In this document: positions 1 to 64,000 of the stretch, piece by piece
How positions within the stretch are numbered: position 1 is the stretch's first letter
How the letters are laid out: each line of letters starts with the position of its first letter
Sequence record: OP953026.1
Reading direction: 5' to 3' (one strand)
DNA length: 64,000 nt
Notes under the pieces: generated by a model
The model's input: only the letters and a program-made list of their open reading frames with translations
Databases searched by the model: none
What the model was told of the DNA's origin: nothing
Position numbers and translations under genes: made by a program

Positions 1-32
1 AGCTTCACTATTGAAAAGCTACTTGTATAATA

Positions 33-50
33 AGAGCCCTTCGGGGCTCT
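33..50 (+). terminator. intrinsic terminator hairpin
   Basis: AGAGCCC-TTCG-GGGCTCT followed by T-rich tract. Confidence 0.85.
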
Positions 51-80
51 TTCTATTTCGCAATTAGGTATCTGTATTAA

Positions 81-515
81 ATGGATAAGTATCCTATTCT
101 ACAAGCTATGTCTAAAGAAGAGGCATTTAGACTTTTAGACATACAAGGTGAGTTTAGAAAAACTCAAATGAAAGAAAGGTATTGGAATGAGGAAACTGGT
201 CTATGGTGGTGGGAACAACATCCCGATGTGAAATTAAGGATAGTTGCCGCCTGCAATAGATGGAAGGATGTTTATTTCATTGCAGCGAGGCATTCATCAA
301 TCATAATGACTCAACAACAGCTAATGTATGGTGGTCTTAAGGTATTGCATGAATATGCAGGAGATGATCATGAACAAGGTTTTATTGATCAGTATGAAAA
401 CTTCCACTCTAGGGAAGAAGCAGTAATTATCGCTAAGAATAATAATCAGTTATATCGAGCTGAATTAGAAAATAGATTAGTAACTAAATATTTATTTAGT
501 GAAGACCTATATTAG
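81..515 (+). CDS. conserved phage hypothetical protein
   Basis: 144 aa ORF; RH and EQGFIDQ..FxSREEA..IA...LFSEDLY motif recalled from phage hypothetical proteins. Confidence 0.8.
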   Translation: MDKYPILQAMSKEEAFRLLDIQGEFRKTQMKERYWNEETGLWWWEQHPDVKLRIVAACNRWKDVYFIAARHSSIIMTQQQLMYGGLKVLHEYAGDDHEQGFIDQYENFHSREEAVIIAKNNNQLYRAELENRLVTKYLFSEDLY

Positions 516-545
516 GTTTCCAATAATTTAAATAGGAATATAGCT

Positions 546-1202
546 ATGCTAATGAATGAAATTATCGATATTCTAGAAGGAGGGAAAGAGAATATTCTCT
601 TAACTAACCATCTAGGTAATGGCAAATATTCCAATGCGGGTAATGCAATGGCTGCATCATATGCCATTGCGGCACATACTGCTGTTGGTCAATTGCGAGA
701 TGGTTCAGGAAAACCTTACTGGCATCATTTATTACAAGTAGCTGAGATGGCGCAATTATTCGACCTATCTCACGCTGCTTATAAAGCAGCATGGTTACAT
801 GATGTAATTGAGGATACTGCTGTAACTGCTTCTGATCTAACTAAACTATTCTCAATCCCTGTTGTTAATTTAGTAACTGAACTAACAAATGTAACTTACG
901 AAGGTAATCGTAAAACTAGGATTAGTTTACAACATGAAAGACTTTCTCGCATTTCATGGAGTGGTCAATCTCTTAAGTTACTAGATTCCATTTCAAACAT
1001 GTGGTCGATTGTTAATGATAAGCCTGATTTTGCTGAACTGTATCTGACTGAGAAAGCTCAACTAATCAGTAAGTTAAATAATTGTCACCCCGCTATTAAA
1101 GATCTGGCTATATCTGTTCTCTATGGCAGGTGTACTATGGTTGGTGGGGATGCACTAAAAGAATATAATAAACTATTTTCTGATAATGAAATTGTATGTT
1201 AA
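546..1202 (+). CDS. RelA/SpoT-type HD domain protein (small alarmone hydrolase / MESH1-like)
   Basis: AH..Q.R..SGKPY..H, AAWLHDVIEDT and LKLLD..SN motifs; no synthetase domain. Confidence 0.85.
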   Translation: MLMNEIIDILEGGKENILLTNHLGNGKYSNAGNAMAASYAIAAHTAVGQLRDGSGKPYWHHLLQVAEMAQLFDLSHAAYKAAWLHDVIEDTAVTASDLTKLFSIPVVNLVTELTNVTYEGNRKTRISLQHERLSRISWSGQSLKLLDSISNMWSIVNDKPDFAELYLTEKAQLISKLNNCHPAIKDLAISVLYGRCTMVGGDALKEYNKLFSDNEIVC

Positions 1203-1220
1203 AATAATTACTTAATATAC

Positions 1221-1240
1221 ACCCTCCCTTCGGGGAGGGT
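1221..1240 (+). terminator. intrinsic terminator
   Basis: ACCCTCCC-TTCG-GGGAGGGT plus TTTT. Confidence 0.9.
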
Positions 1241-1279
1241 TTTATTTATCTTTTTTTGTATTTAAACTATTTAAAAAGC

Positions 1280-1287
1280 TATATTAC
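1280..1287 (+). promoter_or_regulatory. phiKZ-type early promoter
   Basis: TATATTAC after TTTAAA elements, upstream of RBS and ORF. Confidence 0.85.
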
Positions 1288-1320
1288 AAATATGAATTTA
1301 ATAACCAAGAGGGCAATACA

Positions 1321-1584
1321 ATGACTGAACGTTTGAAATCCGTATGGTGCGCTTGCAGCTTACTGCGTGAACGCTGGAGACACATCCAAGACATTGCTGT
1401 CGGGGATGAACATCATGTCATAGTAAAAAACGATATGCTGATGGTGTTTCGTGGTCAAGTACCGGTAGGTAGCATGTACCGGGGTGACAGTGACCCACTC
1501 ATCTACGAGGGTGGTGCACTGGAAGAATTTACTAAAGTTGTATTGGATTTAGAATTCAATACTCGTGGTGAAACCAATAGTTAA
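1321..1584 (+). CDS. early hypothetical protein
   Basis: 87 aa, GAGGG RBS, first gene after early promoter. Confidence 0.8.
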   Translation: MTERLKSVWCACSLLRERWRHIQDIAVGDEHHVIVKNDMLMVFRGQVPVGSMYRGDSDPLIYEGGALEEFTKVVLDLEFNTRGETNS

Positions 1585-1610
1585 TAAAATTAATTTTGAG
1601 GTAATTCATT

Positions 1611-2018
1611 ATGAAATATGTAATTGCATTTATGTTGTCTATTGTAACTATCACTGCTAACTCGGCTGTCATGTACACTAATCGTGATTCATGCATCGAG
1701 TTTGTAAAACAGGCAGATGAATTGTTTGTAAAAGGTGCATCTGTAACTGAAGTGCAAATGAAGACTTATGAAAGGATTCATTATATCCTTAATAACACTA
1801 AAGATCTAAAGACCAACCAGTCTAAAGTTGAAGAACTCACTGGTCTATTTTACCTATGGTCTAAGGTAGATAAAATGGCAATTGAGGCAAGTTTGCCACG
1901 TGCAACAAATGCTGCTAAAGTCTATAAGACCACTCCTGAGAAATTCATCATTGATGGTTATTTCCAGCGTTGTGTAGCGGCAGGTGCGTTTGAAGCAAAA
2001 CCACTTACTCTAAAATAA
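1611..2018 (+). CDS. secreted two-Cys helical protein (paralog 1)
   Basis: signal peptide ending ANS-A; Cys near N-terminus (RDSC) and C-terminus (QRCV); GAGGT RBS. Confidence 0.85.
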   Translation: MKYVIAFMLSIVTITANSAVMYTNRDSCIEFVKQADELFVKGASVTEVQMKTYERIHYILNNTKDLKTNQSKVEELTGLFYLWSKVDKMAIEASLPRATNAAKVYKTTPEKFIIDGYFQRCVAAGAFEAKPLTLK

Positions 2019-2030
2019 TGGAGGTACAAC

Positions 2031-2390
2031 ATGCTTAAGAATTGGCTATTATTCCTTTTCCTGCCAATCCTGTCCATTGCATGTCAGCCTGCCCACGCTG
2101 TAGAAGTGGGTATTACTAAGAAATCATGTAATGTGGCAGTAAATCTTTCACAAAAAGCAACTGAGCTTTATGATAAGAACCTATCCCAATTTGAGATAAT
2201 GATGCAGTTAGACATGATCTCTCGTAAGGATATGGATGACTTAGAGTTCTATGCAGGTACCGTATATGCTAAATTAAACTTAGTTGATATTCGCGTAAAT
2301 AAACGAAAAGGATTTACCAATGGAGCTATTCTAGATAGGCTAGCTGAAAACTGTGTTGAAGCAATTGGTACTAAATTTAACTTGGAGTAG
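2031..2390 (+). CDS. secreted two-Cys helical protein (paralog 2)
   Basis: signal peptide ending AHA; TKKSC ... ENCVEAIG. Confidence 0.85.
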   Translation: MLKNWLLFLFLPILSIACQPAHAVEVGITKKSCNVAVNLSQKATELYDKNLSQFEIMMQLDMISRKDMDDLEFYAGTVYAKLNLVDIRVNKRKGFTNGAILDRLAENCVEAIGTKFNLE

Positions 2391-2393
2391 AAT

Positions 2394-3188
2394 ATGGTTA
2401 GTATTTATATTGTCATTATACTCATGGCTATGCTAGCTGCATTGACATGTGGTAATTTGGTAGATAGCTGGGTAAGGCCAGCTATTCTAAAGTGGTTAAA
2501 TGATGATGTCGCTATTCATTTCACCAATGCTACCTGGATGGTTGGGGGGATCCCTAATAGTGTTCCAATGCAACTAGGTAAAGCTGTTTGGTTACCCAAA
2601 TACGTGGGTGACGGAATACGTCTTTATATCACGGCTGATGAAATAAAATTTGGATGGAATGGTAAAGAAAAAGATGCTTTAGCACGAGCCATTGTTGAAG
2701 TTATCTTTATTGGTAAAAATCCAAATAGTAAACTTCTTGAAGTAAGTATTAAACCTATTTGGTTACACCCTTCTATCCAAAAAGAAAGTTTCTATTTAAT
2801 GTTTGATTGGGAAAAGCTTTATACAAAAAATGAAGAGATGCGTATTTGTTGGAAGACAATACGTCACACTTTTTTCTATGGATTCCTAGGTTTGCTATTT
2901 GGCGGTAGTGCCAATGCAGATAACCTTGTATTAACTGAACGTGGATGTGACCAATATGAAGCAATGGTGAGAACTATTGCATCTAAAGCTTATATTGGAT
3001 TAGATCCAGTTATGGGTAGGGAATTCATTATTAATGATCCTGATATGTTAAATGCCCGTGAGAAAGCACAACGTAATACCCGTATCATTATCGATATGGT
3101 GGAAACTGGACAAGAACCCAAAGACATTGCATTATGGATGAATACTCAATGTAAACAAGAAGCAGTGTCAAATTTAATCAAACAGTGA
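2394..3188 (+). CDS. two-TM membrane protein with C-terminal two-Cys domain (paralog 3); possible gp241-position gene
   Basis: N-terminal TM, internal signal-like segment ending SANA, TERGC ... TQCK; internal ATG at 2838. Confidence 0.75.
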   Translation: MVSIYIVIILMAMLAALTCGNLVDSWVRPAILKWLNDDVAIHFTNATWMVGGIPNSVPMQLGKAVWLPKYVGDGIRLYITADEIKFGWNGKEKDALARAIVEVIFIGKNPNSKLLEVSIKPIWLHPSIQKESFYLMFDWEKLYTKNEEMRICWKTIRHTFFYGFLGLLFGGSANADNLVLTERGCDQYEAMVRTIASKAYIGLDPVMGREFIINDPDMLNAREKAQRNTRIIIDMVETGQEPKDIALWMNTQCKQEAVSNLIKQ

Positions 3189-3201
3189 AAAAGGCATAGA
3201 T

Positions 3202-3585
3202 ATGAAAAGAAATTTTGAAGATGATCACGTGGTAATGGCAGTGGAAGTATATGAGAAACTGAAAGAAGCTGCTGCTTATTCATTACACTCTTCTGAAATT
3301 AGTAAGATCGAACGACATATGCGTAAGTTTAATCGTGTTCAACGCGATAAACATATTGAAAATATGCATATGGAAATGCTTGAGAAACGCGAGGCTATTA
3401 GAAAAGCAAAATCTTTCTTTTCTCAAAATGCCGGTAAAATTGGTTGCGTAGTAGATAGGCTTGTCAAAGTATGTGAAGTGTATAAAATGGATAAGTCTAT
3501 GGTGGTTGTTGAGTTTCTCCAACATAAATCTAAAATTAAAGTTCCAGTAAATCCTGAAAAAATTACTATTCTTACCATTAAATAA
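3202..3585 (+). CDS. hypothetical protein
   Basis: 127 aa ORF in operon. Confidence 0.8.
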   Translation: MKRNFEDDHVVMAVEVYEKLKEAAAYSLHSSEISKIERHMRKFNRVQRDKHIENMHMEMLEKREAIRKAKSFFSQNAGKIGCVVDRLVKVCEVYKMDKSMVVVEFLQHKSKIKVPVNPEKITILTIK

Positions 3586-3602
3586 ATGAAGAAGGATTTA
3601 AA

Positions 3603-4058
3603 ATGAAAAATGTAATTGCAGCAGCTTTCGCTGGTCTCATTGCCATTACCGGTATCATGTTCAATACCGCAATGGCTGAAATCAAGATTGGTAAAAAAGA
3701 TGCTCAACTCACTGTGCAGTCGTGTGCAATGGTTGAAACCATTACTAAACAAGCTGTATTTCGAATGAGTGAAGGTCATAGCGCAGATGAAGTTGGTGTG
3801 CTTATGCTCAACAACTCTGCTAAACTCAAAGATGAGTTGGATACCAATAATTGGATTGCGTTAACATTCGTATTCAATAGTCTTAATAAAATCAATAATG
3901 ACCTTAACAGTAAAGAGATCCATGATTATATCCGTAGTCAAGGTTACAATGTGACTACTCCTAATCTGGCAGCTTTTATCAGCGGGTATTATGGCAATTA
4001 CTGCATGAAGCATATTGGTGAGAAATTCACTCACATGGTAATTGTTGAACTCATTTAA
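3603..4058 (+). CDS. secreted two-Cys helical protein (paralog 4)
   Basis: signal peptide ending AMA; TVQSC ... NYCMKHIGEK. Confidence 0.85.
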   Translation: MKNVIAAAFAGLIAITGIMFNTAMAEIKIGKKDAQLTVQSCAMVETITKQAVFRMSEGHSADEVGVLMLNNSAKLKDELDTNNWIALTFVFNSLNKINNDLNSKEIHDYIRSQGYNVTTPNLAAFISGYYGNYCMKHIGEKFTHMVIVELI

Positions 4059-4090
4059 TTCATATCGAATACTTTCAAAAGGAAAATAGG

Positions 4091-4468
4091 ATGAAATACG
4101 TCTTCTCGCTCATTATCACTATGGTAGCAATGTCGGTTAATGCACAACCCGTAACCGTGTCATCTTGCTACGTGCTGCACAGCTTGGCAAAGAATATGGT
4201 TCAATTCTACACTAATGGCGGTGAGCCATTGGAGATGTATGCAATACTGCAAGATGAACTATCCATTGCCATAGATAAAAACCAGAGTGATAAGGCACTC
4301 GCTATTAATATCGCATTGGATAATGTCGATGTAATATACCAAAATCTCACTGATCCCGCACTTAAGCTTTTGGCAAAGAGCGAGGGAAGTGATCTTGGTG
4401 AGATGCTGACTGAAAAACTCAGTAATGGGTGTTTCAATATAGTCGGCGAGGAGTTGTATGATAACTAG
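4091..4468 (+). CDS. secreted two-Cys helical protein (paralog 5)
   Basis: signal peptide ending VNA; TVSSC ... NGCFNIVGEE. Confidence 0.85.
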   Translation: MKYVFSLIITMVAMSVNAQPVTVSSCYVLHSLAKNMVQFYTNGGEPLEMYAILQDELSIAIDKNQSDKALAINIALDNVDVIYQNLTDPALKLLAKSEGSDLGEMLTEKLSNGCFNIVGEELYDN

Positions 4469-4697
4469 AATCATCCTAATTGTTGCATGGGTATGGGTAA
4501 TCTCTCTTATGGGAATGATTACGTATGTTCTTTATGATACGTATCAATTTCGTAAGAAATTAGAAATGCCTGTTGTAGAATGGGAAGATAAGGCGAAGGA
4601 CACTCCTGTTAAGAAGTGTCCAGATGAAGTATTATTCGCTGAAGACCCAAAGGATGGCAAACTCAAAATGGGATGCCCTGAGAGTTATAAGAAATAA
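4458..4697 (+). CDS. small membrane-anchored protein with Cys pair
   Basis: N-terminal TM helix; two Cys in C-terminal part; GGAG RBS. Confidence 0.8.
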   Translation: MITRIILIVAWVWVISLMGMITYVLYDTYQFRKKLEMPVVEWEDKAKDTPVKKCPDEVLFAEDPKDGKLKMGCPESYKK

Positions 4698-4700
4698 TTA

Positions 4701-4718
4701 GAGGACCTTCGGGTCCTC
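4701..4718 (+). terminator. intrinsic terminator
   Basis: GAGGACC-TTCG-GGTCCTC plus T-run. Confidence 0.9.
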
Positions 4719-4779
4719 TTTTTAACCGACTGGACGGTTAAAACTAGGTGGGATAAATTAAACTATTTGAGGAAATCTA

Positions 4780-4887
4780 ATGCAACTTAGTAATGAACTT
4801 TTCTATGTGGGTATGGTAGCTGTATCAATGTCAATCGGTATGCTATTTAGCTATATTTACCACACTCATAAGAAAAAATATAAATAA
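4780..4887 (+). CDS. 35 aa single-TM peptide (not in ORF track)
   Basis: GAGGA RBS; [35 protein letters not shown]. Confidence 0.65.
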
Positions 4888-4896
4888 AGTCATAAA

Positions 4897-4916
4897 CCCT
4901 CTCCCAAAGGAGAGGG
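4897..4916 (+). terminator. intrinsic terminator
   Basis: CCCTCTCC-CAAA-GGAGAGGG. Confidence 0.8.
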
Positions 4917-4943
4917 CTTTTACATTAAATTTTTTTTGAAATC

Positions 4944-4951
4944 TATATTAC
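4944..4951 (+). promoter_or_regulatory. early promoter
   Basis: TATATTAC. Confidence 0.75.
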
Positions 4952-4990
4952 ACTAATACAACATTAAACTATTAAATAGGTAATTAAAAA

Positions 4991-5365
4991 ATGAATGAAA
5001 ATATTAAACGCTCATTTATTGGTATGCCACTGTCTATCAATATTGGTAAAGATATTGATTTATCAATGTATGAACGAATTGTATTTGTATCACAAGTAGA
5101 TAAAAATGATATAAAATACTTTGTTTATAAATTAAATAAATCCAAATTTAAACATGAACCAAATGTAGTTAATTACGCCGAAACAGATAAGGATATTATT
5201 ATTTATCCCCCGCTTGATTTCATTCAGACAATTAATGAATATTATCGAGTATCATTGGAAAATGAATTTATGTGTCATCCTGTTATTCTAAAAGCAGATG
5301 ATAGTAATAATCAAGAAGTATTTTTGAAAACTATTAAAATGGTACATGAGTATGTCGATGAATAA
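4991..5365 (+). CDS. hypothetical protein
   Basis: 124 aa ORF after promoter, AGGT RBS. Confidence 0.8.
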   Translation: MNENIKRSFIGMPLSINIGKDIDLSMYERIVFVSQVDKNDIKYFVYKLNKSKFKHEPNVVNYAETDKDIIIYPPLDFIQTINEYYRVSLENEFMCHPVILKADDSNNQEVFLKTIKMVHEYVDE

Positions 5366-5813
5366 CTGCGCATTTATTAATTTAAGGCAACGTTTAGTTA
5401 ATGATAAACTAACCTATGTGATTCATCCCATAGTGAAGGTTTATGATTTCACTAGAAAGGCTATTAGACAATTAACTGATTTTGCTATTTTAGATAGTTA
5501 TAACTTCCCAGAGGAAACTTCCAATATTAGTGTTCAGCCAACTATCACAGATGATACTAATAATAGAAATTCTTTGATACATCTTGGGGTTATAGAAGAG
5601 CCTGATTTTGGACCAACTAGATTATACGCCATCTTAGATAGAGAAATCAAAGATGATTCTAATCTAATTGAAACAACTGATGATGGCTGGTATACATTGG
5701 ATGAGTTAATTCTAGTTGAAGACGATATGGATGAATTCGCGCGACTTATTGTTCAGTACTTGCGAACTATTCCGAGGAAGCCACAATGGTTAACTTCGAC
5801 AAAAGATGTTTAG
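5346..5813 (+). CDS. degenerate NUDIX-like protein (tentative)
   Basis: ITDD.N....IHLGV...GWYTLDEL...DEFARLI resembles the COG4112-type NUDIX C-terminal pattern; no intact Nudix box. Confidence 0.4.
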   Translation: MSMSMNNCAFINLRQRLVNDKLTYVIHPIVKVYDFTRKAIRQLTDFAILDSYNFPEETSNISVQPTITDDTNNRNSLIHLGVIEEPDFGPTRLYAILDREIKDDSNLIETTDDGWYTLDELILVEDDMDEFARLIVQYLRTIPRKPQWLTSTKDV

Positions 5814-6016
5814 AAATAGAGCCTAATCAGTTAGGTTATGTATTTACAAAGATCGGTTGGGAAATATGTGTTACTATTGGCATACGACATATATGTGCTA
5901 AAACCTATTATACAGTGTATTCACTTAATGATAAATGCATTTATTACATTGAGCATTCAGCGCAATTTACTAAACGCATAAAACCAAACTATATACAAAG
6001 GTTTCATGTTCTATGA
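5786..6016 (+). CDS. hypothetical protein
   Basis: 76 aa ORF, ATGA overlap with next gene. Confidence 0.6.
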   Translation: MVNFDKRCLEIEPNQLGYVFTKIGWEICVTIGIRHICAKTYYTVYSLNDKCIYYIEHSAQFTKRIKPNYIQRFHVL

Positions 6017-6699
6017 TCAATACAACCGATAAAACTATAGTTGGTATAGGATTTGAAACAAAGGTTTCAGATTCACCGATTGAACAACCTGTAAAGAAAA
6101 CTAAGACTCCTAAGATAAATAAACAAAAAGAATGGGAGAAAGTAGATGATCCGAGAGAATATACAAAAGAGGAACAAACTTCTCTCTTTGTAAATTGGCT
6201 TCAAAGCACACGTAATTACTGGCATAAACAGTATACCGATACTCAAAATACAGATAAGGCACTATCTATCAGAGATATGCTTGATGGATTTATATATAGC
6301 ATCGCAGCTGGCCTAGATGGCAATGATCCAAATATACCCGGATTCAAACTTATACCTAATGTTACTCAAGAGGATATTGACTACCTAATAAGTATTGGTG
6401 AGAATTATTGGCCAGTAAACCCAGTTGAAAATTTAAAAGATAATATCCGTGCAAAGTGTGATGCAGTTGATATTTCTGGTAATCTACGTTATCAAGTTTC
6501 TAAGACATTTACGGAACCTTTCAAAGGACCACATGCACTATTGAACCATTTCCTTAGTTTAGCAGGTGAGAAACCTGTTAAGTATTACTCGGGTAATTTT
6601 ACGCAAGAGCAACTTGCTATGTTAGTAGAAAAAGCTAAAGAAAAAGCGGAAAAGATACAATCACAAATAGCTGATGATATCAGTCGAATAATGCGTTAA
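6013..6699 (+). CDS. hypothetical protein (paralog family A)
   Basis: LDGNDPNIPGFKLIP ... DISGNLR shared with 6744-7118. Confidence 0.85.
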   Translation: MINTTDKTIVGIGFETKVSDSPIEQPVKKTKTPKINKQKEWEKVDDPREYTKEEQTSLFVNWLQSTRNYWHKQYTDTQNTDKALSIRDMLDGFIYSIAAGLDGNDPNIPGFKLIPNVTQEDIDYLISIGENYWPVNPVENLKDNIRAKCDAVDISGNLRYQVSKTFTEPFKGPHALLNHFLSLAGEKPVKYYSGNFTQEQLAMLVEKAKEKAEKIQSQIADDISRIMR

Positions 6700-6743
6700 T
6701 GAACTAATAAATTTATAAGCTACTGATAACAAGGTATGTAATT

Positions 6744-7118
6744 ATGATCTATTTTGAAGGCGATGGTAATGTTAAACCTGTAACACAGGAACAAGTTAAA
6801 GAACTATTTATTAGTAGTGTTGTCAATATGCGTGATAATGCTATCAATAACTCTAAACTTGATCAATTTACAGAGCCAGCTGATCGGGACAGGGCTGTAG
6901 CAGATAGTGTCATTACAGGCATGCTAGATATACTAGATGGCAATAATGACGATTGCCCAGCGTTTCATTTAATTCCAGCAGTTGGTGAGGAAGAATATTT
7001 AGCGGCTGTAGAAGCAGGTGCTGATTATATCCCTTATGATGATGGTAGTGATAATTATCAACCATTAGATTTAGCTGGTGAACTACGAGATTATTTTATC
7101 TTTGTTAATAGGGGTTAA
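6744..7118 (+). CDS. hypothetical protein (paralog family A)
   Basis: LDGNNDDCPAFHLIP ... DLAGELR. Confidence 0.85.
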   Translation: MIYFEGDGNVKPVTQEQVKELFISSVVNMRDNAINNSKLDQFTEPADRDRAVADSVITGMLDILDGNNDDCPAFHLIPAVGEEEYLAAVEAGADYIPYDDGSDNYQPLDLAGELRDYFIFVNRG

Positions 7119-7120
7119 TA

Positions 7121-7555
7121 ATGGCTGATATAGTAATTGCACTAATCCTGTCAGCAATTATTGTTTATCTAATTAATATTTTTAAACACCCAAAAATAAT
7201 TTATGCCAATAGTGTAAATGATAATGTCTTCATTGTTACTGGTTGCTCTTATATATCTGAAAATAATGAAGATGGTACATTAACAACTTTTTCACCTAAA
7301 TTAAATAATAGGTTAATAATTGATTTAACTAAAGGTCAACCCAATAAAGACTTTTATATTTCAGTATTAGATAACACACTTAAATTCCATCACACTGTTG
7401 ATGAAATTATCACAGCTAATAAATGGGAAGCTTTATTTAAAATTAGCATAACTAAAGAGGATGTGTGTATCTCAGGAATACCTCTTAAAAATAAAAATAT
7501 AAAATGTAATTTACACTGGGTTATAGCACCAAGTAAAATGGTGAATAAATTGTAA
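7121..7555 (+). CDS. membrane-anchored hypothetical protein
   Basis: N-terminal hydrophobic helix. Confidence 0.75.
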   Translation: MADIVIALILSAIIVYLINIFKHPKIIYANSVNDNVFIVTGCSYISENNEDGTLTTFSPKLNNRLIIDLTKGQPNKDFYISVLDNTLKFHHTVDEIITANKWEALFKISITKEDVCISGIPLKNKNIKCNLHWVIAPSKMVNKL

Positions 7556-7568
7556 TAGTTATTATAAT

Positions 7569-7589
7569 GCCCTCCCATTGCGGGAGGGC
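7569..7589 (+). terminator. intrinsic terminator
   Basis: GCCCTCCC-ATTGC-GGGAGGGC. Confidence 0.85.
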
Positions 7590-7628
7590 TTATATTTTAT
7601 TTTTTTGTATTTAAAGCATTTTAAACAG

Positions 7629-7636
7629 TATATTAC
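7629..7636 (+). promoter_or_regulatory. early promoter
   Basis: TATATTAC with TATTTAAA/TTTTAAA upstream. Confidence 0.85.
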
Positions 7637-7679
7637 AAATGTGATAAAACTATCTAAATTGCAAATAGGTAAATCAATT

Positions 7680-8039
7680 ATGTTGGACTATGCTTTGGAA
7701 AAGTGTCGTGAAATCCCTTATGTAAAACATCGTCAACGTGTTTATTCAGTCATTACTGATAAACGTGGTAGGATCATTAGTGAAAGCCAAAATATGTATG
7801 GTAAAACACATCCTGTTCAGAAACGTTATTCTCTAAAAGCAGGATTGTCCGATCTACGTTGTGAGATGCATAGTGAGTTGCGCTCTATCATCCTCTCCAA
7901 GGGAAAAGGATATAGGATCTATGTTGCACGTGTCGGCGCTGATGGTAGGCCACTGGATGCATACCCATGCCCCACTTGTCAAATGGCAATTAATGACCAT
8001 GGCAAATTAAAAGAGGTAATTGTATCTATTGGTAAATAA
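7680..8039 (+). CDS. zinc-dependent cytidine/dCMP deaminase-fold protein
   Basis: HxE (MHSE) and PCxxC (PCPTC); start moved to ATG 7680 (AGGT RBS, downstream of promoter). Confidence 0.8.
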   Translation: MLDYALEKCREIPYVKHRQRVYSVITDKRGRIISESQNMYGKTHPVQKRYSLKAGLSDLRCEMHSELRSIILSKGKGYRIYVARVGADGRPLDAYPCPTCQMAINDHGKLKEVIVSIGK

Positions 8040-8084
8040 TAACACTATAGTTAATTTAATTATTTATTTAAAAAGGAAAATACA

Positions 8085-8615
8085 ATGCCTAATGATTATT
8101 TAAATAATAAACCATCCAAATATCTTAGGAGGATTCACCTTACAGCAAATGGTACACTGACTACAACTGTAGAAGCATGCCTAGAATATCAACCAGTTAG
8201 TGATGTCCATAAGTTTTATCCTTACTTCAATTTTACACCAGCAGAACTTTGGAATATATTTTCTGAATCTAGTTCTAATGTATTAACTATTTTTGGTAAA
8301 CCTGATACCAGTAAGTCAAACCTCACTAGAGAAATGCTGAATCATCGAGGCTGGGACGATAAAATTTATTTAGTTGATCGGTCTGATGTTTTAGAACATC
8401 CTGAATTTGCTAATCTCATTAGAGATTTTCCAAATGGGTCTATTATTATTGCCGAGGATGTTGATAACGTAGTGCGTACACGCACAGGTGGTAATGGTGT
8501 TATGGCAGCTATCCTTAATGCCAGTGAAGGAATTGCCAAACGTAATATCAAATTAGTCATCACCACTAGCCTACCAGTACTTAAGGATACTGATGTAGGT
8601 GTTTTGATGTTCTAG
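8085..8615 (+). CDS. truncated/degenerate AAA+ ATPase
   Basis: degenerate Walker A GKPDTSKS, Walker B IIIAEDVD, AILNASEG; lacks lid region. Confidence 0.6.
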   Translation: MPNDYLNNKPSKYLRRIHLTANGTLTTTVEACLEYQPVSDVHKFYPYFNFTPAELWNIFSESSSNVLTIFGKPDTSKSNLTREMLNHRGWDDKIYLVDRSDVLEHPEFANLIRDFPNGSIIIAEDVDNVVRTRTGGNGVMAAILNASEGIAKRNIKLVITTSLPVLKDTDVGVLMF

Positions 8616-8635
8616 AATTTAATTAGGATCAAACT

Positions 8636-9055
8636 ATGAAAAATAAACGTCTAGTTGAAGTAGCAAAATATGCTTATTGTCTGGTTGGTGGACTTCCTAA
8701 ACCAGAAGAAATGGATGAGGCTGAAAAAGAGTATTGGGCATCTATACCAAGTGTGGATATTAAATTAGCTTCATATTGGAAAATGGTCCCACCACCACTA
8801 TATGACCTAGTGATGAAATATAGTGAAACTGATTACGAAAGGTTTTATCCTCATCCTGGTGGCCCTTCTCTTAACACTGATGAACTTGAAACATTCAGGA
8901 TTCCAGGTGAAGATGAGGGCGCACTTATTTGGCGCGATGTCTGCATTACTTGGTATAAACGACCAGGGCGTTGCATGTGTGTTTCACGCGACATCACAGA
9001 TTATGAACTCGCGCAACTTGAATTGGAACTTATCAAGGCTATCGCAAAACCATGA
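8636..9055 (+). CDS. hypothetical protein
   Basis: 139 aa, AGGA RBS. Confidence 0.8.
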   Translation: MKNKRLVEVAKYAYCLVGGLPKPEEMDEAEKEYWASIPSVDIKLASYWKMVPPPLYDLVMKYSETDYERFYPHPGGPSLNTDELETFRIPGEDEGALIWRDVCITWYKRPGRCMCVSRDITDYELAQLELELIKAIAKP

Positions 9056-9186
9056 CTGTATATTTCGAAGGCGCTGGTGAACCGCGTGCAGCCACATTCA
9101 GTGAAGTACGTGATCTGTTTGTAGACGCGGTGAAAAGCAATCGATATTTCCGATGGATTAGTCGATTATTTCAAACTGGTGAATAG
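9052..9186 (+). pseudogene. 44 aa truncated paralog of family A
   Basis: MTVYFEGAGEPRAATFSEVRDLF aligns with MIYFEGDGNVKPVTQEQVKELF (6744). Confidence 0.55.
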
Positions 9187-9256
9187 TTGATGAACTACAG
9201 CATCATCTAAACTCCCATTCTTGTGAGGATATCTCTACGTTCGATAAGGTTAACAC

Positions 9257-9469
9257 ATGAATGATCAAGCTGATCTATTGATCGAGTATTATAAATCACG
9301 TGGTCTTGGTGGCGTAATGGCTACTCATAACCTTCATACTCAGATCAATGAACATCACACTATCTATGGTGGTGGTTGGACTGAGGAAACAGAGAAGGCT
9401 GCCAAATCTATCCGCCGTCGGATGAACCGTAATTCCATCGTAGAAATAAACGTGTGGAAGAAGAAGTAA
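9257..9469 (+). CDS. hypothetical protein
   Basis: 70 aa, AAGGT RBS. Confidence 0.7.
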   Translation: MNDQADLLIEYYKSRGLGGVMATHNLHTQINEHHTIYGGGWTEETEKAAKSIRRRMNRNSIVEINVWKKK

Positions 9470-9509
9470 TTTATTCATATTTTTTAATCCAACTAAAAGG
9501 AAATTGTAA

Positions 9510-9743
9510 ATGCAACATGTAACTGTAAAAACTATGAACTCTGGACTGAAAGTTATTGATCTGGATGGTATCCGACTCAAAGACAAAAATATTATCCAGC
9601 TACGTTCTATTATGAATCACGATGCTGCAAAGCAATCATCAGCTTTCATGCATCACGATAGCCAATTCAATAATGTACGTATTGAATTTTGGCGCGAACC
9701 ATCAGCGCGAATTATCTCGCTGATTAAAGATGCGGTCGCATGA
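9510..9743 (+). CDS. hypothetical protein
   Basis: 77 aa, AAAGGAA RBS. Confidence 0.8.
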   Translation: MQHVTVKTMNSGLKVIDLDGIRLKDKNIIQLRSIMNHDAAKQSSAFMHHDSQFNNVRIEFWREPSARIISLIKDAVA

Positions 9744-9770
9744 CCGCTTTCTTTCAAGAAGGTAACTAAT

Positions 9771-10049
9771 ATGTCTATCTCTGATGTAGTATTTGAAGCT
9801 GCTGTCAAAAGTGGCGTTAGTCTTGAACACCTTGATAAAGAAGAACCTATTCTAAAAATTCGCTCTGTTAAAGAAAGTGATGGATGGGATATCATCCTCT
9901 ATTATCCTGGTAAGATTACCAAGACTGTGAAACTACTATCAAGCGATGTAGCTGGGTCAGATGCATCAAAGTTTATTGAACATGTATTTGGAGATGTTCA
10001 ATTTGCTAAAGAAGCAGTACGCAATGCTGAAGGCATTGTAATAAAATAA
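9771..10049 (+). CDS. hypothetical protein
   Basis: 92 aa, AAGGT RBS. Confidence 0.8.
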   Translation: MSISDVVFEAAVKSGVSLEHLDKEEPILKIRSVKESDGWDIILYYPGKITKTVKLLSSDVAGSDASKFIEHVFGDVQFAKEAVRNAEGIVIK

Positions 10050-10075
10050 TCAATCTGGAAAAAAAGGAAATATAA

Positions 10076-10495
10076 ATGTATATTGATGAAAAGTACTGGG
10101 CTCATTCTGTAAAAGCTATGGATAACAAACATCCAGTTTTGATGAATGTGCATGGTCTTCATTGGTGTTCACCATCTTTGGTTAATTGGAGCCTAACTGC
10201 TGTCAAACGGGATGGGTCACTTTCATCAAAAGAAGTGTTTGATATCACTAGCAAATATGTCAGCCATCTCATTGATCATGAAGTTAAAATCGTTAATGAT
10301 CAATTGGTCTACCTGATCAAAAATAATCTGATTAGTGGCATTACTGAGCTTGATGATGGTTTCTTTGTATTTGCAAATATTGATGGCGAGTCATGGTCCA
10401 TGCATGTTGTAATTGAATGCTTGATGGAACATGAAGAAGATTGGGAAAAACTCGCTGCCGTTAAGTACAATGAGTTGACCATTTCTGCATTCTAA
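10076..10495 (+). CDS. hypothetical protein
   Basis: 139 aa, AAAGGAA RBS. Confidence 0.8.
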   Translation: MYIDEKYWAHSVKAMDNKHPVLMNVHGLHWCSPSLVNWSLTAVKRDGSLSSKEVFDITSKYVSHLIDHEVKIVNDQLVYLIKNNLISGITELDDGFFVFANIDGESWSMHVVIECLMEHEEDWEKLAAVKYNELTISAF

Positions 10496-10509
10496 TTAAT
10501 TATGAAAAT

Positions 10510-10527
10510 GGGGGTCTAAAGACCCCC
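10510..10527 (+). terminator. terminator hairpin
   Basis: GGGGGTC-TAAA-GACCCCC. Confidence 0.7.
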
Positions 10528-10573
10528 TATCTATTTAATAGAATGAAACTAATCTTAATAATGGTGAATACTA

Positions 10574-10870
10574 ATGAATAAATATTACCATTTGAAGAAA
10601 CAGAAGGATGCTACATGGACAATTGAATTTCTAGGAAAGATGCGTAATTTTAAATTCAACCATGTAACTAAAAATAAAAATAGTTGGGTTAGCATGGGTA
10701 TTGAAGGTTATCCAGCACTTAAATTTAACTGTGATGGATTTGGTAGATTAGAAAGTATTCAACCCATTGATGATGATTTAACCATCGATGAAATATTTAT
10801 TCCACGTAAACATTCTGTTTCACAGTGTATCGATATAACAACACTTTATATGGGTGGTCAATGTGACTGA
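10574..10870 (+). CDS. hypothetical protein
   Basis: 98 aa ORF. Confidence 0.75.
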   Translation: MNKYYHLKKQKDATWTIEFLGKMRNFKFNHVTKNKNSWVSMGIEGYPALKFNCDGFGRLESIQPIDDDLTIDEIFIPRKHSVSQCIDITTLYMGGQCD

Positions 10871-11300
10871 GATAATATTAGTTATTTTATCATTGTTTGT
10901 TCTTTCAGTCATAACCGGCTATTGTATAACCCGGTTAGAGAAAACCGAAGATATAGCCTATTATGTTAAATCAATTACGTATTACTTAGGTGAACCCGGT
11001 GATACATTTTTTAATAGTGAACCCAAAGTAATACAGCTGGATAACCCTGTAAAACTAGTTTTCACTAATGAACCAGTTCAAATAAAAACACTTTATTTAG
11101 ACCTAAATAAGAAAGAATTATACCTTAATCATCCCGAACATGCTTGTATTGTGATGCGTGTTATTTTCTTTTTAAATTATCATAACCAGAAAAAACTCAT
11201 AGGTTATTCAGATGAATACTATCATGACAATGAGTATGTTGATAGTGAGTTTGATATGACCATAAAGAAAATTAGCGTAGAATGCTATAAAGGTTTATAA
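10854..11300 (+). CDS. membrane-anchored hypothetical protein
   Basis: N-terminal TM. Confidence 0.75.
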   Translation: MVNVTEIILVILSLFVLSVITGYCITRLEKTEDIAYYVKSITYYLGEPGDTFFNSEPKVIQLDNPVKLVFTNEPVQIKTLYLDLNKKELYLNHPEHACIVMRVIFFLNYHNQKKLIGYSDEYYHDNEYVDSEFDMTIKKISVECYKGL

Positions 11301-11336
11301 TGGTCAATTTTATAGACCATCAATCAGGAGTTAATA

Positions 11337-11768
11337 ATGAGTGTTCTACAACCGCTAGGAAGTTTCCCAGTATATAAGAAAACTATTGGTGAAACTCGAT
11401 TTCTATTAGACCATGATGTTGCTATCAGTATGGTTACAACTGAGCAAGGTAGTTTTATGACAGCCCCACTGAAAACAGATGGGGTAGAGTTTAATCTATC
11501 TGAAGTCTTTGGTGATTACAAAAAATTTGATAATGTGATTGTAGATAAACTCTACTATCGTGATTTATCTGGTAAAATGCAGTCAAAGGTAGTGCCAACT
11601 ATCCCTCAGCTTTATAAAGACATGGCTGTATTCAAAAGTGGTTATACCACTAAAATAAATAATCTCCGTTGGGGTTATTGTTTAACTATTAAAAATGATG
11701 GTACTGCAAAAATTTGGACAGATGACAATAGTCCTATTTGTGGTGTGTCAATTCGTTTCACAATGTAA
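11337..11768 (+). CDS. hypothetical protein
   Basis: 143 aa, AGGAG RBS. Confidence 0.8.
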   Translation: MSVLQPLGSFPVYKKTIGETRFLLDHDVAISMVTTEQGSFMTAPLKTDGVEFNLSEVFGDYKKFDNVIVDKLYYRDLSGKMQSKVVPTIPQLYKDMAVFKSGYTTKINNLRWGYCLTIKNDGTAKIWTDDNSPICGVSIRFTM

Positions 11769-11778
11769 CGTCATAATG

Positions 11779-11796
11779 GCCTCCCTTCGGGGAGGC
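11779..11796 (+). terminator. intrinsic terminator
   Basis: GCCTCCC-TTCG-GGGAGGC plus TTTT. Confidence 0.9.
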
Positions 11797-11830
11797 TTTT
11801 ATATCCTTTTATATAAACAGGTATATTCAA

Positions 11831-12133
11831 ATGAAAATGAATGATAAGGTAATCAAATCGACTCAGTATATGTTGGATAATACTGATAAATTCATAAGTG
11901 CTGTTTTCTCTGGTGAGGATCGATACATTGATGCATGCGCTGGTCTGGTTGCTGCACATGGGGATAAAACTGAACAGTATCGTTATATCTGGGAAGAAGC
12001 TGGATTGGACTTTAACAAAGCCCAAGTAATATATTTTCTAACGTACACCAAATTACTAGGTGATACTCCTAAACATATGTCATGCCAATGGGTTATCGAT
12101 AACTATAATAAATATAATAAACTATTACCTTAA
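11831..12133 (+). CDS. hypothetical protein
   Basis: 100 aa ORF. Confidence 0.75.
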   Translation: MKMNDKVIKSTQYMLDNTDKFISAVFSGEDRYIDACAGLVAAHGDKTEQYRYIWEEAGLDFNKAQVIYFLTYTKLLGDTPKHMSCQWVIDNYNKYNKLLP

Positions 12134-12218
12134 TACGGGGTAATAGTTTATTATAATAAAATTTAAAGTTATATAACAACCATGCCAAATAAAATAAATA
12201 TTATCTGAGGTATCACAA

Positions 12219-12371
12219 ATGGAAGGAATGAAATATGTAGCATTGTTTTTAGTTATAGCGGTTTTAGGTAGTACGCTAATTGGTATTAATAAAATTATCA
12301 ATATAGGTGATATCGATGGATACCGATCAGAAAAAGAAAGAATCACCGAAATTCAATCCTATCATAAATAG
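12219..12371 (+). CDS. 50 aa membrane/secreted peptide (not in ORF track)
   Basis: GAGGT RBS; MEGMKYVALFLVIAVLGSTLIGINK... Confidence 0.6.
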   Translation: MEGMKYVALFLVIAVLGSTLIGINKIINIGDIDGYRSEKERITEIQSYHK

Positions 12372-12427
12372 CATCTTTAACAAGTCATGGCTGACTGAAG
12401 AGAAGAGTTGTAAAGAGGTAAAAAGAA

Positions 12428-12730
12428 ATGAGTTCAACAGTGAGCTGTCTAGCAAACGCGCTAGCTAATGGTATTAGTCTTATCGCTAAGAATAAAGTTC
12501 AAGTTGGTATGATTCTACAAGCAACACAGGATATTTGGATCATGCGTACTTGTAAAAAGAATGGTTATCTAGAATGGAAGTTTGCCGATGAAGGAGATGA
12601 CCTAACCGTATTAGGCGTTGATGAGGGTAATCCCGAAGGCGGCTTTAGAGTTTTAAATGCCGACAATTATAATCAAATTGAAACTGTACAATGTACAGAT
12701 ATGGATGATATTCTTCACGCATATAACTGA
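12428..12730 (+). CDS. hypothetical protein
   Basis: 100 aa, GAGGT RBS. Confidence 0.8.
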   Translation: MSSTVSCLANALANGISLIAKNKVQVGMILQATQDIWIMRTCKKNGYLEWKFADEGDDLTVLGVDEGNPEGGFRVLNADNYNQIETVQCTDMDDILHAYN

Positions 12731-12738
12731 GGTGGTAT

Positions 12739-12951
12739 ATGTCAAATTCATTTAAAGCCGGTGACAAAGTTGTAGTCAATACAGATATTATTAATAGCAC
12801 CGGTGAATGCGGTTATGATCTTACACTATGTAAAGCTGGTACTGTAGTTATAATCGAATCTGTTAATGGAGACCATCTGTTAGTTTATCCATCTAATAGT
12901 GGTCCTAGTAATGGATTTTATGTTCATCTACATCAGGTTAATGCACAATGA
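12739..12951 (+). CDS. small SH3/KOW-like protein (tentative)
   Basis: FKAGDKVVV ... AGTVVII ... FYV beta pattern; similar to 14814-15053. Confidence 0.55.
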   Translation: MSNSFKAGDKVVVNTDIINSTGECGYDLTLCKAGTVVIIESVNGDHLLVYPSNSGPSNGFYVHLHQVNAQ

Positions 12952-13325
12952 AACTTGAATGCATAAGAGATACTGCACAGATCTTCTACAGTAAAAGAGC
13001 TTTTATAAAAGGTGATTATATTGGTAGCGAATATCATATTTACCAATTACTAACCCATCTTCATCATCGTATCGTTAATACACTTATTGAAATATATGAT
13101 GATGATTCACTAGCTGATGTGCTAAATAAAAGTCCTGATGATATTATCATCATGTTCTCTAAACATGCGACTAATGCGTATCAGCATTACAAAGTTCTTC
13201 GCCAAAATATAAATGCTAAGATTGAAGAAGTAAATGCATCACGAAATAGGTATACCCTGTGGTCTAACTTAGTAGAGGATATTCTTAAGTTTAGACTATA
13301 TTGCAGTAAACTAAAGGTGGGTTGA
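12948..13325 (+). CDS. hypothetical protein
   Basis: 125 aa, ATGA overlap. Confidence 0.75.
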   Translation: MKLECIRDTAQIFYSKRAFIKGDYIGSEYHIYQLLTHLHHRIVNTLIEIYDDDSLADVLNKSPDDIIIMFSKHATNAYQHYKVLRQNINAKIEEVNASRNRYTLWSNLVEDILKFRLYCSKLKVG

Positions 13326-13326
13326 G

Positions 13327-13689
13327 ATGATTGAATTTAATGCGACTGAAGTGGAAATGCTTGTTAAAACAGTTACTGGTGATTTATTTAACATCACCTA
13401 TGGCGCACATCCTGCTGAAATTAATTGGATGCTTAAAGCAGATGTTGCAATGTTGGATGCATGGTTTGCTAAGGTTTATCAGTTTGGTATGTCAAAGCAA
13501 ATCCCATATGCCAGTATCCCATTTACCAATCTAGTGGATGTGTCAATTGAGTGGCTATTCCAATACATGGCCAATCTGGCAGCTAACCTAGGTGATTTTG
13601 AAGAGGTCCAAGAACCTATTTTCAATATCATCAATAAGATCCATTCAATGTGGTTAGTTTATGATAAGTATTCATGGACTGGTAGCTAA
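13327..13689 (+). CDS. hypothetical protein
   Basis: 120 aa ORF. Confidence 0.8.
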   Translation: MIEFNATEVEMLVKTVTGDLFNITYGAHPAEINWMLKADVAMLDAWFAKVYQFGMSKQIPYASIPFTNLVDVSIEWLFQYMANLAANLGDFEEVQEPIFNIINKIHSMWLVYDKYSWTGS

Positions 13690-13732
13690 TACTTGACCGT
13701 CCAATTAGATAGTTATAGGACGGGAATTAACC

Positions 13733-14068
13733 ATGTTTATAGTTGATGATAAGTGTTATAGTTGGTCAAGTACTTCGCACGGTCGTGGGAAAAGAAGCGA
13801 AATAGTTGGAGCAGGTGTTTATGTTATTGAACACATTGCAACTGGGAAGTATTTGGTAGGGCTTTCAAAGACTGTTAGTAATGAAGTTGATAAACATATC
13901 GCTGCATTACGTAATAATAGTCATCAAAATAAGGCAATGTTAGGTTTAGTACATCGGGACATGGATTTACGTTTATTAGAATATCCCATTAGTAAGGTTA
14001 GTGATCAAAAAGCACTTATTGCTAAGATCCGAGCCACTACTGAACCTAAATATTTAATGCTTAATTAG
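13733..14068 (+). CDS. stand-alone degenerate GIY-YIG domain protein
   Basis: GVYVIEHIATGKYLVGLS ... H...L..N.H.NK; catalytic Arg appears absent. Confidence 0.65.
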   Translation: MFIVDDKCYSWSSTSHGRGKRSEIVGAGVYVIEHIATGKYLVGLSKTVSNEVDKHIAALRNNSHQNKAMLGLVHRDMDLRLLEYPISKVSDQKALIAKIRATTEPKYLMLN

Positions 14069-14085
14069 GGAGGGTAATACCTCCC
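14068..14085 (+). terminator. terminator hairpin
   Basis: GGGAGG-GTAATA-CCTCCC plus TTTT. Confidence 0.75.
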
Positions 14086-14114
14086 TTTTCTTATATAAGA
14101 AAAGGAAATATACA

Positions 14115-14801
14115 ATGAGTAATCCATTAGTTATCAAATCGGCAAGTGATCTAGTAGAACCAAAAGAGATAGATTACAAAGCACCTATTTTTAAGGCCAG
14201 TCACGAATATGAATCTATTCGTGAGAATAGCAGACAGTTAATTGAAAAGCAAATGAAACTATCCAAAAAACCTTTTGCCGTGGTTGAACGAGAAGGTGAT
14301 ATTGGTTCCAATGTTGTTTATTACACGTGTGGATGTAATAAAGAAGATCCACTCTTTCCTGAACTGGTGATCACTGCCTGCATTACTAAGGAATCGGCAG
14401 TAAATACCTTTTACGCCATTTTTGAAAAATTAAAAGAAGTGAAACAGATCACGGGTGGCGTAGAGATTGCAGATTTACTGAGTGCATTTGAAGAAGATCA
14501 ACGGATGGGACGCCAACCTAAATTTGGTATTCGCCTAATTGATACTCGTCAATTTGTATATGGTTTTGGTGGTAAACTCCACGCATACTACAATATGGAT
14601 GACTATTATAACCAATTGCCCATCTGGCAAATTCTCATCAGTGATATTGAAGGATTCCTACCCACTGATAGTGGTTATCTACAAACAGTTTGTCCGCAGT
14701 TTCTTCTAGCCGATAAACCTTTCGGACAAGCTGGTAATATCTATCCTACTGACATTTTTAAAACTATGAAATGTCGTCCTTCTGCAACAGTTATTCATTA
14801 A
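14115..14801 (+). CDS. DUF4262-like protein
   Basis: YYTCG...PELVITA and WQILISDIEGFLPTDSGY motifs resemble DUF4262. Confidence 0.55.
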   Translation: MSNPLVIKSASDLVEPKEIDYKAPIFKASHEYESIRENSRQLIEKQMKLSKKPFAVVEREGDIGSNVVYYTCGCNKEDPLFPELVITACITKESAVNTFYAIFEKLKEVKQITGGVEIADLLSAFEEDQRMGRQPKFGIRLIDTRQFVYGFGGKLHAYYNMDDYYNQLPIWQILISDIEGFLPTDSGYLQTVCPQFLLADKPFGQAGNIYPTDIFKTMKCRPSATVIH

Positions 14802-14813
14802 GAGGTTAATATA

Positions 14814-15053
14814 ATGCGTGAGTTTCGTACTGGTCAATATTGTATTACTAAAATTGATATTCCTCATCCAAAACCCAATGCATTAACTGGCCCAACTTAT
14901 TTAACAGCTGGACAGCAGTGCCAAATTATCGTTTATGATCCATCGAAAACACCTTCTACTGGTATTCGTAAAGAAGGTGAAAACTTTGCAATGGTTTATG
15001 TAGACGAATCTGCACTAATTGCTGATCCATCAAAACCGGTTCCAACTCTATGA
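14814..15053 (+). CDS. small SH3-like protein (tentative)
   Basis: FRTGQYCIT ... AGQQCQII ... VYV; GAGGT RBS. Confidence 0.6.
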   Translation: MREFRTGQYCITKIDIPHPKPNALTGPTYLTAGQQCQIIVYDPSKTPSTGIRKEGENFAMVYVDESALIADPSKPVPTL

Positions 15054-15409
15054 TATTTAAATTCTTTGATGTTAATGGAGAGTATGATCCACGTAACTTG
15101 TGGTTGCCCGCTGAACGTCAGCTATATATCTCTATTATTAATCCAGAGGGCCATGAGGTGCTCTGGTATGCTAGAAAACCAGGCACTAATGTAGCTATGT
15201 TGACACCTAAGCGAGATGATTATGAACTTGTAAATTGTTCAAATATTCTGAAGGCTAGGGATGTTCTATTGGTTAATCATGAGGCTGGTTCAGTAGAAAA
15301 AGCATTACGTTATTTTGACTTACCTGTTAAAGGTAAATATAAATTAGCAAGTCGTACATGGGAATGTAGTGAACTATTCACTCTTCAATTTATTGAATAT
15401 AATTTTTAA
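15050..15409 (+). CDS. hypothetical protein
   Basis: 119 aa, ATGA overlap. Confidence 0.75.
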   Translation: MIFKFFDVNGEYDPRNLWLPAERQLYISIINPEGHEVLWYARKPGTNVAMLTPKRDDYELVNCSNILKARDVLLVNHEAGSVEKALRYFDLPVKGKYKLASRTWECSELFTLQFIEYNF

Positions 15410-15423
15410 ATAGGTAATTATAA

Positions 15424-15945
15424 ATGGCTCTTATTTGTGGATATGGTGAAAATGCCGTGCTATTTGGTGGCGATGTTGATGTAGTCGACTATGCGATGTC
15501 TCAAAGAAAATATACCTTAGATAATAAATTCATTATCCGTGGTATCGCTGTTATGAGTGCTGATAAAGAAGCGCGACATAGTTTCTGCCGAGCTAATAGT
15601 GAGCTGTTTCTTAGCCATCGCACAAAAGACTATAATGTAATCACACAACAATTCCAAGAATCGGTTAATAATTATAAAGTGATGGTTTACATTGTATTCG
15701 ATGACGAACTAGCCGTCTTTGTACCGAATACACCAATCACTGTACTGAATTATAAAAATAATCCAGATGGAGTTACTGTGATTAATAAAGGTTTCCGATA
15801 TAAACAAAGGGAGAGGCTTAAAGTTCTCATTAAAACATATCACGATGATCTATTGTTATTGGCTAAGAATATTGCAGATAATTCATTGAAAGATGTTAAT
15901 CAACTAACTGTCTTTAAAGACGGAACTACCCAACGGTTTATTTAA
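15424..15945 (+). CDS. hypothetical protein, possibly degenerate Ntn-hydrolase fold
   Basis: ALICGYGENAVLFGGD resembles HslV-type N-terminus without the nucleophile. Confidence 0.6.
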   Translation: MALICGYGENAVLFGGDVDVVDYAMSQRKYTLDNKFIIRGIAVMSADKEARHSFCRANSELFLSHRTKDYNVITQQFQESVNNYKVMVYIVFDDELAVFVPNTPITVLNYKNNPDGVTVINKGFRYKQRERLKVLIKTYHDDLLLLAKNIADNSLKDVNQLTVFKDGTTQRFI

Positions 15946-15956
15946 GGTATCTTTAC

Positions 15957-16256
15957 ATGACCACTAAACAACAGCGCATTACCTATCACTATCATTGTAA
16001 AGGTCTTAAACAGACATATCACCCAGTCATTGGTAAAGATGGGGAATTGAAACTGTCTGTACTTACACCTGATAATATTTATAGTCAATATCCATTATAC
16101 GAGGATGTAGAAGATGAAGCTATCGATAAATTATGCGATCAGGTAGAACTACTACTGAGAAAAGAACTTGTGGGTGTAATTGCTATTAAATATAATGTCG
16201 ATTATCTAGCTACCCCTGGTGAGAAATTAAAAGAAGTATATAGACTCGTAATTTAA
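15957..16256 (+). CDS. hypothetical protein
   Basis: 99 aa, AAGGT RBS. Confidence 0.75.
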   Translation: MTTKQQRITYHYHCKGLKQTYHPVIGKDGELKLSVLTPDNIYSQYPLYEDVEDEAIDKLCDQVELLLRKELVGVIAIKYNVDYLATPGEKLKEVYRLVI

Positions 16257-16269
16257 TAATGGTATAATT

Positions 16270-16287
16270 GCCCTCCTTCGGGAGGGC
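16270..16287 (+). terminator. intrinsic terminator
   Basis: GCCCTCC-TTCG-GGAGGGC. Confidence 0.85.
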
Positions 16288-16314
16288 TTCTATTTCGTAA
16301 AAAGGAAAATACAA

Positions 16315-16755
16315 ATGAAAGCGTTCATCCCAAAATGGCGCCAAGACCCAAATAACGTTGACCATAAGTATGGTTATGAACTGAATGCATACACCTCTGT
16401 TTCTGGTACTCGCGTCTTCATCGAACGTCGTGTTGAATACTACAATAAGAAAAAGAAACAATGGTGCGATGAAACAATTCAAGTAATTCATCTTGGTAAA
16501 CTGAATTGTTATATTTGGAAACACTATCCAGTTATCAGTTTCAGAGATGTTGGTGTAATCTACGGTCGGTTAGAATTTGATGAACTAAAGAAAGTAAATA
16601 AACTTATTCAGAGTTCAAATTCCGTATCTATTGAACTGATGGAATCTATTTCAAAAGAATATCAGGTTTATATCACAGCTGTAATTAATAACATCAAATA
16701 TGTGTTCAGCCCTGAACGTACTTATGTATCTGATGAGGGTTACGTAGATGACTAA
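16315..16755 (+). CDS. hypothetical protein
   Basis: 146 aa, AAAGGAA RBS. Confidence 0.8.
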   Translation: MKAFIPKWRQDPNNVDHKYGYELNAYTSVSGTRVFIERRVEYYNKKKKQWCDETIQVIHLGKLNCYIWKHYPVISFRDVGVIYGRLEFDELKKVNKLIQSSNSVSIELMESISKEYQVYITAVINNIKYVFSPERTYVSDEGYVDD

Positions 16756-17210
16756 AGCAACTACTAATATCGTAATACAAGAGAAGCTTAAAGAACTCCG
16801 TCATAATAGTGATTGGATGTATTACATGACTTCCCAGTTCACTAACTGGATGTCAATGACTCCAGGTGCACTGAATTATAAAAAACAACATGACACCAGA
16901 TGAGTATTACGAGCATCTGGTAACTTGGCGGGTGATGACTGAGGATCTAATCCGAGTTCGTAAATCAATTGGTATCAGTATGTCAGGTATGATTAGTGAT
17001 ACACTAACACATCTTGATGTAAATGAAGTAATGTGTGAGTTCAGTGTATCAGCTAAACTACGTGTTCATCGCAATCATTGGAAAACCAATATGCTTTACT
17101 TGGGTCTTGACTGCGGTGATCATCTATGGCGTCCTAAAGAACGAGTATTCGTAGTTGGTCAAACGGAATGGTCTCGTTTCCGCGATGCTATTGTCAATGG
17201 TGTTTACTAA
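16748..17210 (+). pseudogene. gene apparently split by frameshift at A6 (16880-16885): 51 aa ORF 16748-16903 plus 106 aa ORF 16890-17210
   Basis: removing one A joins both in frame; downstream ATG has no SD. Confidence 0.5.
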
Positions 17211-17242
17211 GTGATTCCTTTATGTATTTAGGATAATTAAAA

Positions 17243-17755
17243 ATGGCAAAAACACTCCGTGTAGTACGTGTCCGTGATGGGATCGTTGATAGTCTTAATA
17301 ACGATGGTCTATGGGTTAACAAACATACCTTTTGTATGGAAGAGGTATGGGAAGCCCACAAACAAACAACCCAATTCCAGTCTTACAACTGGGGGACTAT
17401 GTACTTCGTTAGTGAAAATGATGTAGCATGTAATCCATATCCTCATCATCAATACCGTGAAGTATGGATCTGTCAACGAGGTGTGCAACAAAAACTAGAA
17501 CTATGTGAGGATTTAGAATCCGGTATAGTTGGGGATGATCATGTTGTAGTTATTATGACTACCACGGATGGATTAGATTATAGTTTTGTGAGTGGTGTGT
17601 ATGGCGACCGTATTAACTACAGTCCTTACTATGGTGATGCCATTTCTATACCTTGTACCAATAATCAAGAAGCAGACGATGTCTATCATATTCTAGCTAA
17701 AATGGCTAATGGCATAAGTCTATCTGTTCCTCTAGTAATGAAGCTGATTAAATAA
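17243..17755 (+). CDS. hypothetical protein
   Basis: 170 aa, AGGA RBS. Confidence 0.8.
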   Translation: MAKTLRVVRVRDGIVDSLNNDGLWVNKHTFCMEEVWEAHKQTTQFQSYNWGTMYFVSENDVACNPYPHHQYREVWICQRGVQQKLELCEDLESGIVGDDHVVVIMTTTDGLDYSFVSGVYGDRINYSPYYGDAISIPCTNNQEADDVYHILAKMANGISLSVPLVMKLIK

Positions 17756-17762
17756 AGGAGTA

Positions 17763-18128
17763 ATGATTATGGATTATAAATGGCATGATAAGTTCATTAT
17801 AGAAATTATTAGTAAAAGTTGTAAAAAAGATGGAATTGGTAAAAGTTACTTAGTGCGTAAAGATTGGAGAGATGTTAATCAGCGTGATTACGCCATTCTA
17901 TCACGTATTGGTTTCCATGATGCTCTTTTGCTTGATGAACATGAAGTCGAATACTATTTGAACAATGTAGCATTTGATATCGCAAAGGCCGTATGGGAGT
18001 CTGAAGGTAAACCAAAAGATACTGATATGCATATTCGGGCATTGCGCGTAGATATGGATAGCCTATCTAATAGATTCAAGATATATACTGATATAAAACT
18101 AGATATGGATAAGCACCGGAAATCGTAA
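17763..18128 (+). CDS. hypothetical protein
   Basis: 121 aa, AAGGAG RBS. Confidence 0.8.
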   Translation: MIMDYKWHDKFIIEIISKSCKKDGIGKSYLVRKDWRDVNQRDYAILSRIGFHDALLLDEHEVEYYLNNVAFDIAKAVWESEGKPKDTDMHIRALRVDMDSLSNRFKIYTDIKLDMDKHRKS

Positions 18129-18168
18129 AAGATATCCATCGTATACATTTATTAATAGGAACCTACAA

Positions 18169-18525
18169 ATGCAACTAGATAAAGACAAATTGAAAGAATT
18201 GGTAAATATCATTGAAGAGAATACACGCCTTAAAGGTAAAGTATTCCACCAGGAAACCTACTCCAGTATTCATGGTGAAATAGAGGTTCGCAGTTACGCT
18301 GGTAATTTCATTTTCTATAAAAATCATACTACTGAACAATATGCAATGTTCAATGTAGAGTTTGACACACATGGTAAGGTAGTTAGATTCATAGCACCTG
18401 CACTATTACGTGCGACTATTATTTGGGAATTGAACGAAGAACCAGAATACTACAAAATCAACATCGAGCAAATGCTGATCGAAGCAGTAACCAATCACTT
18501 CAATACTGCCACACTACTACCTTGA
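18169..18525 (+). CDS. hypothetical protein
   Basis: 118 aa, AGGA RBS. Confidence 0.8.
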   Translation: MQLDKDKLKELVNIIEENTRLKGKVFHQETYSSIHGEIEVRSYAGNFIFYKNHTTEQYAMFNVEFDTHGKVVRFIAPALLRATIIWELNEEPEYYKINIEQMLIEAVTNHFNTATLLP

Positions 18526-18571
18526 AGTTAATTGATAACCATAACTCTTATAAAGCATAGTGGATTTTATT

Positions 18572-19087
18572 ATGAATAAACCAGAATTACTTTACCATGG
18601 TTCTCTTTATAAACAAGATGAATTAATGCCAGGATTTAAAAGATCTGGTGAACTTGTTATGTGGGATGGTATTGAGTCTAACCAATACCTATATGCAACG
18701 TCATCTGAAAAAGATGCATCTTATTTAGGTATTGGTAGCGCTATCGAAAAGTTATTTGATAGTGATAGATATGCTACTGTTGATAGGGATATTACAATCT
18801 ATTGTCAAAATAATATCGATAAAAGTGATATTTTAAAAATGGTTGTGTATGTTTATACCATTCCATTTAGGGACTCTGACAAATGGATTAAGAATAATAA
18901 TCCTCACAATAGCATTGATACTGAGTGGATTACGAAAAACACTATCCATGATGTTACTGTAAGGAAATTAGATATTGGTGAATTTTTAAAAGGTGCTCGC
19001 TTAACTGTCACTAAAGCACCAGTGGATGTTGATCCATTAAACATCATGTCACAATATCGTTCAGTAACAGAGCGTTATCTGTTTTAA
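18572..19087 (+). CDS. putative ADP-ribosyltransferase-fold protein
   Basis: LYHGS...LMPG ... YLYAT ... VYVY ... EW; Arr-like pattern; start moved to ATG 18572. Confidence 0.5.
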   Translation: MNKPELLYHGSLYKQDELMPGFKRSGELVMWDGIESNQYLYATSSEKDASYLGIGSAIEKLFDSDRYATVDRDITIYCQNNIDKSDILKMVVYVYTIPFRDSDKWIKNNNPHNSIDTEWITKNTIHDVTVRKLDIGEFLKGARLTVTKAPVDVDPLNIMSQYRSVTERYLF

Positions 19088-19102
19088 TTAAATAGGTTAA
19101 TT

Positions 19103-19567
19103 ATGTATCACATATCGACAGTATACCTTGGGGATTATGTTTTATTAAGGCCATATATTCCAAGTAATAGAGCTGATGGCGAAGACAGTGTAACCAACCG
19201 TATATGTGTGGCCCCATCAGTTATTGAATGTATTGCAGCTAAAAGCGGGAGTTATGATATCGATCTTAATTTACTTGGTTCTAAATCAACTATTTACGCA
19301 TACCGAAGTAATTCTACTGACTACATTATAGGAAATGTACCTGATCAAAAACAATATAGGGAACACTGGTATTTAAAACCAACTTTATTTGCGTATGTTG
19401 GCTCTCTGCAATTATTAGAGACTGGGGTGATTAAGGTAAGTAGTGAAGTCGATATGTATTCTAAATTAATGGTATCACATCGGTTAAACTACTTCAATAA
19501 TATTATTAGTAAAGAAGAACTAATACACCATTGGCATATAGAGGCTTTATCTATTTTAAATGGTTAG
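19103..19567 (+). CDS. putative ADP-ribosyltransferase-fold protein
   Basis: YHIS...LRPYIP...ED...RICVAPS ... IYAY ... VPD...REHW. Confidence 0.5.
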   Translation: MYHISTVYLGDYVLLRPYIPSNRADGEDSVTNRICVAPSVIECIAAKSGSYDIDLNLLGSKSTIYAYRSNSTDYIIGNVPDQKQYREHWYLKPTLFAYVGSLQLLETGVIKVSSEVDMYSKLMVSHRLNYFNNIISKEELIHHWHIEALSILNG

Positions 19568-19587
19568 ATCATAATTTATTTAAGATC

Positions 19588-19595
19588 TATATTAC
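19588..19595 (+). promoter_or_regulatory. early promoter
   Basis: TATATTAC. Confidence 0.8.
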
Positions 19596-19622
19596 AAGTG
19601 TACTATCAATAAACTAATAGGA

Positions 19623-19985
19623 GTGATACAAGTGGATTTTATAATTGAAATTATCGATAATCCCAATAGTGATACTGCGTTGTATGTTTATGATTATTGG
19701 GGTACCCTAACTACGGTTGTGGGTAATGCAAAAACCCTGGCAGAAGCATATAGTTTTAAATATTCATCCATTGACAGCATTGAAAAATTAAAAGCTGTCA
19801 TTGGTAAAAATATCGAATGCATTTTTAAAGAAATGCATGATCAATCGAATAAGGTAATTCGTGTTAATATCGTAAAAGTAGATCTAGAGAATAAGATTAT
19901 TAGTAAGCGCATCGAAATTGTAAAAAGCTATAGTGTTATCAATAGTGATGGTGAACTTATTCTAATCACAGATGTAGTACGGTAA
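19623..19985 (+). CDS. hypothetical protein
   Basis: 120 aa, AGGAG RBS, GTG start. Confidence 0.75.
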   Translation: MIQVDFIIEIIDNPNSDTALYVYDYWGTLTTVVGNAKTLAEAYSFKYSSIDSIEKLKAVIGKNIECIFKEMHDQSNKVIRVNIVKVDLENKIISKRIEIVKSYSVINSDGELILITDVVR

Positions 19986-20026
19986 TTGAATAAATAATTC
20001 ATTAATTTAACATAGGTGATATAACC

Positions 20027-20875
20027 ATGGCACGTCGTTCTAATAAAATTCGTATTGGTTTTAACGTATCGCTTAAAGCGCTTGAACGAAATGGATCTGA
20101 TGTAATTAAACTACATGATGACATCATATCTTGTTTTAGTGAACTATATCAAAATTACGTAAAAATTGATACAACTACTGACAAAGATGACAAATCACTA
20201 AAACAAGGCATTATTGATGTCGTGGTGTATGTCGATCTAAATACAGCGAACCAAGCCATTCGTTTTAAAGGTATTAGTGATCTGGTAAACCATCTACAGT
20301 TTAATGTAATGGCGAATGATGTTATCGTCGATACAAGTGAATATATTCAGCCTAGCCATATGTCATATATCGAAGATGGTCACCTGAATATGTTAGTGCG
20401 TCGAGAAGGTAAAGAGGTTATCAAAACCATTTTCACTGATGAATATGGTGTTGATCCACTAGTTAATAATGGATCAATAGGAGATGGATGTAGTGTTTCC
20501 GGGATCTATCTAATCGGTGAAGAAAATCGGGTTAATAAACTGGCACGTATTGTTTCTAACAACATTCGCAACGGAGAGTTTAATTTCAAGACCGAAATAG
20601 GTATCCGTAAATTCTATTGGAGTGTACTCGGAAAACCAAGTGCGCAATTTAAGTACATCCACAATGAAATATGGAACCGTAATAGTTTCTATGTGGATAC
20701 ACTGATTAAGCTAACCAATGGCAAAGTTTATAGCTATGCTAAGAATGGTTTTGTTGGTGGACCTACTGAACTAGAATTCCATTATTATGGTGTAACTGAT
20801 CGAGAAAATTGGGATAATGCGTCAGACAATTTCCTATATCAGGAATTCGAGCAAAGTTGGTCTGTAAAAATCTAA
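20027..20875 (+). CDS. hypothetical protein (paralog family B)
   Basis: LIGEENRVNKLARIV similar to VFGERSKVNYVVKQV in next gene. Confidence 0.85.
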   Translation: MARRSNKIRIGFNVSLKALERNGSDVIKLHDDIISCFSELYQNYVKIDTTTDKDDKSLKQGIIDVVVYVDLNTANQAIRFKGISDLVNHLQFNVMANDVIVDTSEYIQPSHMSYIEDGHLNMLVRREGKEVIKTIFTDEYGVDPLVNNGSIGDGCSVSGIYLIGEENRVNKLARIVSNNIRNGEFNFKTEIGIRKFYWSVLGKPSAQFKYIHNEIWNRNSFYVDTLIKLTNGKVYSYAKNGFVGGPTELEFHYYGVTDRENWDNASDNFLYQEFEQSWSVKI

Positions 20876-20882
20876 TACATAA

Positions 20883-20900
20883 AGGGCTCTTCGGAGCCCT
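20883..20900 (+). terminator. intrinsic terminator
   Basis: AGGGCTC-TTCG-GAGCCCT plus T-rich tract. Confidence 0.85.
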
Positions 20901-20931
20901 TTATTTTTTCTTTATTTGGCAGGAATATAAA

Positions 20932-21717
20932 ATGCATCGTCGAACTATGTACAGATTTAGCTTATCATATTCCAATAAACTTATTAATAATAACCCACTT
21001 GGTTTTACAGTCGAGAGTTATCTTGAAAGCTGGTTTGACAAACTCAAGTGTCGATTAACTAAAGGTTATACCAAAAGCCATGCTATTCATTTTCGTGGAA
21101 GTTGGAAATACTTTGAATTAGATCAATATAAGAACAATGCTTTCTTCAATCAATATCACATGGTGATGCAGTCACTAGAAGATCTAGAAAGAAAGATTAG
21201 TGGAGTGATTGGGTTAAGTATCAAAATCACTAAACCAGAACGACATTTATTTCATGTTCTATTTAACCATGAAAAGATTATTCTATCCCCTAATGGCATT
21301 ATCTTTGATGTACGTGTTCCAAAACACACCGTGATAGCTAATCCTGATGTTATGGGATATCGTAATTGCAATGTAGATAAACTGACGGTATTTGGCGAGC
21401 GCTCTAAAGTTAACTATGTGGTTAAACAAGTACGTTATGCCTTAAAGCAGAAAGGGGTGACAACTGTTGCCAATAGTTCAATGACTCGTTTTTTATATGA
21501 CCTATTTCATCCAAAATACAGAGACAATCAAATTTATAACTACGGCATGACTATGTCTGATGTTTATGTAATGGCCGTATTCAAAAATGGGTATACGGAA
21601 ATCTATGGTAAAGATGTAGGTGAAATATTTGAAAGTCATACTCTAGATTTTCTAGAACGTGAATACATGATCTGTGGACAATATTTTCCTAAGCTATCCA
21701 GAGGGATGCTAGTATGA
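20932..21717 (+). CDS. hypothetical protein (paralog family B)
   Basis: start moved to ATG 20932 (AGGA RBS, after terminator). Confidence 0.8.
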   Translation: MHRRTMYRFSLSYSNKLINNNPLGFTVESYLESWFDKLKCRLTKGYTKSHAIHFRGSWKYFELDQYKNNAFFNQYHMVMQSLEDLERKISGVIGLSIKITKPERHLFHVLFNHEKIILSPNGIIFDVRVPKHTVIANPDVMGYRNCNVDKLTVFGERSKVNYVVKQVRYALKQKGVTTVANSSMTRFLYDLFHPKYRDNQIYNYGMTMSDVYVMAVFKNGYTEIYGKDVGEIFESHTLDFLEREYMICGQYFPKLSRGMLV

Positions 21718-23240
21718 TTATAGAAACCTTATTGCAATATTACGCCATGTTCATCGATATCTCTCAGAAGAATATGGTTATGGGTGGAGCTATCGGAATG
21801 GCAATTGGTGGTTTATTCTGGACCACTCTAAGAGGCTTACCAAGTAAACTAGCTAGGTTCGCATTAAATCAGTTTACAGTTAGTCTACATATTACCAACA
21901 TGGGTAATGGGCTGAACGAGAAGAACTTTGATTGTTTCATGGAATGGTATATTAAGCAGCCATTAGCTGGATTTAATCGACGTTTTTCAACTAATGTTGA
22001 TGAGCAAAGTTATAGTGCAACTAAACAGAAAATTGGTGTTGGTTTTGGCTTACATTTCTTTCTGTTTAAAGGTAGGTTATTCTGGTTTGTAAAAGCACGC
22101 CGGGATAGTCAAAATGCCAGTCGAGATCAAATGGATATTACTATCCGTGGATTATCTAGGAGTAGTAAACTAATTATTGATTTAGTAGATGCTTACCATT
22201 GGCGCCCAAATGAAAGGGGTCTGACTATTTCACATTGGGATGGTAACCGTTGGGGCAATGAGATTGAAGTTACTAAACGCGATATCAACACGGTGATTTT
22301 GCGTAAAGAGATCAAAGAAGAATTCCTTAATAAGATTGAAGAATTCTATTCTGATCGGAAATGGTACGATGATCGTGGACTACCCTATAAATTCACTTGT
22401 GTTCTAACAGGTCCTCCTGGTACTGGTAAAACCTCAATCAGTAAAGCGATTGCCTCACATTTTAATAAAAATGTTAGTGCACTGTCATTAGCCTCTATGA
22501 CCAATGATAGTCTTAGGCGGGCATTTACTACACTACCTAAAGGTAATATTCTTCTAATTGAAGATTTCGATGATACCCCGGCAGTTAAAGATCGTGTTTT
22601 AAATGATCCTGTAAAACTAGATAAAGAGATAAAGGAATTAGAGAGGAAATATTCTTTTATTGATTTAATTGAAAAATATCCGTCTGCATGGGTTGATCTT
22701 AAAGATGACTATGAAGGATACTCTGTAGTTGGGTTTAATGACACCATCTATATCTTTGATGAAAATAGCGATGATCAAGGTTTTGGGATAAGTGCTTATG
22801 CTATGGCTGAACTGGGTGTTTCAAAATGGGCCGATGAAAAAGATCCATTATTTACCACAATTCGCCGATGGTGGAAATTAAAGAAGTGCATGAAGAATGG
22901 AATCACGTATGAACAACCAGCTAGCGGATTAACTTTGTCAGCTCTATTAAATGGGCTAGATGGCATTGTTCCACTAGATGAGACTATGACCATTCTAACT
23001 ACAAACCATCCTGAGAATATTGATAAAGCACTTCTAAGGAAAGGTCGCGTTGATTACATGGTGGAGATTCCATATCTACGAGATCAAGAAGTTAGGGAGT
23101 ATATTAAACTAATGTTCCCTGACTTCGATATTCCTGAAGATATCAGATTTAAAGATCAGCCAGGGTGTGATGTAATGGCGGCTTTTTCAAATAACCGTTA
23201 TGACCCTAATGCTTTTATCAATAGTCTATTGAAATATTAA
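21714..23240 (+). CDS. BCS1-like membrane AAA+ ATPase
   Basis: N-terminal TM; GPPGTGKT; LLIEDFD; LTLSALLNGLDG; TTNHPENIDKALLRKGRVD. Confidence 0.9.
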   Translation: MIIETLLQYYAMFIDISQKNMVMGGAIGMAIGGLFWTTLRGLPSKLARFALNQFTVSLHITNMGNGLNEKNFDCFMEWYIKQPLAGFNRRFSTNVDEQSYSATKQKIGVGFGLHFFLFKGRLFWFVKARRDSQNASRDQMDITIRGLSRSSKLIIDLVDAYHWRPNERGLTISHWDGNRWGNEIEVTKRDINTVILRKEIKEEFLNKIEEFYSDRKWYDDRGLPYKFTCVLTGPPGTGKTSISKAIASHFNKNVSALSLASMTNDSLRRAFTTLPKGNILLIEDFDDTPAVKDRVLNDPVKLDKEIKELERKYSFIDLIEKYPSAWVDLKDDYEGYSVVGFNDTIYIFDENSDDQGFGISAYAMAELGVSKWADEKDPLFTTIRRWWKLKKCMKNGITYEQPASGLTLSALLNGLDGIVPLDETMTILTTNHPENIDKALLRKGRVDYMVEIPYLRDQEVREYIKLMFPDFDIPEDIRFKDQPGCDVMAAFSNNRYDPNAFINSLLKY

Positions 23241-23263
23241 TATACTAAAAAGGAATCTGTAAA

Positions 23264-23452
23264 ATGAGTCTACTCAACATTCTAAATACCGTTGCGGCTG
23301 CTAATGGTAGGGAAGTAGATGATTTTAATATCACCTATTTAAACGATACGGATGTGTCATCTAGTTATACCTCATTTCGATATCGGTATGTTGATGAGGA
23401 TCGTATTGCACATATTTTCATTGTTTCTGAAAAAATCGAACAGGTTCGCTAA
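23264..23452 (+). CDS. hypothetical protein
   Basis: 62 aa, AAAGGAA RBS. Confidence 0.7.
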   Translation: MSLLNILNTVAAANGREVDDFNITYLNDTDVSSSYTSFRYRYVDEDRIAHIFIVSEKIEQVR

Positions 23453-23600
23453 TTTGTATTGTTGGCAAAACTAACTGGTTACAATGTAACTGTAAATACA
23501 TGTATTTAATTTTGAAAACATACTGGAGTTATTGATGTATTGAGTTGAAACTCAATAATAACTCCTACTTTAATTTAAAAAATACAAAAGGAATATTTCC

Positions 23601-24254
23601 ATGGCGTCAATCATTAGTCTACCTTTTATCAAACTAGTAATCAGCCGTAATAATAATTACACTGTTAACCATCAGTCAGGTGCTGATAATGTACCTCATC
23701 TATGTGTTAAAGTAAAACATTCTAACGGTTATGCCTGGTTCGGTATTATCATTGTTGATTATGAAAAACGTACCAGTGGTTGGACTGAAGAAGAATTCAA
23801 TGCAGTTGTAACTCGTTTCCATGAAGCAATGAATTCTCAATGTGATATCCAACGATTAGAAACAGACATTAACCGACTAATGGATTCCATCCAAGATGTT
23901 GTTACTGGTCGGAAACGACCAACCCTATTCGGCGGTGATAGTAATGACTTCATTCAAATGCATCTTCAAAATAATATCCAACTTGATATTTATCGGAATG
24001 AAATTAACGAAGATACTCTAACCTATGGTGGGTATCGTGGTAAAGTAAGTCTTCGCCATGGTTATGATGAATACAGCTTCTTCCTGTATCATCGTGGTAT
24101 TATTCTAAACCATTACATCGATGCAGAGATTGCTAAAGAGCTAATTGAAGATGCTCTTAATAAGACTTTCCCGGAGATTACTTATCTACCGCGAGCCACT
24201 GTCGAACCTACAGCAGTGGAACGCACTCGTAATAGACATCTGGATAAAAGTTAA
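23601..24254 (+). CDS. hypothetical protein
   Basis: 217 aa, AAAGGAA RBS. Confidence 0.85.
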   Translation: MASIISLPFIKLVISRNNNYTVNHQSGADNVPHLCVKVKHSNGYAWFGIIIVDYEKRTSGWTEEEFNAVVTRFHEAMNSQCDIQRLETDINRLMDSIQDVVTGRKRPTLFGGDSNDFIQMHLQNNIQLDIYRNEINEDTLTYGGYRGKVSLRHGYDEYSFFLYHRGIILNHYIDAEIAKELIEDALNKTFPEITYLPRATVEPTAVERTRNRHLDKS

Positions 24255-24255
24255 A

Positions 24256-24669
24256 ATGACTAGTCAACTTATCGTAGTTGATTTACAAAACCCTAGAAAT
24301 AAACATATATACAGTGAATTAACTCATGAACACCCTAGAACAATAACATCACATCTAGTTGAAGAATTAGATGATTTTGATGTTCATCAATATTCATACC
24401 AAGCGGAGTATAAATCTGGGATTGATCTTAGATTAATATTCTTTTGGGATGGACCATACACTGAACCAAGAGAAGAAGGTTACGAACCAACTGATCTAGA
24501 GAAAAGGTGTGTGAAGTTGTGTAGGCAATATGAGGCTGCGATTAACGGGCAATTATCTGTAGTTGATCACTCTCGGTTCCGGACGGTGTGTACCTTCAGA
24601 TCAGATAATAGTTTACCAACAACTTTAGACTGGATTCATAAAGAACCCCCATCTAAAGAGGTTGTGTAA
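24256..24669 (+). CDS. hypothetical protein
   Basis: start moved to ATG 24256, immediately after the previous stop. Confidence 0.7.
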   Translation: MTSQLIVVDLQNPRNKHIYSELTHEHPRTITSHLVEELDDFDVHQYSYQAEYKSGIDLRLIFFWDGPYTEPREEGYEPTDLEKRCVKLCRQYEAAINGQLSVVDHSRFRTVCTFRSDNSLPTTLDWIHKEPPSKEVV

Positions 24670-24695
24670 AAAATAGTAAAAGAAATACACTATTC

Positions 24696-24790
24696 TATGT
24701 AGTTCCTTTACGATTGCTCTTTTATCTTAGTTTCAGTTTTGCTGAAGAAGTACCAATGAGATACCCTCCCCTGATCGGGGAGGGTTTTTG
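24696..24790 (+). ncRNA. candidate sRNA C (late promoter to terminator)
   Basis: TATGTAG start motif, no ORF, TTCAG/CTGAA hairpin, terminator 24763-24785. Confidence 0.45.
24763..24785 (+). terminator. intrinsic terminator
   Basis: ACCCTCCCC-TGATC-GGGGAGGGT plus TTTT. Confidence 0.85.
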
Positions 24791-24810
24791 ACATCTAAGA
24801 GGAAAATATA

Positions 24811-25191
24811 ATGTGCAAACAACATCGTGTAGTATCTATGAAAGTTACATGCACGCAAGCTCGCTATCCGATCGGTCTGTGCGATCTCGGATTTGATAAT
24901 GCTGCTGATGCTCGGCAATATCTACTAGATGTCGTCGAGTACAATATGGATCGTCTCCACCCACAACATGCTAATACATTCCAGCTACAAAATCTACAAG
25001 ACGGGTTCGTAGTATCCTACGATATCGAAAAAGATGGATCCGTTTATCTTCGGTTAACACTGGCGGCTGTAGCTTATCAATCAATCGATCTTGAGTTGGG
25101 GGTTACCGTTAAAGAAAATGAAGGGATCAGTGTTGTAATCAAAAATTGGATCAATGGTGATTATACTGCGGGGAACAAATACTTGCAGTAA
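24811..25191 (+). CDS. hypothetical protein
   Basis: 126 aa, GAGGA RBS. Confidence 0.8.
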   Translation: MCKQHRVVSMKVTCTQARYPIGLCDLGFDNAADARQYLLDVVEYNMDRLHPQHANTFQLQNLQDGFVVSYDIEKDGSVYLRLTLAAVAYQSIDLELGVTVKENEGISVVIKNWINGDYTAGNKYLQ

Positions 25192-25196
25192 TACCA

Positions 25197-25320
25197 TATG
25201 TAAAGAATACCCAAATCGGGATCTCCCGGACTATCTCCCTTCAGCGTTCCCGTCCGCAAATGAAGGTGCCGCCGAGATCCCACCTATTGATAATGCCCTC
25301 CCTTCGGGGAGGGCTTTATT
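25197..25320 (+). ncRNA. candidate structured sRNA B
   Basis: TATGTA start motif; GGGATCTC/GAGATCCC, CCTTCA/TGAAGG and GCG/CGC nested stems; terminator 25295-25313. Confidence 0.6.
25295..25313 (+). terminator. intrinsic terminator
   Basis: GCCCTCCC-TTC-GGGAGGGC plus TTTATTT. Confidence 0.85.
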
Positions 25321-25357
25321 TCGCTTAAGCCTATTTATTTTATTATAAGGGGTGAAA

Positions 25358-26089
25358 ATGACATATATCGTAAATGATGGTAAAGTCATGATTGCAGACT
25401 GCCTATTAATTGAGCGGAATAATGCAACTGATAGCATTGGGCGACTTCCAGTATTAGATAACGGTTATATTGATCTAACTGCTAAAGCTGAAGGTGTAGA
25501 TGTATATTACAATGATTGCCACAAGATAATTTTTCATCCGACTGTTACTTGGCAAGGCAAACGTGTTAAAACTATGGCTTTTGCTGGAACTATAGATAAT
25601 GTTTATGATCTATTGAATGCCCTTACCGCAGGTGTTGATTTAGCTGATTGGTTTAAAGTTGAAGTAAATATCTTGCCAGTCATAGAACGCAGGTTGTTTA
25701 ATGGTAATACTTCTATGATGTTCACTATGGAGAATGGTGACATATATACAGTTATTCTTAAAGACATGGGTATCAACATCACCAAGAAAGATTGGGCTCA
25801 TTTGGGTAGTGGTGTAGATGCAGTTAATAGTGTACTTGAGTTTATCCCTAATTGTAATGATAATGGATCAACCAAACTAACTGCACTTGAAGCATTTGCT
25901 ATTGCATGTGCACATACTACTACTGTAAGTCGTAAATTTGATTATTACATCCATGCTACAGGTGAGTACAAGCAAAATCAAGAACTATCAACTAAACAAC
26001 TAAAATGGATACTAGCGCGCATTCAAAAGCGGATGGATCTTACCCGCATTTTCAATGACCGCGAATATGCCAATAACATATGGGGTTGA
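25358..26089 (+). CDS. Ntn-hydrolase (HslV/proteasome beta-like) peptidase
   Basis: M-T-YIV..G..MIAD, K, MAFAG, LGSG, ALEAFAIA; ATG 25358 leaves Thr as the N-terminal nucleophile. Confidence 0.7.
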   Translation: MTYIVNDGKVMIADCLLIERNNATDSIGRLPVLDNGYIDLTAKAEGVDVYYNDCHKIIFHPTVTWQGKRVKTMAFAGTIDNVYDLLNALTAGVDLADWFKVEVNILPVIERRLFNGNTSMMFTMENGDIYTVILKDMGINITKKDWAHLGSGVDAVNSVLEFIPNCNDNGSTKLTALEAFAIACAHTTTVSRKFDYYIHATGEYKQNQELSTKQLKWILARIQKRMDLTRIFNDREYANNIWG

Positions 26090-26094
26090 TTTGT

Positions 26095-26610
26095 ATGAGT
26101 AATTCTAATATGGATATGCTATATTACACTAATGTAAATTGGGAGCAATATTTTCATCATGTGAAACAACGTGCAGATGATACTGTTAAAGTAATGTATA
26201 AACCTGAATATGAAGATCTTATTGATGAAGCATGTAGACCATTGATTAAATGGTTTAACCAATTCACCAATATTGCAACTATTTATTGTTGTTCAGGCCA
26301 TGTTGATGAAGAAACTGGTGGTAGCCCTGGATACATTAGTCTTTTATTTAAAGACACTAATGCAGAGAATTCTGCAATGCGTTTATTACGTGAAGCAATG
26401 TGTAAGGGGCGTGAGTGTAAGATCCCATTCGAAATTGAACTGGGGGCTTATTTCGGGCATCTACATGAGACCATTGATCAGAATCACTGGGTCGCCAATC
26501 TAGTCATCCGCACCAATAGCTACAAACGTAAAAATACGTATGATCGCTATTGGCATCGTCTTTACAACATCATAACAACATGTAATACTGAAGGTTTATA
26601 CACCGTCTAA
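26095..26610 (+). CDS. hypothetical protein with TIYCCSGH motif
   Basis: LIKWFN...IATIYCCSGH...GYI; TYW3 N-terminal-like pattern; start at ATG 26095. Confidence 0.7.
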   Translation: MSNSNMDMLYYTNVNWEQYFHHVKQRADDTVKVMYKPEYEDLIDEACRPLIKWFNQFTNIATIYCCSGHVDEETGGSPGYISLLFKDTNAENSAMRLLREAMCKGRECKIPFEIELGAYFGHLHETIDQNHWVANLVIRTNSYKRKNTYDRYWHRLYNIITTCNTEGLYTV

Positions 26611-26629
26611 AAAAATCTGAGATAATTTA

Positions 26630-26779
26630 ATGAATGATATTAAAAATACATTATTAGTTAGATTAAAGAGGAAACAAAAAGCTAAGCGTATAGATAAATT
26701 ACAAAGACTAGGTTTATGGTTTATTCTATTGCTATGTGTATCTAATCTATTTGTCCAATTAATAAAAGGTATATTCTAA
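26630..26779 (+). CDS. 49 aa basic, C-terminally TM-anchored peptide (not in ORF track)
   Basis: fills the gap exactly up to the next ATG. Confidence 0.55.
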   Translation: MNDIKNTLLVRLKRKQKAKRIDKLQRLGLWFILLLCVSNLFVQLIKGIF

Positions 26780-27460
26780 ATGGTAGAAAAGCTCAGTTTT
26801 GCTGATATATTTAAGATGGCTAAAGAGGAAAATGTTAAGCTTGAATTGCATTGTCTAATTGGTACTCGACCAGTTAGGGGTCTTATTAAAAGTTTAAACT
26901 TTAATTCAATCAGACCTGATATATGTGAATCTGTTAATTTATATGTAAATGTATTTTCTAAAGTAGTAGAGGCTAGAGTAGATCTATCAAGTACTACTGC
27001 TGATTATGGTTGCTGGAGAATGACGCCAGAAACTAAGAATTATGTAGATAGTAAATATAACTTACCAGAAAAAATTGATATCACTAATCCAGATATCGTT
27101 AGGAGTAATATTAATTATTACCTCAGTTTACCTACTAAGGAACGCACTGAGTTATTTAATAAAATAAATAATCCTAATGTCATTGAGGCAATAAACAAAG
27201 AATGGTCTAAAATGGTTGTAGAGTATTATCAATTTGAGATCGATTCGTTTATTGGATTAATTGATTTCGATCATGTCCTTATCAGTAAGTTCATGGTATT
27301 TAACTGGATGGATGATCTGTTTGAATATGCTTTAAATATCCCATTAAAACAAACCAATACAGTAAATGAAGGCACCTGTTGCTTACTGGTTCACAAAGAT
27401 AAAAAGGCAACATATACCCATTTTACTGATATTAAAAATCTTATCAAAGTAAGTGTATAA
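26780..27460 (+). CDS. hypothetical protein
   Basis: 226 aa ORF. Confidence 0.8.
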   Translation: MVEKLSFADIFKMAKEENVKLELHCLIGTRPVRGLIKSLNFNSIRPDICESVNLYVNVFSKVVEARVDLSSTTADYGCWRMTPETKNYVDSKYNLPEKIDITNPDIVRSNINYYLSLPTKERTELFNKINNPNVIEAINKEWSKMVVEYYQFEIDSFIGLIDFDHVLISKFMVFNWMDDLFEYALNIPLKQTNTVNEGTCCLLVHKDKKATYTHFTDIKNLIKVSV

Positions 27461-27472
27461 TTACGGCATAAA

Positions 27473-27494
27473 CCCCTCTCCGTATGGAGAGGGG
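27473..27494. terminator. bidirectional terminator at convergent junction
   Basis: CCCCTCTCC-GTAT-GGAGAGGGG. Confidence 0.85.
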
Positions 27495-27520
27495 ATATGT
27501 CTTTATTTTTTTATTTAAAC

Positions 27521-27910
27521 TCACTTAGAAAAATCTTCTACTGGAATATCATCCAGCCAATCATTAAGTAGTTTAAATTGATGAGGGTGTTGCATCTTAG
27601 TAACTTTACCATACTTAACACTAACTGCTTTACCAGTAGACACGGCAAGATCAACTAGTTTCTTTTCATATGCATTAAACTCATCATACCACCGAGTATG
27701 AATAAGTTTTGCTAGGCGATCGTAAGCCGTCTTTCGATAATGATCTTCTTGTTCGCGACGCTGTTCGTCAAGTAGTTCTTTTTGACGTTGTTCTTGCTGA
27801 CGCTTTTCTTCTTCCTTTTTCTCTTTCTCTAGTCGTTTCTTCTCAGCAAAATATGATAGAACCGGTAGTTTGAAAAGTAGGCTTAGAAGTAGTTGAAAGA
27901 ATTGTTTCAT
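27521..27910 (-). CDS. amphipathic N-terminus / coiled-coil protein
   Basis: start moved to MKQFF (GAGGA RBS); charged coiled coil. Confidence 0.8.
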   Translation of the reverse strand: MKQFFQLLLSLLFKLPVLSYFAEKKRLEKEKKEEEKRQQEQRQKELLDEQRREQEDHYRKTAYDRLAKLIHTRWYDEFNAYEKKLVDLAVSTGKAVSVKYGKVTKMQHPHQFKLLNDWLDDIPVEDFSK

Positions 27911-27990
27911 TAGTATTTCCTCAGTTTGATTAAATAGATAATTTACAAATGGCAATCCGCCTAGTTACATACTAGATAGCTGTAAGTATT

Positions 27991-28401
27991 TTAATCCGTT
28001 ACAATGTCTGGATAACGTTCATCAATTAATGATTTTCTATATGCAAACTCACGCACCTCTGCTTCTAATTTTTCTTTAGTTGCATCTGTAGCACCGATCA
28101 CAATAATTGAATCATTATTAATTGATAACTCTACGTCATTATCTTTTCCAAATACTAATTTAAAAACAGTATTTAATTCATCTAATTGATCTTGAACGGT
28201 TACTGTATCATCATGGATTGCCCTAGACGGTTCCTCTAATAGACCCTCTAGCACTTTATAAGACTTTATAAAAAGAGTATCATTAAAATCTTCTTTTAAC
28301 CATGTTAATTCAAGTGTATATAAATCAACCACTCTATTAAGATTTGAAGTAGTTATATCTGTTTTCCATTCATAACCTAGATAGTTAGTTTCATTACTCA
28401 T
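27991..28401 (-). CDS. hypothetical (possibly virion) protein, gp293-like
   Basis: 136 aa, AAGGAG RBS, upstream TATGTA late motif. Confidence 0.8.
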   Translation of the reverse strand: MSNETNYLGYEWKTDITTSNLNRVVDLYTLELTWLKEDFNDTLFIKSYKVLEGLLEEPSRAIHDDTVTVQDQLDELNTVFKLVFGKDNDVELSINNDSIIVIGATDATKEKLEAEVREFAYRKSLIDERYPDIVTD

Positions 28402-28443
28402 TATAAACTCCTTTGATTAATACATATTAAATAATCTGGAGTA

Positions 28444-28620
28444 TTATTTCTTTGTAATGCGATAACCAACTGACCATAAATCTATACGGACGAAACCTTT
28501 TCCCTCATGTTGACCGTATAAACATACACGTAACATTCTATTACCTGGCTTCATATCAATTCGTGTTACCTCAAATTTATTAGTAATGTATTCTTGGATG
28601 ATAAATAATAGATGACTCAT
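28444..28620 (-). CDS. 58 aa hypothetical protein (not in ORF track)
   Basis: AGGA RBS; MSHLLFIIQEYITNKF... Confidence 0.7.
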   Translation of the reverse strand: MSHLLFIIQEYITNKFEVTRIDMKPGNRMLRVCLYGQHEGKGFVRIDLWSVGYRITKK

Positions 28621-28651
28621 TTTATATTTTCCTGATTAATGACAAACATAA

Positions 28652-28671
28652 GCCCCTCCATATGGAGGGGC
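28652..28671 (-). terminator. terminator hairpin
   Basis: GCCCCTCC-ATAT-GGAGGGGC. Confidence 0.8.
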
Positions 28672-28749
28672 AATATGATTTACTGAGTCTTTCGCGTTCA
28701 ATCCCATCCTAACTAATATATTTAAGAATAGTTTAAACCTCAGTAAATT

Positions 28750-28826
28750 TGGTGCCGCCACTCCGAATCGAACGGAGGACCTACGCATTACAAGTGCGTT
28801 GCTCTACCTAGCTGAGCTATAGCGGC
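28750..28826 (-). tRNA. tRNA-Thr(UGU)
   Basis: full cloverleaf, anticodon TGT, encoded CCA. Confidence 0.95.
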
Positions 28827-28909
28827 GGAATCTTCTACATATAGTGTATATGAAAGTATTATTTTATTTATTATAATAAATAAAGTTATATTCAAACATA
28901 TTTAAACAG

Positions 28910-28917
28910 TATATCAT
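28910..28917 (+). promoter_or_regulatory. early promoter variant (TATATCAT)
   Basis: same TATTCAAA..TATTTAAACAG context as canonical promoters. Confidence 0.6.
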
Positions 28918-28973
28918 TAACTTGATATTACTAAAAGTAATATTTTCTATTAATTGTAAATAGGATACTAAAT

Positions 28974-29111
28974 ATGAATATTGATCCAAAAACTCTTGGC
29001 ATTATTATTAGCACCACTATTGGCACCGTAGGTGCTCTTATTCTTACGTATGGTATTGCGAGAGCAGTACGTTGGAATAATAAACCTGATGTAAAAGATG
29101 TAGCAGAGTAA
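28974..29111 (+). CDS. 45 aa single-TM peptide in its own transcription unit
   Basis: AGGA RBS; MNIDPKTLGIIISTTIGTVGALILTYGIARAVRW...; own promoter and terminator. Confidence 0.7.
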   Translation: MNIDPKTLGIIISTTIGTVGALILTYGIARAVRWNNKPDVKDVAE

Positions 29112-29121
29112 GATAACATAA

Positions 29122-29144
29122 AGCTAGCCCATTAGGGGCTAGCT
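29122..29144. terminator. terminator at convergent junction
   Basis: AGCTAGCCC-ATTAG-GGGCTAGCT. Confidence 0.8.
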
Positions 29145-29168
29145 CTTATATTTATTTTTTTATTTGTT

Positions 29169-29798
29169 TTAACTTAGAGTACTATAATAAATAAATTTAG
29201 TTAATTCATCTTGTTGCTCTTTGATTATATTATTTTTCGTTTGTTTAACATTAATGTAATATTCAATAAATAACCAACGTCTATCATGTTTGGCTAAGTC
29301 TTTGAATTCAATTTTCTCAAATCGCCATGACTGTACAGTAGTCCTAATGAGATTACCGGATTTATTGATAATATACCCTTGCATGGTGTTAATTTGATCA
29401 TCGATAGTAGGCGTTGGTAAAAATATCAAATAAACACCATCTGTATTTTTAGTGTGCATACTTTTTAATTTATACATCATTGGGTTAAAGTATTCATCAC
29501 TTTTATGATAATCGCTTAATTCTAACACAGCATCAATCATCATTTTAGCGCTTTCAGTAACACCAACATTTAGTAAATAATCATTAAGCTCTTTTAATGA
29601 ATTATCTGTAAGTGATGCATCTATGTGTTCTTCACTTATAGGTTCATTATAAACTAGTTTATTAATAGTTGAATTAACAATATTTAGCCTATCGATATCA
29701 TAAACTGCTAGTGTTTGTTTACCAACATTTATTTTTAAGTCTTTACCTGATTCATTGATAAAATCATTTAAATCTACTTCAGTAAAATGAAAAGCCAT
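29169..29798 (-). CDS. hypothetical protein
   Basis: 209 aa, AAGGT RBS. Confidence 0.8.
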   Translation of the reverse strand: MAFHFTEVDLNDFINESGKDLKINVGKQTLAVYDIDRLNIVNSTINKLVYNEPISEEHIDASLTDNSLKELNDYLLNVGVTESAKMMIDAVLELSDYHKSDEYFNPMMYKLKSMHTKNTDGVYLIFLPTPTIDDQINTMQGYIINKSGNLIRTTVQSWRFEKIEFKDLAKHDRRWLFIEYYINVKQTKNNIIKEQQDELTKFIYYSTLS

Positions 29799-29957
29799 TT
29801 TTATACACCTTTATGTTTTCCGTAGTGTTAAATTTTATTAACACCCGGTTTCAAGTTGAGTTATGTGTAGAACTAATCTACAAATAATATTAACTCTATG
29901 TATAATTTTACTTATAAATAGACCACTCTATATAGAGGGGTATTAAGTCATATAAAG

Positions 29958-30053
29958 TTATTTTAGTGTGGGTCTAAATACAAACATTACGTCTACTTCA
30001 TCAGTTGGGTCGACATCATATTCTGTCCCAGTATTATCAATCGCAACCAACAT
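29958..30053 (-). CDS. 31 aa acidic peptide (tentative)
   Basis: GAGGA RBS; MLVAIDNTGTEYDVDPTDEVDVMFVFRPTLK. Confidence 0.4.
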   Translation of the reverse strand: MLVAIDNTGTEYDVDPTDEVDVMFVFRPTLK

Positions 30054-30055
30054 TC

Positions 30056-30178
30056 TCACATTCCTCGGTAAAGGGCTTTATGTGATTTAGATAGGCGAGT
30101 GATAAAATACCTAAATGCACTGAGATATTCTCTGATAAATCCTTTACCTTTATTAAAATTATCACCTACATGGACCAT
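30056..30178 (-). CDS. 40 aa peptide (tentative)
   Basis: MVHVGDNFNKGKGF...; abuts the next small ORF. Confidence 0.3.
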   Translation of the reverse strand: MVHVGDNFNKGKGFIREYLSAFRYFITRLSKSHKALYRGM

Positions 30179-30269
30179 TCAATCACTTTTATGTAGCTTG
30201 ATTTCAATCAATTAAAGGGTATAACGAATGTAATGTATTTATACACGAATATAGTTATCATAAGCTCAA

Positions 30270-30560
30270 CTACTTGGGGTAAAAGAGTGGACGGAGATCA
30301 GTCTCATGGTATTCATCTTTGATATGGGAAAAGTACTTATTGAAATTATCCACACTATACGAAGTTCTAAGCCCATTTGGCCAAATCACTAACATGTCAC
30401 CAACTTCGAATGCCGTGATCATAGCCTCAAAGTCTTTTATGTTTACATGATCATTACCAAGTTTCACGAATCGACATGCACGGAAACCACATTCCCAGTC
30501 AGACGACATCCATTGACCAGCCTCAGTAATCAGCTTTGCACGAACTAATGTCTTAGCCAT
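30270..30560 (-). CDS. hypothetical protein
   Basis: 96 aa ORF. Confidence 0.8.
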   Translation of the reverse strand: MAKTLVRAKLITEAGQWMSSDWECGFRACRFVKLGNDHVNIKDFEAMITAFEVGDMLVIWPNGLRTSYSVDNFNKYFSHIKDEYHETDLRPLFYPK

Positions 30561-30738
30561 ACTTGGTACCCCAGTTTATCGTTTTGTCGAGAAGAGCTTG
30601 ACTAGGTCGTTTATTACGAATCTGATTCTTAATAGACTCATTTAGCTCTTCCATCGTTTTCCGAACTTTAACTAATCGTTCCTTTTGTTCATTTGTAGGA
30701 ACACTACTAACTATATCTTGCAATGCTTTAAGTGACAT
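30553..30738 (-). CDS. hypothetical protein
   Basis: 61 aa, AGGT RBS. Confidence 0.7.
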   Translation of the reverse strand: MSLKALQDIVSSVPTNEQKERLVKVRKTMEELNESIKNQIRNKRPSQALLDKTINWGTKYG

Positions 30739-30799
30739 GTCTTTACCCTATTTGTATTCAGCTATAAGATTCAACTACTGGGTACTTTTACAAGACGAC

Positions 30800-30825
30800 A
30801 TAAAGGCAGCATTAGCTGCCTTTAT
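30800..30825 (-). terminator. terminator hairpin
   Basis: ATAAAGGCAGC-ATTA-GCTGCCTTTAT. Confidence 0.8.
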
Positions 30826-30869
30826 AGTTTACATAGTAGTGAAATATAACTAAATCTAAAACTATGAAT

Positions 30870-30945
<76 letters not shown>

Positions 30946-31106
30946 AGAATTATGGCGATTTTATATTAGAGATGAGTTACTGACAACCTAATATAGATAT
31001 GTAATAACTACATATTATTACAATCTGAGTATTATTTATTTCTTGTTATGACATTATGTAAATAACGTGTAGTTAATCTTATTAGAAACTATCAAAGTTA
31101 CTAATT

Positions 31107-31619
31107 CTAACTAAAACGAACCACCATTACCTCTGTACCAAAAGTATCTGCAACCCACTGGTTAAATTCTTTATCAGTGATACCGCGTAGGTTCAGATTA
31201 AATGAGGCATTGTCAACAAGAATATATTTTACAGACGATATTAATTCTTCTTTAATATCTTTTTGAATAGATGATTCCTCAGGTTGATGAATATATTTAC
31301 GGAGTTGGTGTGTAATTAAACAAGAAACAATATTATCTTTAGCATTCTGGAACTTAGCCAGTACAGCCTGTTTAATTTTATCTTCTACAAATACAGCTAG
31401 ACATTCGCCAGGATGACGATTAGCAAACTCAATCAATGCAGTTGTACTACCACATTGCCGACCTACAAATAATCCAACAGTCCTGTATTCACGAATAACA
31501 ATATGACCAATAGAATTAGATCGATAATTAACCCAGTTCTCATTCGTTTTTTGAATTAAAGCATCTAGGATATCTTGGTACTTTACAATAGTTCTTACAA
31601 ACTGATTAGAGTTAGTCAT
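31107..31619 (-). CDS. degenerate P-loop NTPase-like protein
   Basis: EYRTVGLFVGRQCGSTT (Walker A Lys replaced by Ser) and YILVDN. Confidence 0.6.
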   Translation of the reverse strand: MTNSNQFVRTIVKYQDILDALIQKTNENWVNYRSNSIGHIVIREYRTVGLFVGRQCGSTTALIEFANRHPGECLAVFVEDKIKQAVLAKFQNAKDNIVSCLITHQLRKYIHQPEESSIQKDIKEELISSVKYILVDNASFNLNLRGITDKEFNQWVADTFGTEVMVVRFS

Positions 31620-31903
31620 AATAGACTCCTTTATTACAATGTAGCATAGATTCAGTTTTTTAACTGGAATTAAATGCCGATTTTGAAAAGGTGATAAAAC
31701 CTTTTCTCATCTATAAATGAATTTATAATAGTAACAATGAATATAACCAGGGGTGGCAAACCCCTGGCATTTAGACACACTCTATAATAAGTTCTACCAC
31801 CGAGTGTGTTTAGTGGATAGATTTAAGAATACTTTATTATAGTACTCTTACATAATATCATCGTGCCAGTATAATTATCTAAATAGTTATAAATATTATT
31901 ATT

Positions 31904-32911
31904 TTAATCAATGATTAATGGTGCTAGTTTTACCTGATAGATACCTGATAACAATTGGCTTTTCAACATATATGCTCCACCACCAACTGGCATTTTAGAT
32001 CCACCTACAATGATCATGCTATTATCCGGACCTTTAGCTATAGATGAAATATTAAGGAATCCGATACCTAGTTCAAATGGTTCAGCCCATTTCCGGCGCC
32101 TAATATTAAAACGTTGTGCAAACATTTTAGTTACACCGCCGACATCAACAGCGTTAAGGTAATTAAAATAGTCCCCATCTACATAACCATTACCTTGCCA
32201 GATTGTTCCTTTATCAGCAGGTATAATCATCCAAGGTGTTTGCTCCCATATTAAGGTAGTTGCATTATATCGATAAACTTCAAGATTAGGTATGTTCTTT
32301 GTATTATCCCAACCACCAAAATGGTAAAAGTAACCATTATAAAAGAATAACTGTTGACCTGAACGAGCACCACCTGAATAGTCTTGCCCGCTAAGCCAAG
32401 ACTTACTTGATGGTTTTAATCGCATTGCGTTTACGCCAATTGGGTTAACGCATAGAATAAGATCATTACCATCTGATGCGGAGGCTGTGCCCCAAAGTGG
32501 TACGGGACCACTATATCGCTCAACCCTATTGCCTGTAGCTATATCAAAATGTTGTATAAAGTTAGATGTTCCCGTACCACCATTACCAGCCGAGTTCCAT
32601 CCAGTAATACCGCCATAAACAATAAAGTTATTCTTATGTAATGTCCCAAATCCTAAAGATACCCCTGGTAAGAATGTTCCAGAAGCAGTTGCACCTATAT
32701 CGGCAAATGGCGATATGGTAAAACGTCTGAACACAGTTGCAGCTGTTTGTCCTTCAGTATGATGACCAGATCCAACATACAGTGTATTTCCATCCACATA
32801 TGACATTGTACCAGCTAACGCTACAGGTAGATCACCTAATTTAATAATTTCATTAAATCCAACCAAGGGTAACTCTTCGCCTATATCTGGTGATAATAGT
32901 AATTCAAACAT
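31904..32911 (-). CDS. Kelch/beta-propeller protein (paralog 1), probably virion-associated
   Basis: repeated YxxGG(W) blades; MFELLL N-terminus; TATG late motif upstream. Confidence 0.8.
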   Translation of the reverse strand: MFELLLSPDIGEELPLVGFNEIIKLGDLPVALAGTMSYVDGNTLYVGSGHHTEGQTAATVFRRFTISPFADIGATASGTFLPGVSLGFGTLHKNNFIVYGGITGWNSAGNGGTGTSNFIQHFDIATGNRVERYSGPVPLWGTASASDGNDLILCVNPIGVNAMRLKPSSKSWLSGQDYSGGARSGQQLFFYNGYFYHFGGWDNTKNIPNLEVYRYNATTLIWEQTPWMIIPADKGTIWQGNGYVDGDYFNYLNAVDVGGVTKMFAQRFNIRRRKWAEPFELGIGFLNISSIAKGPDNSMIIVGGSKMPVGGGAYMLKSQLLSGIYQVKLAPLIID

Positions 32912-32961
32912 GAGTATATTCTCAAGTAATACAGTTAAGTCATAAGATAAACGGTAACGGC

Positions 32962-32989
32962 ATAAAGGCAGCCAAATGGCTGCCTTTAT
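32962..32989 (-). terminator. terminator hairpin
   Basis: ATAAAGGCAGCC-AAAT-GGCTGCCTTTAT. Confidence 0.85.
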
Positions 32990-33063
32990 AAGGTGTAAAG
33001 ACTGTTACCAATACTAAGGTACCCTGCCCCTCTGTGAGGTTCTAGCATTGGTGTACGTAACAC

Positions 33064-34077
33064 CTACTTATCACTTGGTGGTAGTGGAGCAGGAAGGATG
33101 AACTTGTATATTTCTGTCTTCGTTTCTGCCTTTCTACCGAACGGTGGGTTAGTCGAGCCCAACGGAATTGAACATCCGCCAACCAGATACAGCTCTCCTT
33201 TATTACCAACCACACCGGTCGCGTTGCGATAGCTAATACCCGTATCAAAACGAATAAATCTTTTACCAGACACATCATAGCGAACCGCACCGAGTTTACT
33301 ACCACTCCAGCTAATATAGCTGAAGATACCTTCATGGTAGTTACCGGCGCCCTGGTTACCACCATGGTATTCGGTAGGTAATATATCGTACACTTCCCAC
33401 AATTGTGTATAAATCGACATTCTCATGATTGTCGTCATTGCTGTCCCAGCATCGAATTTCGCCAGGTGATCCGGATTTGATGCAACACTGGATCCCCATC
33501 CACCCATCACGTAAATGTAGCCTTTATGTTTGAATATAAAAGCACCACTTAGACTAGCAGCAGGAAAGCCTTTCGGGCTGTTATGATAGACGCCATCGGT
33601 TGTGTAATAACCGAACTGATTACTATCGTGGAATTGGACGTAAATTCTGTTGTTATCTTCGTCAAATACCGTGGAGTTACCATAGTTCCCACGAGGAGTG
33701 CTCCAACCAAGATTAGTTATAGTCTCCGCAGAAGCATCTATGGCATGGACCACGCTAGAACTCCAGCTACCATTAGACCTACCGTTGATTAAATAAACTC
33801 TACCAGTTCGTGAGTCTTGCGCTGGATTCGTATGATAGATGTAGTTGCTTAAATTCTTATTATTCTCAAACGTACCATCTAATTTAAACCTGCGTAATCC
33901 TGGATCACTAGAACTAACATCTGTACCGCCACCCTTAACGAATAGTTTATCGTTCCAAATATAAGGGATAGAACCATGTAACGGAATATCCAGGTCAGCT
34001 ATTTTTTCATAACCGATATATTGTACTAATTCAACTGGCTTTATTTTACCACTAGTTGCTAATAGTAATTCAAACAT
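33064..34077 (-). CDS. Kelch/beta-propeller protein (paralog 2), gp298-like
   Basis: LFVKGG, IYVMGGW, LYLVGG; MFELLL N-terminus. Confidence 0.85.
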   Translation of the reverse strand: MFELLLATSGKIKPVELVQYIGYEKIADLDIPLHGSIPYIWNDKLFVKGGGTDVSSSDPGLRRFKLDGTFENNKNLSNYIYHTNPAQDSRTGRVYLINGRSNGSWSSSVVHAIDASAETITNLGWSTPRGNYGNSTVFDEDNNRIYVQFHDSNQFGYYTTDGVYHNSPKGFPAASLSGAFIFKHKGYIYVMGGWGSSVASNPDHLAKFDAGTAMTTIMRMSIYTQLWEVYDILPTEYHGGNQGAGNYHEGIFSYISWSGSKLGAVRYDVSGKRFIRFDTGISYRNATGVVGNKGELYLVGGCSIPLGSTNPPFGRKAETKTEIYKFILPAPLPPSDK

Positions 34078-34131
34078 GAGTGTGCTCTCAAGTAAATCAT
34101 TTTAATTCATAAGATAACCCATGGCAACATA

Positions 34132-34155
34132 AAAGAGTAGCCGAAGCTACTCTTT
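34132..34155 (-). terminator. terminator after tRNA pair
   Basis: AAAGAGTAGC-(TTCG on - strand)-GCTACTCTTT. Confidence 0.85.
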
Positions 34156-34161
34156 AGAATA

Positions 34162-34237
<76 letters not shown>

Positions 34238-34243
34238 ATTAAA

Positions 34244-34320
34244 TGGCGCGCCCAAGGGGACTCGAACCCCTGACCACCCGCGTGACAGGCGGGTATTCTA
34301 ACCAACTGAACTATGAGCGC
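34244..34320 (-). tRNA. tRNA-Asp(GUC)
   Basis: cloverleaf, GTC, CCA. Confidence 0.95.
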
Positions 34321-34372
34321 AAACGTATGGACATGACTTCCTACATAGTATTACATAACCAGTAATATTTTA

Positions 34373-34720
34373 TTACGGGCGATCAGTCCAGTGCTTGAAA
34401 TAGTTACCATCCTTGGGACGATCGTACTTAGCAAGAATATTTTTAAGTTCTTCGCCGGACAACTTAATACTATCGCCTACTGGGCTATCCAGTTCAGGGC
34501 AAGGTTCAGTTTTACGTGTAATGATTAAATTATCAGTCCCATCTTTGAAGATAAAGATAAACTGCGTTTCATTAGCACTAATCTTTTTCTTAACGCAATG
34601 CTTTACTTCTGGATGTTTCTTGTGGATCGCTACAAAAGATTCAACAAGAGTTAGCTTTATAAACTCAGGGCTAATAAATGTGAAATATACAGCGCTCTGC
34701 GTTGGGGTTAGATGATCCAT
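34373..34720 (-). CDS. hypothetical (possibly virion) protein, gp299-like
   Basis: 115 aa, GGAG RBS. Confidence 0.8.
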   Translation of the reverse strand: MDHLTPTQSAVYFTFISPEFIKLTLVESFVAIHKKHPEVKHCVKKKISANETQFIFIFKDGTDNLIITRKTEPCPELDSPVGDSIKLSGEELKNILAKYDRPKDGNYFKHWTDRP

Positions 34721-34722
34721 AT

Positions 34723-35028
34723 TTACTCCGTATGTTTGAGATAGGCTTTAACTGCTTTAAGACCTTTATTAAAGAACATAGCTTCAACATAAGTAATGTT
34801 ACTTACATCCTCGCCGATAAGTTCCCATTTGATGCAACGTGTAACAGCGTTGATTGTAATATCTAATCCGTTTGGGAATAGGGTTACTTCATCGGTCAGG
34901 TGAATCCAATCGGGAGCCTTCGCTCCATTACGTAAACGGGGACTAAAAGTAAGATTATAAAGTGTTTGTAATGGTTGTCTCAATAGTTCTTTTTGTTCTT
35001 GATGTTCCATGTATTTTCCTAGAGACAT
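34723..35028 (-). CDS. hypothetical protein
   Basis: 101 aa ORF. Confidence 0.75.
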   Translation of the reverse strand: MSLGKYMEHQEQKELLRQPLQTLYNLTFSPRLRNGAKAPDWIHLTDEVTLFPNGLDITINAVTRCIKWELIGEDVSNITYVEAMFFNKGLKAVKAYLKHTE

Positions 35029-35240
35029 TTAAAAATATAAATAGAATGGTTATCTCTTTCGGTTATCTTTAGAGTATTCTCATTTCGAATAACTTCAAGA
35101 GACTTGTATTTATGTTCCAGAATATCCAGATGAGAAATACACTGTTCCCTATTTTCAAATAGGATATTACTTTCATTAGTCGAAATGAAACCAAATAATC
35201 CAACTTTGATAGATAATACCAACATTATTACTGTATTCAT
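35019..35240 (-). CDS. small protein with N-terminal hydrophobic segment
   Basis: start moved to MNTVIML (GAGGA RBS, after terminator). Confidence 0.7.
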   Translation of the reverse strand: MNTVIMLVLSIKVGLFGFISTNESNILFENREQCISHLDILEHKYKSLEVIRNENTLKITERDNHSIYIFKCL

Positions 35241-35266
35241 GTTTTCCTCAATGAGACAGTATAAAA

Positions 35267-35284
35267 CCTCCCCCAAGTGGGAGG
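35267..35284 (-). terminator. terminator hairpin
   Basis: CCTCCC/GGGAGG stem with TTTT on - strand. Confidence 0.75.
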
Positions 35285-35292
35285 CTAGTATA

Positions 35293-35369
35293 TGGTGGGC
35301 CCAGCAGGACTTGAACCTGCGACCAAGCGATTATGAGTCGCCTGCTCTAACCAACTGAGCTATAGGCCC
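35293..35369 (-). tRNA. tRNA with CAU anticodon, probably tRNA-Ile2 (lysidine type)
   Basis: GCAGGCGACTCATAATCGCTTGGTCGC matches the ileX-type body as recalled. Confidence 0.85.
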
Positions 35370-35376
35370 TTTTTAT

Positions 35377-35670
35377 TTATTCTGGTAAGAATGTTCCATC
35401 TTTTTGACGGACTAATACACCTGACCATTTGAATGTATTTGTATCACTAGCAGGGCACTCTCTAATTACATTGGTTCTAAATGTGCCATGTGGATAGGTT
35501 ACAGTGAATGTAATATGGTTATTACAAACATGTAATACAGAAGACTTTGCTTCTGTTAGATAGTGTAAGCCTTGAGCTAATTGAATATTAGTTAATTCAG
35601 GGTCACTAAGAATAGCGTAAAGAGCTGTTCCTATAATTTGATGTTCCCATGATATCCATTTATTATCCAT
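35377..35670 (-). CDS. hypothetical protein
   Basis: 97 aa, AGG RBS. Confidence 0.75.
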   Translation of the reverse strand: MDNKWISWEHQIIGTALYAILSDPELTNIQLAQGLHYLTEAKSSVLHVCNNHITFTVTYPHGTFRTNVIRECPASDTNTFKWSGVLVRQKDGTFLPE

Positions 35671-35691
35671 CCTATTTACCTATTATTAAAA

Positions 35692-35767
35692 TGGTCGGAG
35701 TGGGGAGACTCGAACTCCCGACATCCTGCTCCCAAAGCAGGCGCGCTACCAACTGCGCTACACTCCG
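35692..35767 (-). tRNA. tRNA-Pro(UGG)
   Basis: cloverleaf, TGG, CCA. Confidence 0.95.
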
Positions 35768-35776
35768 TATTTAAAT

Positions 35777-35861
35777 TGGTGCCCGAAGTCGGATTCGAAC
35801 CGACAAGACCGTAGCCGGAAGATTTTAAGTCTTCTGTGTTTACCAATTTCACCATTCGGGC
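35777..35861 (-). tRNA. tRNA-Leu(UAA)
   Basis: cloverleaf with long variable arm, TAA, CCA. Confidence 0.95.
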
Positions 35862-35919
35862 ATTGTGCTTCAATACATAACATGTAATGCTAGGTATTTT
35901 ATTACAACTTATTTTAAAT

Positions 35920-36372
35920 TCAACGTGGCCATTGTAAAGAAGTTATCTTATTACCATTAATGTAGACATCGGTCACTTCGCACCAATCATTAATTCTGTG
36001 TTCAATAATTGGAACATCATTTCGGCCAGCCACTCCAATCATATTCCATTTAACATAAATATTCATTAGATCAATTGTTAATTTCTCTTTTATGAGTTTA
36101 GGAGAAATTAATTTAATATTATTAATGTTAAAGAAGTAATTATTAACTTCTTCTAAATATTCATTAGTATTAGTAGTACTAACTTTGCCTTCATGTTCAA
36201 GTGAGGATGGTTTATTCTGATTTACAATATTGCTCACTAGACTTCTTAAAACGGCACTTGCCCTACCAGCTTCGCGTCTTTTATACTTATCATAGTCTTT
36301 TACATTAGCTGCAATTTTATCAAATTCTTTTTGGGCATAGATTAGCCCTGGTAAAAGTTCATTTTTGATCAT
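35920..36372 (-). CDS. hypothetical protein
   Basis: 150 aa ORF. Confidence 0.8.
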   Translation of the reverse strand: MIKNELLPGLIYAQKEFDKIAANVKDYDKYKRREAGRASAVLRSLVSNIVNQNKPSSLEHEGKVSTTNTNEYLEEVNNYFFNINNIKLISPKLIKEKLTIDLMNIYVKWNMIGVAGRNDVPIIEHRINDWCEVTDVYINGNKITSLQWPR

Positions 36373-36424
36373 TTTATAATTACTCTATGTTGTTTATACA
36401 TATTTTAATATACATACGTAAAAA

Positions 36425-36573
36425 CAAAATATAAAGCCTCCCCGAAGGGAGGCGATATATCGTCATTAATGCCCAGCAAAGAGTTTTACTCTCTGGGAGC
36501 CAGTTGGAAGGGGGACTGGCTCCGATCTATTATGACTAATGTAGAAACAAGGGGGAGGGATTATTTCTACATA
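36425..36573 (-). ncRNA. candidate sRNA A with C-rich anti-SD loops
   Basis: TATGTAG start motif; three hairpins (loops UCCCUCCCCC and CCCCCUUCCA); UUCG terminator 36436-36453. Confidence 0.65.
36436..36453 (-). terminator. intrinsic terminator
   Basis: GCCTCCC-TTCG-GGGAGGC then TTTATATTTT on - strand. Confidence 0.9.
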
Positions 36574-36585
36574 ATATTAGATACA

Positions 36586-38526
36586 TTACTGGTAGTTTTC
36601 ATTACCCATTGCTAACCTACCTTTTATAGACCGATCTACCCATTTTGCGGCGGCCTCCATGATATCAATGAATGAGTGGTATTGCCGCATTTTATTAACT
36701 TCCATCACATCATCATCAATCCCAGGGCCAAAGCATGCGAATAACAAATCATTCCAATCATAGTAATCGATACCAGCTATTGGACTAGGGTTATCCAACA
36801 TATCGTAGATTAGTCCTTCCAGTGGATCTGGTAAATCAGGGAACTTGAAGCTAAGAGTTATCTGACGTTCCAATGCCGATATAATTAAGTTCATGGCCTT
36901 AGCTGCTTCTTCTTCAGTAAGAGCTTTGAGTTTACTATCAGTAGATGGATATTTCGCGACCACGGTGCGAGGTGAATTATAGGTACCCTTACCTGTAATA
37001 GTACCGGCAGGCCATTTAACACTAGTCTTGAATCCAGCACGTGCCTTGTCTACGATAGCCTTTGCTTCTTTGTATACGTTAGCGTCTAGGTTATGTGCAT
37101 TCTTAATGAGTAGATCCAATGCAGGTTTAGTCTTCTGCCTGTAAGACTCCATTTCGCGATTAGACTTTTCTTCGAGTTTGAAGAATGGTTCTACTGCACG
37201 AATGGCATCCTCGATACTGACTTTACCATTAATACTCAGTACGTTAGCTATACCATTACTATTGATATCGCCAGTAACGAATACCTGCTTATTAAGCCAT
37301 TGTGGATTGCCAAATGTAGATTCTAGTTGTTCCAGAAATCCTCTTGCACTGGACGATGAACGCCAGATACGTTTCTGATCACCTCGATTAGAAATGCCAA
37401 GAACTTTTTTGATTGAATCGATAAGACCTTCATTTGAGACTTGTATAAAACCGGGAGTATTAATGATGGACTTCTCTACATACCCGCCACGAATAACCCG
37501 ATTTATAAAACCATTAAGACCACTACCAGTTTCGGCCATATCTTTCATGATTTCTATATTCGTTTCACCGGCACTTTGGGCATTGTATAAATAATAAGAA
37601 CCATCTTTGAATTTCAGTATAATCCAGTCATCCCCAGTTAGATATGAATCAATATTACTATCATTCATACTTTGATATTTAATGAATTCTGGATTAGTAC
37701 TTAATACTTCTTCAATGAATTCTTCTAATGCCGCAGAATTATTAATAGCATCAACCGGTAGAATTTCACCATCAATGGGTTCAGTAGTTGGACCAGTAAC
37801 AATGGCAGGTAACGGATCCTCCTCTACAATAACAGTTTCTTCCACTGGTAGAGCACCACATGAAGCATCAATTAGTTTATTAAAACTACTAATGATCTCA
37901 CCAAGTGCTACAAGAACTGCTGGCTGTTCAACTTGTTCAACTTTAGCAATACCAGTTTCTGTAAATTCTTCAGTGATTCGGTTATAAACTTCTACTAGTT
38001 GGTTAGTAAGTTCTGCTACTTTTGGCAGAGTCTGCTTAGACAGAGGTTCAACTACAGTTGTATCTGCTTCAACAAAAATAGAATCATCTTCTTCTAAACG
38101 GCTAGTATTAGCTGAGCCAGCTGTGAAGTTATAAGGCATATCTTGAATTACTTCATTAATTTCAGATGCCTCCATATCTTCATTTAGACGACCACTATAA
38201 GTACGCATCATACCTTCTGCTTCTTTAATAGTGGAATGCGCTAAGCGTCCCCAATCACCACGCATAATACCGCGCTCGGTAAGACCGCGTGCAGCTGAAC
38301 CAAGATCAATAGGTTCTTCAATAAATGATTGTTCTTCAACCCACTCTTCATTACTGTAACATTCTTTTAGAATGGTTTTAAATTTAGTACTAAAGGGTTG
38401 TAGAATCTTTTTATCTACTTGTTCAACATTTGTTTTAAAGTGTTCTAGACTTGGTGTAGCTTTTGAAGATACTTTTTCAGTACCGCTATATAGCGTACGG
38501 TTTAGGAAGTTTAGCATTTTATTCAT
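36586..38526 (-). CDS. internal head protein, gp303-like
   Basis: 646 aa acidic; (S/A/G)xE prohead-protease sites (VSNE|GL, MGNE); recalled phiKZ gp303 N-terminus. Confidence 0.75.
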   Translation of the reverse strand: MNKMLNFLNRTLYSGTEKVSSKATPSLEHFKTNVEQVDKKILQPFSTKFKTILKECYSNEEWVEEQSFIEEPIDLGSAARGLTERGIMRGDWGRLAHSTIKEAEGMMRTYSGRLNEDMEASEINEVIQDMPYNFTAGSANTSRLEEDDSIFVEADTTVVEPLSKQTLPKVAELTNQLVEVYNRITEEFTETGIAKVEQVEQPAVLVALGEIISSFNKLIDASCGALPVEETVIVEEDPLPAIVTGPTTEPIDGEILPVDAINNSAALEEFIEEVLSTNPEFIKYQSMNDSNIDSYLTGDDWIILKFKDGSYYLYNAQSAGETNIEIMKDMAETGSGLNGFINRVIRGGYVEKSIINTPGFIQVSNEGLIDSIKKVLGISNRGDQKRIWRSSSSARGFLEQLESTFGNPQWLNKQVFVTGDINSNGIANVLSINGKVSIEDAIRAVEPFFKLEEKSNREMESYRQKTKPALDLLIKNAHNLDANVYKEAKAIVDKARAGFKTSVKWPAGTITGKGTYNSPRTVVAKYPSTDSKLKALTEEEAAKAMNLIISALERQITLSFKFPDLPDPLEGLIYDMLDNPSPIAGIDYYDWNDLLFACFGPGIDDDVMEVNKMRQYHSFIDIMEAAAKWVDRSIKGRLAMGNENYQ

Positions 38527-38581
38527 GTCTACTCTCTCGTTGATGACTGTTAATAAGAGTGCTATAGAATTGTTAGCATAA

Positions 38582-38603
38582 ACCCTCCCAATTAAGGGAG
38601 GGT
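38582..38603 (-). terminator. terminator hairpin
   Basis: ACCCTCCC-AATTAA-GGGAGGGT. Confidence 0.8.
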
Positions 38604-38611
38604 CATTATGT

Positions 38612-39025
38612 CTACATTATATCTCGTGTACCATCATTCATTTCAACAACAGTGACTTTATCACCAACCTTTGGTTTTTCATTGGTAACTGTTTGAACCA
38701 TGTACTGCTTGCCATCTGTATTAACAATCAGTTTACATTGAAATGTTTCAGTAGCACTAACATTATTACCGACTGCGCCGCCTGCGGCACCACCGATTAA
38801 ACCACCTACCCAACCTCCAGATTTACCAAAGATTGCTCGACCTAACACAGCGCCTGCGGTGGCTCCAACCGCACCTCCAACAGTAGTGCCGACAACACTA
38901 CTATCTTTAGCAACTAGCTGACATTCTGAATGTGCAATAATACCATCTGTAGTTGATTTTACTTCAGTTGCTGCAAATAGGACAGTGGACCACATTAAAA
39001 CTACGAATGCGATAATCTTAATCAT
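38612..39025 (-). CDS. secreted glycine-zipper 2TM protein (YcfJ/SlyB/17-kDa antigen-like)
   Basis: signal peptide; GTTVGGAVGATAGAVLG...GGLIGGAAGGAVG; C-terminal PKVGDKV. Confidence 0.85.
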   Translation of the reverse strand: MIKIIAFVVLMWSTVLFAATEVKSTTDGIIAHSECQLVAKDSSVVGTTVGGAVGATAGAVLGRAIFGKSGGWVGGLIGGAAGGAVGNNVSATETFQCKLIVNTDGKQYMVQTVTNEKPKVGDKVTVVEMNDGTRDIM

Positions 39026-40185
39026 AAGAAGTCAACCTCAAATTCTTCTTCTTCACCAACATCATTTACAACGTTGACCATGTAATCAGGCTTCTCTTCT
39101 TCCTGAGGAGATGCTTGGGTTGATGAAATATCTAGGTAGTCTTCCATATAAAGAAGTGGGTTCTTCTCTGGCCAAACAAAATCAAATCCAGCTGATTCTT
39201 TAAACTCCACTTGATACTGTTCTACAACATCATTTTCAATACTTAGGAATGTTGCTGCGGCATTAGCATTGAAAAGTACCCAGTTAATAAGTTTAGTCGC
39301 ATTAACACCAGTTAGTTCACGACCTTCAGAGAATAGATAATTAATCCAGGTAACTTCAGTCTTTACAATTTCCCATAGTAGTTCAATGATTTTATCTTTA
39401 CATTGACTGTAAGCGAGTTTACCGCGTTCAGTTGCCAGTAGTGCACGAATAACTTCTTGTCCATATTGTGCATGGATTTCGAATTCGTCTTGGGCAATTT
39501 TCTTAACAGCGGCTGCAATTTGCTGGAATGCACCAGTACGACCAATAGCAAAGGTTACTGCAAAGGATGCCATGAACTGGATACGTTCTAGGAAATATAG
39601 AGCGATGAAGAACATGAATACTTTATTGTAAAGTTCTTGATCATTGGGTACCTGATTAAGAGCATACGCATGAACTGCGTCATGTGCTTCACCCATAGTG
39701 CGGGCTACTGCAACCATTCGTTCTTGTGCTTCTTCTACCCTAAGAATTTCGTCTAGAATAACTTTAGGATCTTTAAAGCTATTACGTACAATTTCAGAAT
39801 AAGTTAAAGCATGTACGTCTTCATTATCATTAATACGTACATATCCCGCCCATACTCGTGAATCTGTCATGACAGGTGATAGAATATTAACAATGGAACG
39901 ACTGGCTACAGAGTCAGCTTCCCATTGCCAGGCCAGTGTCTTAATCATCATGTCATAAGTTGATTTATCACACGTTTCAAATTCTACTAGACAAGTGGAA
40001 AAGTCAAATTCTAGCTCATCCCAATCAAGCATCTTTAGACGCTTATATAGCTCCCACATTTTAGGATAATGAGTGTGGATTGAATCTAGTAGACCTGGAT
40101 CATCTCCAAGAATAATTTCCGGTAGATGATAATCACTCTTAGCAACATTGAAGATTTTCTTTGGTAGTTGAGATTTAGTAGACAT
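39022..40185 (-). CDS. nrdB: ribonucleotide reductase class Ia beta subunit
   Basis: W..DE, EDVHALTY, LERIQFMASF, DEFEIH di-iron ligands, C-terminal Y. Confidence 0.95.
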   Translation of the reverse strand: MSTKSQLPKKIFNVAKSDYHLPEIILGDDPGLLDSIHTHYPKMWELYKRLKMLDWDELEFDFSTCLVEFETCDKSTYDMMIKTLAWQWEADSVASRSIVNILSPVMTDSRVWAGYVRINDNEDVHALTYSEIVRNSFKDPKVILDEILRVEEAQERMVAVARTMGEAHDAVHAYALNQVPNDQELYNKVFMFFIALYFLERIQFMASFAVTFAIGRTGAFQQIAAAVKKIAQDEFEIHAQYGQEVIRALLATERGKLAYSQCKDKIIELLWEIVKTEVTWINYLFSEGRELTGVNATKLINWVLFNANAAATFLSIENDVVEQYQVEFKESAGFDFVWPEKNPLLYMEDYLDISSTQASPQEEEKPDYMVNVVNDVGEEEEFEVDFL

Positions 40186-40253
40186 ATCAGTTCCTTTACA
40201 ATTTAAAAATATTTCTTACAATAAATAATAGAGGTTAGTATAAATTGGGAATA

Positions 40254-40279
40254 ACACCCTCCCAATTAAGGGAGGGTGT
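40254..40279 (-). terminator. hairpin between nrdA and nrdB
   Basis: ACACCCTCCC-AATTAA-GGGAGGGTGT. Confidence 0.7.
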
Positions 40280-40285
40280 ATACAC

Positions 40286-42574
40286 TTAAAGAGTGCACGA
40301 ACCGCCTGCACACCCAACTTCAGTATTAGTTACCTCAACAGCACGTTCAAGTGATTTAATATCAAGTCCTGCTGCTGTTTCTAGATTTACATAATACCGG
40401 GTTTTCATTCCACGTTTCACCATGTAGAAGTGATTACCTAGCATTTCATTAGAAGAGATCTTTTCAGAACCTACAATGCGTCGGTAGAGGTCCGCACTGA
40501 TTGTTTGATCAGTCCACTTTTGAATAATGGCATAGCAATCGATAAGATCTTTAGTGGGGATATCATAAGCTGATTCATACACATAGGAGTCATCATCTCC
40601 ATATGGAGCAGCCCATAGCACACGTGCACCATTATCAGTCTTATTAAGAATTAGGCGACGTACCGGGTATGGACCATTAGTTGACCCTAGTGCCTTAGAT
40701 GATGCTTCACCAGGCATGTATGCAGCTAGTACGGAGTGTGCAATACCACCATTCTCCTTAATTTCTTTCTCTAGCTCATCCCATGGATAAAGTTCTTCAA
40801 AGCCACCTTCAATGATAGTATCCACTGACTTATTATAAGTCTTACGTGGAGTCCATCCCTCTGGCCATTTAGTCTTATGAATCCAAGGCGCATTCCCGCG
40901 TTCTTTAGAAATCTTAAGTGACGCCTTGATAAGGAAGTACATATGCCGTTCAGCAATGAAGTGGATTTCAGCTTTACCAGCATCGCTGCTATATTTAAGG
41001 CCAGCACGTGCCATATGTGTGGCTAGACCCATGATACCAACACCAGCACTCATTCGATTCTTAGCGGTTAGTGCAAGGTGTGGGAAAGCATACTCTGCAT
41101 TAAGGATACAATAGTCAATCATCTTAAGTGCGTAGTAAGCCGCCATTTCATAAGTTTGCTTATCAGGAACGTTATCCACTGCAATAGCAGCCAGTGAACA
41201 AGTAGCAATCTCACCGCGCCCGTGATCCTCACTAGAATAAAGATCTTCCATTCGATAGTAAGGCTTAGTGGGTTCTGCGATTTCAAGGCATAGATTAGAA
41301 CTGTAAATAGGTTCTTTAAATGGTGTATGATGATTGAGTTCATCAATTTGAGCTGAATAGATGGTTCCAGTCTCATATGCTTCAACTAGCATTGATTTGA
41401 GAAGATCCCGAGCATTTACATAAGTTTTCTCAAATTTAGGATCCGCTTCATATTTTTCATAAAGCTTAATAAACTTATCAATATCACCACTATAGAAAGC
41501 ATCATGTAGATCTGGAGCAGTAAATGGATTGAATACAAAGATCATGCCATCTTTCTGAGCCGCTTTCTTAGCAAAGAACTTATTACTTAGGAATGCATAG
41601 TGAAGATCACGGTTCTTCCTATCCTCAGTAGAACGTGGATTACGTAGCTGAGTAATCATATCTGCTTCAGGATCGAAAGCACTGTAGTAACACGTAACAG
41701 CACCACCTCGACCATTTTGTAGGTTAGCCCTTACTGCTTTACCAATTACATCGATGTATGGTTTCTTACCTTGGTGAATGATTAGGCCATTACGGATAGG
41801 ATCACCAATTGACCTAGTCATTAAGTTAACACCAATACCTGCTGATGATTGGGTCATGATGTTAGCAATATAATCGCCCATTGCCAGTGATACACCATTA
41901 TCACCAGAAGCAAATAGGCAACATGATGCAAAACCACGAAGCTTAGTACCTAGGTTAACGTAGTTAGGTGTTGGCGCACTAAGAATTTTATTAGAAAGTA
42001 GTTTATAGTAATTCTCCACATGAGTCATGCGAGTTTCAGCTGGCTCTTTTTCAGCTAGAGCCATTGCCATTCGCATATATACAAACTGGGCAGTCTCATA
42101 TTCTTGACCAGTTTTACGATTACGTAGAGCATACTTTCCACGAATGTGATGAAGTGAAAAATGCGGACAAAGTAGGTCAAGATCGTGATCAATGATCTTT
42201 TCAATCTGAGCGTATTCTTTACTACTATAATCTAATTTAACAATGATACCATCTTTACGCATCCTGGTTTGAAGCGCTTTAACAGTTGGGATGCCATTTA
42301 GACCATAGAACTTCTTACGAAGATAAATCGCATATAGTCTACCAGCCATTAGATAATAAGACCATGTCTTACGATTTAAACATTCTTCAATAAGTTGTAA
42401 TTGTAGTTCTTGTGATGAAGTTTTATCACCAAGAGCTTGAACAGCATCCATCACAACACTACTCCAATCCACCTTATCGCCAAGATGTTGGGCTGCCCAT
42501 TCACCCCAACCATTAATCTTAGCAGGTGAGTATGCTTCTTCAGTACCGTCTAGTTTAATGATAGTTTTTAACAT
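40286..42574 (-). CDS. nrdA: ribonucleotide reductase class Ia alpha subunit
   Basis: TP..N, ASCC, SNLCLEI, ATCSLAA, TRYY, C-terminal CxxxxC; start probably MLKTIIK at 42574. Confidence 0.95.
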   Translation of the reverse strand: MLKTIIKLDGTEEAYSPAKINGWGEWAAQHLGDKVDWSSVVMDAVQALGDKTSSQELQLQLIEECLNRKTWSYYLMAGRLYAIYLRKKFYGLNGIPTVKALQTRMRKDGIIVKLDYSSKEYAQIEKIIDHDLDLLCPHFSLHHIRGKYALRNRKTGQEYETAQFVYMRMAMALAEKEPAETRMTHVENYYKLLSNKILSAPTPNYVNLGTKLRGFASCCLFASGDNGVSLAMGDYIANIMTQSSAGIGVNLMTRSIGDPIRNGLIIHQGKKPYIDVIGKAVRANLQNGRGGAVTCYYSAFDPEADMITQLRNPRSTEDRKNRDLHYAFLSNKFFAKKAAQKDGMIFVFNPFTAPDLHDAFYSGDIDKFIKLYEKYEADPKFEKTYVNARDLLKSMLVEAYETGTIYSAQIDELNHHTPFKEPIYSSNLCLEIAEPTKPYYRMEDLYSSEDHGRGEIATCSLAAIAVDNVPDKQTYEMAAYYALKMIDYCILNAEYAFPHLALTAKNRMSAGVGIMGLATHMARAGLKYSSDAGKAEIHFIAERHMYFLIKASLKISKERGNAPWIHKTKWPEGWTPRKTYNKSVDTIIEGGFEELYPWDELEKEIKENGGIAHSVLAAYMPGEASSKALGSTNGPYPVRRLILNKTDNGARVLWAAPYGDDDSYVYESAYDIPTKDLIDCYAIIQKWTDQTISADLYRRIVGSEKISSNEMLGNHFYMVKRGMKTRYYVNLETAAGLDIKSLERAVEVTNTEVGCAGGSCTL

Positions 42575-42918
42575 TGTTAATTTCCAATTGTGAGTCGTAA
42601 GTTCATGTGAAAAAGTATTCAACATATCTTTAGATCAACTAAGTATTTTTACGACCCATTTTAAATGAATTTAGTTGATCTATTGTAAAAGCATATTATG
42701 GTACATTGGATATCTTTATCTTAAAAACCTCTGTAGCCTTAGTGCCTTAAGGGTTACAGCTATATAGTCCAATATCGTTCTACCATGCTATTTAAGAGCT
42801 TTAAATAATAACCCACTATGTACCCTTAGGTTTTATTTTATCAACAATATAGCTTAAAATAGAAATATACCTAAGTGCTTTTTACTATACTACTATTATT
42901 TATCGGAGTTAATTAAGA

Positions 42919-43308
42919 ATGTCTTTTTATCTACCGAAATACACCGATCCAATTGAAGCAATCGAATGGAAAAAGAACGGTGATATACCTGGTGATGGCG
43001 TTATCAATAATATCAACCAAGGTGCTATTGTTGGTTATGCTATACCTACTAAAGAGTCTACTCTTAGTAATGCGATTTGCCCATTATGTAATCTAACTGA
43101 ATCTAGCCATGGTATTTTACGTGTGGGTTCAGATAAAGATAAAATTGTCTGTCCGGGTGATTTTATTATTTTAATTCGTAAAAATAATGGACGTATATTA
43201 GATTACAAATTAATGCGTCAACGTGAATTTAATAAACTTTATCAACTGGTAACAAAAGAGGAAGCTAAACAATGGGCAATGATGTTGGATCCAGAAAAGA
43301 AGGACTAA
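42919..43308 (+). CDS. zinc-binding phage protein, gp1-like
   Basis: IEAIEW..NGD ... CPLC...H ... VCPGDFII ... F..LY. Confidence 0.75.
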   Translation: MSFYLPKYTDPIEAIEWKKNGDIPGDGVINNINQGAIVGYAIPTKESTLSNAICPLCNLTESSHGILRVGSDKDKIVCPGDFIILIRKNNGRILDYKLMRQREFNKLYQLVTKEEAKQWAMMLDPEKKD

Positions 43309-43856
43309 AGTTATATGAAGCTTTAGTTGAGGATATAATCATCACCAATGATCTTGGTACTGGTCTTCGACCATCTCTTAATATAATCACTAGTGATGGT
43401 GTAACTAGGAATGTTACATTTGATCAACTTGAGAATTTTATTAAAGTTATAAAAGCCACGCATGATACGCAAACTGTTGGCACTCCATTACAATGGTGTA
43501 TTTACAGGTATGCTCCTAATTTAGTTAAAGCTCGGTATATTGCAACTAGTTGGAAAATAACTGTAGACCATGTTAAAAAGACTTTGAATTTTCAAGGTAC
43601 TTTAAATCACGAAGGTACTGTAATTGATCATCCTAACTATGATCCAGATATTACCGCAAGAGAACTAATGTTCGATGAAACTATTACTGATTTTAGTCGA
43701 TTTGAACAAATTGCTCTGTCTGGAAATATCGCTAACTTTAAAGAAGAATTCAAAATGATGAAATATAGTTTTGACTTTAGTTACATTATTGAAGTTAGTA
43801 ATGGCATGACTAGACTCAAGGAGTTAGCTAATGATCAAACTGGATTATCAGATTAA
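43272..43856 (+). CDS. gp2-like protein (possible ChmB, nuclear-shell associated)
   Basis: position two genes upstream of DHFR and size about 190 aa; ChmB assignment from recalled gene number only. Confidence 0.45.
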   Translation: MGNDVGSRKEGLKLYEALVEDIIITNDLGTGLRPSLNIITSDGVTRNVTFDQLENFIKVIKATHDTQTVGTPLQWCIYRYAPNLVKARYIATSWKITVDHVKKTLNFQGTLNHEGTVIDHPNYDPDITARELMFDETITDFSRFEQIALSGNIANFKEEFKMMKYSFDFSYIIEVSNGMTRLKELANDQTGLSD

Positions 43857-44337
43857 ATCAGAAGTCAATCATCTATTAAATAGATTATTAGTTAAAAACT
43901 TAGATGGCACTGTTTATTTTAGAACAACTATTAAAGAAGACGATTTAAAAGACTTACCTGTTAATCTGATTAGCCTACAAGTACTTATAAATCTATTGAT
44001 AGGTTATGAAGGACTAGATATTACAACTAATATTGAGGAATTCACACAGCAGATTAGTCTGATTCTTTGGGACATGCCCATACTAGAAAAAGGCGAAGTG
44101 GAATACCTCTATATTGAACAAGATATTAAGTTGAATGAATTAGTTATTAAACATAAAAGACCTGGTGTATTAATTGATGAGAAAGTATATGGTGAATTAA
44201 CGCTATTACAAATGGCTCAAATTAATTACCTATTAGCGTCTACATTTAAGTTTAAAACTAATTTCACTTGCTGTAGTTGGGCTATTGAATTTAAAGATAA
44301 TGAAGTATCTTGTAAATTCTGGCCTAAGGAAAATTGA
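43831..44337 (+). CDS. hypothetical protein, gp3-like
   Basis: 168 aa, AGGAG RBS. Confidence 0.8.
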   Translation: MIKLDYQIKSEVNHLLNRLLVKNLDGTVYFRTTIKEDDLKDLPVNLISLQVLINLLIGYEGLDITTNIEEFTQQISLILWDMPILEKGEVEYLYIEQDIKLNELVIKHKRPGVLIDEKVYGELTLLQMAQINYLLASTFKFKTNFTCCSWAIEFKDNEVSCKFWPKEN

Positions 44338-44858
44338 TGGCTATTAAATTAATCGTTGCCCATGACCTAAATGGTGTCATTGGATATAATAATCTATTAC
44401 CTTGGCATATACCTGAGGATTTAGCTTTCTTTAAAGAAATGACAACTGGTTGCTGTGTTATCATGGGTAAAAATACTTTCTTATCCTTAGGTAGTAAACC
44501 GTTACCTAATCGTAATAACATTGTTGTATCATCAAGTTTATATCGTAACGGTAATTACCCAGTATCCTGTGATAATAAATTAGGTGTACTCCCTAATCTA
44601 AGTGCAGCTGTTATTTATGCCACTCATTTCAATAAAGAAACTGGAAAGGATGTATGGATCATTGGCGGTTCTCAACTTTATAAAGAAGTCATTGAAAAGG
44701 ATATTTTAGACGAAATGTACATTACTACTGTCAAGATGGAAATCGATAATAGTAGTTGTGTTTATTTCCCTAAAGAAATCATTAAATGGGATAAATGGAA
44801 ATCAACCATTATTAAAGAAACTGACCTATGTACATATACCCATTGGATTAAAACATAA
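44337..44858 (+). CDS. folA: dihydrofolate reductase
   Basis: LIVAHDLNGVIG...LPWHIPEDLAFFK, VIMGKNTF, PLPNRNNIVVS, IIGGSQLY. Confidence 0.95.
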   Translation: MAIKLIVAHDLNGVIGYNNLLPWHIPEDLAFFKEMTTGCCVIMGKNTFLSLGSKPLPNRNNIVVSSSLYRNGNYPVSCDNKLGVLPNLSAAVIYATHFNKETGKDVWIIGGSQLYKEVIEKDILDEMYITTVKMEIDNSSCVYFPKEIIKWDKWKSTIIKETDLCTYTHWIKT

Positions 44859-44862
44859 TAAT

Positions 44863-44884
44863 AGCCTTCCCCCAGGGGAAGGCT
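44863..44884 (+). terminator. terminator hairpin
   Basis: AGCCTTCCC(C)/(G)GGGAAGGCT then TTATG. Confidence 0.8.
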
Positions 44885-44915
44885 TTATGTCATGTATTCA
44901 AATGTATTTAAAGGG

Positions 44916-44923
44916 TATATTAC
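44916..44923 (+). promoter_or_regulatory. early promoter
   Basis: TATATTAC. Confidence 0.85.
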
Positions 44924-44974
44924 AAAGGTGAATTAAATACAGATTATTCTATTTATTATTGAGGGGTGCAGTCC

Positions 44975-45379
44975 ATGAAAAACACTAAGAAAACAACTTA
45001 TAATGCTATCGATCTAAATAAATTAAGTAAAGATATGTTCAGTGGTAGTAGGACCTGGGCAGCGGTTGAGTTTGCAATAAGTTGTGCAAATGAGTTAATG
45101 GAATTAAATAGTAAAGGAAATATTATTTTATTTGATAACGATATTGTCGACAAAGTTGAATTTGAACTTAAGATCTATGATTGGTATGATGCACCACACG
45201 GATGTTATCTTTATAGATCTTTATGGAAAAATACTCAGGAAATTGTCTTTGGTGATAATGTAAACAAAGATGGAAGACTTGTATTGACTAAAAAAGAAGT
45301 ACGTGAATACTTTTCAAGATTCAAAATTTTCCGTAGTGTCATGTACTTATCCAATAGTATTAAAAAGTTAAAAGGGTAA
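44975..45379 (+). CDS. early hypothetical protein
   Basis: GAGGGG RBS favours ATG 44975. Confidence 0.75.
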   Translation: MKNTKKTTYNAIDLNKLSKDMFSGSRTWAAVEFAISCANELMELNSKGNIILFDNDIVDKVEFELKIYDWYDAPHGCYLYRSLWKNTQEIVFGDNVNKDGRLVLTKKEVREYFSRFKIFRSVMYLSNSIKKLKG

Positions 45380-45419
45380 CCCTTCCCTACTGATAATACA
45401 TTCAAACCATTTTAAAGCG

Positions 45420-45427
45420 TATATTAC
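45420..45427 (+). promoter_or_regulatory. early promoter
   Basis: TATATTAC. Confidence 0.85.
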
Positions 45428-45473
45428 AAACTTGATATTAAACCTTTAATTAATGTAAAAAGGAATCTATACC

Positions 45474-45989
45474 ATGTTCGAAATTAAATTTGCTAAAAAA
45501 GAACAATTTCCTGGCCGTGGTCACTGCATCGAACTTTATGGTGATTATGTCACCGAGCGTGTATGGTATGCAGTGAAACAAATGGTTGAATGCAACATCA
45601 CCAATCACGAGTTTTATAAAGCAAAAGAAGGTTTCAGTGTATTCTTCCAGGGTGGACATGATAACCCTCATGGGAAATGGATCCTTCTGGAATTCTGGGT
45701 AGATGATATCGAAAAGACCCGTGAGTTCGTTCGTCTCTTGACCGTCACTATTAATCGAGTATTGGTGGAGCGCTTTACTCAAATCTGCATTAACCCTAAT
45801 CAAATGGGTTATGCAGATGGGGCAGGTGCGTATGTTGCACTTGGTGAAATCCATAAAGAAACTGGATGTCGTGTTAATTGGGGTAGTCCGACTACACTTA
45901 TTACCTTCTATCCTGAAAATAACCTAGAACATCGGAAGGTACTCGACTTGTGTGAAACCTTCGAACTCCCTGTAACTAGCTGGGAATGA
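45474..45989 (+). CDS. early hypothetical protein
   Basis: 171 aa, AAAGGAA RBS. Confidence 0.85.
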   Translation: MFEIKFAKKEQFPGRGHCIELYGDYVTERVWYAVKQMVECNITNHEFYKAKEGFSVFFQGGHDNPHGKWILLEFWVDDIEKTREFVRLLTVTINRVLVERFTQICINPNQMGYADGAGAYVALGEIHKETGCRVNWGSPTTLITFYPENNLEHRKVLDLCETFELPVTSWE

Positions 45990-46243
45990 ATGGAGAATTA
46001 AATACCATGTATATAGTTATCCACAGAGACGAGTCTGAAAGACATGAACTGACTGTAGGTAATCCTAAAGATCTTATCGCAATCTTAGTCATTCTGGAAA
46101 ATAGCGATAAAGTCATCGAATATAAAGTTATCGATTCAGATGCTGGTGTAGTCAAGGACTTTAGATACTCGTTTGGTTGGGGTGACGGGTTCTTCACTAA
46201 AAATGTAAAAGATAATTTTAACTGGAATAAATCGAGTAAATAA
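45986..46243 (+). CDS. hypothetical protein
   Basis: 85 aa ORF. Confidence 0.7.
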   Translation: MNGELNTMYIVIHRDESERHELTVGNPKDLIAILVILENSDKVIEYKVIDSDAGVVKDFRYSFGWGDGFFTKNVKDNFNWNKSSK

Positions 46244-46245
46244 TA

Positions 46246-46455
46246 ATGACTGAGCAAAAGATTAGTAGTGAAGCTGTATCTGCATTTATACGTTCTCGGG
46301 GCGATCATGTTTGTTCCATTCGTGATACGATGCACGTTTATGTCGAATCTGATGAGGTGATAGTCAAGATTATAGATAATAACTCAGGTGGTTCAGCAAC
46401 ACACTACTCAGGTTGTGATGTAAACAACTTTGAAAGAATGTATGGTTCCGCCTAA
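46246..46455 (+). CDS. hypothetical protein
   Basis: 69 aa ORF. Confidence 0.7.
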   Translation: MTEQKISSEAVSAFIRSRGDHVCSIRDTMHVYVESDEVIVKIIDNNSGGSATHYSGCDVNNFERMYGSA

Positions 46456-46464
46456 TGAAATACA

Positions 46465-46482
46465 CCCTCCCTTCGGGGAGGG
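46465..46482 (+). terminator. intrinsic terminator
   Basis: CCCTCCC-TTCG-GGGAGGG. Confidence 0.85.
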
Positions 46483-46534
46483 CTTTATTATTAATACGCA
46501 CATATTTTTTTTAATATAGTAATTGGAGTTTATA

Positions 46535-46867
46535 ATGTTTAATAAGAACTTTATCAATGGTATTCAAATTCTTGTAACCGCCACCACTGTTACCACTGCT
46601 ATAATTAAATTAGTAGAGGCATATGACAAGTTAAGTGAAGAAAGAGCTGCTACAGATGCATGTAAAAAAATACATGTAGAGATTCAAAAACTAACCAGCA
46701 CGTTTATCGAACAAGATATACCCAATGAAGAACGTTGTGTTAAACTGCGCAAGGCTGTTGATTCACTAATTAATAAACATTGTTCTAAATTGACAGGTCG
46801 TAGGCGACTACGTGCTGTTGCTGAAATCACTCGACATGTAGATGACTATTGTCGGATATGGAAATAA
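46535..46867 (+). CDS. hypothetical helical protein
   Basis: GGAG RBS favours ATG 46535; resembles 48156-48554 in layout. Confidence 0.75.
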   Translation: MFNKNFINGIQILVTATTVTTAIIKLVEAYDKLSEERAATDACKKIHVEIQKLTSTFIEQDIPNEERCVKLRKAVDSLINKHCSKLTGRRRLRAVAEITRHVDDYCRIWK

Positions 46868-46894
46868 AAAATACATTCAAACCTATTTAAACAG

Positions 46895-46902
46895 TATATT
46901 AC
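46895..46902 (+). promoter_or_regulatory. early promoter
   Basis: TATATTAC. Confidence 0.85.
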
Positions 46903-46947
46903 AAAAGTGTAATTAAACCTATTAAATTAGTAAAAAGGAATCAAACC

Positions 46948-47208
46948 ATGGCAACTTTCCTGACTTTCAAATCTGACGAAGACTTGGAGAAAGAAGCAAT
47001 CCGCCGTGCACGTGCTATCATGGGTTTCCGTGGTGACCGTGATGCAGCTACTCGTCAGGTATGCATCAATCCTGTACGAGGTCAAGATTACCGTAACTGG
47101 TTGTCCCATAGTGCTACTTGGAAAGATGGTAACATTGTTGTTGATGAAGATAGCCTCATTGAGCTGGCCCGTGCCATCGTTGATGAGACCTATCTGCACG
47201 ATATGTAA
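46948..47208 (+). CDS. early hypothetical protein
   Basis: 86 aa, AAAGGAA RBS. Confidence 0.85.
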   Translation: MATFLTFKSDEDLEKEAIRRARAIMGFRGDRDAATRQVCINPVRGQDYRNWLSHSATWKDGNIVVDEDSLIELARAIVDETYLHDM

Positions 47209-47261
47209 TACCGATAGCTTATCTCAATAACCTCGAAGCAGTCTAATCAAAGGAAATCATC

Positions 47262-47417
47262 ATGAAAGCAATTGCCCTGGTTGTCGTTGGTATGGTATTC
47301 GGTGGTCTGTTCATCAATGCCAACTATGACAATGGTTCTAAGACTACTGCTCAAGAAGAAGTTGTACTGGGTCATCGCATCGCCCCTAATGGCGTTGAAA
47401 TTCTCGTTACCAAATAA
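47262..47417 (+). CDS. 51 aa secreted/membrane peptide (not in ORF track)
   Basis: AAAGGAA RBS; MKAIALVVVGMVFGGLFINA... Confidence 0.75.
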   Translation: MKAIALVVVGMVFGGLFINANYDNGSKTTAQEEVVLGHRIAPNGVEILVTK

Positions 47418-47443
47418 TCACCGCTATTAAATGGAGAATAATT

Positions 47444-47794
47444 ATGCTTAAAGATAATGTAGTCATCCTCGTCTGCGATCTTGTTGAAGAAAATGGCAAA
47501 ACTGTACGTGAGAATAATTTGGCTAAAAACCATAATATCGCTATTGGTGAGTTGGTAGAAGATGTACATTCAGGCACCCGTCTTTATGTTTTTGGGTATG
47601 GACGTGATTGCGACGGCACACCATTATATCACCTTACTGCCGATAGAGATATTATTGGTGAAGAAATAAATCAGGGTATTCCAGATCTTAAGAAAGAACA
47701 TATTGAAATATGGTTAGATGGAATTACCTATGGTAAAATTCTTTGGAACTATTCTTCTGAAGATAATCTGCGTGTTGTAAATTATTTAGTGTAA
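47444..47794 (+). CDS. conserved phage hypothetical protein
   Basis: HNIAIGELVE...RLYV...RDCDGTPLY motif. Confidence 0.8.
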   Translation: MLKDNVVILVCDLVEENGKTVRENNLAKNHNIAIGELVEDVHSGTRLYVFGYGRDCDGTPLYHLTADRDIIGEEINQGIPDLKKEHIEIWLDGITYGKILWNYSSEDNLRVVNYLV

Positions 47795-47808
47795 ATAAGG
47801 GTATAAAA

Positions 47809-48150
47809 ATGGAAGAGTCCGTAGCAATTAAAGTAGTCGACGACTTGCGCCGTCCGAATATCGTTGCTCGCATGAATGGTAAACTAGTCTACCATGCTCG
47901 TAACGTAGAAATAGTAGAAGGTAAGGATCTATGGCCGAACCGCACTGACGTAGATGGTGTTCGTGTACTGGTCGGCGAAACCTTCCTTAACGGTGAATGG
48001 GTACCCCTGCGTAGTTCTAGTCTGGTTAACGTAGATACTGTTACCGGTGTATACGAAACCCTCAACTCCGTTTACCTTGCTCCGGATCTTCTGGGAAGTC
48101 TCTCGGTTGGTCCCGATGTCTTCAATTCGGATGCTACTCTGAAAGGGTAA
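47809..48150 (+). CDS. early hypothetical protein
   Basis: 113 aa, AAGGGT RBS. Confidence 0.85.
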   Translation: MEESVAIKVVDDLRRPNIVARMNGKLVYHARNVEIVEGKDLWPNRTDVDGVRVLVGETFLNGEWVPLRSSSLVNVDTVTGVYETLNSVYLAPDLLGSLSVGPDVFNSDATLKG

Positions 48151-48155
48151 TAATC

Positions 48156-48554
48156 ATGAACTTCATTAAAGAAAATGCACTGGGACTCGGTCTCATTGTA
48201 GTTGCTGTTACCTCTACCGCAGTAGCAGCTATTCTGGCAGTAAAGGCAACTTACAAAGAGGAAGGCCCGACCGAAGTACAACAGATCGAAAACAGTATCT
48301 CGGACATCCTGATCGATAAGATCTCGACCTACCGCAACAGCGAACAACATCGCAAGCTGGTAAGTCGTATTCGTCGTGATCGCAATATCACAACGGAAGA
48401 GTTCATCAGCCGTATCCAGTTGGATATCGCCATGAACGTCCTGCCGGAAGTAGAAGTACTTCTGGAATCGCATCGTGACCAGGTAACCGAAGAAGAATTC
48501 GAACGCCTGGTAGCCAACCTTCAACACTTCGTACAACGGATCATTGCCAAATGA
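48156..48554 (+). CDS. membrane-anchored helical protein
   Basis: N-terminal TM. Confidence 0.85.
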   Translation: MNFIKENALGLGLIVVAVTSTAVAAILAVKATYKEEGPTEVQQIENSISDILIDKISTYRNSEQHRKLVSRIRRDRNITTEEFISRIQLDIAMNVLPEVEVLLESHRDQVTEEEFERLVANLQHFVQRIIAK

Positions 48555-48727
48555 AAGTAAAGATCGGAATGGGATTCATTGCAGTACTGATGGGTATCGC
48601 TGCCGCAGGTGGTGAGTTCTATTACGATCTCACTAAACCTGAGGGCAATGTATCTAAAGAGTGGTGCCAACACCCGGCTAAGCCGAAATGCACCATGTAC
48701 GCATTCAACGTCAAAGAGGACAAGTAA
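48551..48727 (+). CDS. 58 aa membrane peptide with Cys pair (not in ORF track)
   Basis: ATGA overlap; MKVKIGMGFIAVLMGIAAAGG...WCQHPAKPKC. Confidence 0.75.
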   Translation: MKVKIGMGFIAVLMGIAAAGGEFYYDLTKPEGNVSKEWCQHPAKPKCTMYAFNVKEDK

Positions 48728-49330
48728 ATGGAACAGCGTCTCCTGAAAGCTTTCAAGAACATGGATCCCGTGTTCACGCAGAAACAGCACAACGAGTTGA
48801 TCGATCGACGCGGTGCCGACATGGGTTTGACTGTTAAGGTCGACGCCATGCTACTGTTGATCAAGAACGACCCGGTCAAGTACAAAGACCTGGAAACCAA
48901 GATCATCGAAGACGCCATCGCCTTCATAAAAGGTGAGCGTTCCTCCGATATCGCCCTGGGCCTGTTCAACAAGATGGTCTATCAGGACGAAGGTCCCGAT
49001 GCAGTCGGCTTGTTGGAATATGCCAAAGCCGCCGAGTACATGTGCACGCACGTGGATGAATCCTGTGCATGGGTCAATACGTACCGTGATAAGCTGAAGT
49101 CTTTCATGGTCACTTTCACCTCTCAGTGCATTGGCAATGCTCTGGTTCGTTCTGAGCTGAGAACTCTTCAAGCTCAAAACTACAACATCGCCAAGCAAAA
49201 CTTTCGCAACATGAGTAAACCTGCCCCTGAAGGCACCGTAAAGGAACTGGCTGAAAAATACGGTAAGTCCATTTCGGAAATCCGCCGTATGAAAGCTGAA
49301 GGTCGTCTTGGGGAACTGACCCAGGAATAA
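48728..49330 (+). CDS. early protein with C-terminal HTH, gp13-like
   Basis: TVKELAEKYGKSISEIRRMKAEGRL. Confidence 0.8.
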   Translation: MEQRLLKAFKNMDPVFTQKQHNELIDRRGADMGLTVKVDAMLLLIKNDPVKYKDLETKIIEDAIAFIKGERSSDIALGLFNKMVYQDEGPDAVGLLEYAKAAEYMCTHVDESCAWVNTYRDKLKSFMVTFTSQCIGNALVRSELRTLQAQNYNIAKQNFRNMSKPAPEGTVKELAEKYGKSISEIRRMKAEGRLGELTQE

Positions 49331-49331
49331 T

Positions 49332-49358
49332 AGATGGGTCTCTTCGGAGACCCCATCT
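49332..49358 (+). terminator. terminator hairpin
   Basis: AGATGGGTCTC-TTCG-GAGACCCCATCT. Confidence 0.7.
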
Positions 49359-49425
49359 CAATGTGTCTTGGAAAGGATGCATTGAGATGTACTCAACTAA
49401 ACCCAAATGTAAAAAGGAAATTACC

Positions 49426-50538
49426 ATGAAACAATATCGCGAACCCACCACCCGTCTGACCAAAGAAAAACTGGAATGGGTTATCGAACGTCGCAAGGAA
49501 CGTAAAGCCGAGAGCCCCTTCGGCCGCGCTCATTTCCCTGCTGGTACCCGTGCAATCTTCGAGTCCTGTTCTCTCCGTTACCTGGATGAGAATGAACGTG
49601 TGTATCCTGGACAGCGCTACGAGACATTCGAAGCTACTGTTCTCGGCGTTGTGGCCAATGGTCATAACAGTTATGTCGCTATTCTGGACATGCCCTGTGA
49701 TCTTACTGAAAGCCGTAACAAGGCAATCAACGTCAGTTGGTGCCGTGGTATTGTATCGCGCGGTGAAGGTAATTTCACCTGGTTCAAAGAAGAGTCAACC
49801 GAGTATGATCGCAATCATGGTTGGAACATCCGTGAGAAACATCCGACTGTTCGTTGGGCAGAAGGTCCTCGTCCTACTAAAGTACGTAGCCTTACCTGGG
49901 CAGAGGAATTCGATTATAACCGCGCAGTAGATCCGGTATACATCGAAATCAACAAACATCACAGTCAGTACTATATCACTGACATGCGTTCGTTTGTGAT
50001 GTTCACTCTTCGGGAACATCCTGCTTATGCAAACTCGTTTAAAGATCATCTGCACAAACTGGACAAGCTAGTCATGGCGCTGTACTCCGATCCGACTATC
50101 AAAGCAGCTGAAGTAAAGCTGTCTCGCTACTCTGTTAGCTGGTTGATCAGCAAGAAGAAGTTCCATAAAGTCCTGCAACGCCTGCTTCCGTTCTACAAGA
50201 CTTCTCGTCGTAAGGCGCAAGAAGAAGACGATAAAGCAATTAGCGAGATGTATGAGGCTGAACTGGACCGTGACCTCAGTGAACAGTATGGTGAGTCTGA
50301 TGATACCTCGGATGAATCAAGCTATTCATGGAATGACAGCACGCCCCTGGATGATGATGATCTGAATGTGTTTGATATGTACGACGACTCGGCATGCTCG
50401 CGTGAAATCAGTGATGATGTTCAACCCAAAACTATTGGTGAACTCCTGCGTGAAGCAATGGAGAACCCTGAAGAAGAGAAATCCAAATTAGTTATTGGAA
50501 GTATGGAAACTCTTTCTAAAGCGGTTATCATCAAATAG
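49426..50538 (+). CDS. gp14-like early protein (reported ribosome-binding factor in phiKZ)
   Basis: 370 aa from ATG 49426 (AAAGGAA RBS); gene order and size match recalled phiKZ014; basic N-terminus, acidic tail. Confidence 0.65.
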   Translation: MKQYREPTTRLTKEKLEWVIERRKERKAESPFGRAHFPAGTRAIFESCSLRYLDENERVYPGQRYETFEATVLGVVANGHNSYVAILDMPCDLTESRNKAINVSWCRGIVSRGEGNFTWFKEESTEYDRNHGWNIREKHPTVRWAEGPRPTKVRSLTWAEEFDYNRAVDPVYIEINKHHSQYYITDMRSFVMFTLREHPAYANSFKDHLHKLDKLVMALYSDPTIKAAEVKLSRYSVSWLISKKKFHKVLQRLLPFYKTSRRKAQEEDDKAISEMYEAELDRDLSEQYGESDDTSDESSYSWNDSTPLDDDDLNVFDMYDDSACSREISDDVQPKTIGELLREAMENPEEEKSKLVIGSMETLSKAVIIK

Positions 50539-50553
50539 ATTACACGCAATAAT

Positions 50554-50571
50554 GGGAGTCTTCGGACTCCC
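50554..50571 (+). terminator. intrinsic terminator
   Basis: GGGAGTC-TTCG-GACTCCC plus TTTTATTTT. Confidence 0.9.
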
Positions 50572-50642
50572 TTTTATTTTCTACATCGTAATATTTTTTT
50601 ATTTAGCAATATATTCATAAACTGTAAAAAGGAAGATATCTC

Positions 50643-51644
50643 ATGATCATCAATGCAACCATCACTCGCGCAATGTTGAGTGCTCAAACTACAGAATCAT
50701 CGCTTCTGTTTATTCTGACACACCTACATGGCAGTCCAGATGCTACTTCGTCGGATATGAACGACACCAAGCGCATTCTCGCCTCTAATGATCCTCTAAG
50801 TACCCTGTGGCAATGTGGTTGCCATTTGGTCGTATCGGAAGACGAACGCTGGTTCATTTCTCCATTCGGTGATACTGTACGCCTGGCATACCAGCACAAA
50901 GTACGTGGTAGCTGGATTACTTTCGGCATAGACCTGTTCGATCCGGAAGAATCCGAATCGGTACTATTGGCTATCCGTAGGCGGCTCCGCACCGGTTTCC
51001 CAGCAGATGAACTTGAAGTTAACTGTGGTATCAAAGGTTACCTCGAAGAAAGTTACGAGGTCAACGGGACCGGTTTGTGGAGCGTAGGTCGGATCATTCT
51101 GGCTCTGCATCCCACCAGTCCTTTCCGTTTTGCTACTCTGGAACGTTTGTACGAGATTGCTAAGTTCCATAAGAACTACGCTGACATCGTGGATAATGTC
51201 GGGATCAATCATGATCGTAATTACCTGAATAACATCGTTGATGGAAAATGGGTGGTCGAAGAGAAAGATGCTCAAGCTGTATTGAACAGCTACTTCACTT
51301 CGATGCTGAAGTTATTCTTCGACCGTGGTTTCTACTATCAGGACACTATCGATGGCGGTAGGATCGATGTTCGTAGCAATGAAGGATCGTACTACCTCAT
51401 TGGTGGTAATGCCACTGTAAATACCATCAATATCACTTACCTCAGTGCTAACAAAATAGAGATTCGTGATGGAGAATGGGAGTTTGCTTGGGACTGCAAC
51501 AATACCGAATACTTCCCCATTGAAAATCCGGTAGATGCTCTGCTTGGTTTCCACAAGCGTGTAGGCCAGGAACATATCTACATGGCTTCTGGTCTGGGTA
51601 CTAGCCTGGAAGACATCCACAAGGTCCAACATACTCTAAAATAA
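50643..51644 (+). CDS. early hypothetical protein
   Basis: 333 aa, AAAGGAAG RBS. Confidence 0.85.
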   Translation: MIINATITRAMLSAQTTESSLLFILTHLHGSPDATSSDMNDTKRILASNDPLSTLWQCGCHLVVSEDERWFISPFGDTVRLAYQHKVRGSWITFGIDLFDPEESESVLLAIRRRLRTGFPADELEVNCGIKGYLEESYEVNGTGLWSVGRIILALHPTSPFRFATLERLYEIAKFHKNYADIVDNVGINHDRNYLNNIVDGKWVVEEKDAQAVLNSYFTSMLKLFFDRGFYYQDTIDGGRIDVRSNEGSYYLIGGNATVNTINITYLSANKIEIRDGEWEFAWDCNNTEYFPIENPVDALLGFHKRVGQEHIYMASGLGTSLEDIHKVQHTLK

Positions 51645-51656
51645 GGAAAATTAATT

Positions 51657-52136
51657 ATGTCGTATAGCTTAGGTATTGTCACTCGCAATAAGTCGGCACT
51701 GATTGTCACCAATGATTACAAATATGATGAGTTCGTTCTACTAAAACCGACCAGTGGTCTCAAGGTAGAAGGTCAGTTGGTGCAATTGGTCTGTATCTGT
51801 TTCGGTGACAAGGAAAAGCGTTCTCTGACTCACAAGATCATGACCAATGCTGAACAAGCAGATTACACCAAGGAAGACATCCTGGCTATGATGAAGGAAC
51901 ACGGTGTAGAACTGCGAGTGATCACTGATAAGGCAGTTCATGTATTTCAGTACATTCGTGATGTGGCTATCCATGGTGTGGTTGATTCCAATAACACCAC
52001 CTTCTGGTTCGGCGACACGGAACACCGAAAATTGTTTTATCCGTATTGCGGTATTGAAGGTAAATCTTTTCATCATGCCCATCGTGATAAAGAATTGTGT
52101 CGGGTATTTGAGTTTGTCGCTGTAATCAATTGGTAA
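51657..52136 (+). CDS. hypothetical protein, possible degenerate Ntn fold
   Basis: SYSLGIV...LIVTND and KVEGQLVQLVCICFG resemble 25358-26089. Confidence 0.65.
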   Translation: MSYSLGIVTRNKSALIVTNDYKYDEFVLLKPTSGLKVEGQLVQLVCICFGDKEKRSLTHKIMTNAEQADYTKEDILAMMKEHGVELRVITDKAVHVFQYIRDVAIHGVVDSNNTTFWFGDTEHRKLFYPYCGIEGKSFHHAHRDKELCRVFEFVAVINW

Positions 52137-52142
52137 CGATAT

Positions 52143-52168
52143 AAATACCCTCCTTCGGGAGGGTATTT
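52143..52168 (+). terminator. intrinsic terminator
   Basis: AAATACCCTCC-TTCG-GGAGGGTATTT. Confidence 0.9.
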
Positions 52169-52192
52169 ATTTTGTGATTAGAGGAATAAAAA

Positions 52193-52336
52193 ATGGTAGG
52201 TTATCGTATTATTGCTTTTAATGGTACTCAGTGGGAATCTCCGAGTGGGTACACCATTCAGCAAGCGGTGAATGAGTTCCTAAAGAAATATGATTTACAT
52301 GAATTAGATATTCGCAGTATTACCGCATTACACTAA
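52193..52336 (+). CDS. 47 aa peptide (not in ORF track)
   Basis: GAGGA RBS; MVGYRIIAFNGTQWESPSG... Confidence 0.65.
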   Translation: MVGYRIIAFNGTQWESPSGYTIQQAVNEFLKKYDLHELDIRSITALH

Positions 52337-52364
52337 ATCCAATTTTAAATAGGAATACGTATTA

Positions 52365-52757
52365 ATGAATTATAATGCAGAGAAATATGCCGCACTGCTA
52401 GTTTCAATTGCAGCAAACATTGACACTGTAAATAAACTCACCAAAGAAATTTTATCGTCTTCTGATAATAGGGATTTTCTCTATGATGTGCATCAAATGA
52501 CTGACATGTCCCTCGCCAGTCTTCATACGCATCTAACTAAAGAAGTCGAAAAGTTGGTAGAAACAATGGATCTAGTTAAAGATGGTCTATATGTCCAGGA
52601 TGTTGAACTCATTAAGGGTAAGGGAAACTGGCGACATATCGCGGATAATGAACCTACCATCAACGCTATTAAAGCACTGCGTAAACACATTGGCGAAATC
52701 AGTGCATTAGAAGCTAGAACTGTTGTTAAAGGTTACAAGGCAGGTGTCTTAAAATAA
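52365..52757 (+). CDS. protein with C-terminal ribosomal L7/L12-like motif
   Basis: INAIKALRKHIGEISALEARTVV resembles the KIxxIKxVRxxTGLGLKEAKxLV pattern. Confidence 0.6.
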   Translation: MNYNAEKYAALLVSIAANIDTVNKLTKEILSSSDNRDFLYDVHQMTDMSLASLHTHLTKEVEKLVETMDLVKDGLYVQDVELIKGKGNWRHIADNEPTINAIKALRKHIGEISALEARTVVKGYKAGVLK

Positions 52758-52819
52758 CATCGAATAGTATTAAGTCTATCTTCTAGGAGGTATACTTAAT
52801 AAATCATGAGGAAAATATA

Positions 52820-53149
52820 ATGTCCAATATGAAAAAATCTAGTTTGAAAGAATTCTTCGAACATATCACTCAGGCTGATCCATTTAATCCTTATTCCTTC
52901 ATCTACTCCAGACCTATACAATACATTGGTGAAGATAGCGAGTACGCACTACATGTTACGTATGTGCATGGTGCAGCTTACATTGAAGGTCTTGTTGGCC
53001 ATGAAGGAATCAGAATCAATGTATTCTACAATAAACTCCAAGGTATTCAACTTTGGACATACTTTGATAACGAACCTCGTGTTGATTCATGGCCGTATTA
53101 TCAAGTTGATGCAGCTTTAGAAGAAATCATCCGCCTAACTAAACTATAA
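52820..53149 (+). CDS. hypothetical protein
   Basis: 109 aa, GAGGA RBS. Confidence 0.8.
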   Translation: MSNMKKSSLKEFFEHITQADPFNPYSFIYSRPIQYIGEDSEYALHVTYVHGAAYIEGLVGHEGIRINVFYNKLQGIQLWTYFDNEPRVDSWPYYQVDAALEEIIRLTKL

Positions 53150-53169
53150 ACTCTATTTATAAAAAATAG

Positions 53170-53388
53170 GTGAAGAAAATGATCTATCTGGGATGGTTTA
53201 CCATTATCTTTGTTACAATGAGTCTATGTCTGTTTTATGTATTTTGTCACCGTAGTATTCGTGAATCACACCCAGGTGTAATAGAAAAACAGACTACTCG
53301 AAAAATTGTTATTTGGGCTGGTATTCTATTGGCACTCGCTTACTTAAATGAAATCAGCCGAGTCTATATAGAGCAGATGGTAACCTAA
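53170..53388 (+). CDS. small two-TM membrane protein
   Basis: two hydrophobic segments. Confidence 0.7.
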   Translation: MKKMIYLGWFTIIFVTMSLCLFYVFCHRSIRESHPGVIEKQTTRKIVIWAGILLALAYLNEISRVYIEQMVT

Positions 53389-53445
53389 ATATTCAATAAC
53401 TCCGAAATAATCAAAACTATTTAATATATCAAAAGGAATATTTCA

Positions 53446-53733
53446 ATGTTCGAAACTCAAGTCGCTCTTACTGATGAACTCAAACAGACTTTTGATCAGA
53501 TGACTCAAGAATTCATCCGTGAAAAAGGTTACATCACTTGTGAATTCTCGATTCAACAAAAATACCTCGTGGCAGCGCACGACTACGTTTATGTGAAAAA
53601 CCGCGAGCTGCCTTCGTATGGAATGTGGCGTATCTTCAAATGCGAGGCATGTATCAGCCATAATGTGGATCATCCTTATCATGTCGAAATCTTGGCACTG
53701 GCGGCCATCGATACGAAGGAACACAATATCTAA
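53446..53733 (+). CDS. hypothetical protein
   Basis: 95 aa, AAAGGAA RBS. Confidence 0.8.
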   Translation: MFETQVALTDELKQTFDQMTQEFIREKGYITCEFSIQQKYLVAAHDYVYVKNRELPSYGMWRIFKCEACISHNVDHPYHVEILALAAIDTKEHNI

Positions 53734-53783
53734 CAACTGGAAGATAATCATAATGTCCAACATACTAAATGTGAGCCCACCGT

Positions 53784-54089
53784 GTGGGAACAAGAGAAGT
53801 GATTAACATTAATCATGATCTACCTATCTGGATATTACTACTGTTAAGTACAGCTACATCATTCATCTACGCCTTTGTAAAAACCTTTCAACAAAGAAAC
53901 ATCTTTCATGGGTACAAAAAAGCTGCTTTCTTCACCTCATGGGGTATCAGTACCCTTGAGTTGACCACCATTGGACTATTTGTAATAGTGGGTCTTCCTG
54001 CTATCATATCCAGCGGTCTAGGTGGTTCGATAGGCGTCGTGTTGGCAATGACGTTCCATGATAAGATTTTTCGTAAAACAACAGAATAG
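53784..54089 (+). CDS. three-TM membrane protein (DUF5698/UPF0316-like)
   Basis: F.YAF.K.FQQRNI..G ... GLGGSIG...AM..H.K. Confidence 0.65.
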   Translation: MGTREVININHDLPIWILLLLSTATSFIYAFVKTFQQRNIFHGYKKAAFFTSWGISTLELTTIGLFVIVGLPAIISSGLGGSIGVVLAMTFHDKIFRKTTE

Positions 54090-54100
54090 GAAAAAACATA

Positions 54101-54439
54101 ATGTCTAGGAAACTTGGAAAGAAACATCCTCGCAATCATCACGAAGATGCAAAGAAATACGAAACTCGGCTACGTACCGAGAAAGCTGAGTTGGCTAACT
54201 GCCGGCTTGGTCAACTGTACTCGGTTCGAATCCTGAATGATAACTGCTTCTTGCGTAATCGATTCATGTGTCAGGAACAAGATATGTTCGATCCTCTTCG
54301 CTTGACCCGTGCTAAACGAGAACGTTATTTCAAAGGGGAGCGTTACTGGCTAAATGCCAACGGCGCTAAGTTCATCCGTTCCGATTATGAAAAGAACTGG
54401 GCCAAAAACAAACGTAAGGAGATGGCCAATGAGCAGTAG
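54101..54439 (+). CDS. basic hypothetical protein
   Basis: 112 aa, AGGA RBS. Confidence 0.8.
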   Translation: MSRKLGKKHPRNHHEDAKKYETRLRTEKAELANCRLGQLYSVRILNDNCFLRNRFMCQEQDMFDPLRLTRAKRERYFKGERYWLNANGAKFIRSDYEKNWAKNKRKEMANEQ

Positions 54440-54569
54440 TTATAATCCACCGGTGGACACCGTTGATGTCCTCCATATCGACTGCGAGTATGAAAAGTTC
54501 TCGTTTGGCAAGTTGTTCCAACGAATGATCGATCATTTCGGTGTTCGAAACTCAAGGCGTTCTTACTGA
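54429..54569 (+). CDS. 46 aa peptide
   Basis: AAGGAG RBS; MSSSYNPPVDTV... Confidence 0.55.
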   Translation: MSSSYNPPVDTVDVLHIDCEYEKFSFGKLFQRMIDHFGVRNSRRSY

Positions 54570-54826
54570 TGAACTCTAACAAGCTACGAGGGATACTGAC
54601 TGACCTCGGTATACTCCCACCTCGCTTTGTTGAGAGCACCGATATCCGTGTCGGCAACTTCCGATTTCAGCGCTGGAAAACCCAGGTCCTCAAACCTGCT
54701 GCTCCTGGTTATCGGAAGTGGATTGACGTGGGTAGGTTAGAATGGGTGGAGGTTAAATACCACCTCAACAAATTACTTAAAGAGAATAATCTCAATATCC
54801 AAGAAGAAAGTAATCGGTCTGGATAA
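54569..54826 (+). CDS. hypothetical protein, possibly frameshift-truncated (alternative end 54911)
   Basis: TGATG coupling; a start-less +1 frame runs on to 54911. Confidence 0.7.
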   Translation: MNSNKLRGILTDLGILPPRFVESTDIRVGNFRFQRWKTQVLKPAAPGYRKWIDVGRLEWVEVKYHLNKLLKENNLNIQEESNRSG

Positions 54827-54922
54827 CCTCCGGAAGCTCCTGTCAGATCAACTCAACCCGCCACGTCAGTTAACAGACGCTGTACGCGAGAAAAATCTTC
54901 ACAGCAAGTAACGATATAAGGC

Positions 54923-54940
54923 CCCTCCCTTCGGGTAGGG
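54923..54940 (+). terminator. imperfect terminator hairpin
   Basis: CCCTCCC-TTCG-GGTAGGG. Confidence 0.6.
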
Positions 54941-54972
54941 ATTGTCTATTCATTTCTTAACAGGAAATTCTA

Positions 54973-55308
54973 ATGGAAGACTTCAAAGAAATCGAGATTT
55001 ACAGTATGACGTTCATCGACCATTCGGAAAATGCTTCTCGTGTAGTGATTGCACAGATCACTACTTTGGATGATCGTACTGTTTACGGGGTAATGGAGGT
55101 CAATGGTTTCGGCGGTCAGGCCACTACTAATCTGCGTCGATTCGAACAGAACCGTCAACACGCTCGTTACTTCTTCACCAAGTCGGTAGCCACTGCTCAC
55201 GCCGAGGCTTACGTCAAGTACCTGAATGACGACATGGTCGAACAAGACTACCTCGACATGAATACTGGCTATAACTACGCCGAATTCATGAACATGGTAA
55301 ATATCTGA
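54973..55308 (+). CDS. hypothetical protein
   Basis: 111 aa, AGGA RBS. Confidence 0.85.
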   Translation: MEDFKEIEIYSMTFIDHSENASRVVIAQITTLDDRTVYGVMEVNGFGGQATTNLRRFEQNRQHARYFFTKSVATAHAEAYVKYLNDDMVEQDYLDMNTGYNYAEFMNMVNI

Positions 55309-55385
55309 GGTCATCATGGACAAGATGCATTCAATCTTCGAGTTCAGTAACAAGACCATTTGTAGCTGTTAAAGGAAATTAACTC

Positions 55386-55601
55386 ATGTCAATGAAAATG
55401 TATAATGGTCCTTATGGTAATTATAAGGCTGGTACTTATGGAGCCGTATTAAATGCATTGGCCGAACAAGAAGGTCGACCACTGACGTGGATCGACCAAC
55501 ATGTACTTGGTCAGGGTAAGCTGTTGAAGCGGAGTGATGAATCTATCATTGTGGCCACCTGGGAATGGCATGATAATGAAATCGTTTTCAATTTTTCCTA
55601 A
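55386..55601 (+). CDS. hypothetical protein
   Basis: 71 aa, AAAGGAA RBS. Confidence 0.8.
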   Translation: MSMKMYNGPYGNYKAGTYGAVLNALAEQEGRPLTWIDQHVLGQGKLLKRSDESIIVATWEWHDNEIVFNFS

Positions 55602-55632
55602 ACTCAGTAAAGAAGGTCGAGACGGCATAAAA

Positions 55633-55667
55633 GGAATTCCCACTGGCCGCTAAACCAGTGGGGTTCC
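55633..55667. terminator. long terminator hairpin
   Basis: GGAATTCCCACTGG/CCAGTGGGGTTCC; TTTTATG follows on - strand. Confidence 0.7.
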
Positions 55668-55791
55668 AAACAGCGCATTCGCGACTACACTGTCAGTAGG
55701 TATCATCCAAGAGAACTGCGGATTAGCTACTTACCTATCATGGGTATTTTCGCTAGCAGTATTATAACAACACCGTACGTTCTGAAAAGAT

Positions 55792-55819
55792 TAGCCCTCC
55801 TGTCGCACCAGGAGGGCTA
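55792..55819. terminator. terminator-like hairpin
   Basis: TAGCCCTCCTG-TCGCAC-CAGGAGGGCTA. Confidence 0.7.
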
Positions 55820-55884
55820 TATGTCGTCAAGTTTAAGCTTGACATTTTTGCCCAAAATGGGCTTTCTTGCAGAGGAGACTTCGA

Positions 55885-56151
55885 ATGAAAGTCTTTGAAA
55901 CAAGTTCCAGACCTGATCCAATTTATGGATACATGTCTGGTTTAGAAGTAACAGCATTCAATGGTAAGCCACTAGTCTACGGACGAAATGAGCTAATCAA
56001 AATTGCTGTATATGATAATAAAACTTTCCTAGGTTACATTGGCGATGGTCAGCTTGTAAACAAGATTTCCGATGCTAAATGGATTGACGGATCGTCTAAC
56101 TATCATATTAATTCTAACTCCAGTAATCTTTTGTTCGCTAGAGTTGCTTAA
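55885..56151 (+). CDS. hypothetical protein
   Basis: GAGGAG RBS favours ATG 55885. Confidence 0.75.
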   Translation: MKVFETSSRPDPIYGYMSGLEVTAFNGKPLVYGRNELIKIAVYDNKTFLGYIGDGQLVNKISDAKWIDGSSNYHINSNSSNLLFARVA

Positions 56152-56158
56152 CTTCAAA

Positions 56159-56183
56159 TACCCTCTTCATTGCGAAGAGGGTA
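56159..56183. terminator. bidirectional terminator
   Basis: TACCCTCTTC-ATTGC-GAAGAGGGTA at convergent junction. Confidence 0.85.
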
Positions 56184-56205
56184 ACGTATTATTATTTTTT
56201 TTTGT

Positions 56206-58359
56206 TTAATACCAACTATTTCTAGAATATCTGTTAATACGCACTCTACGTGTACGCTCTGTACGAGCTTGATTTAACATGGCATCAATACCTACACCAC
56301 TGCTATCATCAATATTAACACGTTTAGACAATTGTTTCAAACGCATTTCTAATTTAGCTGCAATCATCGGGTTCTTTTCACCGCGAAGCTGTTCAATTAT
56401 CTCTTCAAATTCTTTGCGACCTTGCTGTTCTTTCTCTTCATGATATTTTTCAAGTTGACTTGGTTCTTTATCACGTAATTTTGATTTACCTAAGATGGGA
56501 ACATTGATACCATAATAAGATAAATTCTTACCTTGTATTAATAACCAATGAGCTAATAATAATGATACCACTAAGTCATCATGGTTCCCCTTAGCATGGT
56601 CAATTCTACCATTACGGATAGTAAGTGCTAATAACTCCGTGCTAAGTGGTTTATCATAGATGGTCCTTACCCCATAATGCATTGCTGATGGTAATGCCAC
56701 CTTAAATAGATTATCACGAGAATACTCGCCAGTACCTGACGTTGCATAGCCAAAATAACGTTTAAACCTATCATAGAACGATGGTTGTCTTGTTGATAAC
56801 GGAGTTTGAATGTCTCTGAAATCATTTTCTCTTTCTGATGATTCATTGACAATTCTGTTAAAGATACGCCGGAATGGATCTACTCCTTTAGTATGTAGAA
56901 TCAAGATAACATGGTCAATTAACGATATACCTATTGATTTACGTTCTGGTATCCAAAGAATATTAGGATATCTCAATAGCATTGTTGCAAAGAAATTACC
57001 CATTGATGGCACTGATGATTCATTGTATCTACCAACACACATAACCTCATGTGTTTCTACGTCAACTACAACTGTGCCAGTGGCGTCATTATCTTCACCA
57101 AGAAGTTCAGATGGGTCGGTACCCATAACGAACCTACCCTTCATCATCCGTGAGGCTACTTCATCTTTTGGTATATACCAACGAAGTGTATAACCATCAT
57201 CCGTGATTTCTGTCCAGCTTGGCTCACGCATATTGTTTTTAAGTTTATCTTTCTCATCTGATGATAAGGGTGAACCTTCACCACCAACTGTCCAAATATT
57301 GAAGAAGTCCCTATCGGCAATTTCACCGAATGAACCTGATTCACGAAGTGTGTTATATAACCACTCATCGGTACGTCCTAATTGACGGTGGTTAAATGCA
57401 CCATAAACTAGAGGTTTCTTTCCAGTAGTGCCTTTTTCTACAACACGATGTAGAGTTTTCTGATCTGGTAGATCAAAGAATTCCTCTGACCATGGGCAGC
57501 CACCTGTTAAGAAGTGATATGCAAATTCACCATCACGGGTAGTGATGTTACCAGCTGTAGTTGTATAGATGTTACCATAAGGCTGGTTCTCACGGCGAGC
57601 TTCATCACGAGCTGCTGAACCTGACGCAAGTGCAACAGGTAGTGAAACACCAATTAAATTAATATATGCAAGTTCGTCAAAGTGCATATTTGGTACTGTA
57701 AGACCACGACCTAATTTATCAGCTGCGTTAACATCATTTCGACCAACAGCTGTTAGATACCTATTACCTAATCTAATACATGTCATCAATTCGGAGTTAT
57801 CCGCATCTAATGGATCAGTATAGTGGATATACTCTGGTAACAAATCACGCATTACTTTTAGACGCTCGATGTTAGCATTGCGTAGTTTGTTATCTTTAGT
57901 AATAAGGTTAATCTTAGTGTTCTCACCCCAGATATACATCATGCCTGTATTGAGCACGTCAGTTGATACGGACTTACCTGTCTGACGAGGCTGTAATAAA
58001 CCAAAATCTACGTGATTGAAATAACACCAGAATAAAGCAATATTACCACGGTTAGCTTGGAATGGAATTGGGTTATTACCCGAGTTAGGGGGGATTCTTG
58101 CCACTTCCCTAAAAAAATACCAAGGATTATATTTGCATTCCATGTTAATACGAAACTTCATTTCTTCGCTAAGATTAGGGTCATATGGATCCACCCCAAT
58201 TAAACCTTGGTCCAATATAGCTAGTATAAATTTGTAATTTTTAATACCCATCTTTTTATAAGTCAAGGCTAACTTTATAAAAGATTTATTTTTAGTAGTA
58301 AGATCAACACTAGCGCTGTAGTATTTATCCCAATCACTATTGAAAAGTATAACGTCCAT
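56206..58359 (-). CDS. terL: terminase large subunit (gp25-like)
   Basis: CKYNPWYFF, PRQTGKS Walker A, HFDE Walker B, TTTAG, GTDP nuclease motif, HDDLV. Confidence 0.95.
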   Translation of the reverse strand: MDVILFNSDWDKYYSASVDLTTKNKSFIKLALTYKKMGIKNYKFILAILDQGLIGVDPYDPNLSEEMKFRINMECKYNPWYFFREVARIPPNSGNNPIPFQANRGNIALFWCYFNHVDFGLLQPRQTGKSVSTDVLNTGMMYIWGENTKINLITKDNKLRNANIERLKVMRDLLPEYIHYTDPLDADNSELMTCIRLGNRYLTAVGRNDVNAADKLGRGLTVPNMHFDELAYINLIGVSLPVALASGSAARDEARRENQPYGNIYTTTAGNITTRDGEFAYHFLTGGCPWSEEFFDLPDQKTLHRVVEKGTTGKKPLVYGAFNHRQLGRTDEWLYNTLRESGSFGEIADRDFFNIWTVGGEGSPLSSDEKDKLKNNMREPSWTEITDDGYTLRWYIPKDEVASRMMKGRFVMGTDPSELLGEDNDATGTVVVDVETHEVMCVGRYNESSVPSMGNFFATMLLRYPNILWIPERKSIGISLIDHVILILHTKGVDPFRRIFNRIVNESSERENDFRDIQTPLSTRQPSFYDRFKRYFGYATSGTGEYSRDNLFKVALPSAMHYGVRTIYDKPLSTELLALTIRNGRIDHAKGNHDDLVVSLLLAHWLLIQGKNLSYYGINVPILGKSKLRDKEPSQLEKYHEEKEQQGRKEFEEIIEQLRGEKNPMIAAKLEMRLKQLSKRVNIDDSSGVGIDAMLNQARTERTRRVRINRYSRNSWY

Positions 58360-58460
58360 ACACTGCCCTTTAAGGTACTTATTTTAATGTGCCATAATAA
58401 AGCCGTATTGAACGGCAATTGTAAAGTATAGTCTCATATGGATAATGTGTTAAAAGACGT

Positions 58461-58497
58461 TATAAAGCCCCCTAGGTGGTTCCTAGGGGGCTTTATA
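58461..58497 (-). terminator. terminator hairpin
   Basis: TATAAAGCCCCCTAGG-TGGTT-CCTAGGGGGCTTTATA. Confidence 0.85.
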
Positions 58498-58498
58498 T

Positions 58499-63829
<5,331 letters not shown>

Positions 63830-63957
63830 TACCGCTACTCCTTAAATGGATAGTAAAAAATAACTAGTATGGTCAACTATGATTAATATCTATGATTGAC
63901 TGTTAGTTAACACTCATAACATCGAGTTCAAAGCTCCAACTTGGGAGAATCAAAAAG

Positions 63958-64000
63958 ATGGCATATTACAACGCTGTCCCTAGGGTTGTGTTTAATGGTA
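63958..64000 (+). CDS. tail sheath protein (gp29-like), 5' partial
   Basis: MAYYNAVPRVVFNG matches recalled phiKZ gp29 N-terminus; TATG motifs upstream. Confidence 0.85.
   Translation, partial: MAYYNAVPRVVFNG

Follow-up and report, generated by a model that had tools for sequence, protein, structure and literature searches.

A small, previously undescribed family of predicted exported, disulfide-clamped helical proteins in an early operon of Pseudomonas phage phiKZ

The T4 protein Spackle (Sp, gp61.3) is an early, dispensable protein whose export signal is cleaved off. Its 75 aa form a periplasmic helical bundle whose Cys29–Cys81 disulfide joins a cysteine near the mature N-terminus to one near the C-terminus, and it inhibits the tail lysozyme by binding (PMC7677548). 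The T5 Llp/Cor exclusion proteins are small phage lipoproteins that face the periplasm, contain an intramolecular disulfide and target an envelope component from within the periplasm, Llp by jamming the receptor (PMC9586334). The T4 antiholin RI, also a small helical periplasmic phage protein, senses or binds in the periplasm; it possesses a signal-anchor-release domain, and its binding partner is the holin. SAPLIPs (saposins A–D, NK-lysin and Na-SLP-1) are compact four- or five-helix bundles with adjacent first and last helices and a disulfide staple at the chain ends, and they contain six cysteines in three disulfides.

We compared these systems with a tandem array of phiKZ genes. Like Spackle, the array proteins are early, appear dispensable and have a predicted cleaved export signal, with one cysteine near each end of the mature chain; unlike Spackle, they are larger (~95–125 aa mature), lie in tandem arrays and include a predicted lipoprotein and a membrane-fused form. 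One of them, gp248, resembles Llp and Cor as a small predicted lipoprotein facing the periplasm with a predicted intramolecular disulfide, whereas Llp (~61 aa) is not this type of helical bundle and no homology between them was detected. Neither Spackle nor Llp nor RI appeared among the PDB fold matches listed (the best 50 of 106, E≤10) or in the PDB profile search, so the analogy to Spackle and Llp is one of design. Similarity to RI was not detected in the phiKZ proteins, nor was a link to the lysis cassette gp141–144 (PMC12894885). The helical bundle and the predicted terminal staple recall the SAPLIPs, but the phiKZ proteins have two cysteines per mature domain instead of six and are not cationic, and overexpression of gp248, assayed with its Churi ortholog, was non-toxic (PMC11849849).

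Operon layout and transcription signals

The window, that is, the whole stretch of 64,000 nucleotides of sequence record OP953026.1 that we analysed, was 99.9–100% identical to phiKZ-type phages, and its source is Pseudomonas phage phiKZ. This giant phage is the model for nucleus-forming phages and is related to phages considered for therapy. Studies of phiKZ have concentrated on the cytoplasm (vesicle, nucleus and ribosome), and a 2025 review leaves periplasmic or secreted phage proteins unmentioned. Our literature searches yielded no paper describing the array proteins, in agreement with the first-pass annotation, which knew of no described function for them. The operon and its flanking signals are arranged as follows (hyphens in signal-peptide motifs mark the predicted cleavage site).

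1221–1240, plus strand: terminator hairpin, an 8-bp GC-rich stem and then a T run, closing the upstream gp246 transcription unit
1259–1295, plus strand: phiKZ early-promoter motif, an AT-rich upstream element followed by TATATTAC at 1280–1287
1321–1584, plus strand: PHIKZ246.1, with which the operon begins; lacks an export signal; outside the family; missing from the relative L007
1611–2018, plus strand: PHIKZ247; predicted signal peptide at about residues 1–18; Cys28 and Cys121; five predicted helices
2031–2390, plus strand: PHIKZ248; lipobox SIA-C18; mature five-helix bundle (modelled); Cys33 and Cys108
2394–3188, plus strand: PHIKZ249, a single 264-aa membrane protein
2397–2450, plus strand: gp249 residues 2–19, uncharged N-terminal transmembrane segment
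2466–2837, plus strand: gp249 residues 25–148, loop domain (~125 aa), predicted to be cytoplasmic
2838–2918, plus strand: gp249 residues 149–175, predicted internal export segment, made up of basic and hydrophobic stretches plus an ANA site
2919–3188, plus strand: gp249 residues 176–264, predicted exported two-Cys helical domain
3202–3585, plus strand: PHIKZ250; basic (pI 9.5); no export signal; outside the family; splits the array
3603–4058, plus strand: PHIKZ251; predicted signal peptide 1–25 (AMA-E); Cys41 and Cys134; ~16-residue insertion; family member
4091–4468, plus strand: PHIKZ252; predicted signal peptide 1–18 (VNA-Q); Cys26 and Cys114; acidic (pI 4.2); family member
4458–4697, plus strand: PHIKZ253, single-pass membrane protein ending in a small domain with two Cys
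4700–4719, plus strand: GC-rich hairpin followed by T residues, the probable end of the operon

The array ORFs PHIKZ247, 248, 249, 251 and 252 thus lie in a single operon with a full early-promoter motif upstream, in line with the early promoter proposed for them. The octamer at 1280–1287 is the consensus given in Table 2 of PMC7058600 and lies inside the extended early motif, which is described in PMC8244752; the extended motif recurs at four intergenic sites of the window (7629, 44916, 45420 and 46895) and is also kept 5′ of gp247 in L007. PHIKZ246.1 sits between the promoter and gp247. The hairpin at 4700–4719 was scored on the minus strand in our scan, and its plus-strand stem is followed by TTTTT, consistent with a probable operon terminus. 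The start of PHIKZ253 overlaps the end of gp252, and gp253 accompanies the module in the relatives L007 and L015 (E 1e-12 for the L015 homolog). The gene set 248-249-251-253 is kept in phiKZ, L007 and L015, with a gap of only 3–14 nt between 248 and 249. Envelope signals cluster in this operon: four canonical signal peptides and two transmembrane proteins fall within ~3 kb, against a few in the remaining 61 kb.

Export signals, fold and family membership

In all five array proteins the n-region is basic, the h-region is uncharged and there is a small-x-small site (ANS-A, AHA-V, ANA-D, AMA-E and VNA-Q), as judged by an in-house heuristic on these three elements, from which we predict that the proteins are exported. 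The mature domains contain exactly two cysteines each, 8–16 residues past the start and 11–17 before the end; the chance of such a placement is ~0.05 per protein. Every cysteine is retained in L007, at 59–85% amino-acid identity, and a disulfide is predicted between the two. The early and C-terminal cysteines are therefore placed as the first-pass annotation had described them, and each motif that it quoted (TNRDSC, TKKSC, TERGC, TVQSC, TVSSC, NCVEAIG, YCMKHIGE and GCFNIVGE) was found in the translations. Its picture of five secreted ORFs with signal peptides held as far as export-type signals occur in all five, but the signal of gp249 is internal and gp248 is likely a lipoprotein.

Pairwise BLAST among the array proteins was essentially negative, and every protein is assigned to a separate PHROG; because neither approach reveals paralogy, profiles were needed. 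Word-index homolog searches returned near-identical proteins only, and a related-locus search with PS119XW gp301 found nothing. We therefore tested membership with leave-one-out HMMs, in which a protein must give a significant profile match when its own clade is excluded, and scored 188 ORFs. These HMMs reciprocally joined gp248, gp251 and gp252, which were the top matches among the 188. The gp248-clade HMM matched gp251 (E 3e-4) and gp252 (E 6e-3), the gp251-clade HMM matched gp252 (E 2.6e-6) and gp248 (E 8e-4), gp251 also scored against PHROG 15284 (E 0.0026), and hhalign aligned gp252 with the gp248 family (P 3.4e-4). By profile comparison, gp248, gp251 and gp252 are thus homologous and form a shared family. 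In a 24-sequence family alignment both cysteines were invariant, as were glycine columns.

gp248 is the most widely conserved member, with homologs in PhiPA3, Phabio, PS119XW and Psa21; the relatives of gp251 are Psa21 gp333 and P0023. When 1.84 billion proteins were searched with the family profile, only 19 representatives emerged, and neither gp247 nor the C-terminal domain of gp249 was among the proteins retrieved. The named members all come from Pseudomonas nucleus-forming phages, at 1–5 tandem copies per phage, a variation that gives the genes an accessory character. The family genes are under purifying selection (dN/dS 0.03–0.23). A phage with a transposon inserted in orf252 is reported to be viable, and orf184–304 are described as largely non-essential (bioRxiv 10.1101/2025.11.23.690004); the array genes appear to be dispensable in the laboratory.

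The AF2 model of gp248 (pLDDT 94.6, pTM 0.84) is a five-helix bundle in which one of the two invariant cysteines opens helix 1 and the other closes the last helix, helix 5: helices 6–24 and 73–86 bring Cys9 and Cys84 to matching ends, and a beta-bridge links residues 2–3 with 91–92. In BFVD, this model matched proteins of PhiPA3, Psa21 and 201phi2-1 as well as a 151-aa and a 264-aa entry (TMq 0.64–0.92). The 151-aa entry (TMq 0.77, E 6.5e-3) has the length of gp251 and the 264-aa entry (TMq 0.73, rmsd 2.3 Å over 88 columns) that of gp249, their identity with these proteins being taken from length and accession series. The nearest solved folds were saposin A, saposin C and Na-SLP-1 (TMq 0.52–0.63, TMt 0.57–0.72, not significant); the match to saposin A (4uex) had TMq 0.63, TMt 0.72, rmsd 2.8 Å over 81 columns, probability 0.91 and E 0.77. 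Since Foldseek E values were ~1, we treat the saposin likeness as an analogy of topology rather than as evidence of homology. Prosaposin appeared in the PDB profile search at a non-significant E of ~1.1, a Pfam search with SapB_1/SapB_2 gave no match, and the two cysteines per mature domain differ from the SAPLIP signature of six cysteines and three disulfides.

The signal peptide of gp248 ends in a lipobox of the [LVI][ASTVI][GAS]C type. Cys18, Cys33 and Cys108 are invariant (Cys18 in six isolates), and a lipobox cysteine is present in 16 of the 19 gp248-clade members, preceded by G, A or S in 12 and by M in 4, as counted by eye. Because this cysteine is conserved, gp248 is most likely a lipoprotein, which is also its UniRef name ('Lipoprotein'). 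Proteomics detected the gp248 ortholog of phage Churi at 15 min post-infection (PMC11849849). gp248 and gp253 were also considered as spanins, a role that we rejected: experiments have shown gp141 and gp141.1 to be the spanins of phiKZ (PMC12894885), and, in place of membership in a late lysis cassette, the operon carries an early-promoter motif.

In the first-pass annotation, 2838–3188 was a separate secreted ORF, a reading that we abandoned: it is part of one conserved 264-aa ORF of the same architecture in phiKZ, L007, L015 and L012, and the L015 protein lacks a Met there. An internal start at 2838, which would yield a secreted 116-aa protein, lacks a well-spaced Shine-Dalgarno sequence, the fused ORF is kept in four lineages, and the whole frame is under purifying selection (dN/dS 0.06–0.24 in every segment); a 116-aa P. 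aeruginosa RefSeq record proved to be an artefact of a 550-bp contig. The positive-inside rule predicts the gp249 topology listed above. Against the family HMM the C-terminal domain of gp249 was not significant (E 0.37, rank 5 of 188 ORFs), and hhalign gave P 0.012 but out of register; by its modelled fold, however, it probably belongs to the family.

For gp247 neither the family HMM (E 0.16, rank 4 of 188 ORFs) nor hhalign (colinear, P 0.22) reached significance, and the AF2 model, for which the alignment held two sequences, was of too low confidence to be used (pLDDT 64) and matched no family member. gp247 is related to PS119XW gp302, and its dN/dS is 0.08. gp247 is possibly a remote family member. 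The proposal of five paralogs was thus borne out by sequence for gp248, gp251 and gp252 and is supported by fold for gp251 and probably for the gp249 C-terminal domain, if the 151-aa and 264-aa entries that superpose on the gp248 model are these proteins, but was not demonstrated for gp247.

It could be argued that there is no real family and that the shared features reflect chance likeness among small secreted helical proteins, as the negative BLAST results, the separate PHROGs and the non-significant HMM and hhalign results for gp247 and the gp249 C-terminal domain would allow. The reciprocal matches, the invariant cysteine and glycine columns and the superposition of independent models on gp248 all speak against this, and even gp247 and gp249 rank fourth and fifth of 188. 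For gp248, gp251 and gp252 the argument is already refuted, and overall we consider it extremely improbable.

Two annotation candidates were discarded along the way. The ORF at 38612–39025, with a signal peptide and an early cysteine, was a candidate sixth member and turned out to encode a glycine-zipper protein; and the GenBank labels 'MazF toxin', 'DNA methylase' and 'methyltransferase' given to gp247–249 in phage U5 found no support in Pfam, NCBIfam or PADLOC.

Proposed role and competing explanations

By analogy with Spackle and Llp, the best functional analogues, both of which keep out superinfecting phages, we tentatively suggest, as a possibility that falls somewhat short of probable, that the array proteins are superinfection-exclusion proteins shielding the envelope of the infected cell. 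The whole of this function we infer as follows. The injected virion RNA polymerase would transcribe the operon gp246.1–gp253 soon after infection, and most of its products would reach the envelope by the host Sec and Lol pathways: gp248 as a lipoprotein, gp251, gp252 and probably gp247 as soluble periplasmic proteins, gp249 as an inner-membrane protein exporting a related domain, and gp253 as a small membrane-anchored partner. The shared module would be a 10–14 kDa five-helix bundle of saposin-like topology, its first and last helices joined by one disulfide, presumably made by DsbA. Such modules could dock on envelope components or incoming enzymes and so guard the infected cell against a second attack, with different paralogs covering different targets. 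The earlier description of a diversified family of early periplasmic effectors agrees broadly with this for gp248, gp251, gp252 and probably the exported domain of gp249, though not as five independent secreted proteins; they share a profile family, a confidently predicted helical Cys-clamp fold, export signals and an early promoter. As candidate roles that description named superinfection exclusion, inhibition of defence sensors, support of the early vesicle and inhibition of peptidoglycan enzymes.

The literature searched contained no description of superinfection exclusion for phiKZ. Raised MOI alters the timing of phiKZ lysis (PMC12894885), so later phages still deliver some signal, which counts against exclusion, as does the cytoplasmic domain of gp249, which a simple periplasmic inhibitor would not need. 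Since the operon is early and devoted to the envelope, encodes a fold family nearly confined here, appears dispensable in the laboratory and is already open to deletion by published Cas13a and TnSeq methods, it offers a handle on whether chimalliviruses exclude superinfection, on the inputs to their apparent lysis inhibition and on their response to envelope-level threats.

Genes that are early, dispensable, diversified and of variable copy number would also suit counter-defence, in which the paralogs would neutralise envelope immunity sensors or neighbours' periplasmic weapons (pyocins, T6SS peptidoglycan/lipid hydrolases) so that the infected cell lives on until lysis. Genes for host interaction and anti-defence have been proposed to lie in this region (bioRxiv 10.1101/2025.11.23.690004), and the named members occur only in Pseudomonas-infecting phages; nevertheless, Pfam, PDB fold and PADLOC searches detected no similarity to known anti-defence or immunity proteins, and we judge this explanation unlikely. 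The delayed lysis of phiKZ at high MOI, for which a periplasmic signal has been postulated (PMC12894885), raises another alternative: gp248, the soluble paralogs, gp249 and gp253 might sense secondary adsorption and relay it inward, as the missing periplasmic arm of the proposed lysis inhibition. The conserved, closely spaced gene set described above and the coupling in gp249 of a periplasmic family-like domain to a cytoplasmic one are in its favour, but in most relatives, PhiPA3, Phabio and Psa21 among them, the family occurs without gp249 and gp253, the lysis cassette lies elsewhere (gp141–144), and no similarity of the array proteins to T4 RI was detected. We hold such a sensor to be quite unlikely, and give equally little credence to a phage-built trans-envelope device of the same components that senses secondary adsorption or envelope damage and signals into the cytoplasm, feeding the MOI-dependent lysis delay; if true, envelope-to-cytoplasm signalling of this kind would have no described precedent in a nucleus-forming phage.

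The saposin-like fold suggests lipid binding at least as strongly as an exclusion role. In the periplasm, saposin-like paralogs might serve as binders or carriers of phospholipid, LPS or the acyl chains of lipoproteins, thereby remodelling or stabilising the envelope during a long infection or supplying or maintaining the early infection vesicle with its membrane. The best solved structural analogues are saposins A and C and the nematode saposin-like protein, prosaposin chains appeared, if non-significantly, in the profile search, and one member is predicted to be lipid-anchored and another membrane-fused. The structural matches have E ~1, however, two of the three saposin disulfides are without a counterpart, and there is no SapB Pfam match; moreover, variable copy number and dispensability point to arms-race genes more than to a core lipid process, and the early vesicle arises before the array genes are expressed. 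Lipid handling is improbable in our view, although, should the topology reflect lipid binding, it would be an unusual instance of a saposin-like fold in the bacterial periplasm.

Early operon and its neighbourhood

The window is phiKZ-type DNA, with 100% identity to phage pPA-N1803-4At.2 and 99.9% to phiKZ, and the genes that the first-pass annotation had described as a tandem array are PHIKZ247, 248, 249, 251 and 252, with PHIKZ250 between 249 and 251 and PHIKZ253 overlapping the end of 252. PHIKZ247-253 are annotated as hypothetical. In the phage U5 record (L002, MT995928.1; 1812-3389), GenBank names gp247-249 MazF toxin, DNA methylase and methyltransferase, but these names are unsupported by Pfam, NCBIfam, PADLOC or PHROGs.

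Features flanking and within the operon:
546-1202, +, gp246, HD_4 domain protein
1221-1240, terminator hairpin upstream of the promoter motif
1280-1287, early-promoter motif TATATTAC within an extended AT-rich motif
1321-1584, +, gp246.1
3202-3585, +, gp250
4700-4719, GC-rich hairpin, probable end of the operon unit
4781-4888, +, PHIKZ253.1

The earlier proposal that the array is under an early promoter is supported by TATATTAC, identical to the phiKZ promoter consensus listed in PMC7058600 (Table 2); for the phiKZ early motif, an extended −10 box preceded by a T-rich element has been described (PMC8244752). Downstream, gp246.1, 247, 248, 249, 250, 251, 252 and 253 follow in this order, tightly packed. 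In L007, a diverged relative from a public sequencing run (59-85% protein identity), gp246.1, present in phiKZ, is missing (compared with L007 1861-1994), and the early-promoter motif immediately precedes gp247. Near-exact copies of the extended motif occupy further intergenic positions of the window; those on the + strand at 4944, 7629, 19588, 44916, 45420 and 46895 mark further early transcription units.

Several neighbouring genes deserve mention. gp246 (Pfam E 7e-12, RelA/SpoT-type hydrolase fold) is the conserved left-hand neighbour of the exported-protein module in PhiPA3, PS119XW, L007 and the metagenomic relative L015, and its domain would be compatible with a possible role as a (p)ppGpp or nucleotide hydrolase; in L015 a NAD-dependent DNA ligase gene (2504-4510) is inserted between the two. 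gp250 is basic (pI 9.5), has no export signal, matches phrog_18482 over its first 80 residues (E 7e-13) and is the operon's fastest-evolving gene (59% identity to L007, dN/dS 0.23); an unrelated 237-aa protein takes its place in L015. gp253, retained in L007 and L015, is a membrane protein of the single-pass type and bears a small domain with two Cys. PHIKZ253.1, a 35-aa ORF that is nearly all one hydrophobic helix, is flanked by two terminator hairpins shortly before the motif at 4944.

Export signals and family membership

All of the motifs quoted in the first-pass annotation were found in the translations. By our own sequence heuristic, the N-termini of gp247, 248, 251 and 252 lead from a basic residue through an uncharged hydrophobic run to a small-x-small site, and these ~3 kb hold four canonical signal peptides and two membrane proteins, compared with a handful in the other 61 kb. 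Every mature domain contains two cysteines and no more, the first lying 8-16 residues in and the second 11-17 residues before the end, a placement with a random chance of about 1/20 per protein. L007 retains every cysteine and signal, and all genes are under purifying selection (dN/dS 0.03-0.23 where computable, with synonymous sites near saturation). Elsewhere, the ORF at 38612-39025 (−), directly downstream of the ribonucleotide reductase genes, encodes a 137-aa protein in which a signal peptide is accompanied by a long glycine zipper of GxxxG repeats; it falls outside the gp248 family and resembles small outer-membrane glycine-zipper lipoprotein-like proteins.

The five proteins had been proposed to be paralogs. 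Pairwise BLAST revealed no paralogy among them, and each has a separate PHROG; gp248 has homologs in PhiPA3, Phabio, PS119XW and Psa21, while gp247, 249, 251 and 252 are confined at the BLAST level to phiKZ-species phages. A mature-domain profile searched against 1.84 billion representative proteins gathered only 19 members, and both cysteines were invariant in the resulting 24-sequence alignment. Because gp251 and gp252 were in the search profile, we ran leave-one-out HMMs against all 188 window ORFs. The top non-self matches of the gp248-clade HMM were gp251 (E 3e-4) and gp252 (E 6e-3), and the best matches of the gp251-clade HMM were gp252 (2.6e-6) and gp248 (8e-4). Judged by these cross-matches between profiles, gp248, gp251 and gp252 are homologous. 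gp247 and gp249 ranked 4 and 5 of 188 (E 0.16 and 0.37) and were not significant against the family in profile-profile comparison, so that the proposed paralogy holds by sequence for three of the five. gp247 has a relative, gp302, in the equivalent array of PS119XW, with a common C-terminal motif.

All named family members come from Pseudomonas-infecting nucleus-forming phages, and the others from metagenomic contigs whose gene neighbourhood is the same, a gp246-type HD hydrolase gene lying upstream. PhiPA3, Phabio, L017 and L019 carry one copy, Psa21, L016, L018 and PS119XW two or three, and phiKZ three to five; in phiKZ, L015 and L012, 3-14 nt separate gp248 from its neighbour gp249. Many partial NCBI 'Klebsiella pneumoniae' proteins (P0003-P0006, P0009, P0042-P0050), 86-91% identical to phiKZ gp248/249/251, sit on ~200-400 bp contigs and look like diverged phiKZ-like phage reads carried into K. 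pneumoniae assemblies.

Predicted fold and membrane attachment

An AlphaFold2 model of mature gp248 built from the 24-sequence alignment (pLDDT 94.6, pTM 0.84) has five helices (6-24, 29-41, 47-58, 60-68, 73-86) and a small beta-bridge joining residues 2-3 to 91-92. Cys9 belongs to the opening turn of helix 1 and Cys84 to the final turn of helix 5, both just inside the paired chain ends, a geometry that fits a predicted clamp disulfide. In BFVD the model matched proteins of PhiPA3 (gp303), Psa21 and 201phi2-1 (TMq 0.80-0.92), as well as a second 201phi2-1 protein, a 150-aa Psa21 paralog and a PS119XW protein. Two further matches were entries of 151 aa (TMq 0.77, E 6.5e-3) and 264 aa (TMq 0.73; 88 columns superposed at rmsd 2.3 Å), which we infer from lengths and accession series to be the gp251 and gp249 proteins of a phiKZ-like phage. 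If so, the expected common fold would extend to gp251 and the gp249 C-terminal domain; the gp247 model, from two sequences only, has five helices of similar lengths at pLDDT 64 and matched only itself in BFVD.

Against the PDB the gp248 model had no significant match. Among the best 50 of 106 structure matches with E ≤ 10, the coherent ones were limited to saposin C, a saposin-like protein from a nematode, and saposin A (4uex), which superposed over 81 columns at rmsd 2.8 Å (TMq 0.63, TMt 0.72), and a PDB sequence-profile search brought up prosaposin, also not significantly. Given these matches, we call the modelled fold saposin-like in topology and claim no homology; saposins have three disulfides, whereas the gp248 fold has one predicted clamp.

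gp248 had been assigned an AxA-type cleavage site. The export signal stands, but a cysteine at the signal-peptide end is invariant in six isolates and present in 16/19 gp248-clade members, mostly in a canonical lipobox (our count from sequences), and UniRef labels the protein 'Lipoprotein'. gp248 is thus probably lipid-anchored rather than cut between AHA and V. Its ortholog in phage Churi was detected by mass spectrometry 15 min after infection, and its overexpression in PAO1 had no toxic effect (PMC11849849).

The separate secreted ORF proposed to start at 2838 was not upheld. The 264-aa gp249 ORF is single in L007, L015 and L012, with identical layout, and L015 lacks the internal Met. An uncharged hydrophobic helix is followed by a ~125-residue domain, a basic stretch and then a hydrophobic one that closes with a small-x-small site; 10-11 residues further on, (L/V)TE(R/S)GC opens the two-Cys domain. 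By the positive-inside rule, the N-terminus and C-terminal domain are predicted to be periplasmic and the middle domain cytoplasmic. The only separate 116-aa database record, P0045 (WP_273650097.1, P. aeruginosa RefSeq), is the gp249 C-terminal part, with the internal Met taken as its start on a contig of 550 bp, and illustrates how an apparent independent 'internal ORF' can arise.

Candidate functions

The array genes are early, predicted to be exported, diversified, copy-number variable and apparently dispensable. An orf252 transposon mutant has been isolated and is viable, and orf184-304 are described as mostly non-essential and as a possible region of host-interaction or anti-defence genes (bioRxiv 10.1101/2025.11.23.690004). 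By analogy, the closest proteins in design are T4 Spackle and T5 Llp. Spackle, made early and located in the periplasm, is a helical bundle of 75 aa that carries a Cys29-Cys81 disulfide and inhibits the tail lysozyme of incoming phage (PMC7677548); Llp is a lipoprotein that faces the periplasm, contains an intramolecular disulfide and jams the receptor from the inner side (PMC9586334). Neither was detected among the best 50 of 106 PDB fold matches (E ≤ 10) or in the PDB profile search. Accessory proteins exported by phages and built as a disulfide-clamped helical bundle are already known; new here are the fold family, the tandem array and the membrane-fused member. Our literature searches found no paper on these proteins, in agreement with the first-pass annotation, which knew of no described function for them, and a recent review of nucleus-forming phages makes no mention of periplasm, signal peptides or secretion.

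The gene properties together with the likeness to Spackle and Llp lead us to favour, with modest confidence, envelope-protecting binders of the superinfection-exclusion type. The saposin-like fold would instead suggest lipid handling, and the proteins might also neutralise envelope-level defences or bacterial weapons. Another alternative is a trans-envelope sensor feeding lysis delay, which has been described at high MOI (PMC12894885). A direct role in lysis is unlikely, because the phiKZ spanins, holin and endolysin are encoded elsewhere, at gp141-144.

Follow-up and report, generated by a model that had tools for sequence, protein, structure and literature searches.

Bacteriophage T4 encodes two early superinfection-exclusion membrane proteins, Imm and Sp, that are small, dispensable, and located in the inner membrane or periplasm. 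A precedent of another kind is the cytochrome b-c1 precursor FbcH of Bradyrhizobium, in which a membrane N-part is followed by an internal cleaved signal that exports and releases the C-part. Two further types of protein come from jumbo phages. One comprises gp248, gp251, and gp252 of phiKZ together with gp303 of PhiPA3, all of them small helical two-Cys proteins with Sec signals. The other is represented by PhiPA3 gp314 and HPP-Temi CDS0094, in which an uncharged N-terminal tail and a transmembrane (TM) helix with a positive flank precede a beta domain of about 110 residues. phiKZ is a leading model phage, and its studied early biology is mostly cytoplasmic (the infection vesicle and the nucleus).

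Here we describe gp249 of phiKZ, which has features of both jumbo-phage types in a single polypeptide. The window, a 64,000-nucleotide stretch of sequence record OP953026.1, comes from a phiKZ-type Pseudomonas jumbo phage, and its position 1 is base 239079 of the phiKZ reference. An open reading frame at 2394–3188 on the plus strand (264 aa plus stop) maps onto PHIKZ249 (241472–242266 in the phiKZ reference), whose annotation consists of a locus tag and the label hypothetical protein. The likeness of gp249 to gp248, gp251, and gp252 lies in membership of the same operon, a signal of n/h/c design with small residues at positions −3 and −1, an all-helical domain behind the signal, and the placement of two Cys residues, the first roughly 10 residues after the start of the mature part and the second roughly 12 residues before its end. 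In contrast to these proteins, whose signals are N-terminal, gp249 has an internal signal, and its C-domain is 89 aa long compared with 96–126 aa and is without their C-terminal Cys-x3-[IV]-G. gp249 resembles PhiPA3 gp314 and HPP-Temi CDS0094 in the run of elements from N-tail to beta domain, whereas these two proteins end after that domain, with no second hydrophobic segment and no periplasmic module. For the gp247–gp253 set, the likeness to T4 Imm and Sp is one of timing and location only, and the relation is by analogy. FbcH and gp249 are unrelated proteins, and cleavage of gp249 is only predicted. We lean, if only slightly, toward reading gp249 as an accessory inner-membrane protein of two modules.

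Conservation and dispensability of gp249

A 3.2-kb query around gp249 matches 47 phage records at identities of at least 99%, and tblastn returns one ungapped 264-residue match to gp249 in each of 47 phiKZ-type records. Apart from these, the protein is found only in two diverged lineages, referred to here by their loci as L002 and L004. The L002 counterpart (P0002) is 71% identical to gp249, syntenic, and fused. The L004 counterpart (P0004, 252 aa) is 30% identical (E = 1.8e-30) and full-length, covering gp249 residues 1–254, and its gene adjoins that of a gp248 homologue; the contig, 195 kb in length, is from a metagenomic jumbo phage. The fused build of gp249 is kept down to this 30% identity. 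Comparison of gp249 with L002 gives a pS of 0.71 (near saturation) and a pN of 0.17; dN/dS is about 0.09, with no deviation at the hinge between the two parts. gp249 is one genuine selected gene, with an intact open reading frame and purifying selection along its full length.

In PHROGs, gp249 matches its own family only (PHROG 22383, unknown function), and a Pfam scan of the protein returned no match. Scanning window positions 1–6000 against Rfam gave no RNA family, a DNA repeat search of the stretch found no repeat involving the hinge and none that was meaningful, and the antisense open reading frames in the gp249 region are short and unsupported. Two protein fragments filed at NCBI as Klebsiella pneumoniae hypothetical proteins (P0012 and P0013) are 89–91% identical to the gp249 C-domain. 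They lie on contigs of 248–310 nt and probably represent phiKZ-like DNA carried over into Klebsiella assemblies.

Published transposon data bear on the need for the gene. In the phiKZ TnSeq screen, where essential genes have single or double digits, 33 insertion sites are recorded for PHIKZ249, with 9,540 reads; it follows that phiKZ can do without gp249 when grown on PAO1 in the laboratory. In the same screen, insertions are tolerated in every gene of the gp246.1–gp253 unit.

The gp246.1–gp253 transcription unit

The unit that contains gp249 has eight genes, in the order gp246.1, gp247, gp248, gp249, gp250, gp251, gp252, and gp253. Ahead of it, an intrinsic terminator hairpin on the plus strand (1221–1240; an 8-bp stem with six GC pairs and a T-run) ends the gp245–gp246 unit, and a TATATTAC promoter motif on the same strand (1280–1287) follows an AT-rich stretch at the likely start of the gp246.1–gp253 unit. 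TATATTAC has been listed as a phiKZ promoter motif (PMC7058600 Table 2). A second plus-strand hairpin at 4700–4719, right after gp253, terminates the unit. One RNA-seq contig, from run X19, has its start at 1303, and another, from run X20, ends at 4724, straight into Illumina adapter; these ends fit a transcript of about 3.4 kb, which contigs cannot prove. We take TATATTAC to be the early promoter of the phage. A two-TM holin was considered as an identity for gp249 and rejected because the gene sits behind this presumably early motif and not in the lysis cassette, which in phiKZ is gp141–144 with gp142 as the holin (PMC12894885).

Four products of the unit, gp247, gp248, gp251, and gp252, each carry an N-terminal signal peptide and two Cys residues, and gp253 has an N-terminal TM helix. 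The gene directly upstream of gp249 encodes the secreted two-Cys helical protein gp248 (2031–2390, plus strand), and this adjacency is kept in L004, which also has a gp251-like gene and a gp253 homologue. Members of the gp248 family occur in 63 phage records, including those of PhiPA3, Phabio, Psa21, and PS119XW. When mature domains were compared with hhalign, gp251 matched gp252 (90%, E = 1.5e-6) and gp248 matched gp251 (58%, E = 1e-4); these three are the only secreted proteins of the unit whose kinship the profile tests bear out.

Several side observations concern the neighbors of gp249. The first codons of gp247 (1604–1628) and gp251 (3596–3620), encoding MKYVIA and MKNVIA, are 84% identical in DNA over 25 nt and may be the trace of a duplication; the mature part of gp247 matches no neighbor by profile. 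Cys18 of gp248 (2082–2084) begins a Cys-Gln-Pro motif, placed where the signal core ends (IAC-QP, VGC-QP), that is kept in the gp248 homologues of L002 (2414–2773) and PhiPA3 (17697–18047 of locus L007), and the L004 homologue is without that Cys. The motif raises the possibility that gp248 and the two homologues that keep it are lipoproteins and not soluble proteins of the periplasm. In PhiPA3, the 470-bp gap after gene 303, the gp248 homologue, holds an unannotated 54-aa open reading frame (L007 18207–18371; 263206–263370 of the PhiPA3 record) that encodes a TM helix and, after it, two Cys residues, and that looks like the counterpart of phiKZ gp253. gp253 itself (window 4458–4697; L004 10673–10942) has an N-terminal TM helix, a Glu-Trp-Glu-Asp motif, and two Cys residues, and it closes the unit in both phages. 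At L004 5183–7189, an NAD-dependent DNA ligase (668 aa) is encoded between a gp246-like HD hydrolase and the gp248–gp249 pair, a position that in phiKZ is occupied by gp246.1 and gp247 only. Positions 1627 and 2213 of the window are C, whereas all four RNA-seq runs, from four studies, have T; these are probably strain differences between the window phage and laboratory phiKZ stocks.

Relation to the Juk activator gp241

A first-pass annotation of this DNA had proposed, by counting genes, that the open reading frame at 2394–3188 sits near phiKZ gp241 and may be the trigger of the Juk defense. The published Juk screen recovered an insertion in orf241 only, and gp241 is the JukAB activator. The two genes are not the same, and the placement was off: gp241 (236899–237228 in the phiKZ reference) lies before the start of the window, and gp249 follows eight genes (4.2 kb) downstream; in functional terms the two are not neighbors. 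Between them are gp242–gp248, terminators at window positions 32–51 and 1221–1240, and the promoter motif at 1280. gp241 and gp249 do have the phage, the strand, an early-type region, and dispensability in the laboratory in common. However, gp241 is a 109-aa protein from a separate part of the genome, and BLASTP of gp249 against it gave no similarity (best E = 11), a result that the annotation had itself named as speaking against the link.

The A6 hinge and the stability of the fusion

The same annotation had seen a possible switch in the run of six A residues at 2825–2830 (plus strand; codons ACA AAA AAT), with fused and split genes alternating as natural variants, through phase variation, or as the result of a sequencing error. 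The arithmetic behind this idea is correct. One extra A would produce ACA AAA AAA TGA, and an ATG that opens a signal peptide lies 4 nt downstream of the new stop; the sequence A AAA AAT is also similar to a heptamer of the −1 slippery type. The annotation had itself named an invariant run as the outcome that would speak against a switch, and the 71 nt around the run (2796–2866) show 100% identity across all 47 genome records. In contigs assembled from four RNA-seq runs, each of a different study, the region has neither an inserted nor a missing base, although contigs may hide rare variants. Among the diverged relatives the run is absent: L002 has GAAGCTAAT in its place, L004 has yet another sequence, and both keep the fused frame. 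A run of six A is, moreover, short for slippage. We conclude that the A6 run is not a variable tract.

A split gene would yield a 116-aa stand-alone C-part, and no such form appeared when 5.8 billion protein clusters were searched with the gp249 C-part; the search returned only fragments from contigs of 224–310 nt. An exhaustive profile search gave the same result for both parts of gp249, with contig-edge fragments as the only matches besides the full-length relatives. That search also matched P0006, a 603-aa protein of about eight near-identical repeats, to the hydrophobic hinge only (E = 3.7e-6), a match that we take to be a composition artefact and not a relative. Alternation between fused and split forms at the A6 run, together with a Juk-trigger role, is in our judgment very improbable.

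Two other mechanisms at the hinge were considered and rejected. Translation from an internal start at M149 is not credible as the main route because the purines AAGAG abut ATG 2838 without usable ribosome-binding spacing, a feature that also counts against the split gene, and because they weaken to GAAGAA in L002. A counterpart of this ATG is not conserved in L004, whose hinge contains no in-frame start codon; the L004 C-module is therefore made only within the fusion. Programmed −1 frameshifting on A AAA AAT was set aside because the heptamer is not conserved in L002 or L004. The picture is of a fusion between what appear from modeling to be two modules that is an old, fixed event, neither recent nor reversible. 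gp249 is an annotated hypothetical gene with an unusual yet stable build.

Architecture and fold relatives

The elements that the first-pass annotation had picked out, namely a first TM helix, a middle domain, an internal ATG at 2838 with a signal-like segment ending in SANA, and a two-Cys domain, are all present in the sequence. Within the gp249 coding sequence, all on the plus strand, TM1 (2394–2462, residues 1–23) is very hydrophobic and has no charge ahead of it. The middle domain, residues 24–148, holds a beta-sandwich of about 105 aa (2502–2822, residues 37–143) that is indicated by the AF2 model (pLDDT 60–83) and by Foldseek and is predicted to be cytoplasmic. The internal signal-peptide-like segment (2838–2918, residues 149–175) runs from M149 to ANA175 and is followed by D176, the first residue of the C-terminal helical domain (2919–3185, residues 176–264, 89 aa), which is predicted to be periplasmic. 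Cys185 (2946–2948) and Cys253 (3150–3152) of this domain are kept in all three lineages; the conserved Cys pair is confined to it, and the beta-sandwich has no conserved Cys.

An AF2 model of gp249 built from six sequences has a mean pLDDT of 62.9 and places a beta-sandwich at residues 39–141 (block means 60–83) and a helical bundle at 182–263 (60–80). In a Foldseek search of predicted viral structures, the top non-self matches are small jumbo-phage proteins. Ranks 2–5 are held by four proteins of 137–169 aa with E values of 6e-6 to 1e-3 and probability 1.0, of which the build was checked for gp314 only. A0A4D6BI27 (140 aa) matches with E = 6e-6 and a TM score of 0.63, and PhiPA3 gp314 (144 aa) with E = 1.5e-5, probability 1.0, and a TM score, normalized to the length of the target, of 0.55. 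Matches also come from Phabio, Psa21, PS119XW, and 201phi2-1. PhiPA3 gp303, an all-helical homologue of gp248 (38.9% identity, E = 1e-15), has a TM score of 0.59 and probability 1.0 at E = 0.019, with the aligned range not reported, and a 113-aa protein of 201phi2-1 has a TM score of 0.60, again with no range; both are small helical bundles, matched by a gp249 model of middling confidence. Foldseek prints no aligned ranges, and the assignment of these targets to modules of gp249 is taken from their own composition. gp314 consists of a TM helix and a beta-rich domain only, so that any counterpart of it in gp249 must be the N-part; gp303 is all-helical and should for that reason correspond to the signal and C-domain.

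The first-pass annotation had described gp249 as a fusion to one secreted paralog. The two-module build and the fold matches to gp303 and gp314 bear out part of this description, but paralogy to the neighboring proteins finds no backing in sequence or profile comparisons. Pairwise searches of the gp249 C-domain against the neighbors were blank, and hhalign gave at most 5%, out of register and no better than an N-domain control. Sequence similarity of gp249 to PhiPA3 gp314 or HPP-Temi CDS0094 was likewise not detected by profile comparison. The TM plus beta-rich protein gp259 of phiKZ (7121–7555) was tried as a paralogue of the N-module and rejected, with both BLASTP and an N-module HMM blank.

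Outside the phages, Foldseek against the PDB gave nothing at E ≤ 0.001, a sequence profile search of the PDB gave only the myoferlin C2 domain (E = 0.28), and a wide structural search with gp249 was filled by generic two-helix hairpins. Residues 32–144 align to C2 beta-sandwiches (Itch, dysferlin, intersectin, myoferlin) over 79–92 residues with Z scores of 3.0–4.0, which is within the range of any beta-sandwich. Residues 184–251 match caenopore-5 (Z = 5.9, rmsd 2.6 over 68 residues) within the helical-bundle background. Both fold leads are weak, not strong enough to build on. A saposin-like fold for the C-domain was rejected; gp249 has one Cys pair only, compared with the three conserved disulfides of that fold.

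Topology

TM1 is preceded by an N-tail of three uncharged residues. The flank directly before the second hydrophobic segment has three to five Lys or Arg residues in all three lineages (net charge +2 to +3 in two of them and 0 in L002), and the flank after this segment is neutral to acidic (net 0 to −2). After TM1, the flank is positive in L004, and in the fold relatives it is positive too (R and K in gp314, a K/R run in HPP-Temi CDS0094). The positive-inside topology proposed earlier (N-out, cytoplasmic domain, C-out) accords with the Lys and Arg residues before TM2 in three lineages and after TM1 in L004. These charge flanks, together with a Cys pair that occurs only in the C-domain, favor an arrangement with the N-terminus out, the beta-sandwich in, and the C-domain out. 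As far as charge and Cys placement can tell, the cytoplasm most likely holds the beta-sandwich, and the periplasm the N-terminus and C-domain.

The orientation of TM1 is not clear-cut in phiKZ, where the flank after it has a net charge of −1, as in L002. This charge, along with a second segment that is only marginally hydrophobic, would suit a protein in which TM1 is an N-in anchor or is cleaved off as a signal and all that follows, beta-sandwich and second segment included, is periplasmic. However, the Lys and Arg residues that all lineages have ahead of the second segment, the strongly positive flank after the TM helix of the stand-alone fold relatives and the positive one in L004, and the lack of a conserved Cys pair in the beta-sandwich all argue against such a protein, and we regard it as improbable.

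With the N-out topology that we prefer, TM1 would insert with its short uncharged N-terminus facing outward, and the beta-sandwich (37–143) would stay in the cytoplasm. The internal signal-like segment (149–175) would then re-cross the membrane and export the helical domain (176–264), in which Cys185 and Cys253 could form a disulfide in the periplasm.

Possible processing of the internal segment

The internal segment has the make-up of a signal peptidase I substrate: a positive n-region (R150, K154, R157), an h-region within the usual 10–15 residues (an apolar core of 13), and a polar c-region (G-G-S-A-N-A) with small residues at −3 and −1 ahead of D176. It shares its build with the N-terminal signals of gp247, gp248, gp251, and gp252, which have small −3 and −1 residues and a similar core length, and its core is less hydrophobic than theirs. 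ANA-D176 follows the same pattern as AHA, AMA, and VNA of the neighboring signal peptides. The n/h/c segment is conserved in the L002 and L004 counterparts, and the c-regions after the core read ANA, ANA, and SAS in the three lineages, each before DN. The core is short, small or helix-breaking residues come after it, and the −3 and −1 residues are small in three lineages, and it is for these reasons that we lean toward cleavage. Signal peptidase I probably cuts gp249 after A175, with the qualification that conservation of the motif is drawn from only three diverged lineages and is weak evidence.

Cleavage at this site would release an 89-aa periplasmic protein resembling the mature products of the neighboring genes and leave behind a membrane-anchored cytoplasmic beta-sandwich. 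It is conceivable, and we put it forward tentatively, that gp249 is a polyprotein-like precursor from which the host signal peptidase frees a disulfide-stapled periplasmic effector while the beta-sandwich stays tethered on the cytoplasmic face, as part of an early envelope program.

The main rival to cleavage is an uncleaved hairpin. Were the second hydrophobic segment a permanent TM helix, gp249 would remain whole as a tether or transmembrane signaling module linking its periplasmic and cytoplasmic domains; a signaling module is what the first-pass annotation had suggested. The AF2 model packs helices 4–35 and 147–168 as an antiparallel pair, most structural matches over residues 1–172 are helical hairpins of membrane proteins, and a need for physical linkage would most readily account for the long-kept fusion. 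Against such a helix stand a core of only 13 apolar residues, a poor predicted insertion energy on the Hessa scale (+6 to +7 over 19-residue windows, with TM1 at −2.7), and c-regions that in each of the three lineages are of the kind seen in cleaved signal peptides. A permanent hairpin is a possibility that we consider doubtful.

The two-module inner-membrane reading that we favor also has points against it beyond the small number of lineages and the charge after TM1. The AF2 model on which it draws is middling, with both TM helices below a pLDDT of 50, and no profile comparison joins either module to its proposed relatives.

Implications for a possible early envelope program in phiKZ

What gp249 does with its neighbors is open to a guess. 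By analogy, gp249 together with gp247, gp248, gp251, gp252, and gp253 may serve early envelope modification, for example superinfection exclusion or protection from an envelope-level defense or attack. This guess is drawn from the promoter motif, the location of the proteins, their dispensability, and the analogy with T4 Imm and Sp, and from nothing else. In the papers that we searched, no mention was found of an operon behind the phiKZ promoter motif whose products would place five domains in the periplasm. By its predicted topology, gp249 alone in the unit would have a cytoplasmic domain as well.

The remaining significance of gp249 is modest once the switch and the Juk link fall, and with neither in place gp249 should not guide work on Juk. 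The gene is nevertheless a ready handle on the role of the unit because transposon mutants exist for every unit gene, and its predicted internal signal peptide is a cheap and clear-cut test case for the processing of phage membrane proteins. If gp249 is indeed a precursor, every round of translation would supply both sides of the inner membrane with one part apiece, and the protein would belong to a previously unrecognized early envelope program of nucleus-forming jumbo phages, for example one that excludes a second phage.

Follow-up and report, generated by a model that had tools for sequence, protein, structure and literature searches.

Three intergenic units in the 64,000-nucleotide stretch of phage DNA analysed here (the window) raise the question of whether they form a coordinated set of late small RNAs or whether each is better explained in some other way. 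From sequence comparison, the source DNA is the genome of a Pseudomonas jumbo phage of the genus Phikzvirus that matches phiKZ and its relatives at 99.5–100% identity; the phiKZ reference is a close relative at 99.5% and a separate genome. A preliminary description held that each unit is free of open reading frames, starts at a late promoter, ends in a terminator and exposes pyrimidine runs able to pair with Shine-Dalgarno (SD) sequences. Its observation is partly confirmed and its interpretation partly supported.

The three short non-coding transcripts are real and were already mapped experimentally in 2024. From ONT-cappable-seq mapping of phiKZ transcripts, Putzeys et al. (2024, Microlife, PMC10914365; Table S7 in preprint 10.1101/2023.10.13.562163) reported an 89-nt RNA before PHIKZ288 (TSS/TTS 262671 to 262760), a 120-nt RNA before PHIKZ289 (263172 to 263292) and a 141-nt RNA before PHIKZ302 (274148 to 274007), the last being highly abundant and confirmed by Northern blot. 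These are the loci of unit 1 (24699..24790, + strand, 89–92 nt, promoter P129, terminator T118), unit 2 (25200..25321, + strand, P130, T119) and unit 3 (36429..36570, − strand, P144, T131), with the entries of Tables S7, S3 and S5 agreeing within 1–4 nt in all three cases. Thus, the discrete transcripts anticipated at these sites exist. In the published work, an ncRNA candidate has a primary 5′ end (TSS) and, fewer than 250 nt from it, a defined 3′ end (TTS); all three units show this spacing at the matching phiKZ positions. The authors refer to them as "5′UTR-derived ncRNA candidates" with no assigned function, and regard such RNAs as products of conditional premature termination. In the text of Table S7, the sequence of the 141-nt RNA is given as the opposite strand. 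The published screen considered ORFs of at least 10 aa with a preceding SD; when units 1–3 were translated in three frames, none of the ORFs that reached this length had a canonical SD ahead of it, in agreement with the preliminary description that the units hold no credible ORF.

A fourth published small RNA of similar build lies between PHIKZ298 and PHIKZ297 (31743..31853, − strand; phiKZ 270595–270485). It is entered in Table S7, was detected by both Grad-seq and Northern blot, and has a TACT/TATG promoter and a fold z-score of −5.3. Folding of this RNA gave no C-rich loop.

Each unit begins at the sequence TATGTA (24696–24701 and 25197–25202 on the + strand; 36568–36573 on the − strand), which was confirmed upstream of the tRNA genes as well, and TATG with G as +1 is present at all three unit promoters. 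Across the window the TATGTA word is not enriched (58 observed versus 77.7 expected), and the support for the three start sites is experimental, not statistical. While TATG is indeed the nvRNAP start motif, it does not define a late promoter since it is also found at middle- and early-class TSSs, and it is shared with the tRNA promoters. The published motif classes are early for P129 (unit 1), middle for P130 (unit 2) and late for P144 (unit 3) (Putzeys et al., 2024), where early, middle and late denote classes of motif and the ONT libraries pooled time points. In an alignment made for this study, the middle-type A-rich/TACT element at −20 to −17 was present in unit 2, in PA7-type unit 3 and in the tRNA promoters; in unit 2 it combines with TATG to give a middle-promoter geometry. 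If a late-class promoter is taken to be one whose upstream region holds neither the early AT-rich nor the middle AAA..TAC(T) element and whose RNA accumulates late, then from the motif classes and the TACT element the three units do not belong to it as a set.

The published TSS, TTS and TU maps show instead a recurring layout in which a phage-RNAP promoter (TATG, G at +1) lies just past the stop codon of the upstream gene and before the terminator of the operon to which that gene belongs. Since the promoter precedes an intrinsic terminator, transcripts either stop after 89–141 nt or read into the next gene. A GC-rich hairpin and U-tract of the kind originally noticed lies between TSS and start codon in all three units, and T118, T119 and T131 are each mapped. 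T118 (24763..24785, + strand) consists of a 9-bp GC stem and UUUUU, the hairpin reading CCCTCCCC-TGATC-GGGGAGGG at 24765–24785 before the T-run; the operon upstream (TU194) terminates here as well, and read-through into PHIKZ288 is recorded as TU197 (Putzeys et al., 2024). T119 (25295..25314, + strand; GCCCTCCC-TTCG-GGGAGGGC, then a T-run) also ends TU195 and TU197, and its type is repeated in the window at 1222, 11773, 46465 and 54923. T131 (36436..36453, − strand; GCCTCCC-TTCG-GGGAGGC at 36453–36436, then a T-run) also ends the gp304–gp303 late operon (TU238, TU239) and is invariant across 9 aligned genomes. Read-through units (TU197, TU233–236) occur alongside the terminated transcripts.

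This layout resembles a leader attenuator, in which a promoter followed by an intrinsic terminator within 90–140 nt gives either a short RNA or a read-through mRNA; it also resembles a 3′UTR-type sRNA with its own promoter, the unit sequence serving at the same time as the 3′ terminus of the operon before it. Unlike leader attenuators, the three units have no known sensing mechanism. Since phiKZ transcription is considered to occur at a site physically apart from ribosomes, ribosome-coupled attenuation is unlikely.

Units 1 and 2 are most plausibly 5′ leaders whose terminators are leaky. For both PHIKZ288 and PHIKZ289, no other promoter is mapped between terminator and start codon (Putzeys et al., 2024). 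Unit 1 (fold z = −3.3) is unchanged in 43 of 46 Phikzvirus genomes and sits within a conserved block (24257–24810). Its C-run CCCUCCCCU is predicted to be paired (P(unpaired) = 0.11) because it belongs to a terminator arm, the 5′ arm of T118 being the CCCUCCCC run; the more accessible pyrimidine segment is UUCCUUU near the 5′ end (24703..24709, + strand; P(unpaired) = 0.71). Unit 2 (fold z = −4.5) has a conserved 5′ hairpin domain (25218..25281, + strand) with an apical loop, UUCCCGUC, at 25247–25254. Its first UCUCCC is predicted to be paired (P(unpaired) = 0.19) and its second to be partly open (0.60), so that the freely exposed C-run is limited to a 5-nt apical UUCCC (0.99). The conserved hairpin probably tunes read-through or stability.

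From the predicted folds, exposed C-rich sequence is limited to unit 3 among the three units. This 141-nt RNA, located between gp303 and the PHIKZ302/tRNA operon, folds with −52.8 kcal/mol (z = −6.4) and presents two adjacent hairpins of 30 and 28 nt. The first, SL1 (36541..36570, − strand), has a 10-bp stem from +1 and a 10-nt loop, UCCCUCCCCC, at 36551–36560; the loop is 80% C, and the run UCCCUCCCCCUU (RNA 11–22) has a P(unpaired) of 0.85. The second, SL2 (36496..36523, − strand), has a 9-bp stem and a 10-nt loop, CCCCCUUCCA, at 36505–36514; here the loop is 70% C and the run UCCCCCUUCC (RNA 56–65) has a P(unpaired) of 0.91. Loops of at least 60% C occur in just 3 of the 828 hairpins of the window, and SL1 and SL2 are two of the three. 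Roughly 55 C-rich 10-mers are present in the 64 kb, among which only the SL1 and SL2 runs are intergenic and without a G-rich partner arm. Thus, the pyrimidine runs of the preliminary description exist and are exposed in unit 3, whereas in units 1 and 2 the principal C-runs form paired arms of the terminators.

Unit 3 also differs in its relation to the gene that follows. PHIKZ302 and the tRNAs have a separate promoter, P143 (36396..36402, − strand; TSS 273977), which lies downstream of T131 and was also detected by dRNA-seq (Wicke et al., 2021). With P143 placed after T131, P144 mainly makes the short RNA, and unit 3 may be considered a stand-alone sRNA gene with its own promoter and terminator.

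Two classes of bacterial sRNA offer a comparison. RNAs of the S. aureus RsaE/RNAIII class bind SD sequences through unpaired UCCC motifs (Geissmann et al., 2009, PMC2790875). Unit 3 shares the 5′ hairpin, the Rho-independent terminator and UCCC/CCCC in apical loops predicted to be unpaired; by the same measure of an exposed UCCC, unit 1 has none and unit 2 only its 5-nt UUCCC loop, so the likeness to C-rich-loop sRNAs originally drawn for all three units fits the architecture of unit 3 and not that of the others. There is no sequence homology between RsaE/RNAIII and unit 3, which comes from a lytic jumbo phage of a Gram-negative, GC-rich host and has longer C-runs that, by predicted duplex energies, favour GGGAGG/GGGG over a plain GGAGG core. 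The Cuckoo/alpha-r14/CcsR sRNAs of alphaproteobacteria have 2–4 adjacent hairpins (24–50 nt) with loops of 9–27 nt, each carrying CCUCCUCCC (PMC4615179; Rfam RF02344). The two adjacent 28–30-nt hairpins of unit 3 are similar in build, with variable stems and 10-nt loops that bear a C-rich, anti-SD-like motif; however, these loops read UCCCUCCCCC and CCCCCUUCCA rather than CCUCCUCCC, and the lineage is another. When SL1 and SL2 were scored against the Rfam ar14 model (RF02344), 19.7 bits were obtained relative to a gathering threshold of 58.8, and a shorter stretch gave 9.6 bits. With a sub-threshold score and a mismatched loop motif, membership in this family was rejected. Unit 3 resembles the RsaE/RNAIII and cuckoo anti-SD sRNAs and is not a member of either family.

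The potential of unit 3 to pair with ribosome-binding sites was assessed from duplex energies against 80 phage translation-initiation regions (TIRs), with coding controls and the 16S tail for reference. Relative to coding controls, loop 1 has a weak preference for phage TIRs (p = 1e-5), with a mean of −5.4 kcal/mol versus −6.4 kcal/mol for the 16S tail, and outdoes the 16S tail on GGGAGG-type sites only (−12.8 versus −11.3 kcal/mol). The phage ribosome-binding sites in the window are mostly A-rich (AAGGA, AGGU), with GGAGG in none of the 80, and within the window the loops find their best complements in the phage's own terminators, in 3′ arms that are tied up in hairpins. With no GGAGG sites and with unit 3 loops that bind more weakly than the 16S tail, the phage's own mRNAs are unlikely to be silenced in the way suggested.

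Taken together, the reading preferred here, held tentatively and at somewhat less than an even chance, is that the units are promoter-plus-terminator modules, of which units 1 and 2 act as leaky-terminator leaders and unit 3 as a trans-acting sRNA with C-rich loops. Unit 3 would most likely pair through these loops with G-rich sequences of the ribosome-binding-site type (GGGAGG/GGGG) and, by analogy with RsaE, RNAIII and the cuckoo sRNAs, such pairing may block ribosome access. As the A-rich phage sites are poor partners, the likelier targets would be G-rich sites of the host type or a limited number of phage mRNAs. Against this reading, the phiKZ phage RNAPs work inside the phage nucleus, and unit 3, made there, would have to reach the cytoplasm.

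It is possible, if on the unlikely side, that all three short RNAs are aborted leaders of promoter/terminator cassettes with no function in trans. Conservation would then stem from promoter, terminator and mRNA-stability roles, and the cassettes may be recombination linkers between variable genes, as the promoter–stem-loop cassettes of T4-type phages are. The terminators that close upstream operons and are read through agree with this, as does the conditional premature termination described by the authors (Putzeys et al., 2024, PMC10914365). Homology with relatives stops exactly at the unit 3 promoter, and unit 3 is placed between two diverged genes. In phage T2P, unit 3 is 141/142 identical (99.3%), with gp302 at 72% and the C-terminus of gp303 unalignable or non-homologous; this counts for selection on unit 3, in favour of the sRNA reading, but conservation of an intergenic module in such a setting could also reflect recombination in shared regulatory cassettes. 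The syntenic spot of 201phi2-1 has TATGTA, approximately 70 nt and a terminator without C-rich loops, no homologue carrying the unit 3 loops was found outside the genus, and no comparable exposed C-run was seen among 13 other phiKZ candidates. Within the genus, SL1 has one compensatory A-U to G-C change and SL2 two one-sided changes to G-U that preserve the stem, and base pairs are retained in 99.5% of cells. Such changes likewise favour the sRNA reading, but the covariation is thin, at one compensatory pair among five distinct sequences, with a shuffle control that lends it no decisive support. Two of the 20 loop positions vary, each by a C to U change, a level close to that elsewhere in the RNA at the low divergence within the genus. 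However, a promoter/terminator role needs no pair of C-rich 10-nt loops of a type near-absent from the other hairpins of the window, and the PHIKZ302 operon, with its own promoter after the terminator, can do without P144. In T2P, a different hairpin replaces the unit 2 terminator while RNA 1–83 (25200–25282, which includes the 5′ domain) is 80/83 identical (96.4%) and the flanking genes are 83.5% and 78.7% identical; thus, the conservation of unit 2 is not about its terminator.

A less probable alternative to the sRNA reading of unit 3 is that it works through a protein instead of an mRNA: the loops would sequester or attract a factor that binds single-stranded C-rich RNA, be it Rho or another host factor, or an RNA-binding protein of the phage. 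Two exposed and closely spaced C-rich loops, high abundance and few good RNA partners in the phage window are consistent with such a role. On the other hand, a Rho decoy would seem of little use if phage transcription sits in the phage nucleus, out of reach of host factors, and Grad-seq, which covered a 10 min sample only, flagged just two other phage RNAs as non-ribosomal.

The original proposal, in which all three units are late-promoter anti-SD sRNAs that jointly silence host GGAGG mRNAs and/or phage early and middle mRNAs, is very improbable. It draws on the existence of the transcripts, on TATG as the nvRNAP start motif, on the AAGGAA-type SDs of 11/80 TIRs and on the CCUCC contained in the unit 3 loops. 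The UUCCUUU of unit 1 pairs with AAGGAAA at −7.2 kcal/mol versus −5.6 kcal/mol for the 16S tail; however, its preference for phage TIRs relative to coding controls is not significant (p = 0.076), and neither unit 2 loop is enriched there (p = 0.8 and 0.31). Added to the paired C-runs of these two units, the three promoter classes and the poor match of phage SDs to the unit 3 loops, units 1–3 have no common sequence or structure apart from the terminator type. That the units encode small peptides is the least credible reading, for although unit 1 contains an AUG-(10 codons)-UGA that overlaps its terminator and a 64-aa ORF (25154–25348) spanning unit 2 is open in T2P and annotated in some genome records, the 64-aa ORF starts upstream of the mapped TSS, is cut off by the mapped terminator ahead of its stop codon, matches no PHROG or Pfam family and is disrupted in KEN49 by a 280-bp insertion, and neither AUG is preceded by an SD, the feature on which the authors' screen of ORFs of at least 10 aa relied.

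The transcripts themselves were thus already published, and what is pointed out here is the pair of C-rich, anti-SD-like loops of unit 3, which go unmentioned in Putzeys et al. (2024, PMC10914365). By analogy with sRNAs of similar build, a putative translation-silencing role is reasonable for unit 3 alone.

The 2-kb and 1.2-kb stretches around three short leader or noncoding RNA loci, units 1 to 3, are 99.5–100% identical to 46–47 Phikzvirus genomes, phiKZ included, all of them phages that infect Pseudomonas aeruginosa. Position 24000 of the window is equivalent to phiKZ 261971, and position 35900 to phiKZ 273479. Unit 1 (24699–24790, plus strand) occupies the PHIKZ287.1/288 spacer, unit 2 (25200–25321, plus strand) the 288/289 spacer and unit 3 (36429–36570, minus strand) the 303/302 spacer. 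Seven minus-strand tRNA genes are also present in the window, and unit 3 is positioned at the head of the phage tRNA operon.

Transcripts of all three units are present in the tables of an ONT-cappable-seq study of phiKZ (Putzeys et al. 2024). Unit 1 yields an RNA of 89 nt before PHIKZ288 (TSS 262671 to TTS 262760; promoter P129, terminator T118), unit 2 an RNA of 120 nt before PHIKZ289 (263172 to 263292; P130, T119), and unit 3 an RNA of 141 nt before PHIKZ302 (274148 to 274007; P144, T131). The last is presented in Figure 6B of that study, where its length and abundance were confirmed by Northern blotting. The RNAs are catalogued there as "5'UTR-derived ncRNA candidates" with no function given; the libraries pooled time points. 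In the text copy of Table S7 of the preprint (10.1101/2023.10.13.562163), the sequence printed for the entry 274148–274007 (minus strand) is that of the plus strand, in which the loops are G-rich; the promoter, terminator and TSS-to-TTS order are all those of the minus strand, and the actual RNA has C-rich loops.

The published ends agree within 1–4 nt with the discrete short transcripts proposed in a preliminary description of the sequence, which also placed a TATGTA motif at the start of each unit (24696, 25197 and minus-strand 36573–36568) and a CCCTCCC/GGGAGGG-type terminator at its end; both elements are present in all three, the terminator as a GC-rich hairpin followed by a T-run. Both loci and transcripts had been described before, and no functional study of these RNAs was found in the literature. 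What appears not to have been remarked on before is that unit 3 is predicted to expose two loops resembling an anti-Shine-Dalgarno (SD) sequence, which is put forward here as a hypothesis and not a finding. A fourth published small RNA (31743–31853, minus strand), in the PHIKZ298/297 spacer, has the same build of promoter, hairpins and terminator, with TACT at −20 to −17 and TATG, and is without a C-rich loop; it was found earlier by Grad-seq and also by Northern blot. An extra gene of 337 aa (33064–34077, minus strand) separates the tRNA-Asn/Asp pair from the gene of gp298 (31904–32911, minus strand), a Kelch-like virion protein. Its product is distantly paralogous to gp298, with 24% identity, and the gene is missing in the phiKZ reference and in KEN51. 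The HNH endonuclease PHIKZ296 of the phiKZ reference is absent from the window, where 30738 and 30870 are only 132 nt apart.

All three units fold much better than shuffled controls (z = −3.3, −4.5 and −6.4 for units 1, 2 and 3, respectively). Exposed pyrimidine runs complementary to ribosome-binding sites had been proposed for each of them; from partition-function folding, this holds for unit 3, while the C-runs of units 1 and 2 are largely paired. The CCCUCCCCU run of unit 1 forms the 5' arm of its terminator (probability of being unpaired, 0.11), and only a weak UUCCUUU near the 5' end is partly free (0.71). Unit 2 has one UCUCCC, the first, buried within a long stem (0.19) and another that is half-paired (0.60); an apical loop holds a 5-nt UUCCC. 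The predicted fold of unit 3 opens with SL1, a 10-bp hairpin from +1 with the 10-nt loop UCCCUCCCCC (loop 1), followed after a 17-nt spacer by SL2, a 9-bp hairpin with the 10-nt loop CCCCCUUCCA (loop 2), a third hairpin and the terminator. The pyrimidine runs of SL1 and SL2 are unpaired with probabilities of 0.85 and 0.91.

Such loops are rare in the window. A census of hairpins with a stem of at least 7 bp and a loop of 7–13 nt identified 828, and in three of them C makes up at least 60% of the loop; two of the three are the neighbouring SL1 and SL2. C-rich 10-mers number approximately 55 in the 64 kb, roughly 20 of them terminator arms and the rest coding, and the unit 3 loops are the only ones that are intergenic and without a G-rich partner arm. 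No comparable exposed C-runs were found among 13 other published phiKZ candidates, a comparison that is approximate as it was made on an OCR text copy. According to the folding models, exposed anti-SD-like sequence is a property of unit 3 and not of a set.

In its mode of working, unit 3 would resemble two known classes of small RNA: RsaE/RNAIII, which pair to SD sequences through unpaired UCCC motifs, and cuckoo/ar14/CcsR, in which adjacent hairpins each present a CCUCCUCCC loop. It is a member of neither, as there is no homology and the loop motifs are different. With the Rfam ar14 model, unit 3 reaches 19.7 bits, where the threshold is 58.8. A search of 20 kb and of each unit against Rfam at permissive thresholds gave nothing above threshold except tRNAs, and the weak matches to Phe_leader, STnc100 and ar14 are explained by terminators or C-rich loops.

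The tables of Putzeys et al. (2024) also reveal how the units are placed within longer transcripts. T118, T119 and T131 terminate the upstream operons TU194, TU195 and TU238 as well, and are partially read through from internal promoters (TU197; TU233–236). Since no further promoter is mapped between the terminator and PHIKZ288 or PHIKZ289, units 1 and 2 may be considered leaders of these genes. P143, located past T131, is a second promoter for PHIKZ302 and the tRNA operon; therefore, P144 mainly makes the 141-nt RNA. Through their leaky terminators, units 1 and 2 would govern how strongly the next gene is expressed. Attenuation coupled to ribosomes is unlikely, as phiKZ is believed to transcribe its genes apart from them. 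Unit 3 would serve as a stand-alone sRNA with its two C-rich loops acting on G-rich sequences of the ribosome-binding-site type. This combination, leaky-terminator leaders at units 1 and 2 and a loop-acting sRNA at unit 3, is plausible and is favoured here tentatively. A model in which the short RNAs are by-products is a serious, if somewhat doubtful, alternative.

Unit 2 was also considered as a coding locus and rejected. PHIKZ289, which lies downstream of it (25358–26089, plus strand), matches its own PHROG family of unknown function and, weakly, that of the HslV peptidase (E = 5e-5). Near tRNA-Thr, at 28652–28671 and 29120–29146, GC-rich palindromic hairpins with a T-run on either strand resemble bidirectional terminators that separate small genes in convergent or tandem order.

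Conservation was compared among relatives. Unit 1 has no change in 43 of 46 genomes but is part of a larger conserved block. In T2P, the most divergent lineage, nucleotides 1–83 of the unit 2 RNA, including the hairpin domain, are identical at 80 of 83 positions, with PHIKZ288 and 289 at 83.5% and 78.7% identity, and the terminator is swapped for a different hairpin. Unit 3 is identical there at 141 of 142 positions, with gp302 at 72% (DNA) and 68% (protein). The C-terminal half of gp303 (36586–37500, minus strand), a head-protein segment, is hypervariable and unalignable in most relatives (tblastn coverage of 26% and identity of at most 48% in most Phikzvirus genomes). Nucleotide homology picks up again approximately 12 nt before the unit 3 TSS, and thus unit 3 marks a mosaic boundary. 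Substitutions in its stems preserve pairing (99.5% of cells paired) and include one compensatory A-U to G-C pair and three one-sided wobble changes; as there are only five distinct sequences, they are consistent with the fold and are not proof of it. Two loop substitutions were seen, both C to U. The pattern in units 2 and 3, judged from the alignments, is compatible with selection on the RNA, and likewise with a rival reading in which regulatory cassettes are shared and serve as recombination joints.

No relatives with the unit 3 loops were found outside the genus by an IMG/VR scan and a synteny search. Both loop motifs at the right spacing occurred at 19 IMG/VR loci, one of which was a relative (PA7) and the rest chance matches in GC-rich DNA. 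Synteny revealed no distant homologues, gp302 being present only in 47 Phikzvirus records, and at the syntenic site of 201phi2-1 the promoter/terminator module that comes after the gp303 homologue lacks C-rich loops. KEN49 (PP456877) has a unique insertion of ~280 bp inside unit 2 (1095–1400, corresponding to about 25283–25295 of the window), between the conserved 5' domain and the terminator, with no Rfam match and no copy among other phage records.

Possible targets were searched among 80 annotated translation-initiation regions (TIRs) taken from an almost identical genome. AGGA is present in 34, AGGU in 21, AAGGAA in 11, GGGG in four and GGAGG in none. Loop 1 favours TIRs over coding controls (mean −5.4 vs −3.6 kcal/mol, p = 1e-5), loop 2 has a marginal preference, and the unpaired stretches in units 1 and 2 show none over the same controls. 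On phage TIRs, loop 1 is weaker than the 16S tail (−5.4 vs −6.4 kcal/mol). Given this weak pairing and the lack of GGAGG, it is unlikely that early and middle messages of the phage itself are silenced, as once suggested. Among model sites, GGAGG is bound less well by the loops than by the 16S tail (−9.5 vs −12.2), and only GGGAGG is bound better (−12.8 vs −11.3). G-rich host-type sites are possible targets of unit 3.

In a duplex scan of both strands of the window, the unit 3 loops paired best with G-rich 3' arms of the phage's terminators; these arms are locked in hairpins and so are not plausible targets. Trans-antitermination was rejected, as the loops would be in competition with an adjacent intramolecular arm. 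Short-word BLAST of the four RNAs against the window found no extended antisense match to phage genes, only the shared terminator type and a chance-level 12-mer in a coding region. A protein-binding role for unit 3, in place of RNA pairing, is improbable.

The preliminary description had grouped the units as a late-promoter set. The start motif is indeed common to the units and the tRNA genes. TATGTA occurs 58 times in the window against 77.7 expected; without over-representation the motif alone proves nothing, and it was dropped as a statistical signal. The published motif classes are early for P129, middle for P130 and late for P144 (Putzeys et al. 2024). With upstream regions aligned at TATG, an A-rich stretch and TACT at exactly −20 to −17 are found for unit 2, the PHIKZ298/297 RNA, tRNA-Thr, tRNA-Asn at 30870, tRNA-Asp and two neighbouring gene promoters, a placement described by Wicke et al. 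as middle-class geometry. The tRNA-Leu promoter P141 has the variant AAAATACC at −24 to −17. The PA7-type unit 3 promoter has the A-rich/TACT element at −20 to −17 despite a non-homologous upstream gene; in the window, the unit 3 promoter has AAAACTACC at −29 to −21. TACT-N13-TATG sites, the published middle geometry, number eight window-wide against 4.3 expected, and seven of them cluster within 25180–34364 on both strands, all of them in intergenic spacers and pointing the same way as the gene, tRNA or small RNA that follows. The TATG start motif is not specific to late promoters, the late-set framing should be dropped, and a late system of three RNAs is scarcely tenable.

Among jumbo phages that form a nucleus, phiKZ is the model; it is also a candidate for phage therapy, and how it redirects translation is understood only in part. 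Seventeen of its short RNAs have been catalogued without an assigned function. Units 1 and 2 are not worth pursuing as anti-SD regulators. The two exposed loops predicted for just one of the seventeen, unit 3, turn a catalogue entry, an abundant and Northern-validated 141-nt RNA, into a specific and cheaply testable idea. In its boldest and rather unlikely form, unit 3 would mimic the 16S anti-SD, preferentially block G-rich host-type GGGAGG/GGGG sites while sparing the AAGGA/AGGU sites of the phage and, with the phage tRNAs, bias ribosomes toward phage messages. If true, this would be the first described RNA-based translation takeover device in a nucleus-forming phage.

Follow-up and report, generated by a model that had tools for sequence, protein, structure and literature searches.

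The small RNA encoded at positions 24700–24789 (+ strand) of the window, by which we mean the whole 64,000-nucleotide stretch of record OP953026.1 analysed here, is a shortened member of a conserved family of non-coding RNAs in chimalliviruses, as indicated by synteny, sequence and compensatory changes. The transcript as such has already been published, and the published mapping establishes it as a real, independently initiated phage transcript; its match to the ribosome-binding site (RBS) of the phage gene nrdB and its homologues in other genera are absent from the accessible part of that publication (Putzeys et al. 2024). Membership of the front end of the RNA in a conserved, unannotated RNA family is a more solid new result than the nrdB match, from which the first-pass annotation had proposed a trans-acting late sRNA that shuts off ribonucleotide reductase and early translation.

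The window comes from a phiKZ-type jumbo phage. Around the locus, 46 Phikzvirus genomes, including phiKZ, PA7 and PA02, are 99–100% identical, and the interval lies between PHIKZ287.1 and PHIKZ288 in phiKZ (NC_004629). Window positions near the small RNA equal phiKZ positions minus 237971, and the corresponding offset near nrdB is 237579. We found no homologue of gp288 outside the genus Phikzvirus, where the upstream gene does have homologues, and no functional clue in the flanking proteins or in the proteins encoded downstream of the element in four phages. At the gathering threshold, the only Rfam 15 matches in the window are seven tRNAs at 28.7–35.9 kb, and neither Rfam at this threshold nor ARAGORN gave a match at the small RNA.

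The transcript and its terminator

PhiKZ has been mapped by ONT-cappable-seq (Putzeys et al. 2024, microLife; bioRxiv 10.1101/2023.10.13.562163). In the accessible part of this source, including its supplement, the transcription start site (TSS) of promoter P129 is given as 262671 (window 24700), and the intrinsic terminator T118 (-17.8 kcal/mol) has its transcription termination site (TTS) at 262760 (window 24789). Two transcription units start at P129: TU196, which is 89 nt long and contains no gene, and TU197, which extends for 621 nt and reaches the function-unknown gene PHIKZ288 (24811–25191, + strand) by read-through. T118 also closes the upstream PHIKZ287 operon, ending TU194 (from P128), and the read-through forms are TU195 and TU197. 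Table S7 of the same source enters 262671–262760 as a '5'UTR-derived ncRNA candidate' of PHIKZ288 with an 'early' promoter; northern validation is given there for other candidates and not for this one, and the entry as available names neither a target nor a function. This candidate is the same object as the one studied here, with agreement in TSS, terminator, length (89 nt) and folding energy (-26.4 kcal/mol). The discrete sRNA that the first-pass annotation predicted, ends included, is thus borne out by the published TSS at 24700 and TTS at 24789.

The RNA (89–90 nt) has a predicted fold of -26.4 kcal/mol, identical to the published energy, with z = -2.6. Its 5' arm is unpaired in this fold, and an internal hairpin with a 7-bp stem and a 3-nt loop occurs at 24731–24747 (+ strand) in both the MFE and the centroid structure. 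Terminator T118 (24763–24789, + strand) consists of a 9-bp G+C-rich stem, a 5-nt loop and a T5 tract at 24785–24789, the first T of which closes the stem, and it ends at the published TTS.

At this locus a TSS precedes a terminator that in turn precedes a gene, and short and read-through transcripts coexist, which is the arrangement of premature termination within a 5'UTR. The short RNA itself might accordingly be functionless: the promoter of PHIKZ288 would happen to precede the terminator of the PHIKZ287 operon, most transcripts would abort, only read-through would matter, setting the level of gp288, and conservation would reflect promoter-proximal DNA signals and the shared terminator. That T118 ends both TU194 and TU196, and that TU195 and TU197 exist, is consistent with such a by-product, as is the listing of the candidate in Table S7 without northern validation. 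The arrangement is also common, since 42 such terminators inside 5'UTRs are reported in six phages in the accessible part of Putzeys et al. 2024, and promoters of the nvRNAP need sequence downstream of +1 (PMC4666361). However, no competitor or antiterminator pairing with the 5' strand of the terminator is evident in the fold of the small RNA or in a 141-nt fold.

Two other mechanisms acting in cis were set aside. Leader-peptide attenuation through an 11-codon open reading frame at 24756–24791, which crosses the hairpin, was rejected because these phages keep transcription apart from translation and because the stop codon lies at the end of the transcript; in nucleus-forming phages, transcription is uncoupled from the cytoplasm and from translation, according to the accessible part of PMC12908238. 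Masking of the PHIKZ288 Shine-Dalgarno sequence (SD) in read-through transcripts, by the 5' arm or by a UCUUAG stretch, was not adopted. The 141-nt fold contains some pairing of the 5' arm or UCUUAG with this SD, with a z-score of only -2.4, and in relatives, where other, unrelated genes follow, the SDs of these genes offer no consistent cis partner.

The promoter region P129 (24650–24699, + strand) ends in TATG (24696–24699) directly before the TSS. The late/middle motif of the nvRNAP is TATG, with initiation at the G or at the adjacent base, although this motif is frequent and middle promoters carry it too (PMC4666361). The first-pass annotation took late expression from TATG and from nothing else, and this part of its claim lacks support: the only published list of promoters, in the accessible part of Putzeys et al. 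2024, classes P129 as an 'early promoter', and the sequence upstream of the start has a partial likeness to the AT-rich early consensus. In the table of that source, as far as it is available, P129 carries no validation mark from Ceyssens et al. 2014 or Wicke et al. 2021. A 'late shut-off' of nrdB is not supported.

An RNA family in related giant phages

PhiPA3, PS119XW, Psa21, Phabio and metagenomic relatives have, at the corresponding place in their genomes, a longer and structured RNA that begins with the 5' block UUCCUUUACGAU-GCUCUUU. The element occupies a 230-nt intergenic region in PS119XW/phiHQ, PhiPA3 and Psa21, where it follows straight after the gp287.1 homologue and begins at TATG; the block reads UUUCCUUUACGAUGCUCUUU in PhiPA3 and CCUUUACGAUAGCUCUUUU in PS119XW, and the Psa21 version is looser. 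The phiKZ locus falls within the same family definition: it follows the gp287/gp287.1 homologues, starts at TATG and carries the block UCCUUUACGAU(N)GCUCUUU. The block also occurs in L030, and pattern scans of IMG/VR and metagenomes added further members, including Phabio (L044) and several contigs of ~300 kb; L044 and L051 lack the UUCCUUU motif. The pattern used for most of these added members required a boxA box and a T-loop, so that the search itself accounts in part for the conservation of both features in this set. A profile built from the 5' block finds its best match in the window at 24700–24723 and its best match in the whole phiKZ genome at 262671–262694. Taken alone in the window, this match has E = 0.15, and it falls in the 140-nt syntenic gap.

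Downstream of the block, the relatives share an order of a variable hairpin, a T-loop hairpin, a third hairpin with a conserved CAUCGAC-type loop (hairpin 3), a fourth hairpin and a terminator. Compensatory changes occur in 13 of the 18 pairs of the RNAalifold consensus. Hairpin 3 is paired in 67 of 72 cells, compared with 21–36 of 68–72 in slid controls, and several pair types are present already among the four independently found members. The phiKZ RNA is reduced to the 5' block, one small hairpin and the terminator, without the T-loop hairpin and hairpin 3; as its copy lacks the covarying modules, its homology to the family rests on ~25 nt and synteny.

The T-loop hairpin of the relatives resembles a tRNA T-arm, in that a stem of 5–6 bp with compensatory changes carries a loop UUCGAGU or UUAGAKU, which is a canonical T-loop. 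Unlike a tRNA, however, the element has no acceptor stem that can be drawn, ARAGORN finds no tRNA or tmRNA in it, and a search of Rfam at E <= 1 with four sequences (L001, L021, L022 and L023) gave no match; the phiKZ RNA lacks this hairpin altogether. An identity as tRNA or tmRNA was therefore rejected. Descent from a ribosomal RNA (rrn) operon spacer was addressed with the PS119XW element by a BLAST search of E. coli genomes, a database too large for short matches, which returned no match. The sequence records of the relatives carry no annotation of the element.

In four phages the element is followed by genes that are unrelated to one another, which indicates that the RNA is a unit of its own and not the leader of one gene. 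In this respect it differs from another conserved RNA of jumbo phages, the short RNA upstream of the gp182 tail gene, known as sRNA005 in 201phi2-1 and sRNAgp182 in phiKZ (PMC11512511). Both are short because transcription from a phage promoter terminates prematurely, and sRNAgp182 is conserved in position and sequence across phiKZ, 201phi2-1, EL and PA3 (PMC11512511). However, sRNAgp182 has another locus and another sequence and is tied to a conserved downstream gene, whereas the element studied here keeps its upstream neighbours and is followed by varying genes. These observations also bear on the reading of the phiKZ RNA as a termination by-product. The relatives hold ~100 extra nucleotides of covarying structure between start and terminator, which a mere overlap of promoter and terminator would not need, and the element persists while the downstream gene is replaced. 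We therefore regard a by-product without function as unlikely.

Within Phikzvirus we compared eight lineages in which every identity class found was represented. From about -15 to the PHIKZ288 start codon, the small RNA is 100% identical in all eight, and changes are confined to the sequence further upstream (beyond about -15) and to PHIKZ288. Even in the T2P group, in which gp288 is only 80.5% identical, the small RNA is unchanged. This invariance could stem from low overall divergence together with a recombination boundary instead of selection. Conservation of +1 to +25 could likewise be an effect at the DNA level, with the nvRNAP needing promoter-downstream sequence (PMC4666361).

Complementarity to the nrdB ribosome-binding site

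The 5' arm contains the seed AGTTCCTTTACGATT (24701–24715, + strand), which lies in the block conserved in PhiPA3, PS119XW and L030 and has an anti-SD-like core, TTCCTTT, at 24703–24709. It is complementary to AATTGTAAAGGAACT (40189–40203, - strand) in the leader of nrdB (PHIKZ305), the gene for the beta subunit of ribonucleotide reductase, located on the minus strand downstream of nrdA. This target holds the SD AAAGGAA and is followed by GAT and then by the nrdB ATG at 40185, leaving a gap of 3 nt to the start codon. The duplex described in the first-pass annotation is correct to the base, with 15 contiguous pairs (14 Watson-Crick and one G-U) covering the SD, and an additional terminal U-G pair from 24700 would bring it to 16. 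The target lies inside the mapped nrdB leader of 33 nt, which starts at 277797 (window 40218) from the middle promoter P146 according to the accessible part of Putzeys et al. 2024, a start also detected by dRNA-seq. Folding predictions leave both the seed and the target accessible, with mean unpaired probabilities of 0.86 and 0.79, respectively.

On this basis, the 5' end of the RNA might act in trans by binding the nrdB SD, blocking initiation and lowering ribonucleotide reductase, with weaker effects on other genes whose SD is AAAGGAA. Such a mode of action is feasible: antisense oligomers of 11 nt directed at the RBS of phiKZ mRNAs silence them, and knock-down of PHIKZ305 in this way is effective to very effective against plaques and ChmA (PMC12571901), so that antisense at this site both works and impairs phiKZ. 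By the same token, an early-expressed natural repressor of nrdB is hard to rationalise, as the knock-down hurts the phage; with a promoter classed as early and a target that is a middle gene, it would be counter-productive.

We assessed the chance level of the match in the phiKZ genome, joined from seven loci, with 410 called open reading frames. Pairable 15-mers with at most one G-U are common, occupying ~700 diagonals in an all-against-all comparison of the window. A narrower test took only the RBS windows (-20 to +3) in the whole phiKZ genome and asked for a match of >=15 nt, with at most one G-U, to the 31-nt 5' arm. Such an RBS match was reached by 0.010 of dinucleotide shuffles of the arm, by 0.0105 when the UUCCUUU core was held fixed and by 0.018–0.023 when the RBS windows were widened to -35 to +20. 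A null of random real windows was not used for contiguous matches, as it contained trivial antisense overlaps with RBS windows. In terms of energy, the duplex of the seed arm with the nrdB RBS (-23.0 kcal/mol) is not unusual: 22% of shuffles reach it, as do 36% of 31-mers drawn at random from the phage. Among all phiKZ translation-initiation regions, nrdB is nevertheless the best true-RBS target by duplex energy. An internal nrdA site ranked at the top (-24.7 kcal/mol) was discarded because the duplex is imperfect and rich in G-U pairs and the start at which it lies was mis-called within the coding region; the true nrdA RBS gives only -7.3 kcal/mol. With 17 such ncRNA candidates published for phiKZ, ~0.2–0.4 chance matches of this quality are expected genome-wide, and the P value of ~0.01–0.02 per RNA is not robust to this number of candidates. 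The shuffle test suggested in the first-pass annotation has therefore a marginal outcome: the 15-nt nrdB match is genuine and weakly beyond chance, and we consider it suggestive and not compelling.

Trans-acting sRNAs that block an RBS through a 5' or single-stranded seed are known, for example the prophage-encoded DicF acting on ftsZ. The phiKZ RNA shares with these its own promoter, an unpaired seed, a Rho-independent terminator with a U tail and complementarity over the SD of the target. The difference lies in conservation, since the seed is kept in relatives whose nrdB RBS does not match it.

Natural variation in Phikzvirus gives no sign of covariation between the seed and the nrdB RBS, as the seed is invariant and the target changes as chance predicts. 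The nrdB leader varies at three positions, all at the 3' edge of the target, and two of these retain pairing. In the KTN4 type, a C to U change opposite G and a G to A change opposite U both still pair; in OMKO1, a U to C change opposite A costs the end pair. All variants hold a duplex of -18.4 to -20.8 kcal/mol, which agrees with a preserved interaction, but G or U makes up 10 of the 16 bases of the seed, and most transitions in the target would be tolerated anyway. Because the seed does not vary within Phikzvirus, a test of compensatory changes is impossible there.

A comparison across genera was made by aligning the 5' arm of each element with the nrdB leader of the same phage. PhiPA3 has almost the same seed, yet its leader offers 6–8 pairable bases ~25 nt upstream of the nrdB ATG and none at the SD. 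For the PhiPA3 sequence itself, a search for a 14-nt perfect complement in the PhiPA3 contig gave only the element, among the matches listed. In phiHQ (here identical to PS119XW), 8 nt pair between the extreme 5' end of the arm and the nrdB SD, and in Psa21 the match is 8 nt including one G-U. The 8-nt matches in PS119XW/phiHQ and Psa21 are generic anti-SD complementarity, and the long match is specific to Phikzvirus. Since complementarity to the nrdB leader does not exceed 6–8 nt in any of these relatives, pairing with nrdB cannot explain the conservation of the seed.

Overall, the proposal of an nrdB-repressing sRNA stands as to the transcript, the seed, the target site and the feasibility of the mechanism, and it falls short in timing, specificity and conservation; we judge it distinctly unlikely to be the function of this RNA. 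The wider suggestion of a general shut-off of early translation is not supported either. AAAGGAA does occur upstream of all eight start sites that had been listed in its favour, but this string is among the three commonest 7-mers in phiKZ RBS windows (20 of the 410 called open reading frames), and a 7-nt anti-SD-like core is not specific evidence.

The boxA-like box and a possible role of the 5' arm

Directly after the seed lies a boxA-like box, GCTCTTTTATC (24716–24726, + strand), which agrees at 9 of 11 positions with the gamma-proteobacterial boxA consensus GYTCTTTAANA (PMC5725501). GCUCUUU(A/U)ACAA is the most conserved string after the seed in the family, and GCTCTTT is common to all five independently found members. 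The agreement with the consensus is 11/11 in the Psa21 group, L030 and Phabio and 10/11 in PS119XW. Several family members thus show the 11-nt consensus of the boxA in rrn operons and lambdoid nut sites. As there, the box is single-stranded and promoter-proximal, lies near the start of the RNA and precedes a terminator, which in phiKZ allows some read-through.

These features would suit a true boxA that binds host NusB-NusE(S10), either as a cytoplasmic decoy that starves rRNA antitermination of these factors or as a nut-like site for read-through of T118. However, phiKZ is transcribed by its own non-canonical polymerases, independently of the host apparatus; these enzymes are unrelated to the Nus-responsive host polymerase. 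They act inside the phage nucleus, which uncouples transcription from the cytoplasm (accessible part of PMC12908238), and Nus-dependent antitermination is therefore unlikely. Neither a boxB nor a boxC was identified. The phiKZ copy has two mismatches, with a degenerate 3' half, and a relaxed boxA motif has 33 matches in the AT-rich phiKZ genome, so that the window copy alone is not significant. A genuine boxA in either role appears improbable to us, although a role as a cytoplasmic decoy is conceivable.

We give roughly even chances to the following explanation: a known phage RNA, a truncated member of the chimallivirus family, has its working part in the conserved 5' arm, which is unpaired, pyrimidine-rich and boxA-like, and in the nrdB match a generic anti-SD complementarity has been extended in one lineage. 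The published mapping shows that a phage RNA polymerase starts at 24700, directly after TATG, and that its transcripts either stop at the terminator (24763–24789) or continue into PHIKZ288. Members of the family always lie just downstream of gp287/gp287.1 homologues, whichever gene comes next. Most of them start at a TATG, and their layout continues with a pyrimidine-rich single-stranded arm (UUCCUUU...), the GCUCUUU(A/U)ACAA box, hairpins and a terminator; the relatives have a T-loop hairpin and two further hairpins that are absent from phiKZ. We infer that the 5' arm, conserved and unpaired, does the work of the RNA and that the terminated RNA acts in trans in the cytoplasm, where the arm would either pair with SD regions rich in purines or bind a protein with affinity for the boxA-like box. 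The 15-nt nrdB match would then be fortuitous or a recently captured target, and not the reason for the conservation of the sequence.

More speculatively, the arm of this jumbo-phage sRNA might imitate the 16S anti-SD with its UCCUUU and at the same time carry a true boxA of the rrn type. After export to the cytoplasm, it would capture host NusB-S10, SD regions or both, disturbing host ribosome biogenesis or the selectivity of translation, and in Phikzvirus it would also engage the phage's own nrdB RBS. We see this combination as a long shot.

The regulatory RNAs of virulent phages are little known, and for phiKZ only candidate lists exist. If the short RNA is only a by-product of termination, the finding is an ordinary one; if the pairing with nrdB is true, a lytic phage would be tuning its own nucleotide-supply gene by a small RNA. 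Whether or not it pairs with nrdB, the 5' arm is common to at least five chimallivirus genera, beside covarying hairpins and an rrn-type boxA string. An anonymous entry in a supplementary table thereby becomes a testable RNA family, which gives access to the question of what RNA might do for nucleus-forming phages in the cytoplasm.

A structured RNA family in related jumbo phages

PS119XW/phiHQ, PhiPA3, Psa21, Phabio and metagenomic jumbo-phage contigs share a common structured RNA family of ~150-200 nt that carries no annotation, and of which the short RNA (the published phiKZ ncRNA candidate) is a shortened member. Its copies lie at L021:1945-2130, L022:1932-2140 and L023:1962-2140 (all three loci among the named relatives), at L030:1480-1682 (-) and at L044:5047-5250 in Phabio, with others at the database loci L041, L046, L053, L058, L067 and L110. 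The family RNA has one hairpin of the canonical T-loop kind (GGGUUCGAGUCCC or GGGUUAGAUUCCC) and another whose conserved loop is of the CAUCGAC type; it shows compensatory changes, carries a terminator and has no match to any Rfam family, tRNA or tmRNA. Judged by sequence, its conserved box, GCTCTTT(A/T)ACAA, is boxA-like: it corresponds to GYTCTTTAANA, the rrn-type consensus of gamma-proteobacteria. L030, Phabio and the Psa21 group match this consensus perfectly, while the window copy (24716-24726) agrees with it at 9 of 11 positions. The pattern scan for the family, which also caught sequences ending in GGACG-T-arm-(C/A)TGCTCCAC(CA), returned such ends from viral and metagenome contigs of ~100 kb (L049, L050, L055, L056, L078, L090, L098, L099 and L137) and from L061. 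These resemble the 3' termini of tmRNA-like genes, and some of the contigs are classed as viral.

Reading frames beside the short RNA

The phiKZ RefSeq record appears to annotate the gene 5' of the short RNA incompletely: its PHIKZ287.1 has 52 aa (262482-262640, phiKZ numbering). The window ORF at this place spans 24256-24669 (+), 137 of its residues are covered by a match to phrog_16349, and the gene annotated there in relatives measures ~414 nt. PhiPA3 gp352, PS119XW gp365 and Psa21 gp385 are homologues. An 11-codon ORF (MRYPPLIGEGF, 24756-24791 (+)) crosses the terminator hairpin of the short RNA, whose mapped 3' end falls inside the stop codon of this ORF, so that the short form would be stop-less. 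This ORF lacks a canonical SD and is probably untranslated.

Terminator hairpins and complementary sites

A nearly identical hairpin core, CCCTCCC-loop-GGGAGGG, recurs in many of the phage's intrinsic terminators (1216-1245, 11780-11795, 25295-25321, 36437-36452, 40250-40283 and 46460-46489) and accounts for most of the long complementary pairs in the all-against-all scan. Within the nrdA coding sequence, too, there is a site (phiKZ 279996-280065 (-), about 42417-42486 in the window) with which the 5' arm of the short RNA can form a long, imperfect, G-U-rich duplex of -24.7 kcal/mol. We judged this duplex to be an artefact that arises when U-rich sequence is set against G-rich sequence.

The regions upstream of PHIKZ288 and PHIKZ289

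Another short unit, 120 nt long and likewise published, lies in the next intergenic region, 5' of PHIKZ289 (25172-25321). It runs from P130 to T119 (phiKZ 263172-263292) and, like the short RNA upstream of PHIKZ288, has its promoter placed ahead of a terminator. In T2P, U5, U1B and phi9_PA9, the short RNA directly 5' of the gp288 gene is 100% identical, whereas the gp288 protein is only 80.5% identical (T2P-group locus L008 against window 24811-25191). This difference in identity suggests a recombination boundary, which the sequences would place at the start of PHIKZ288 or just inside it.
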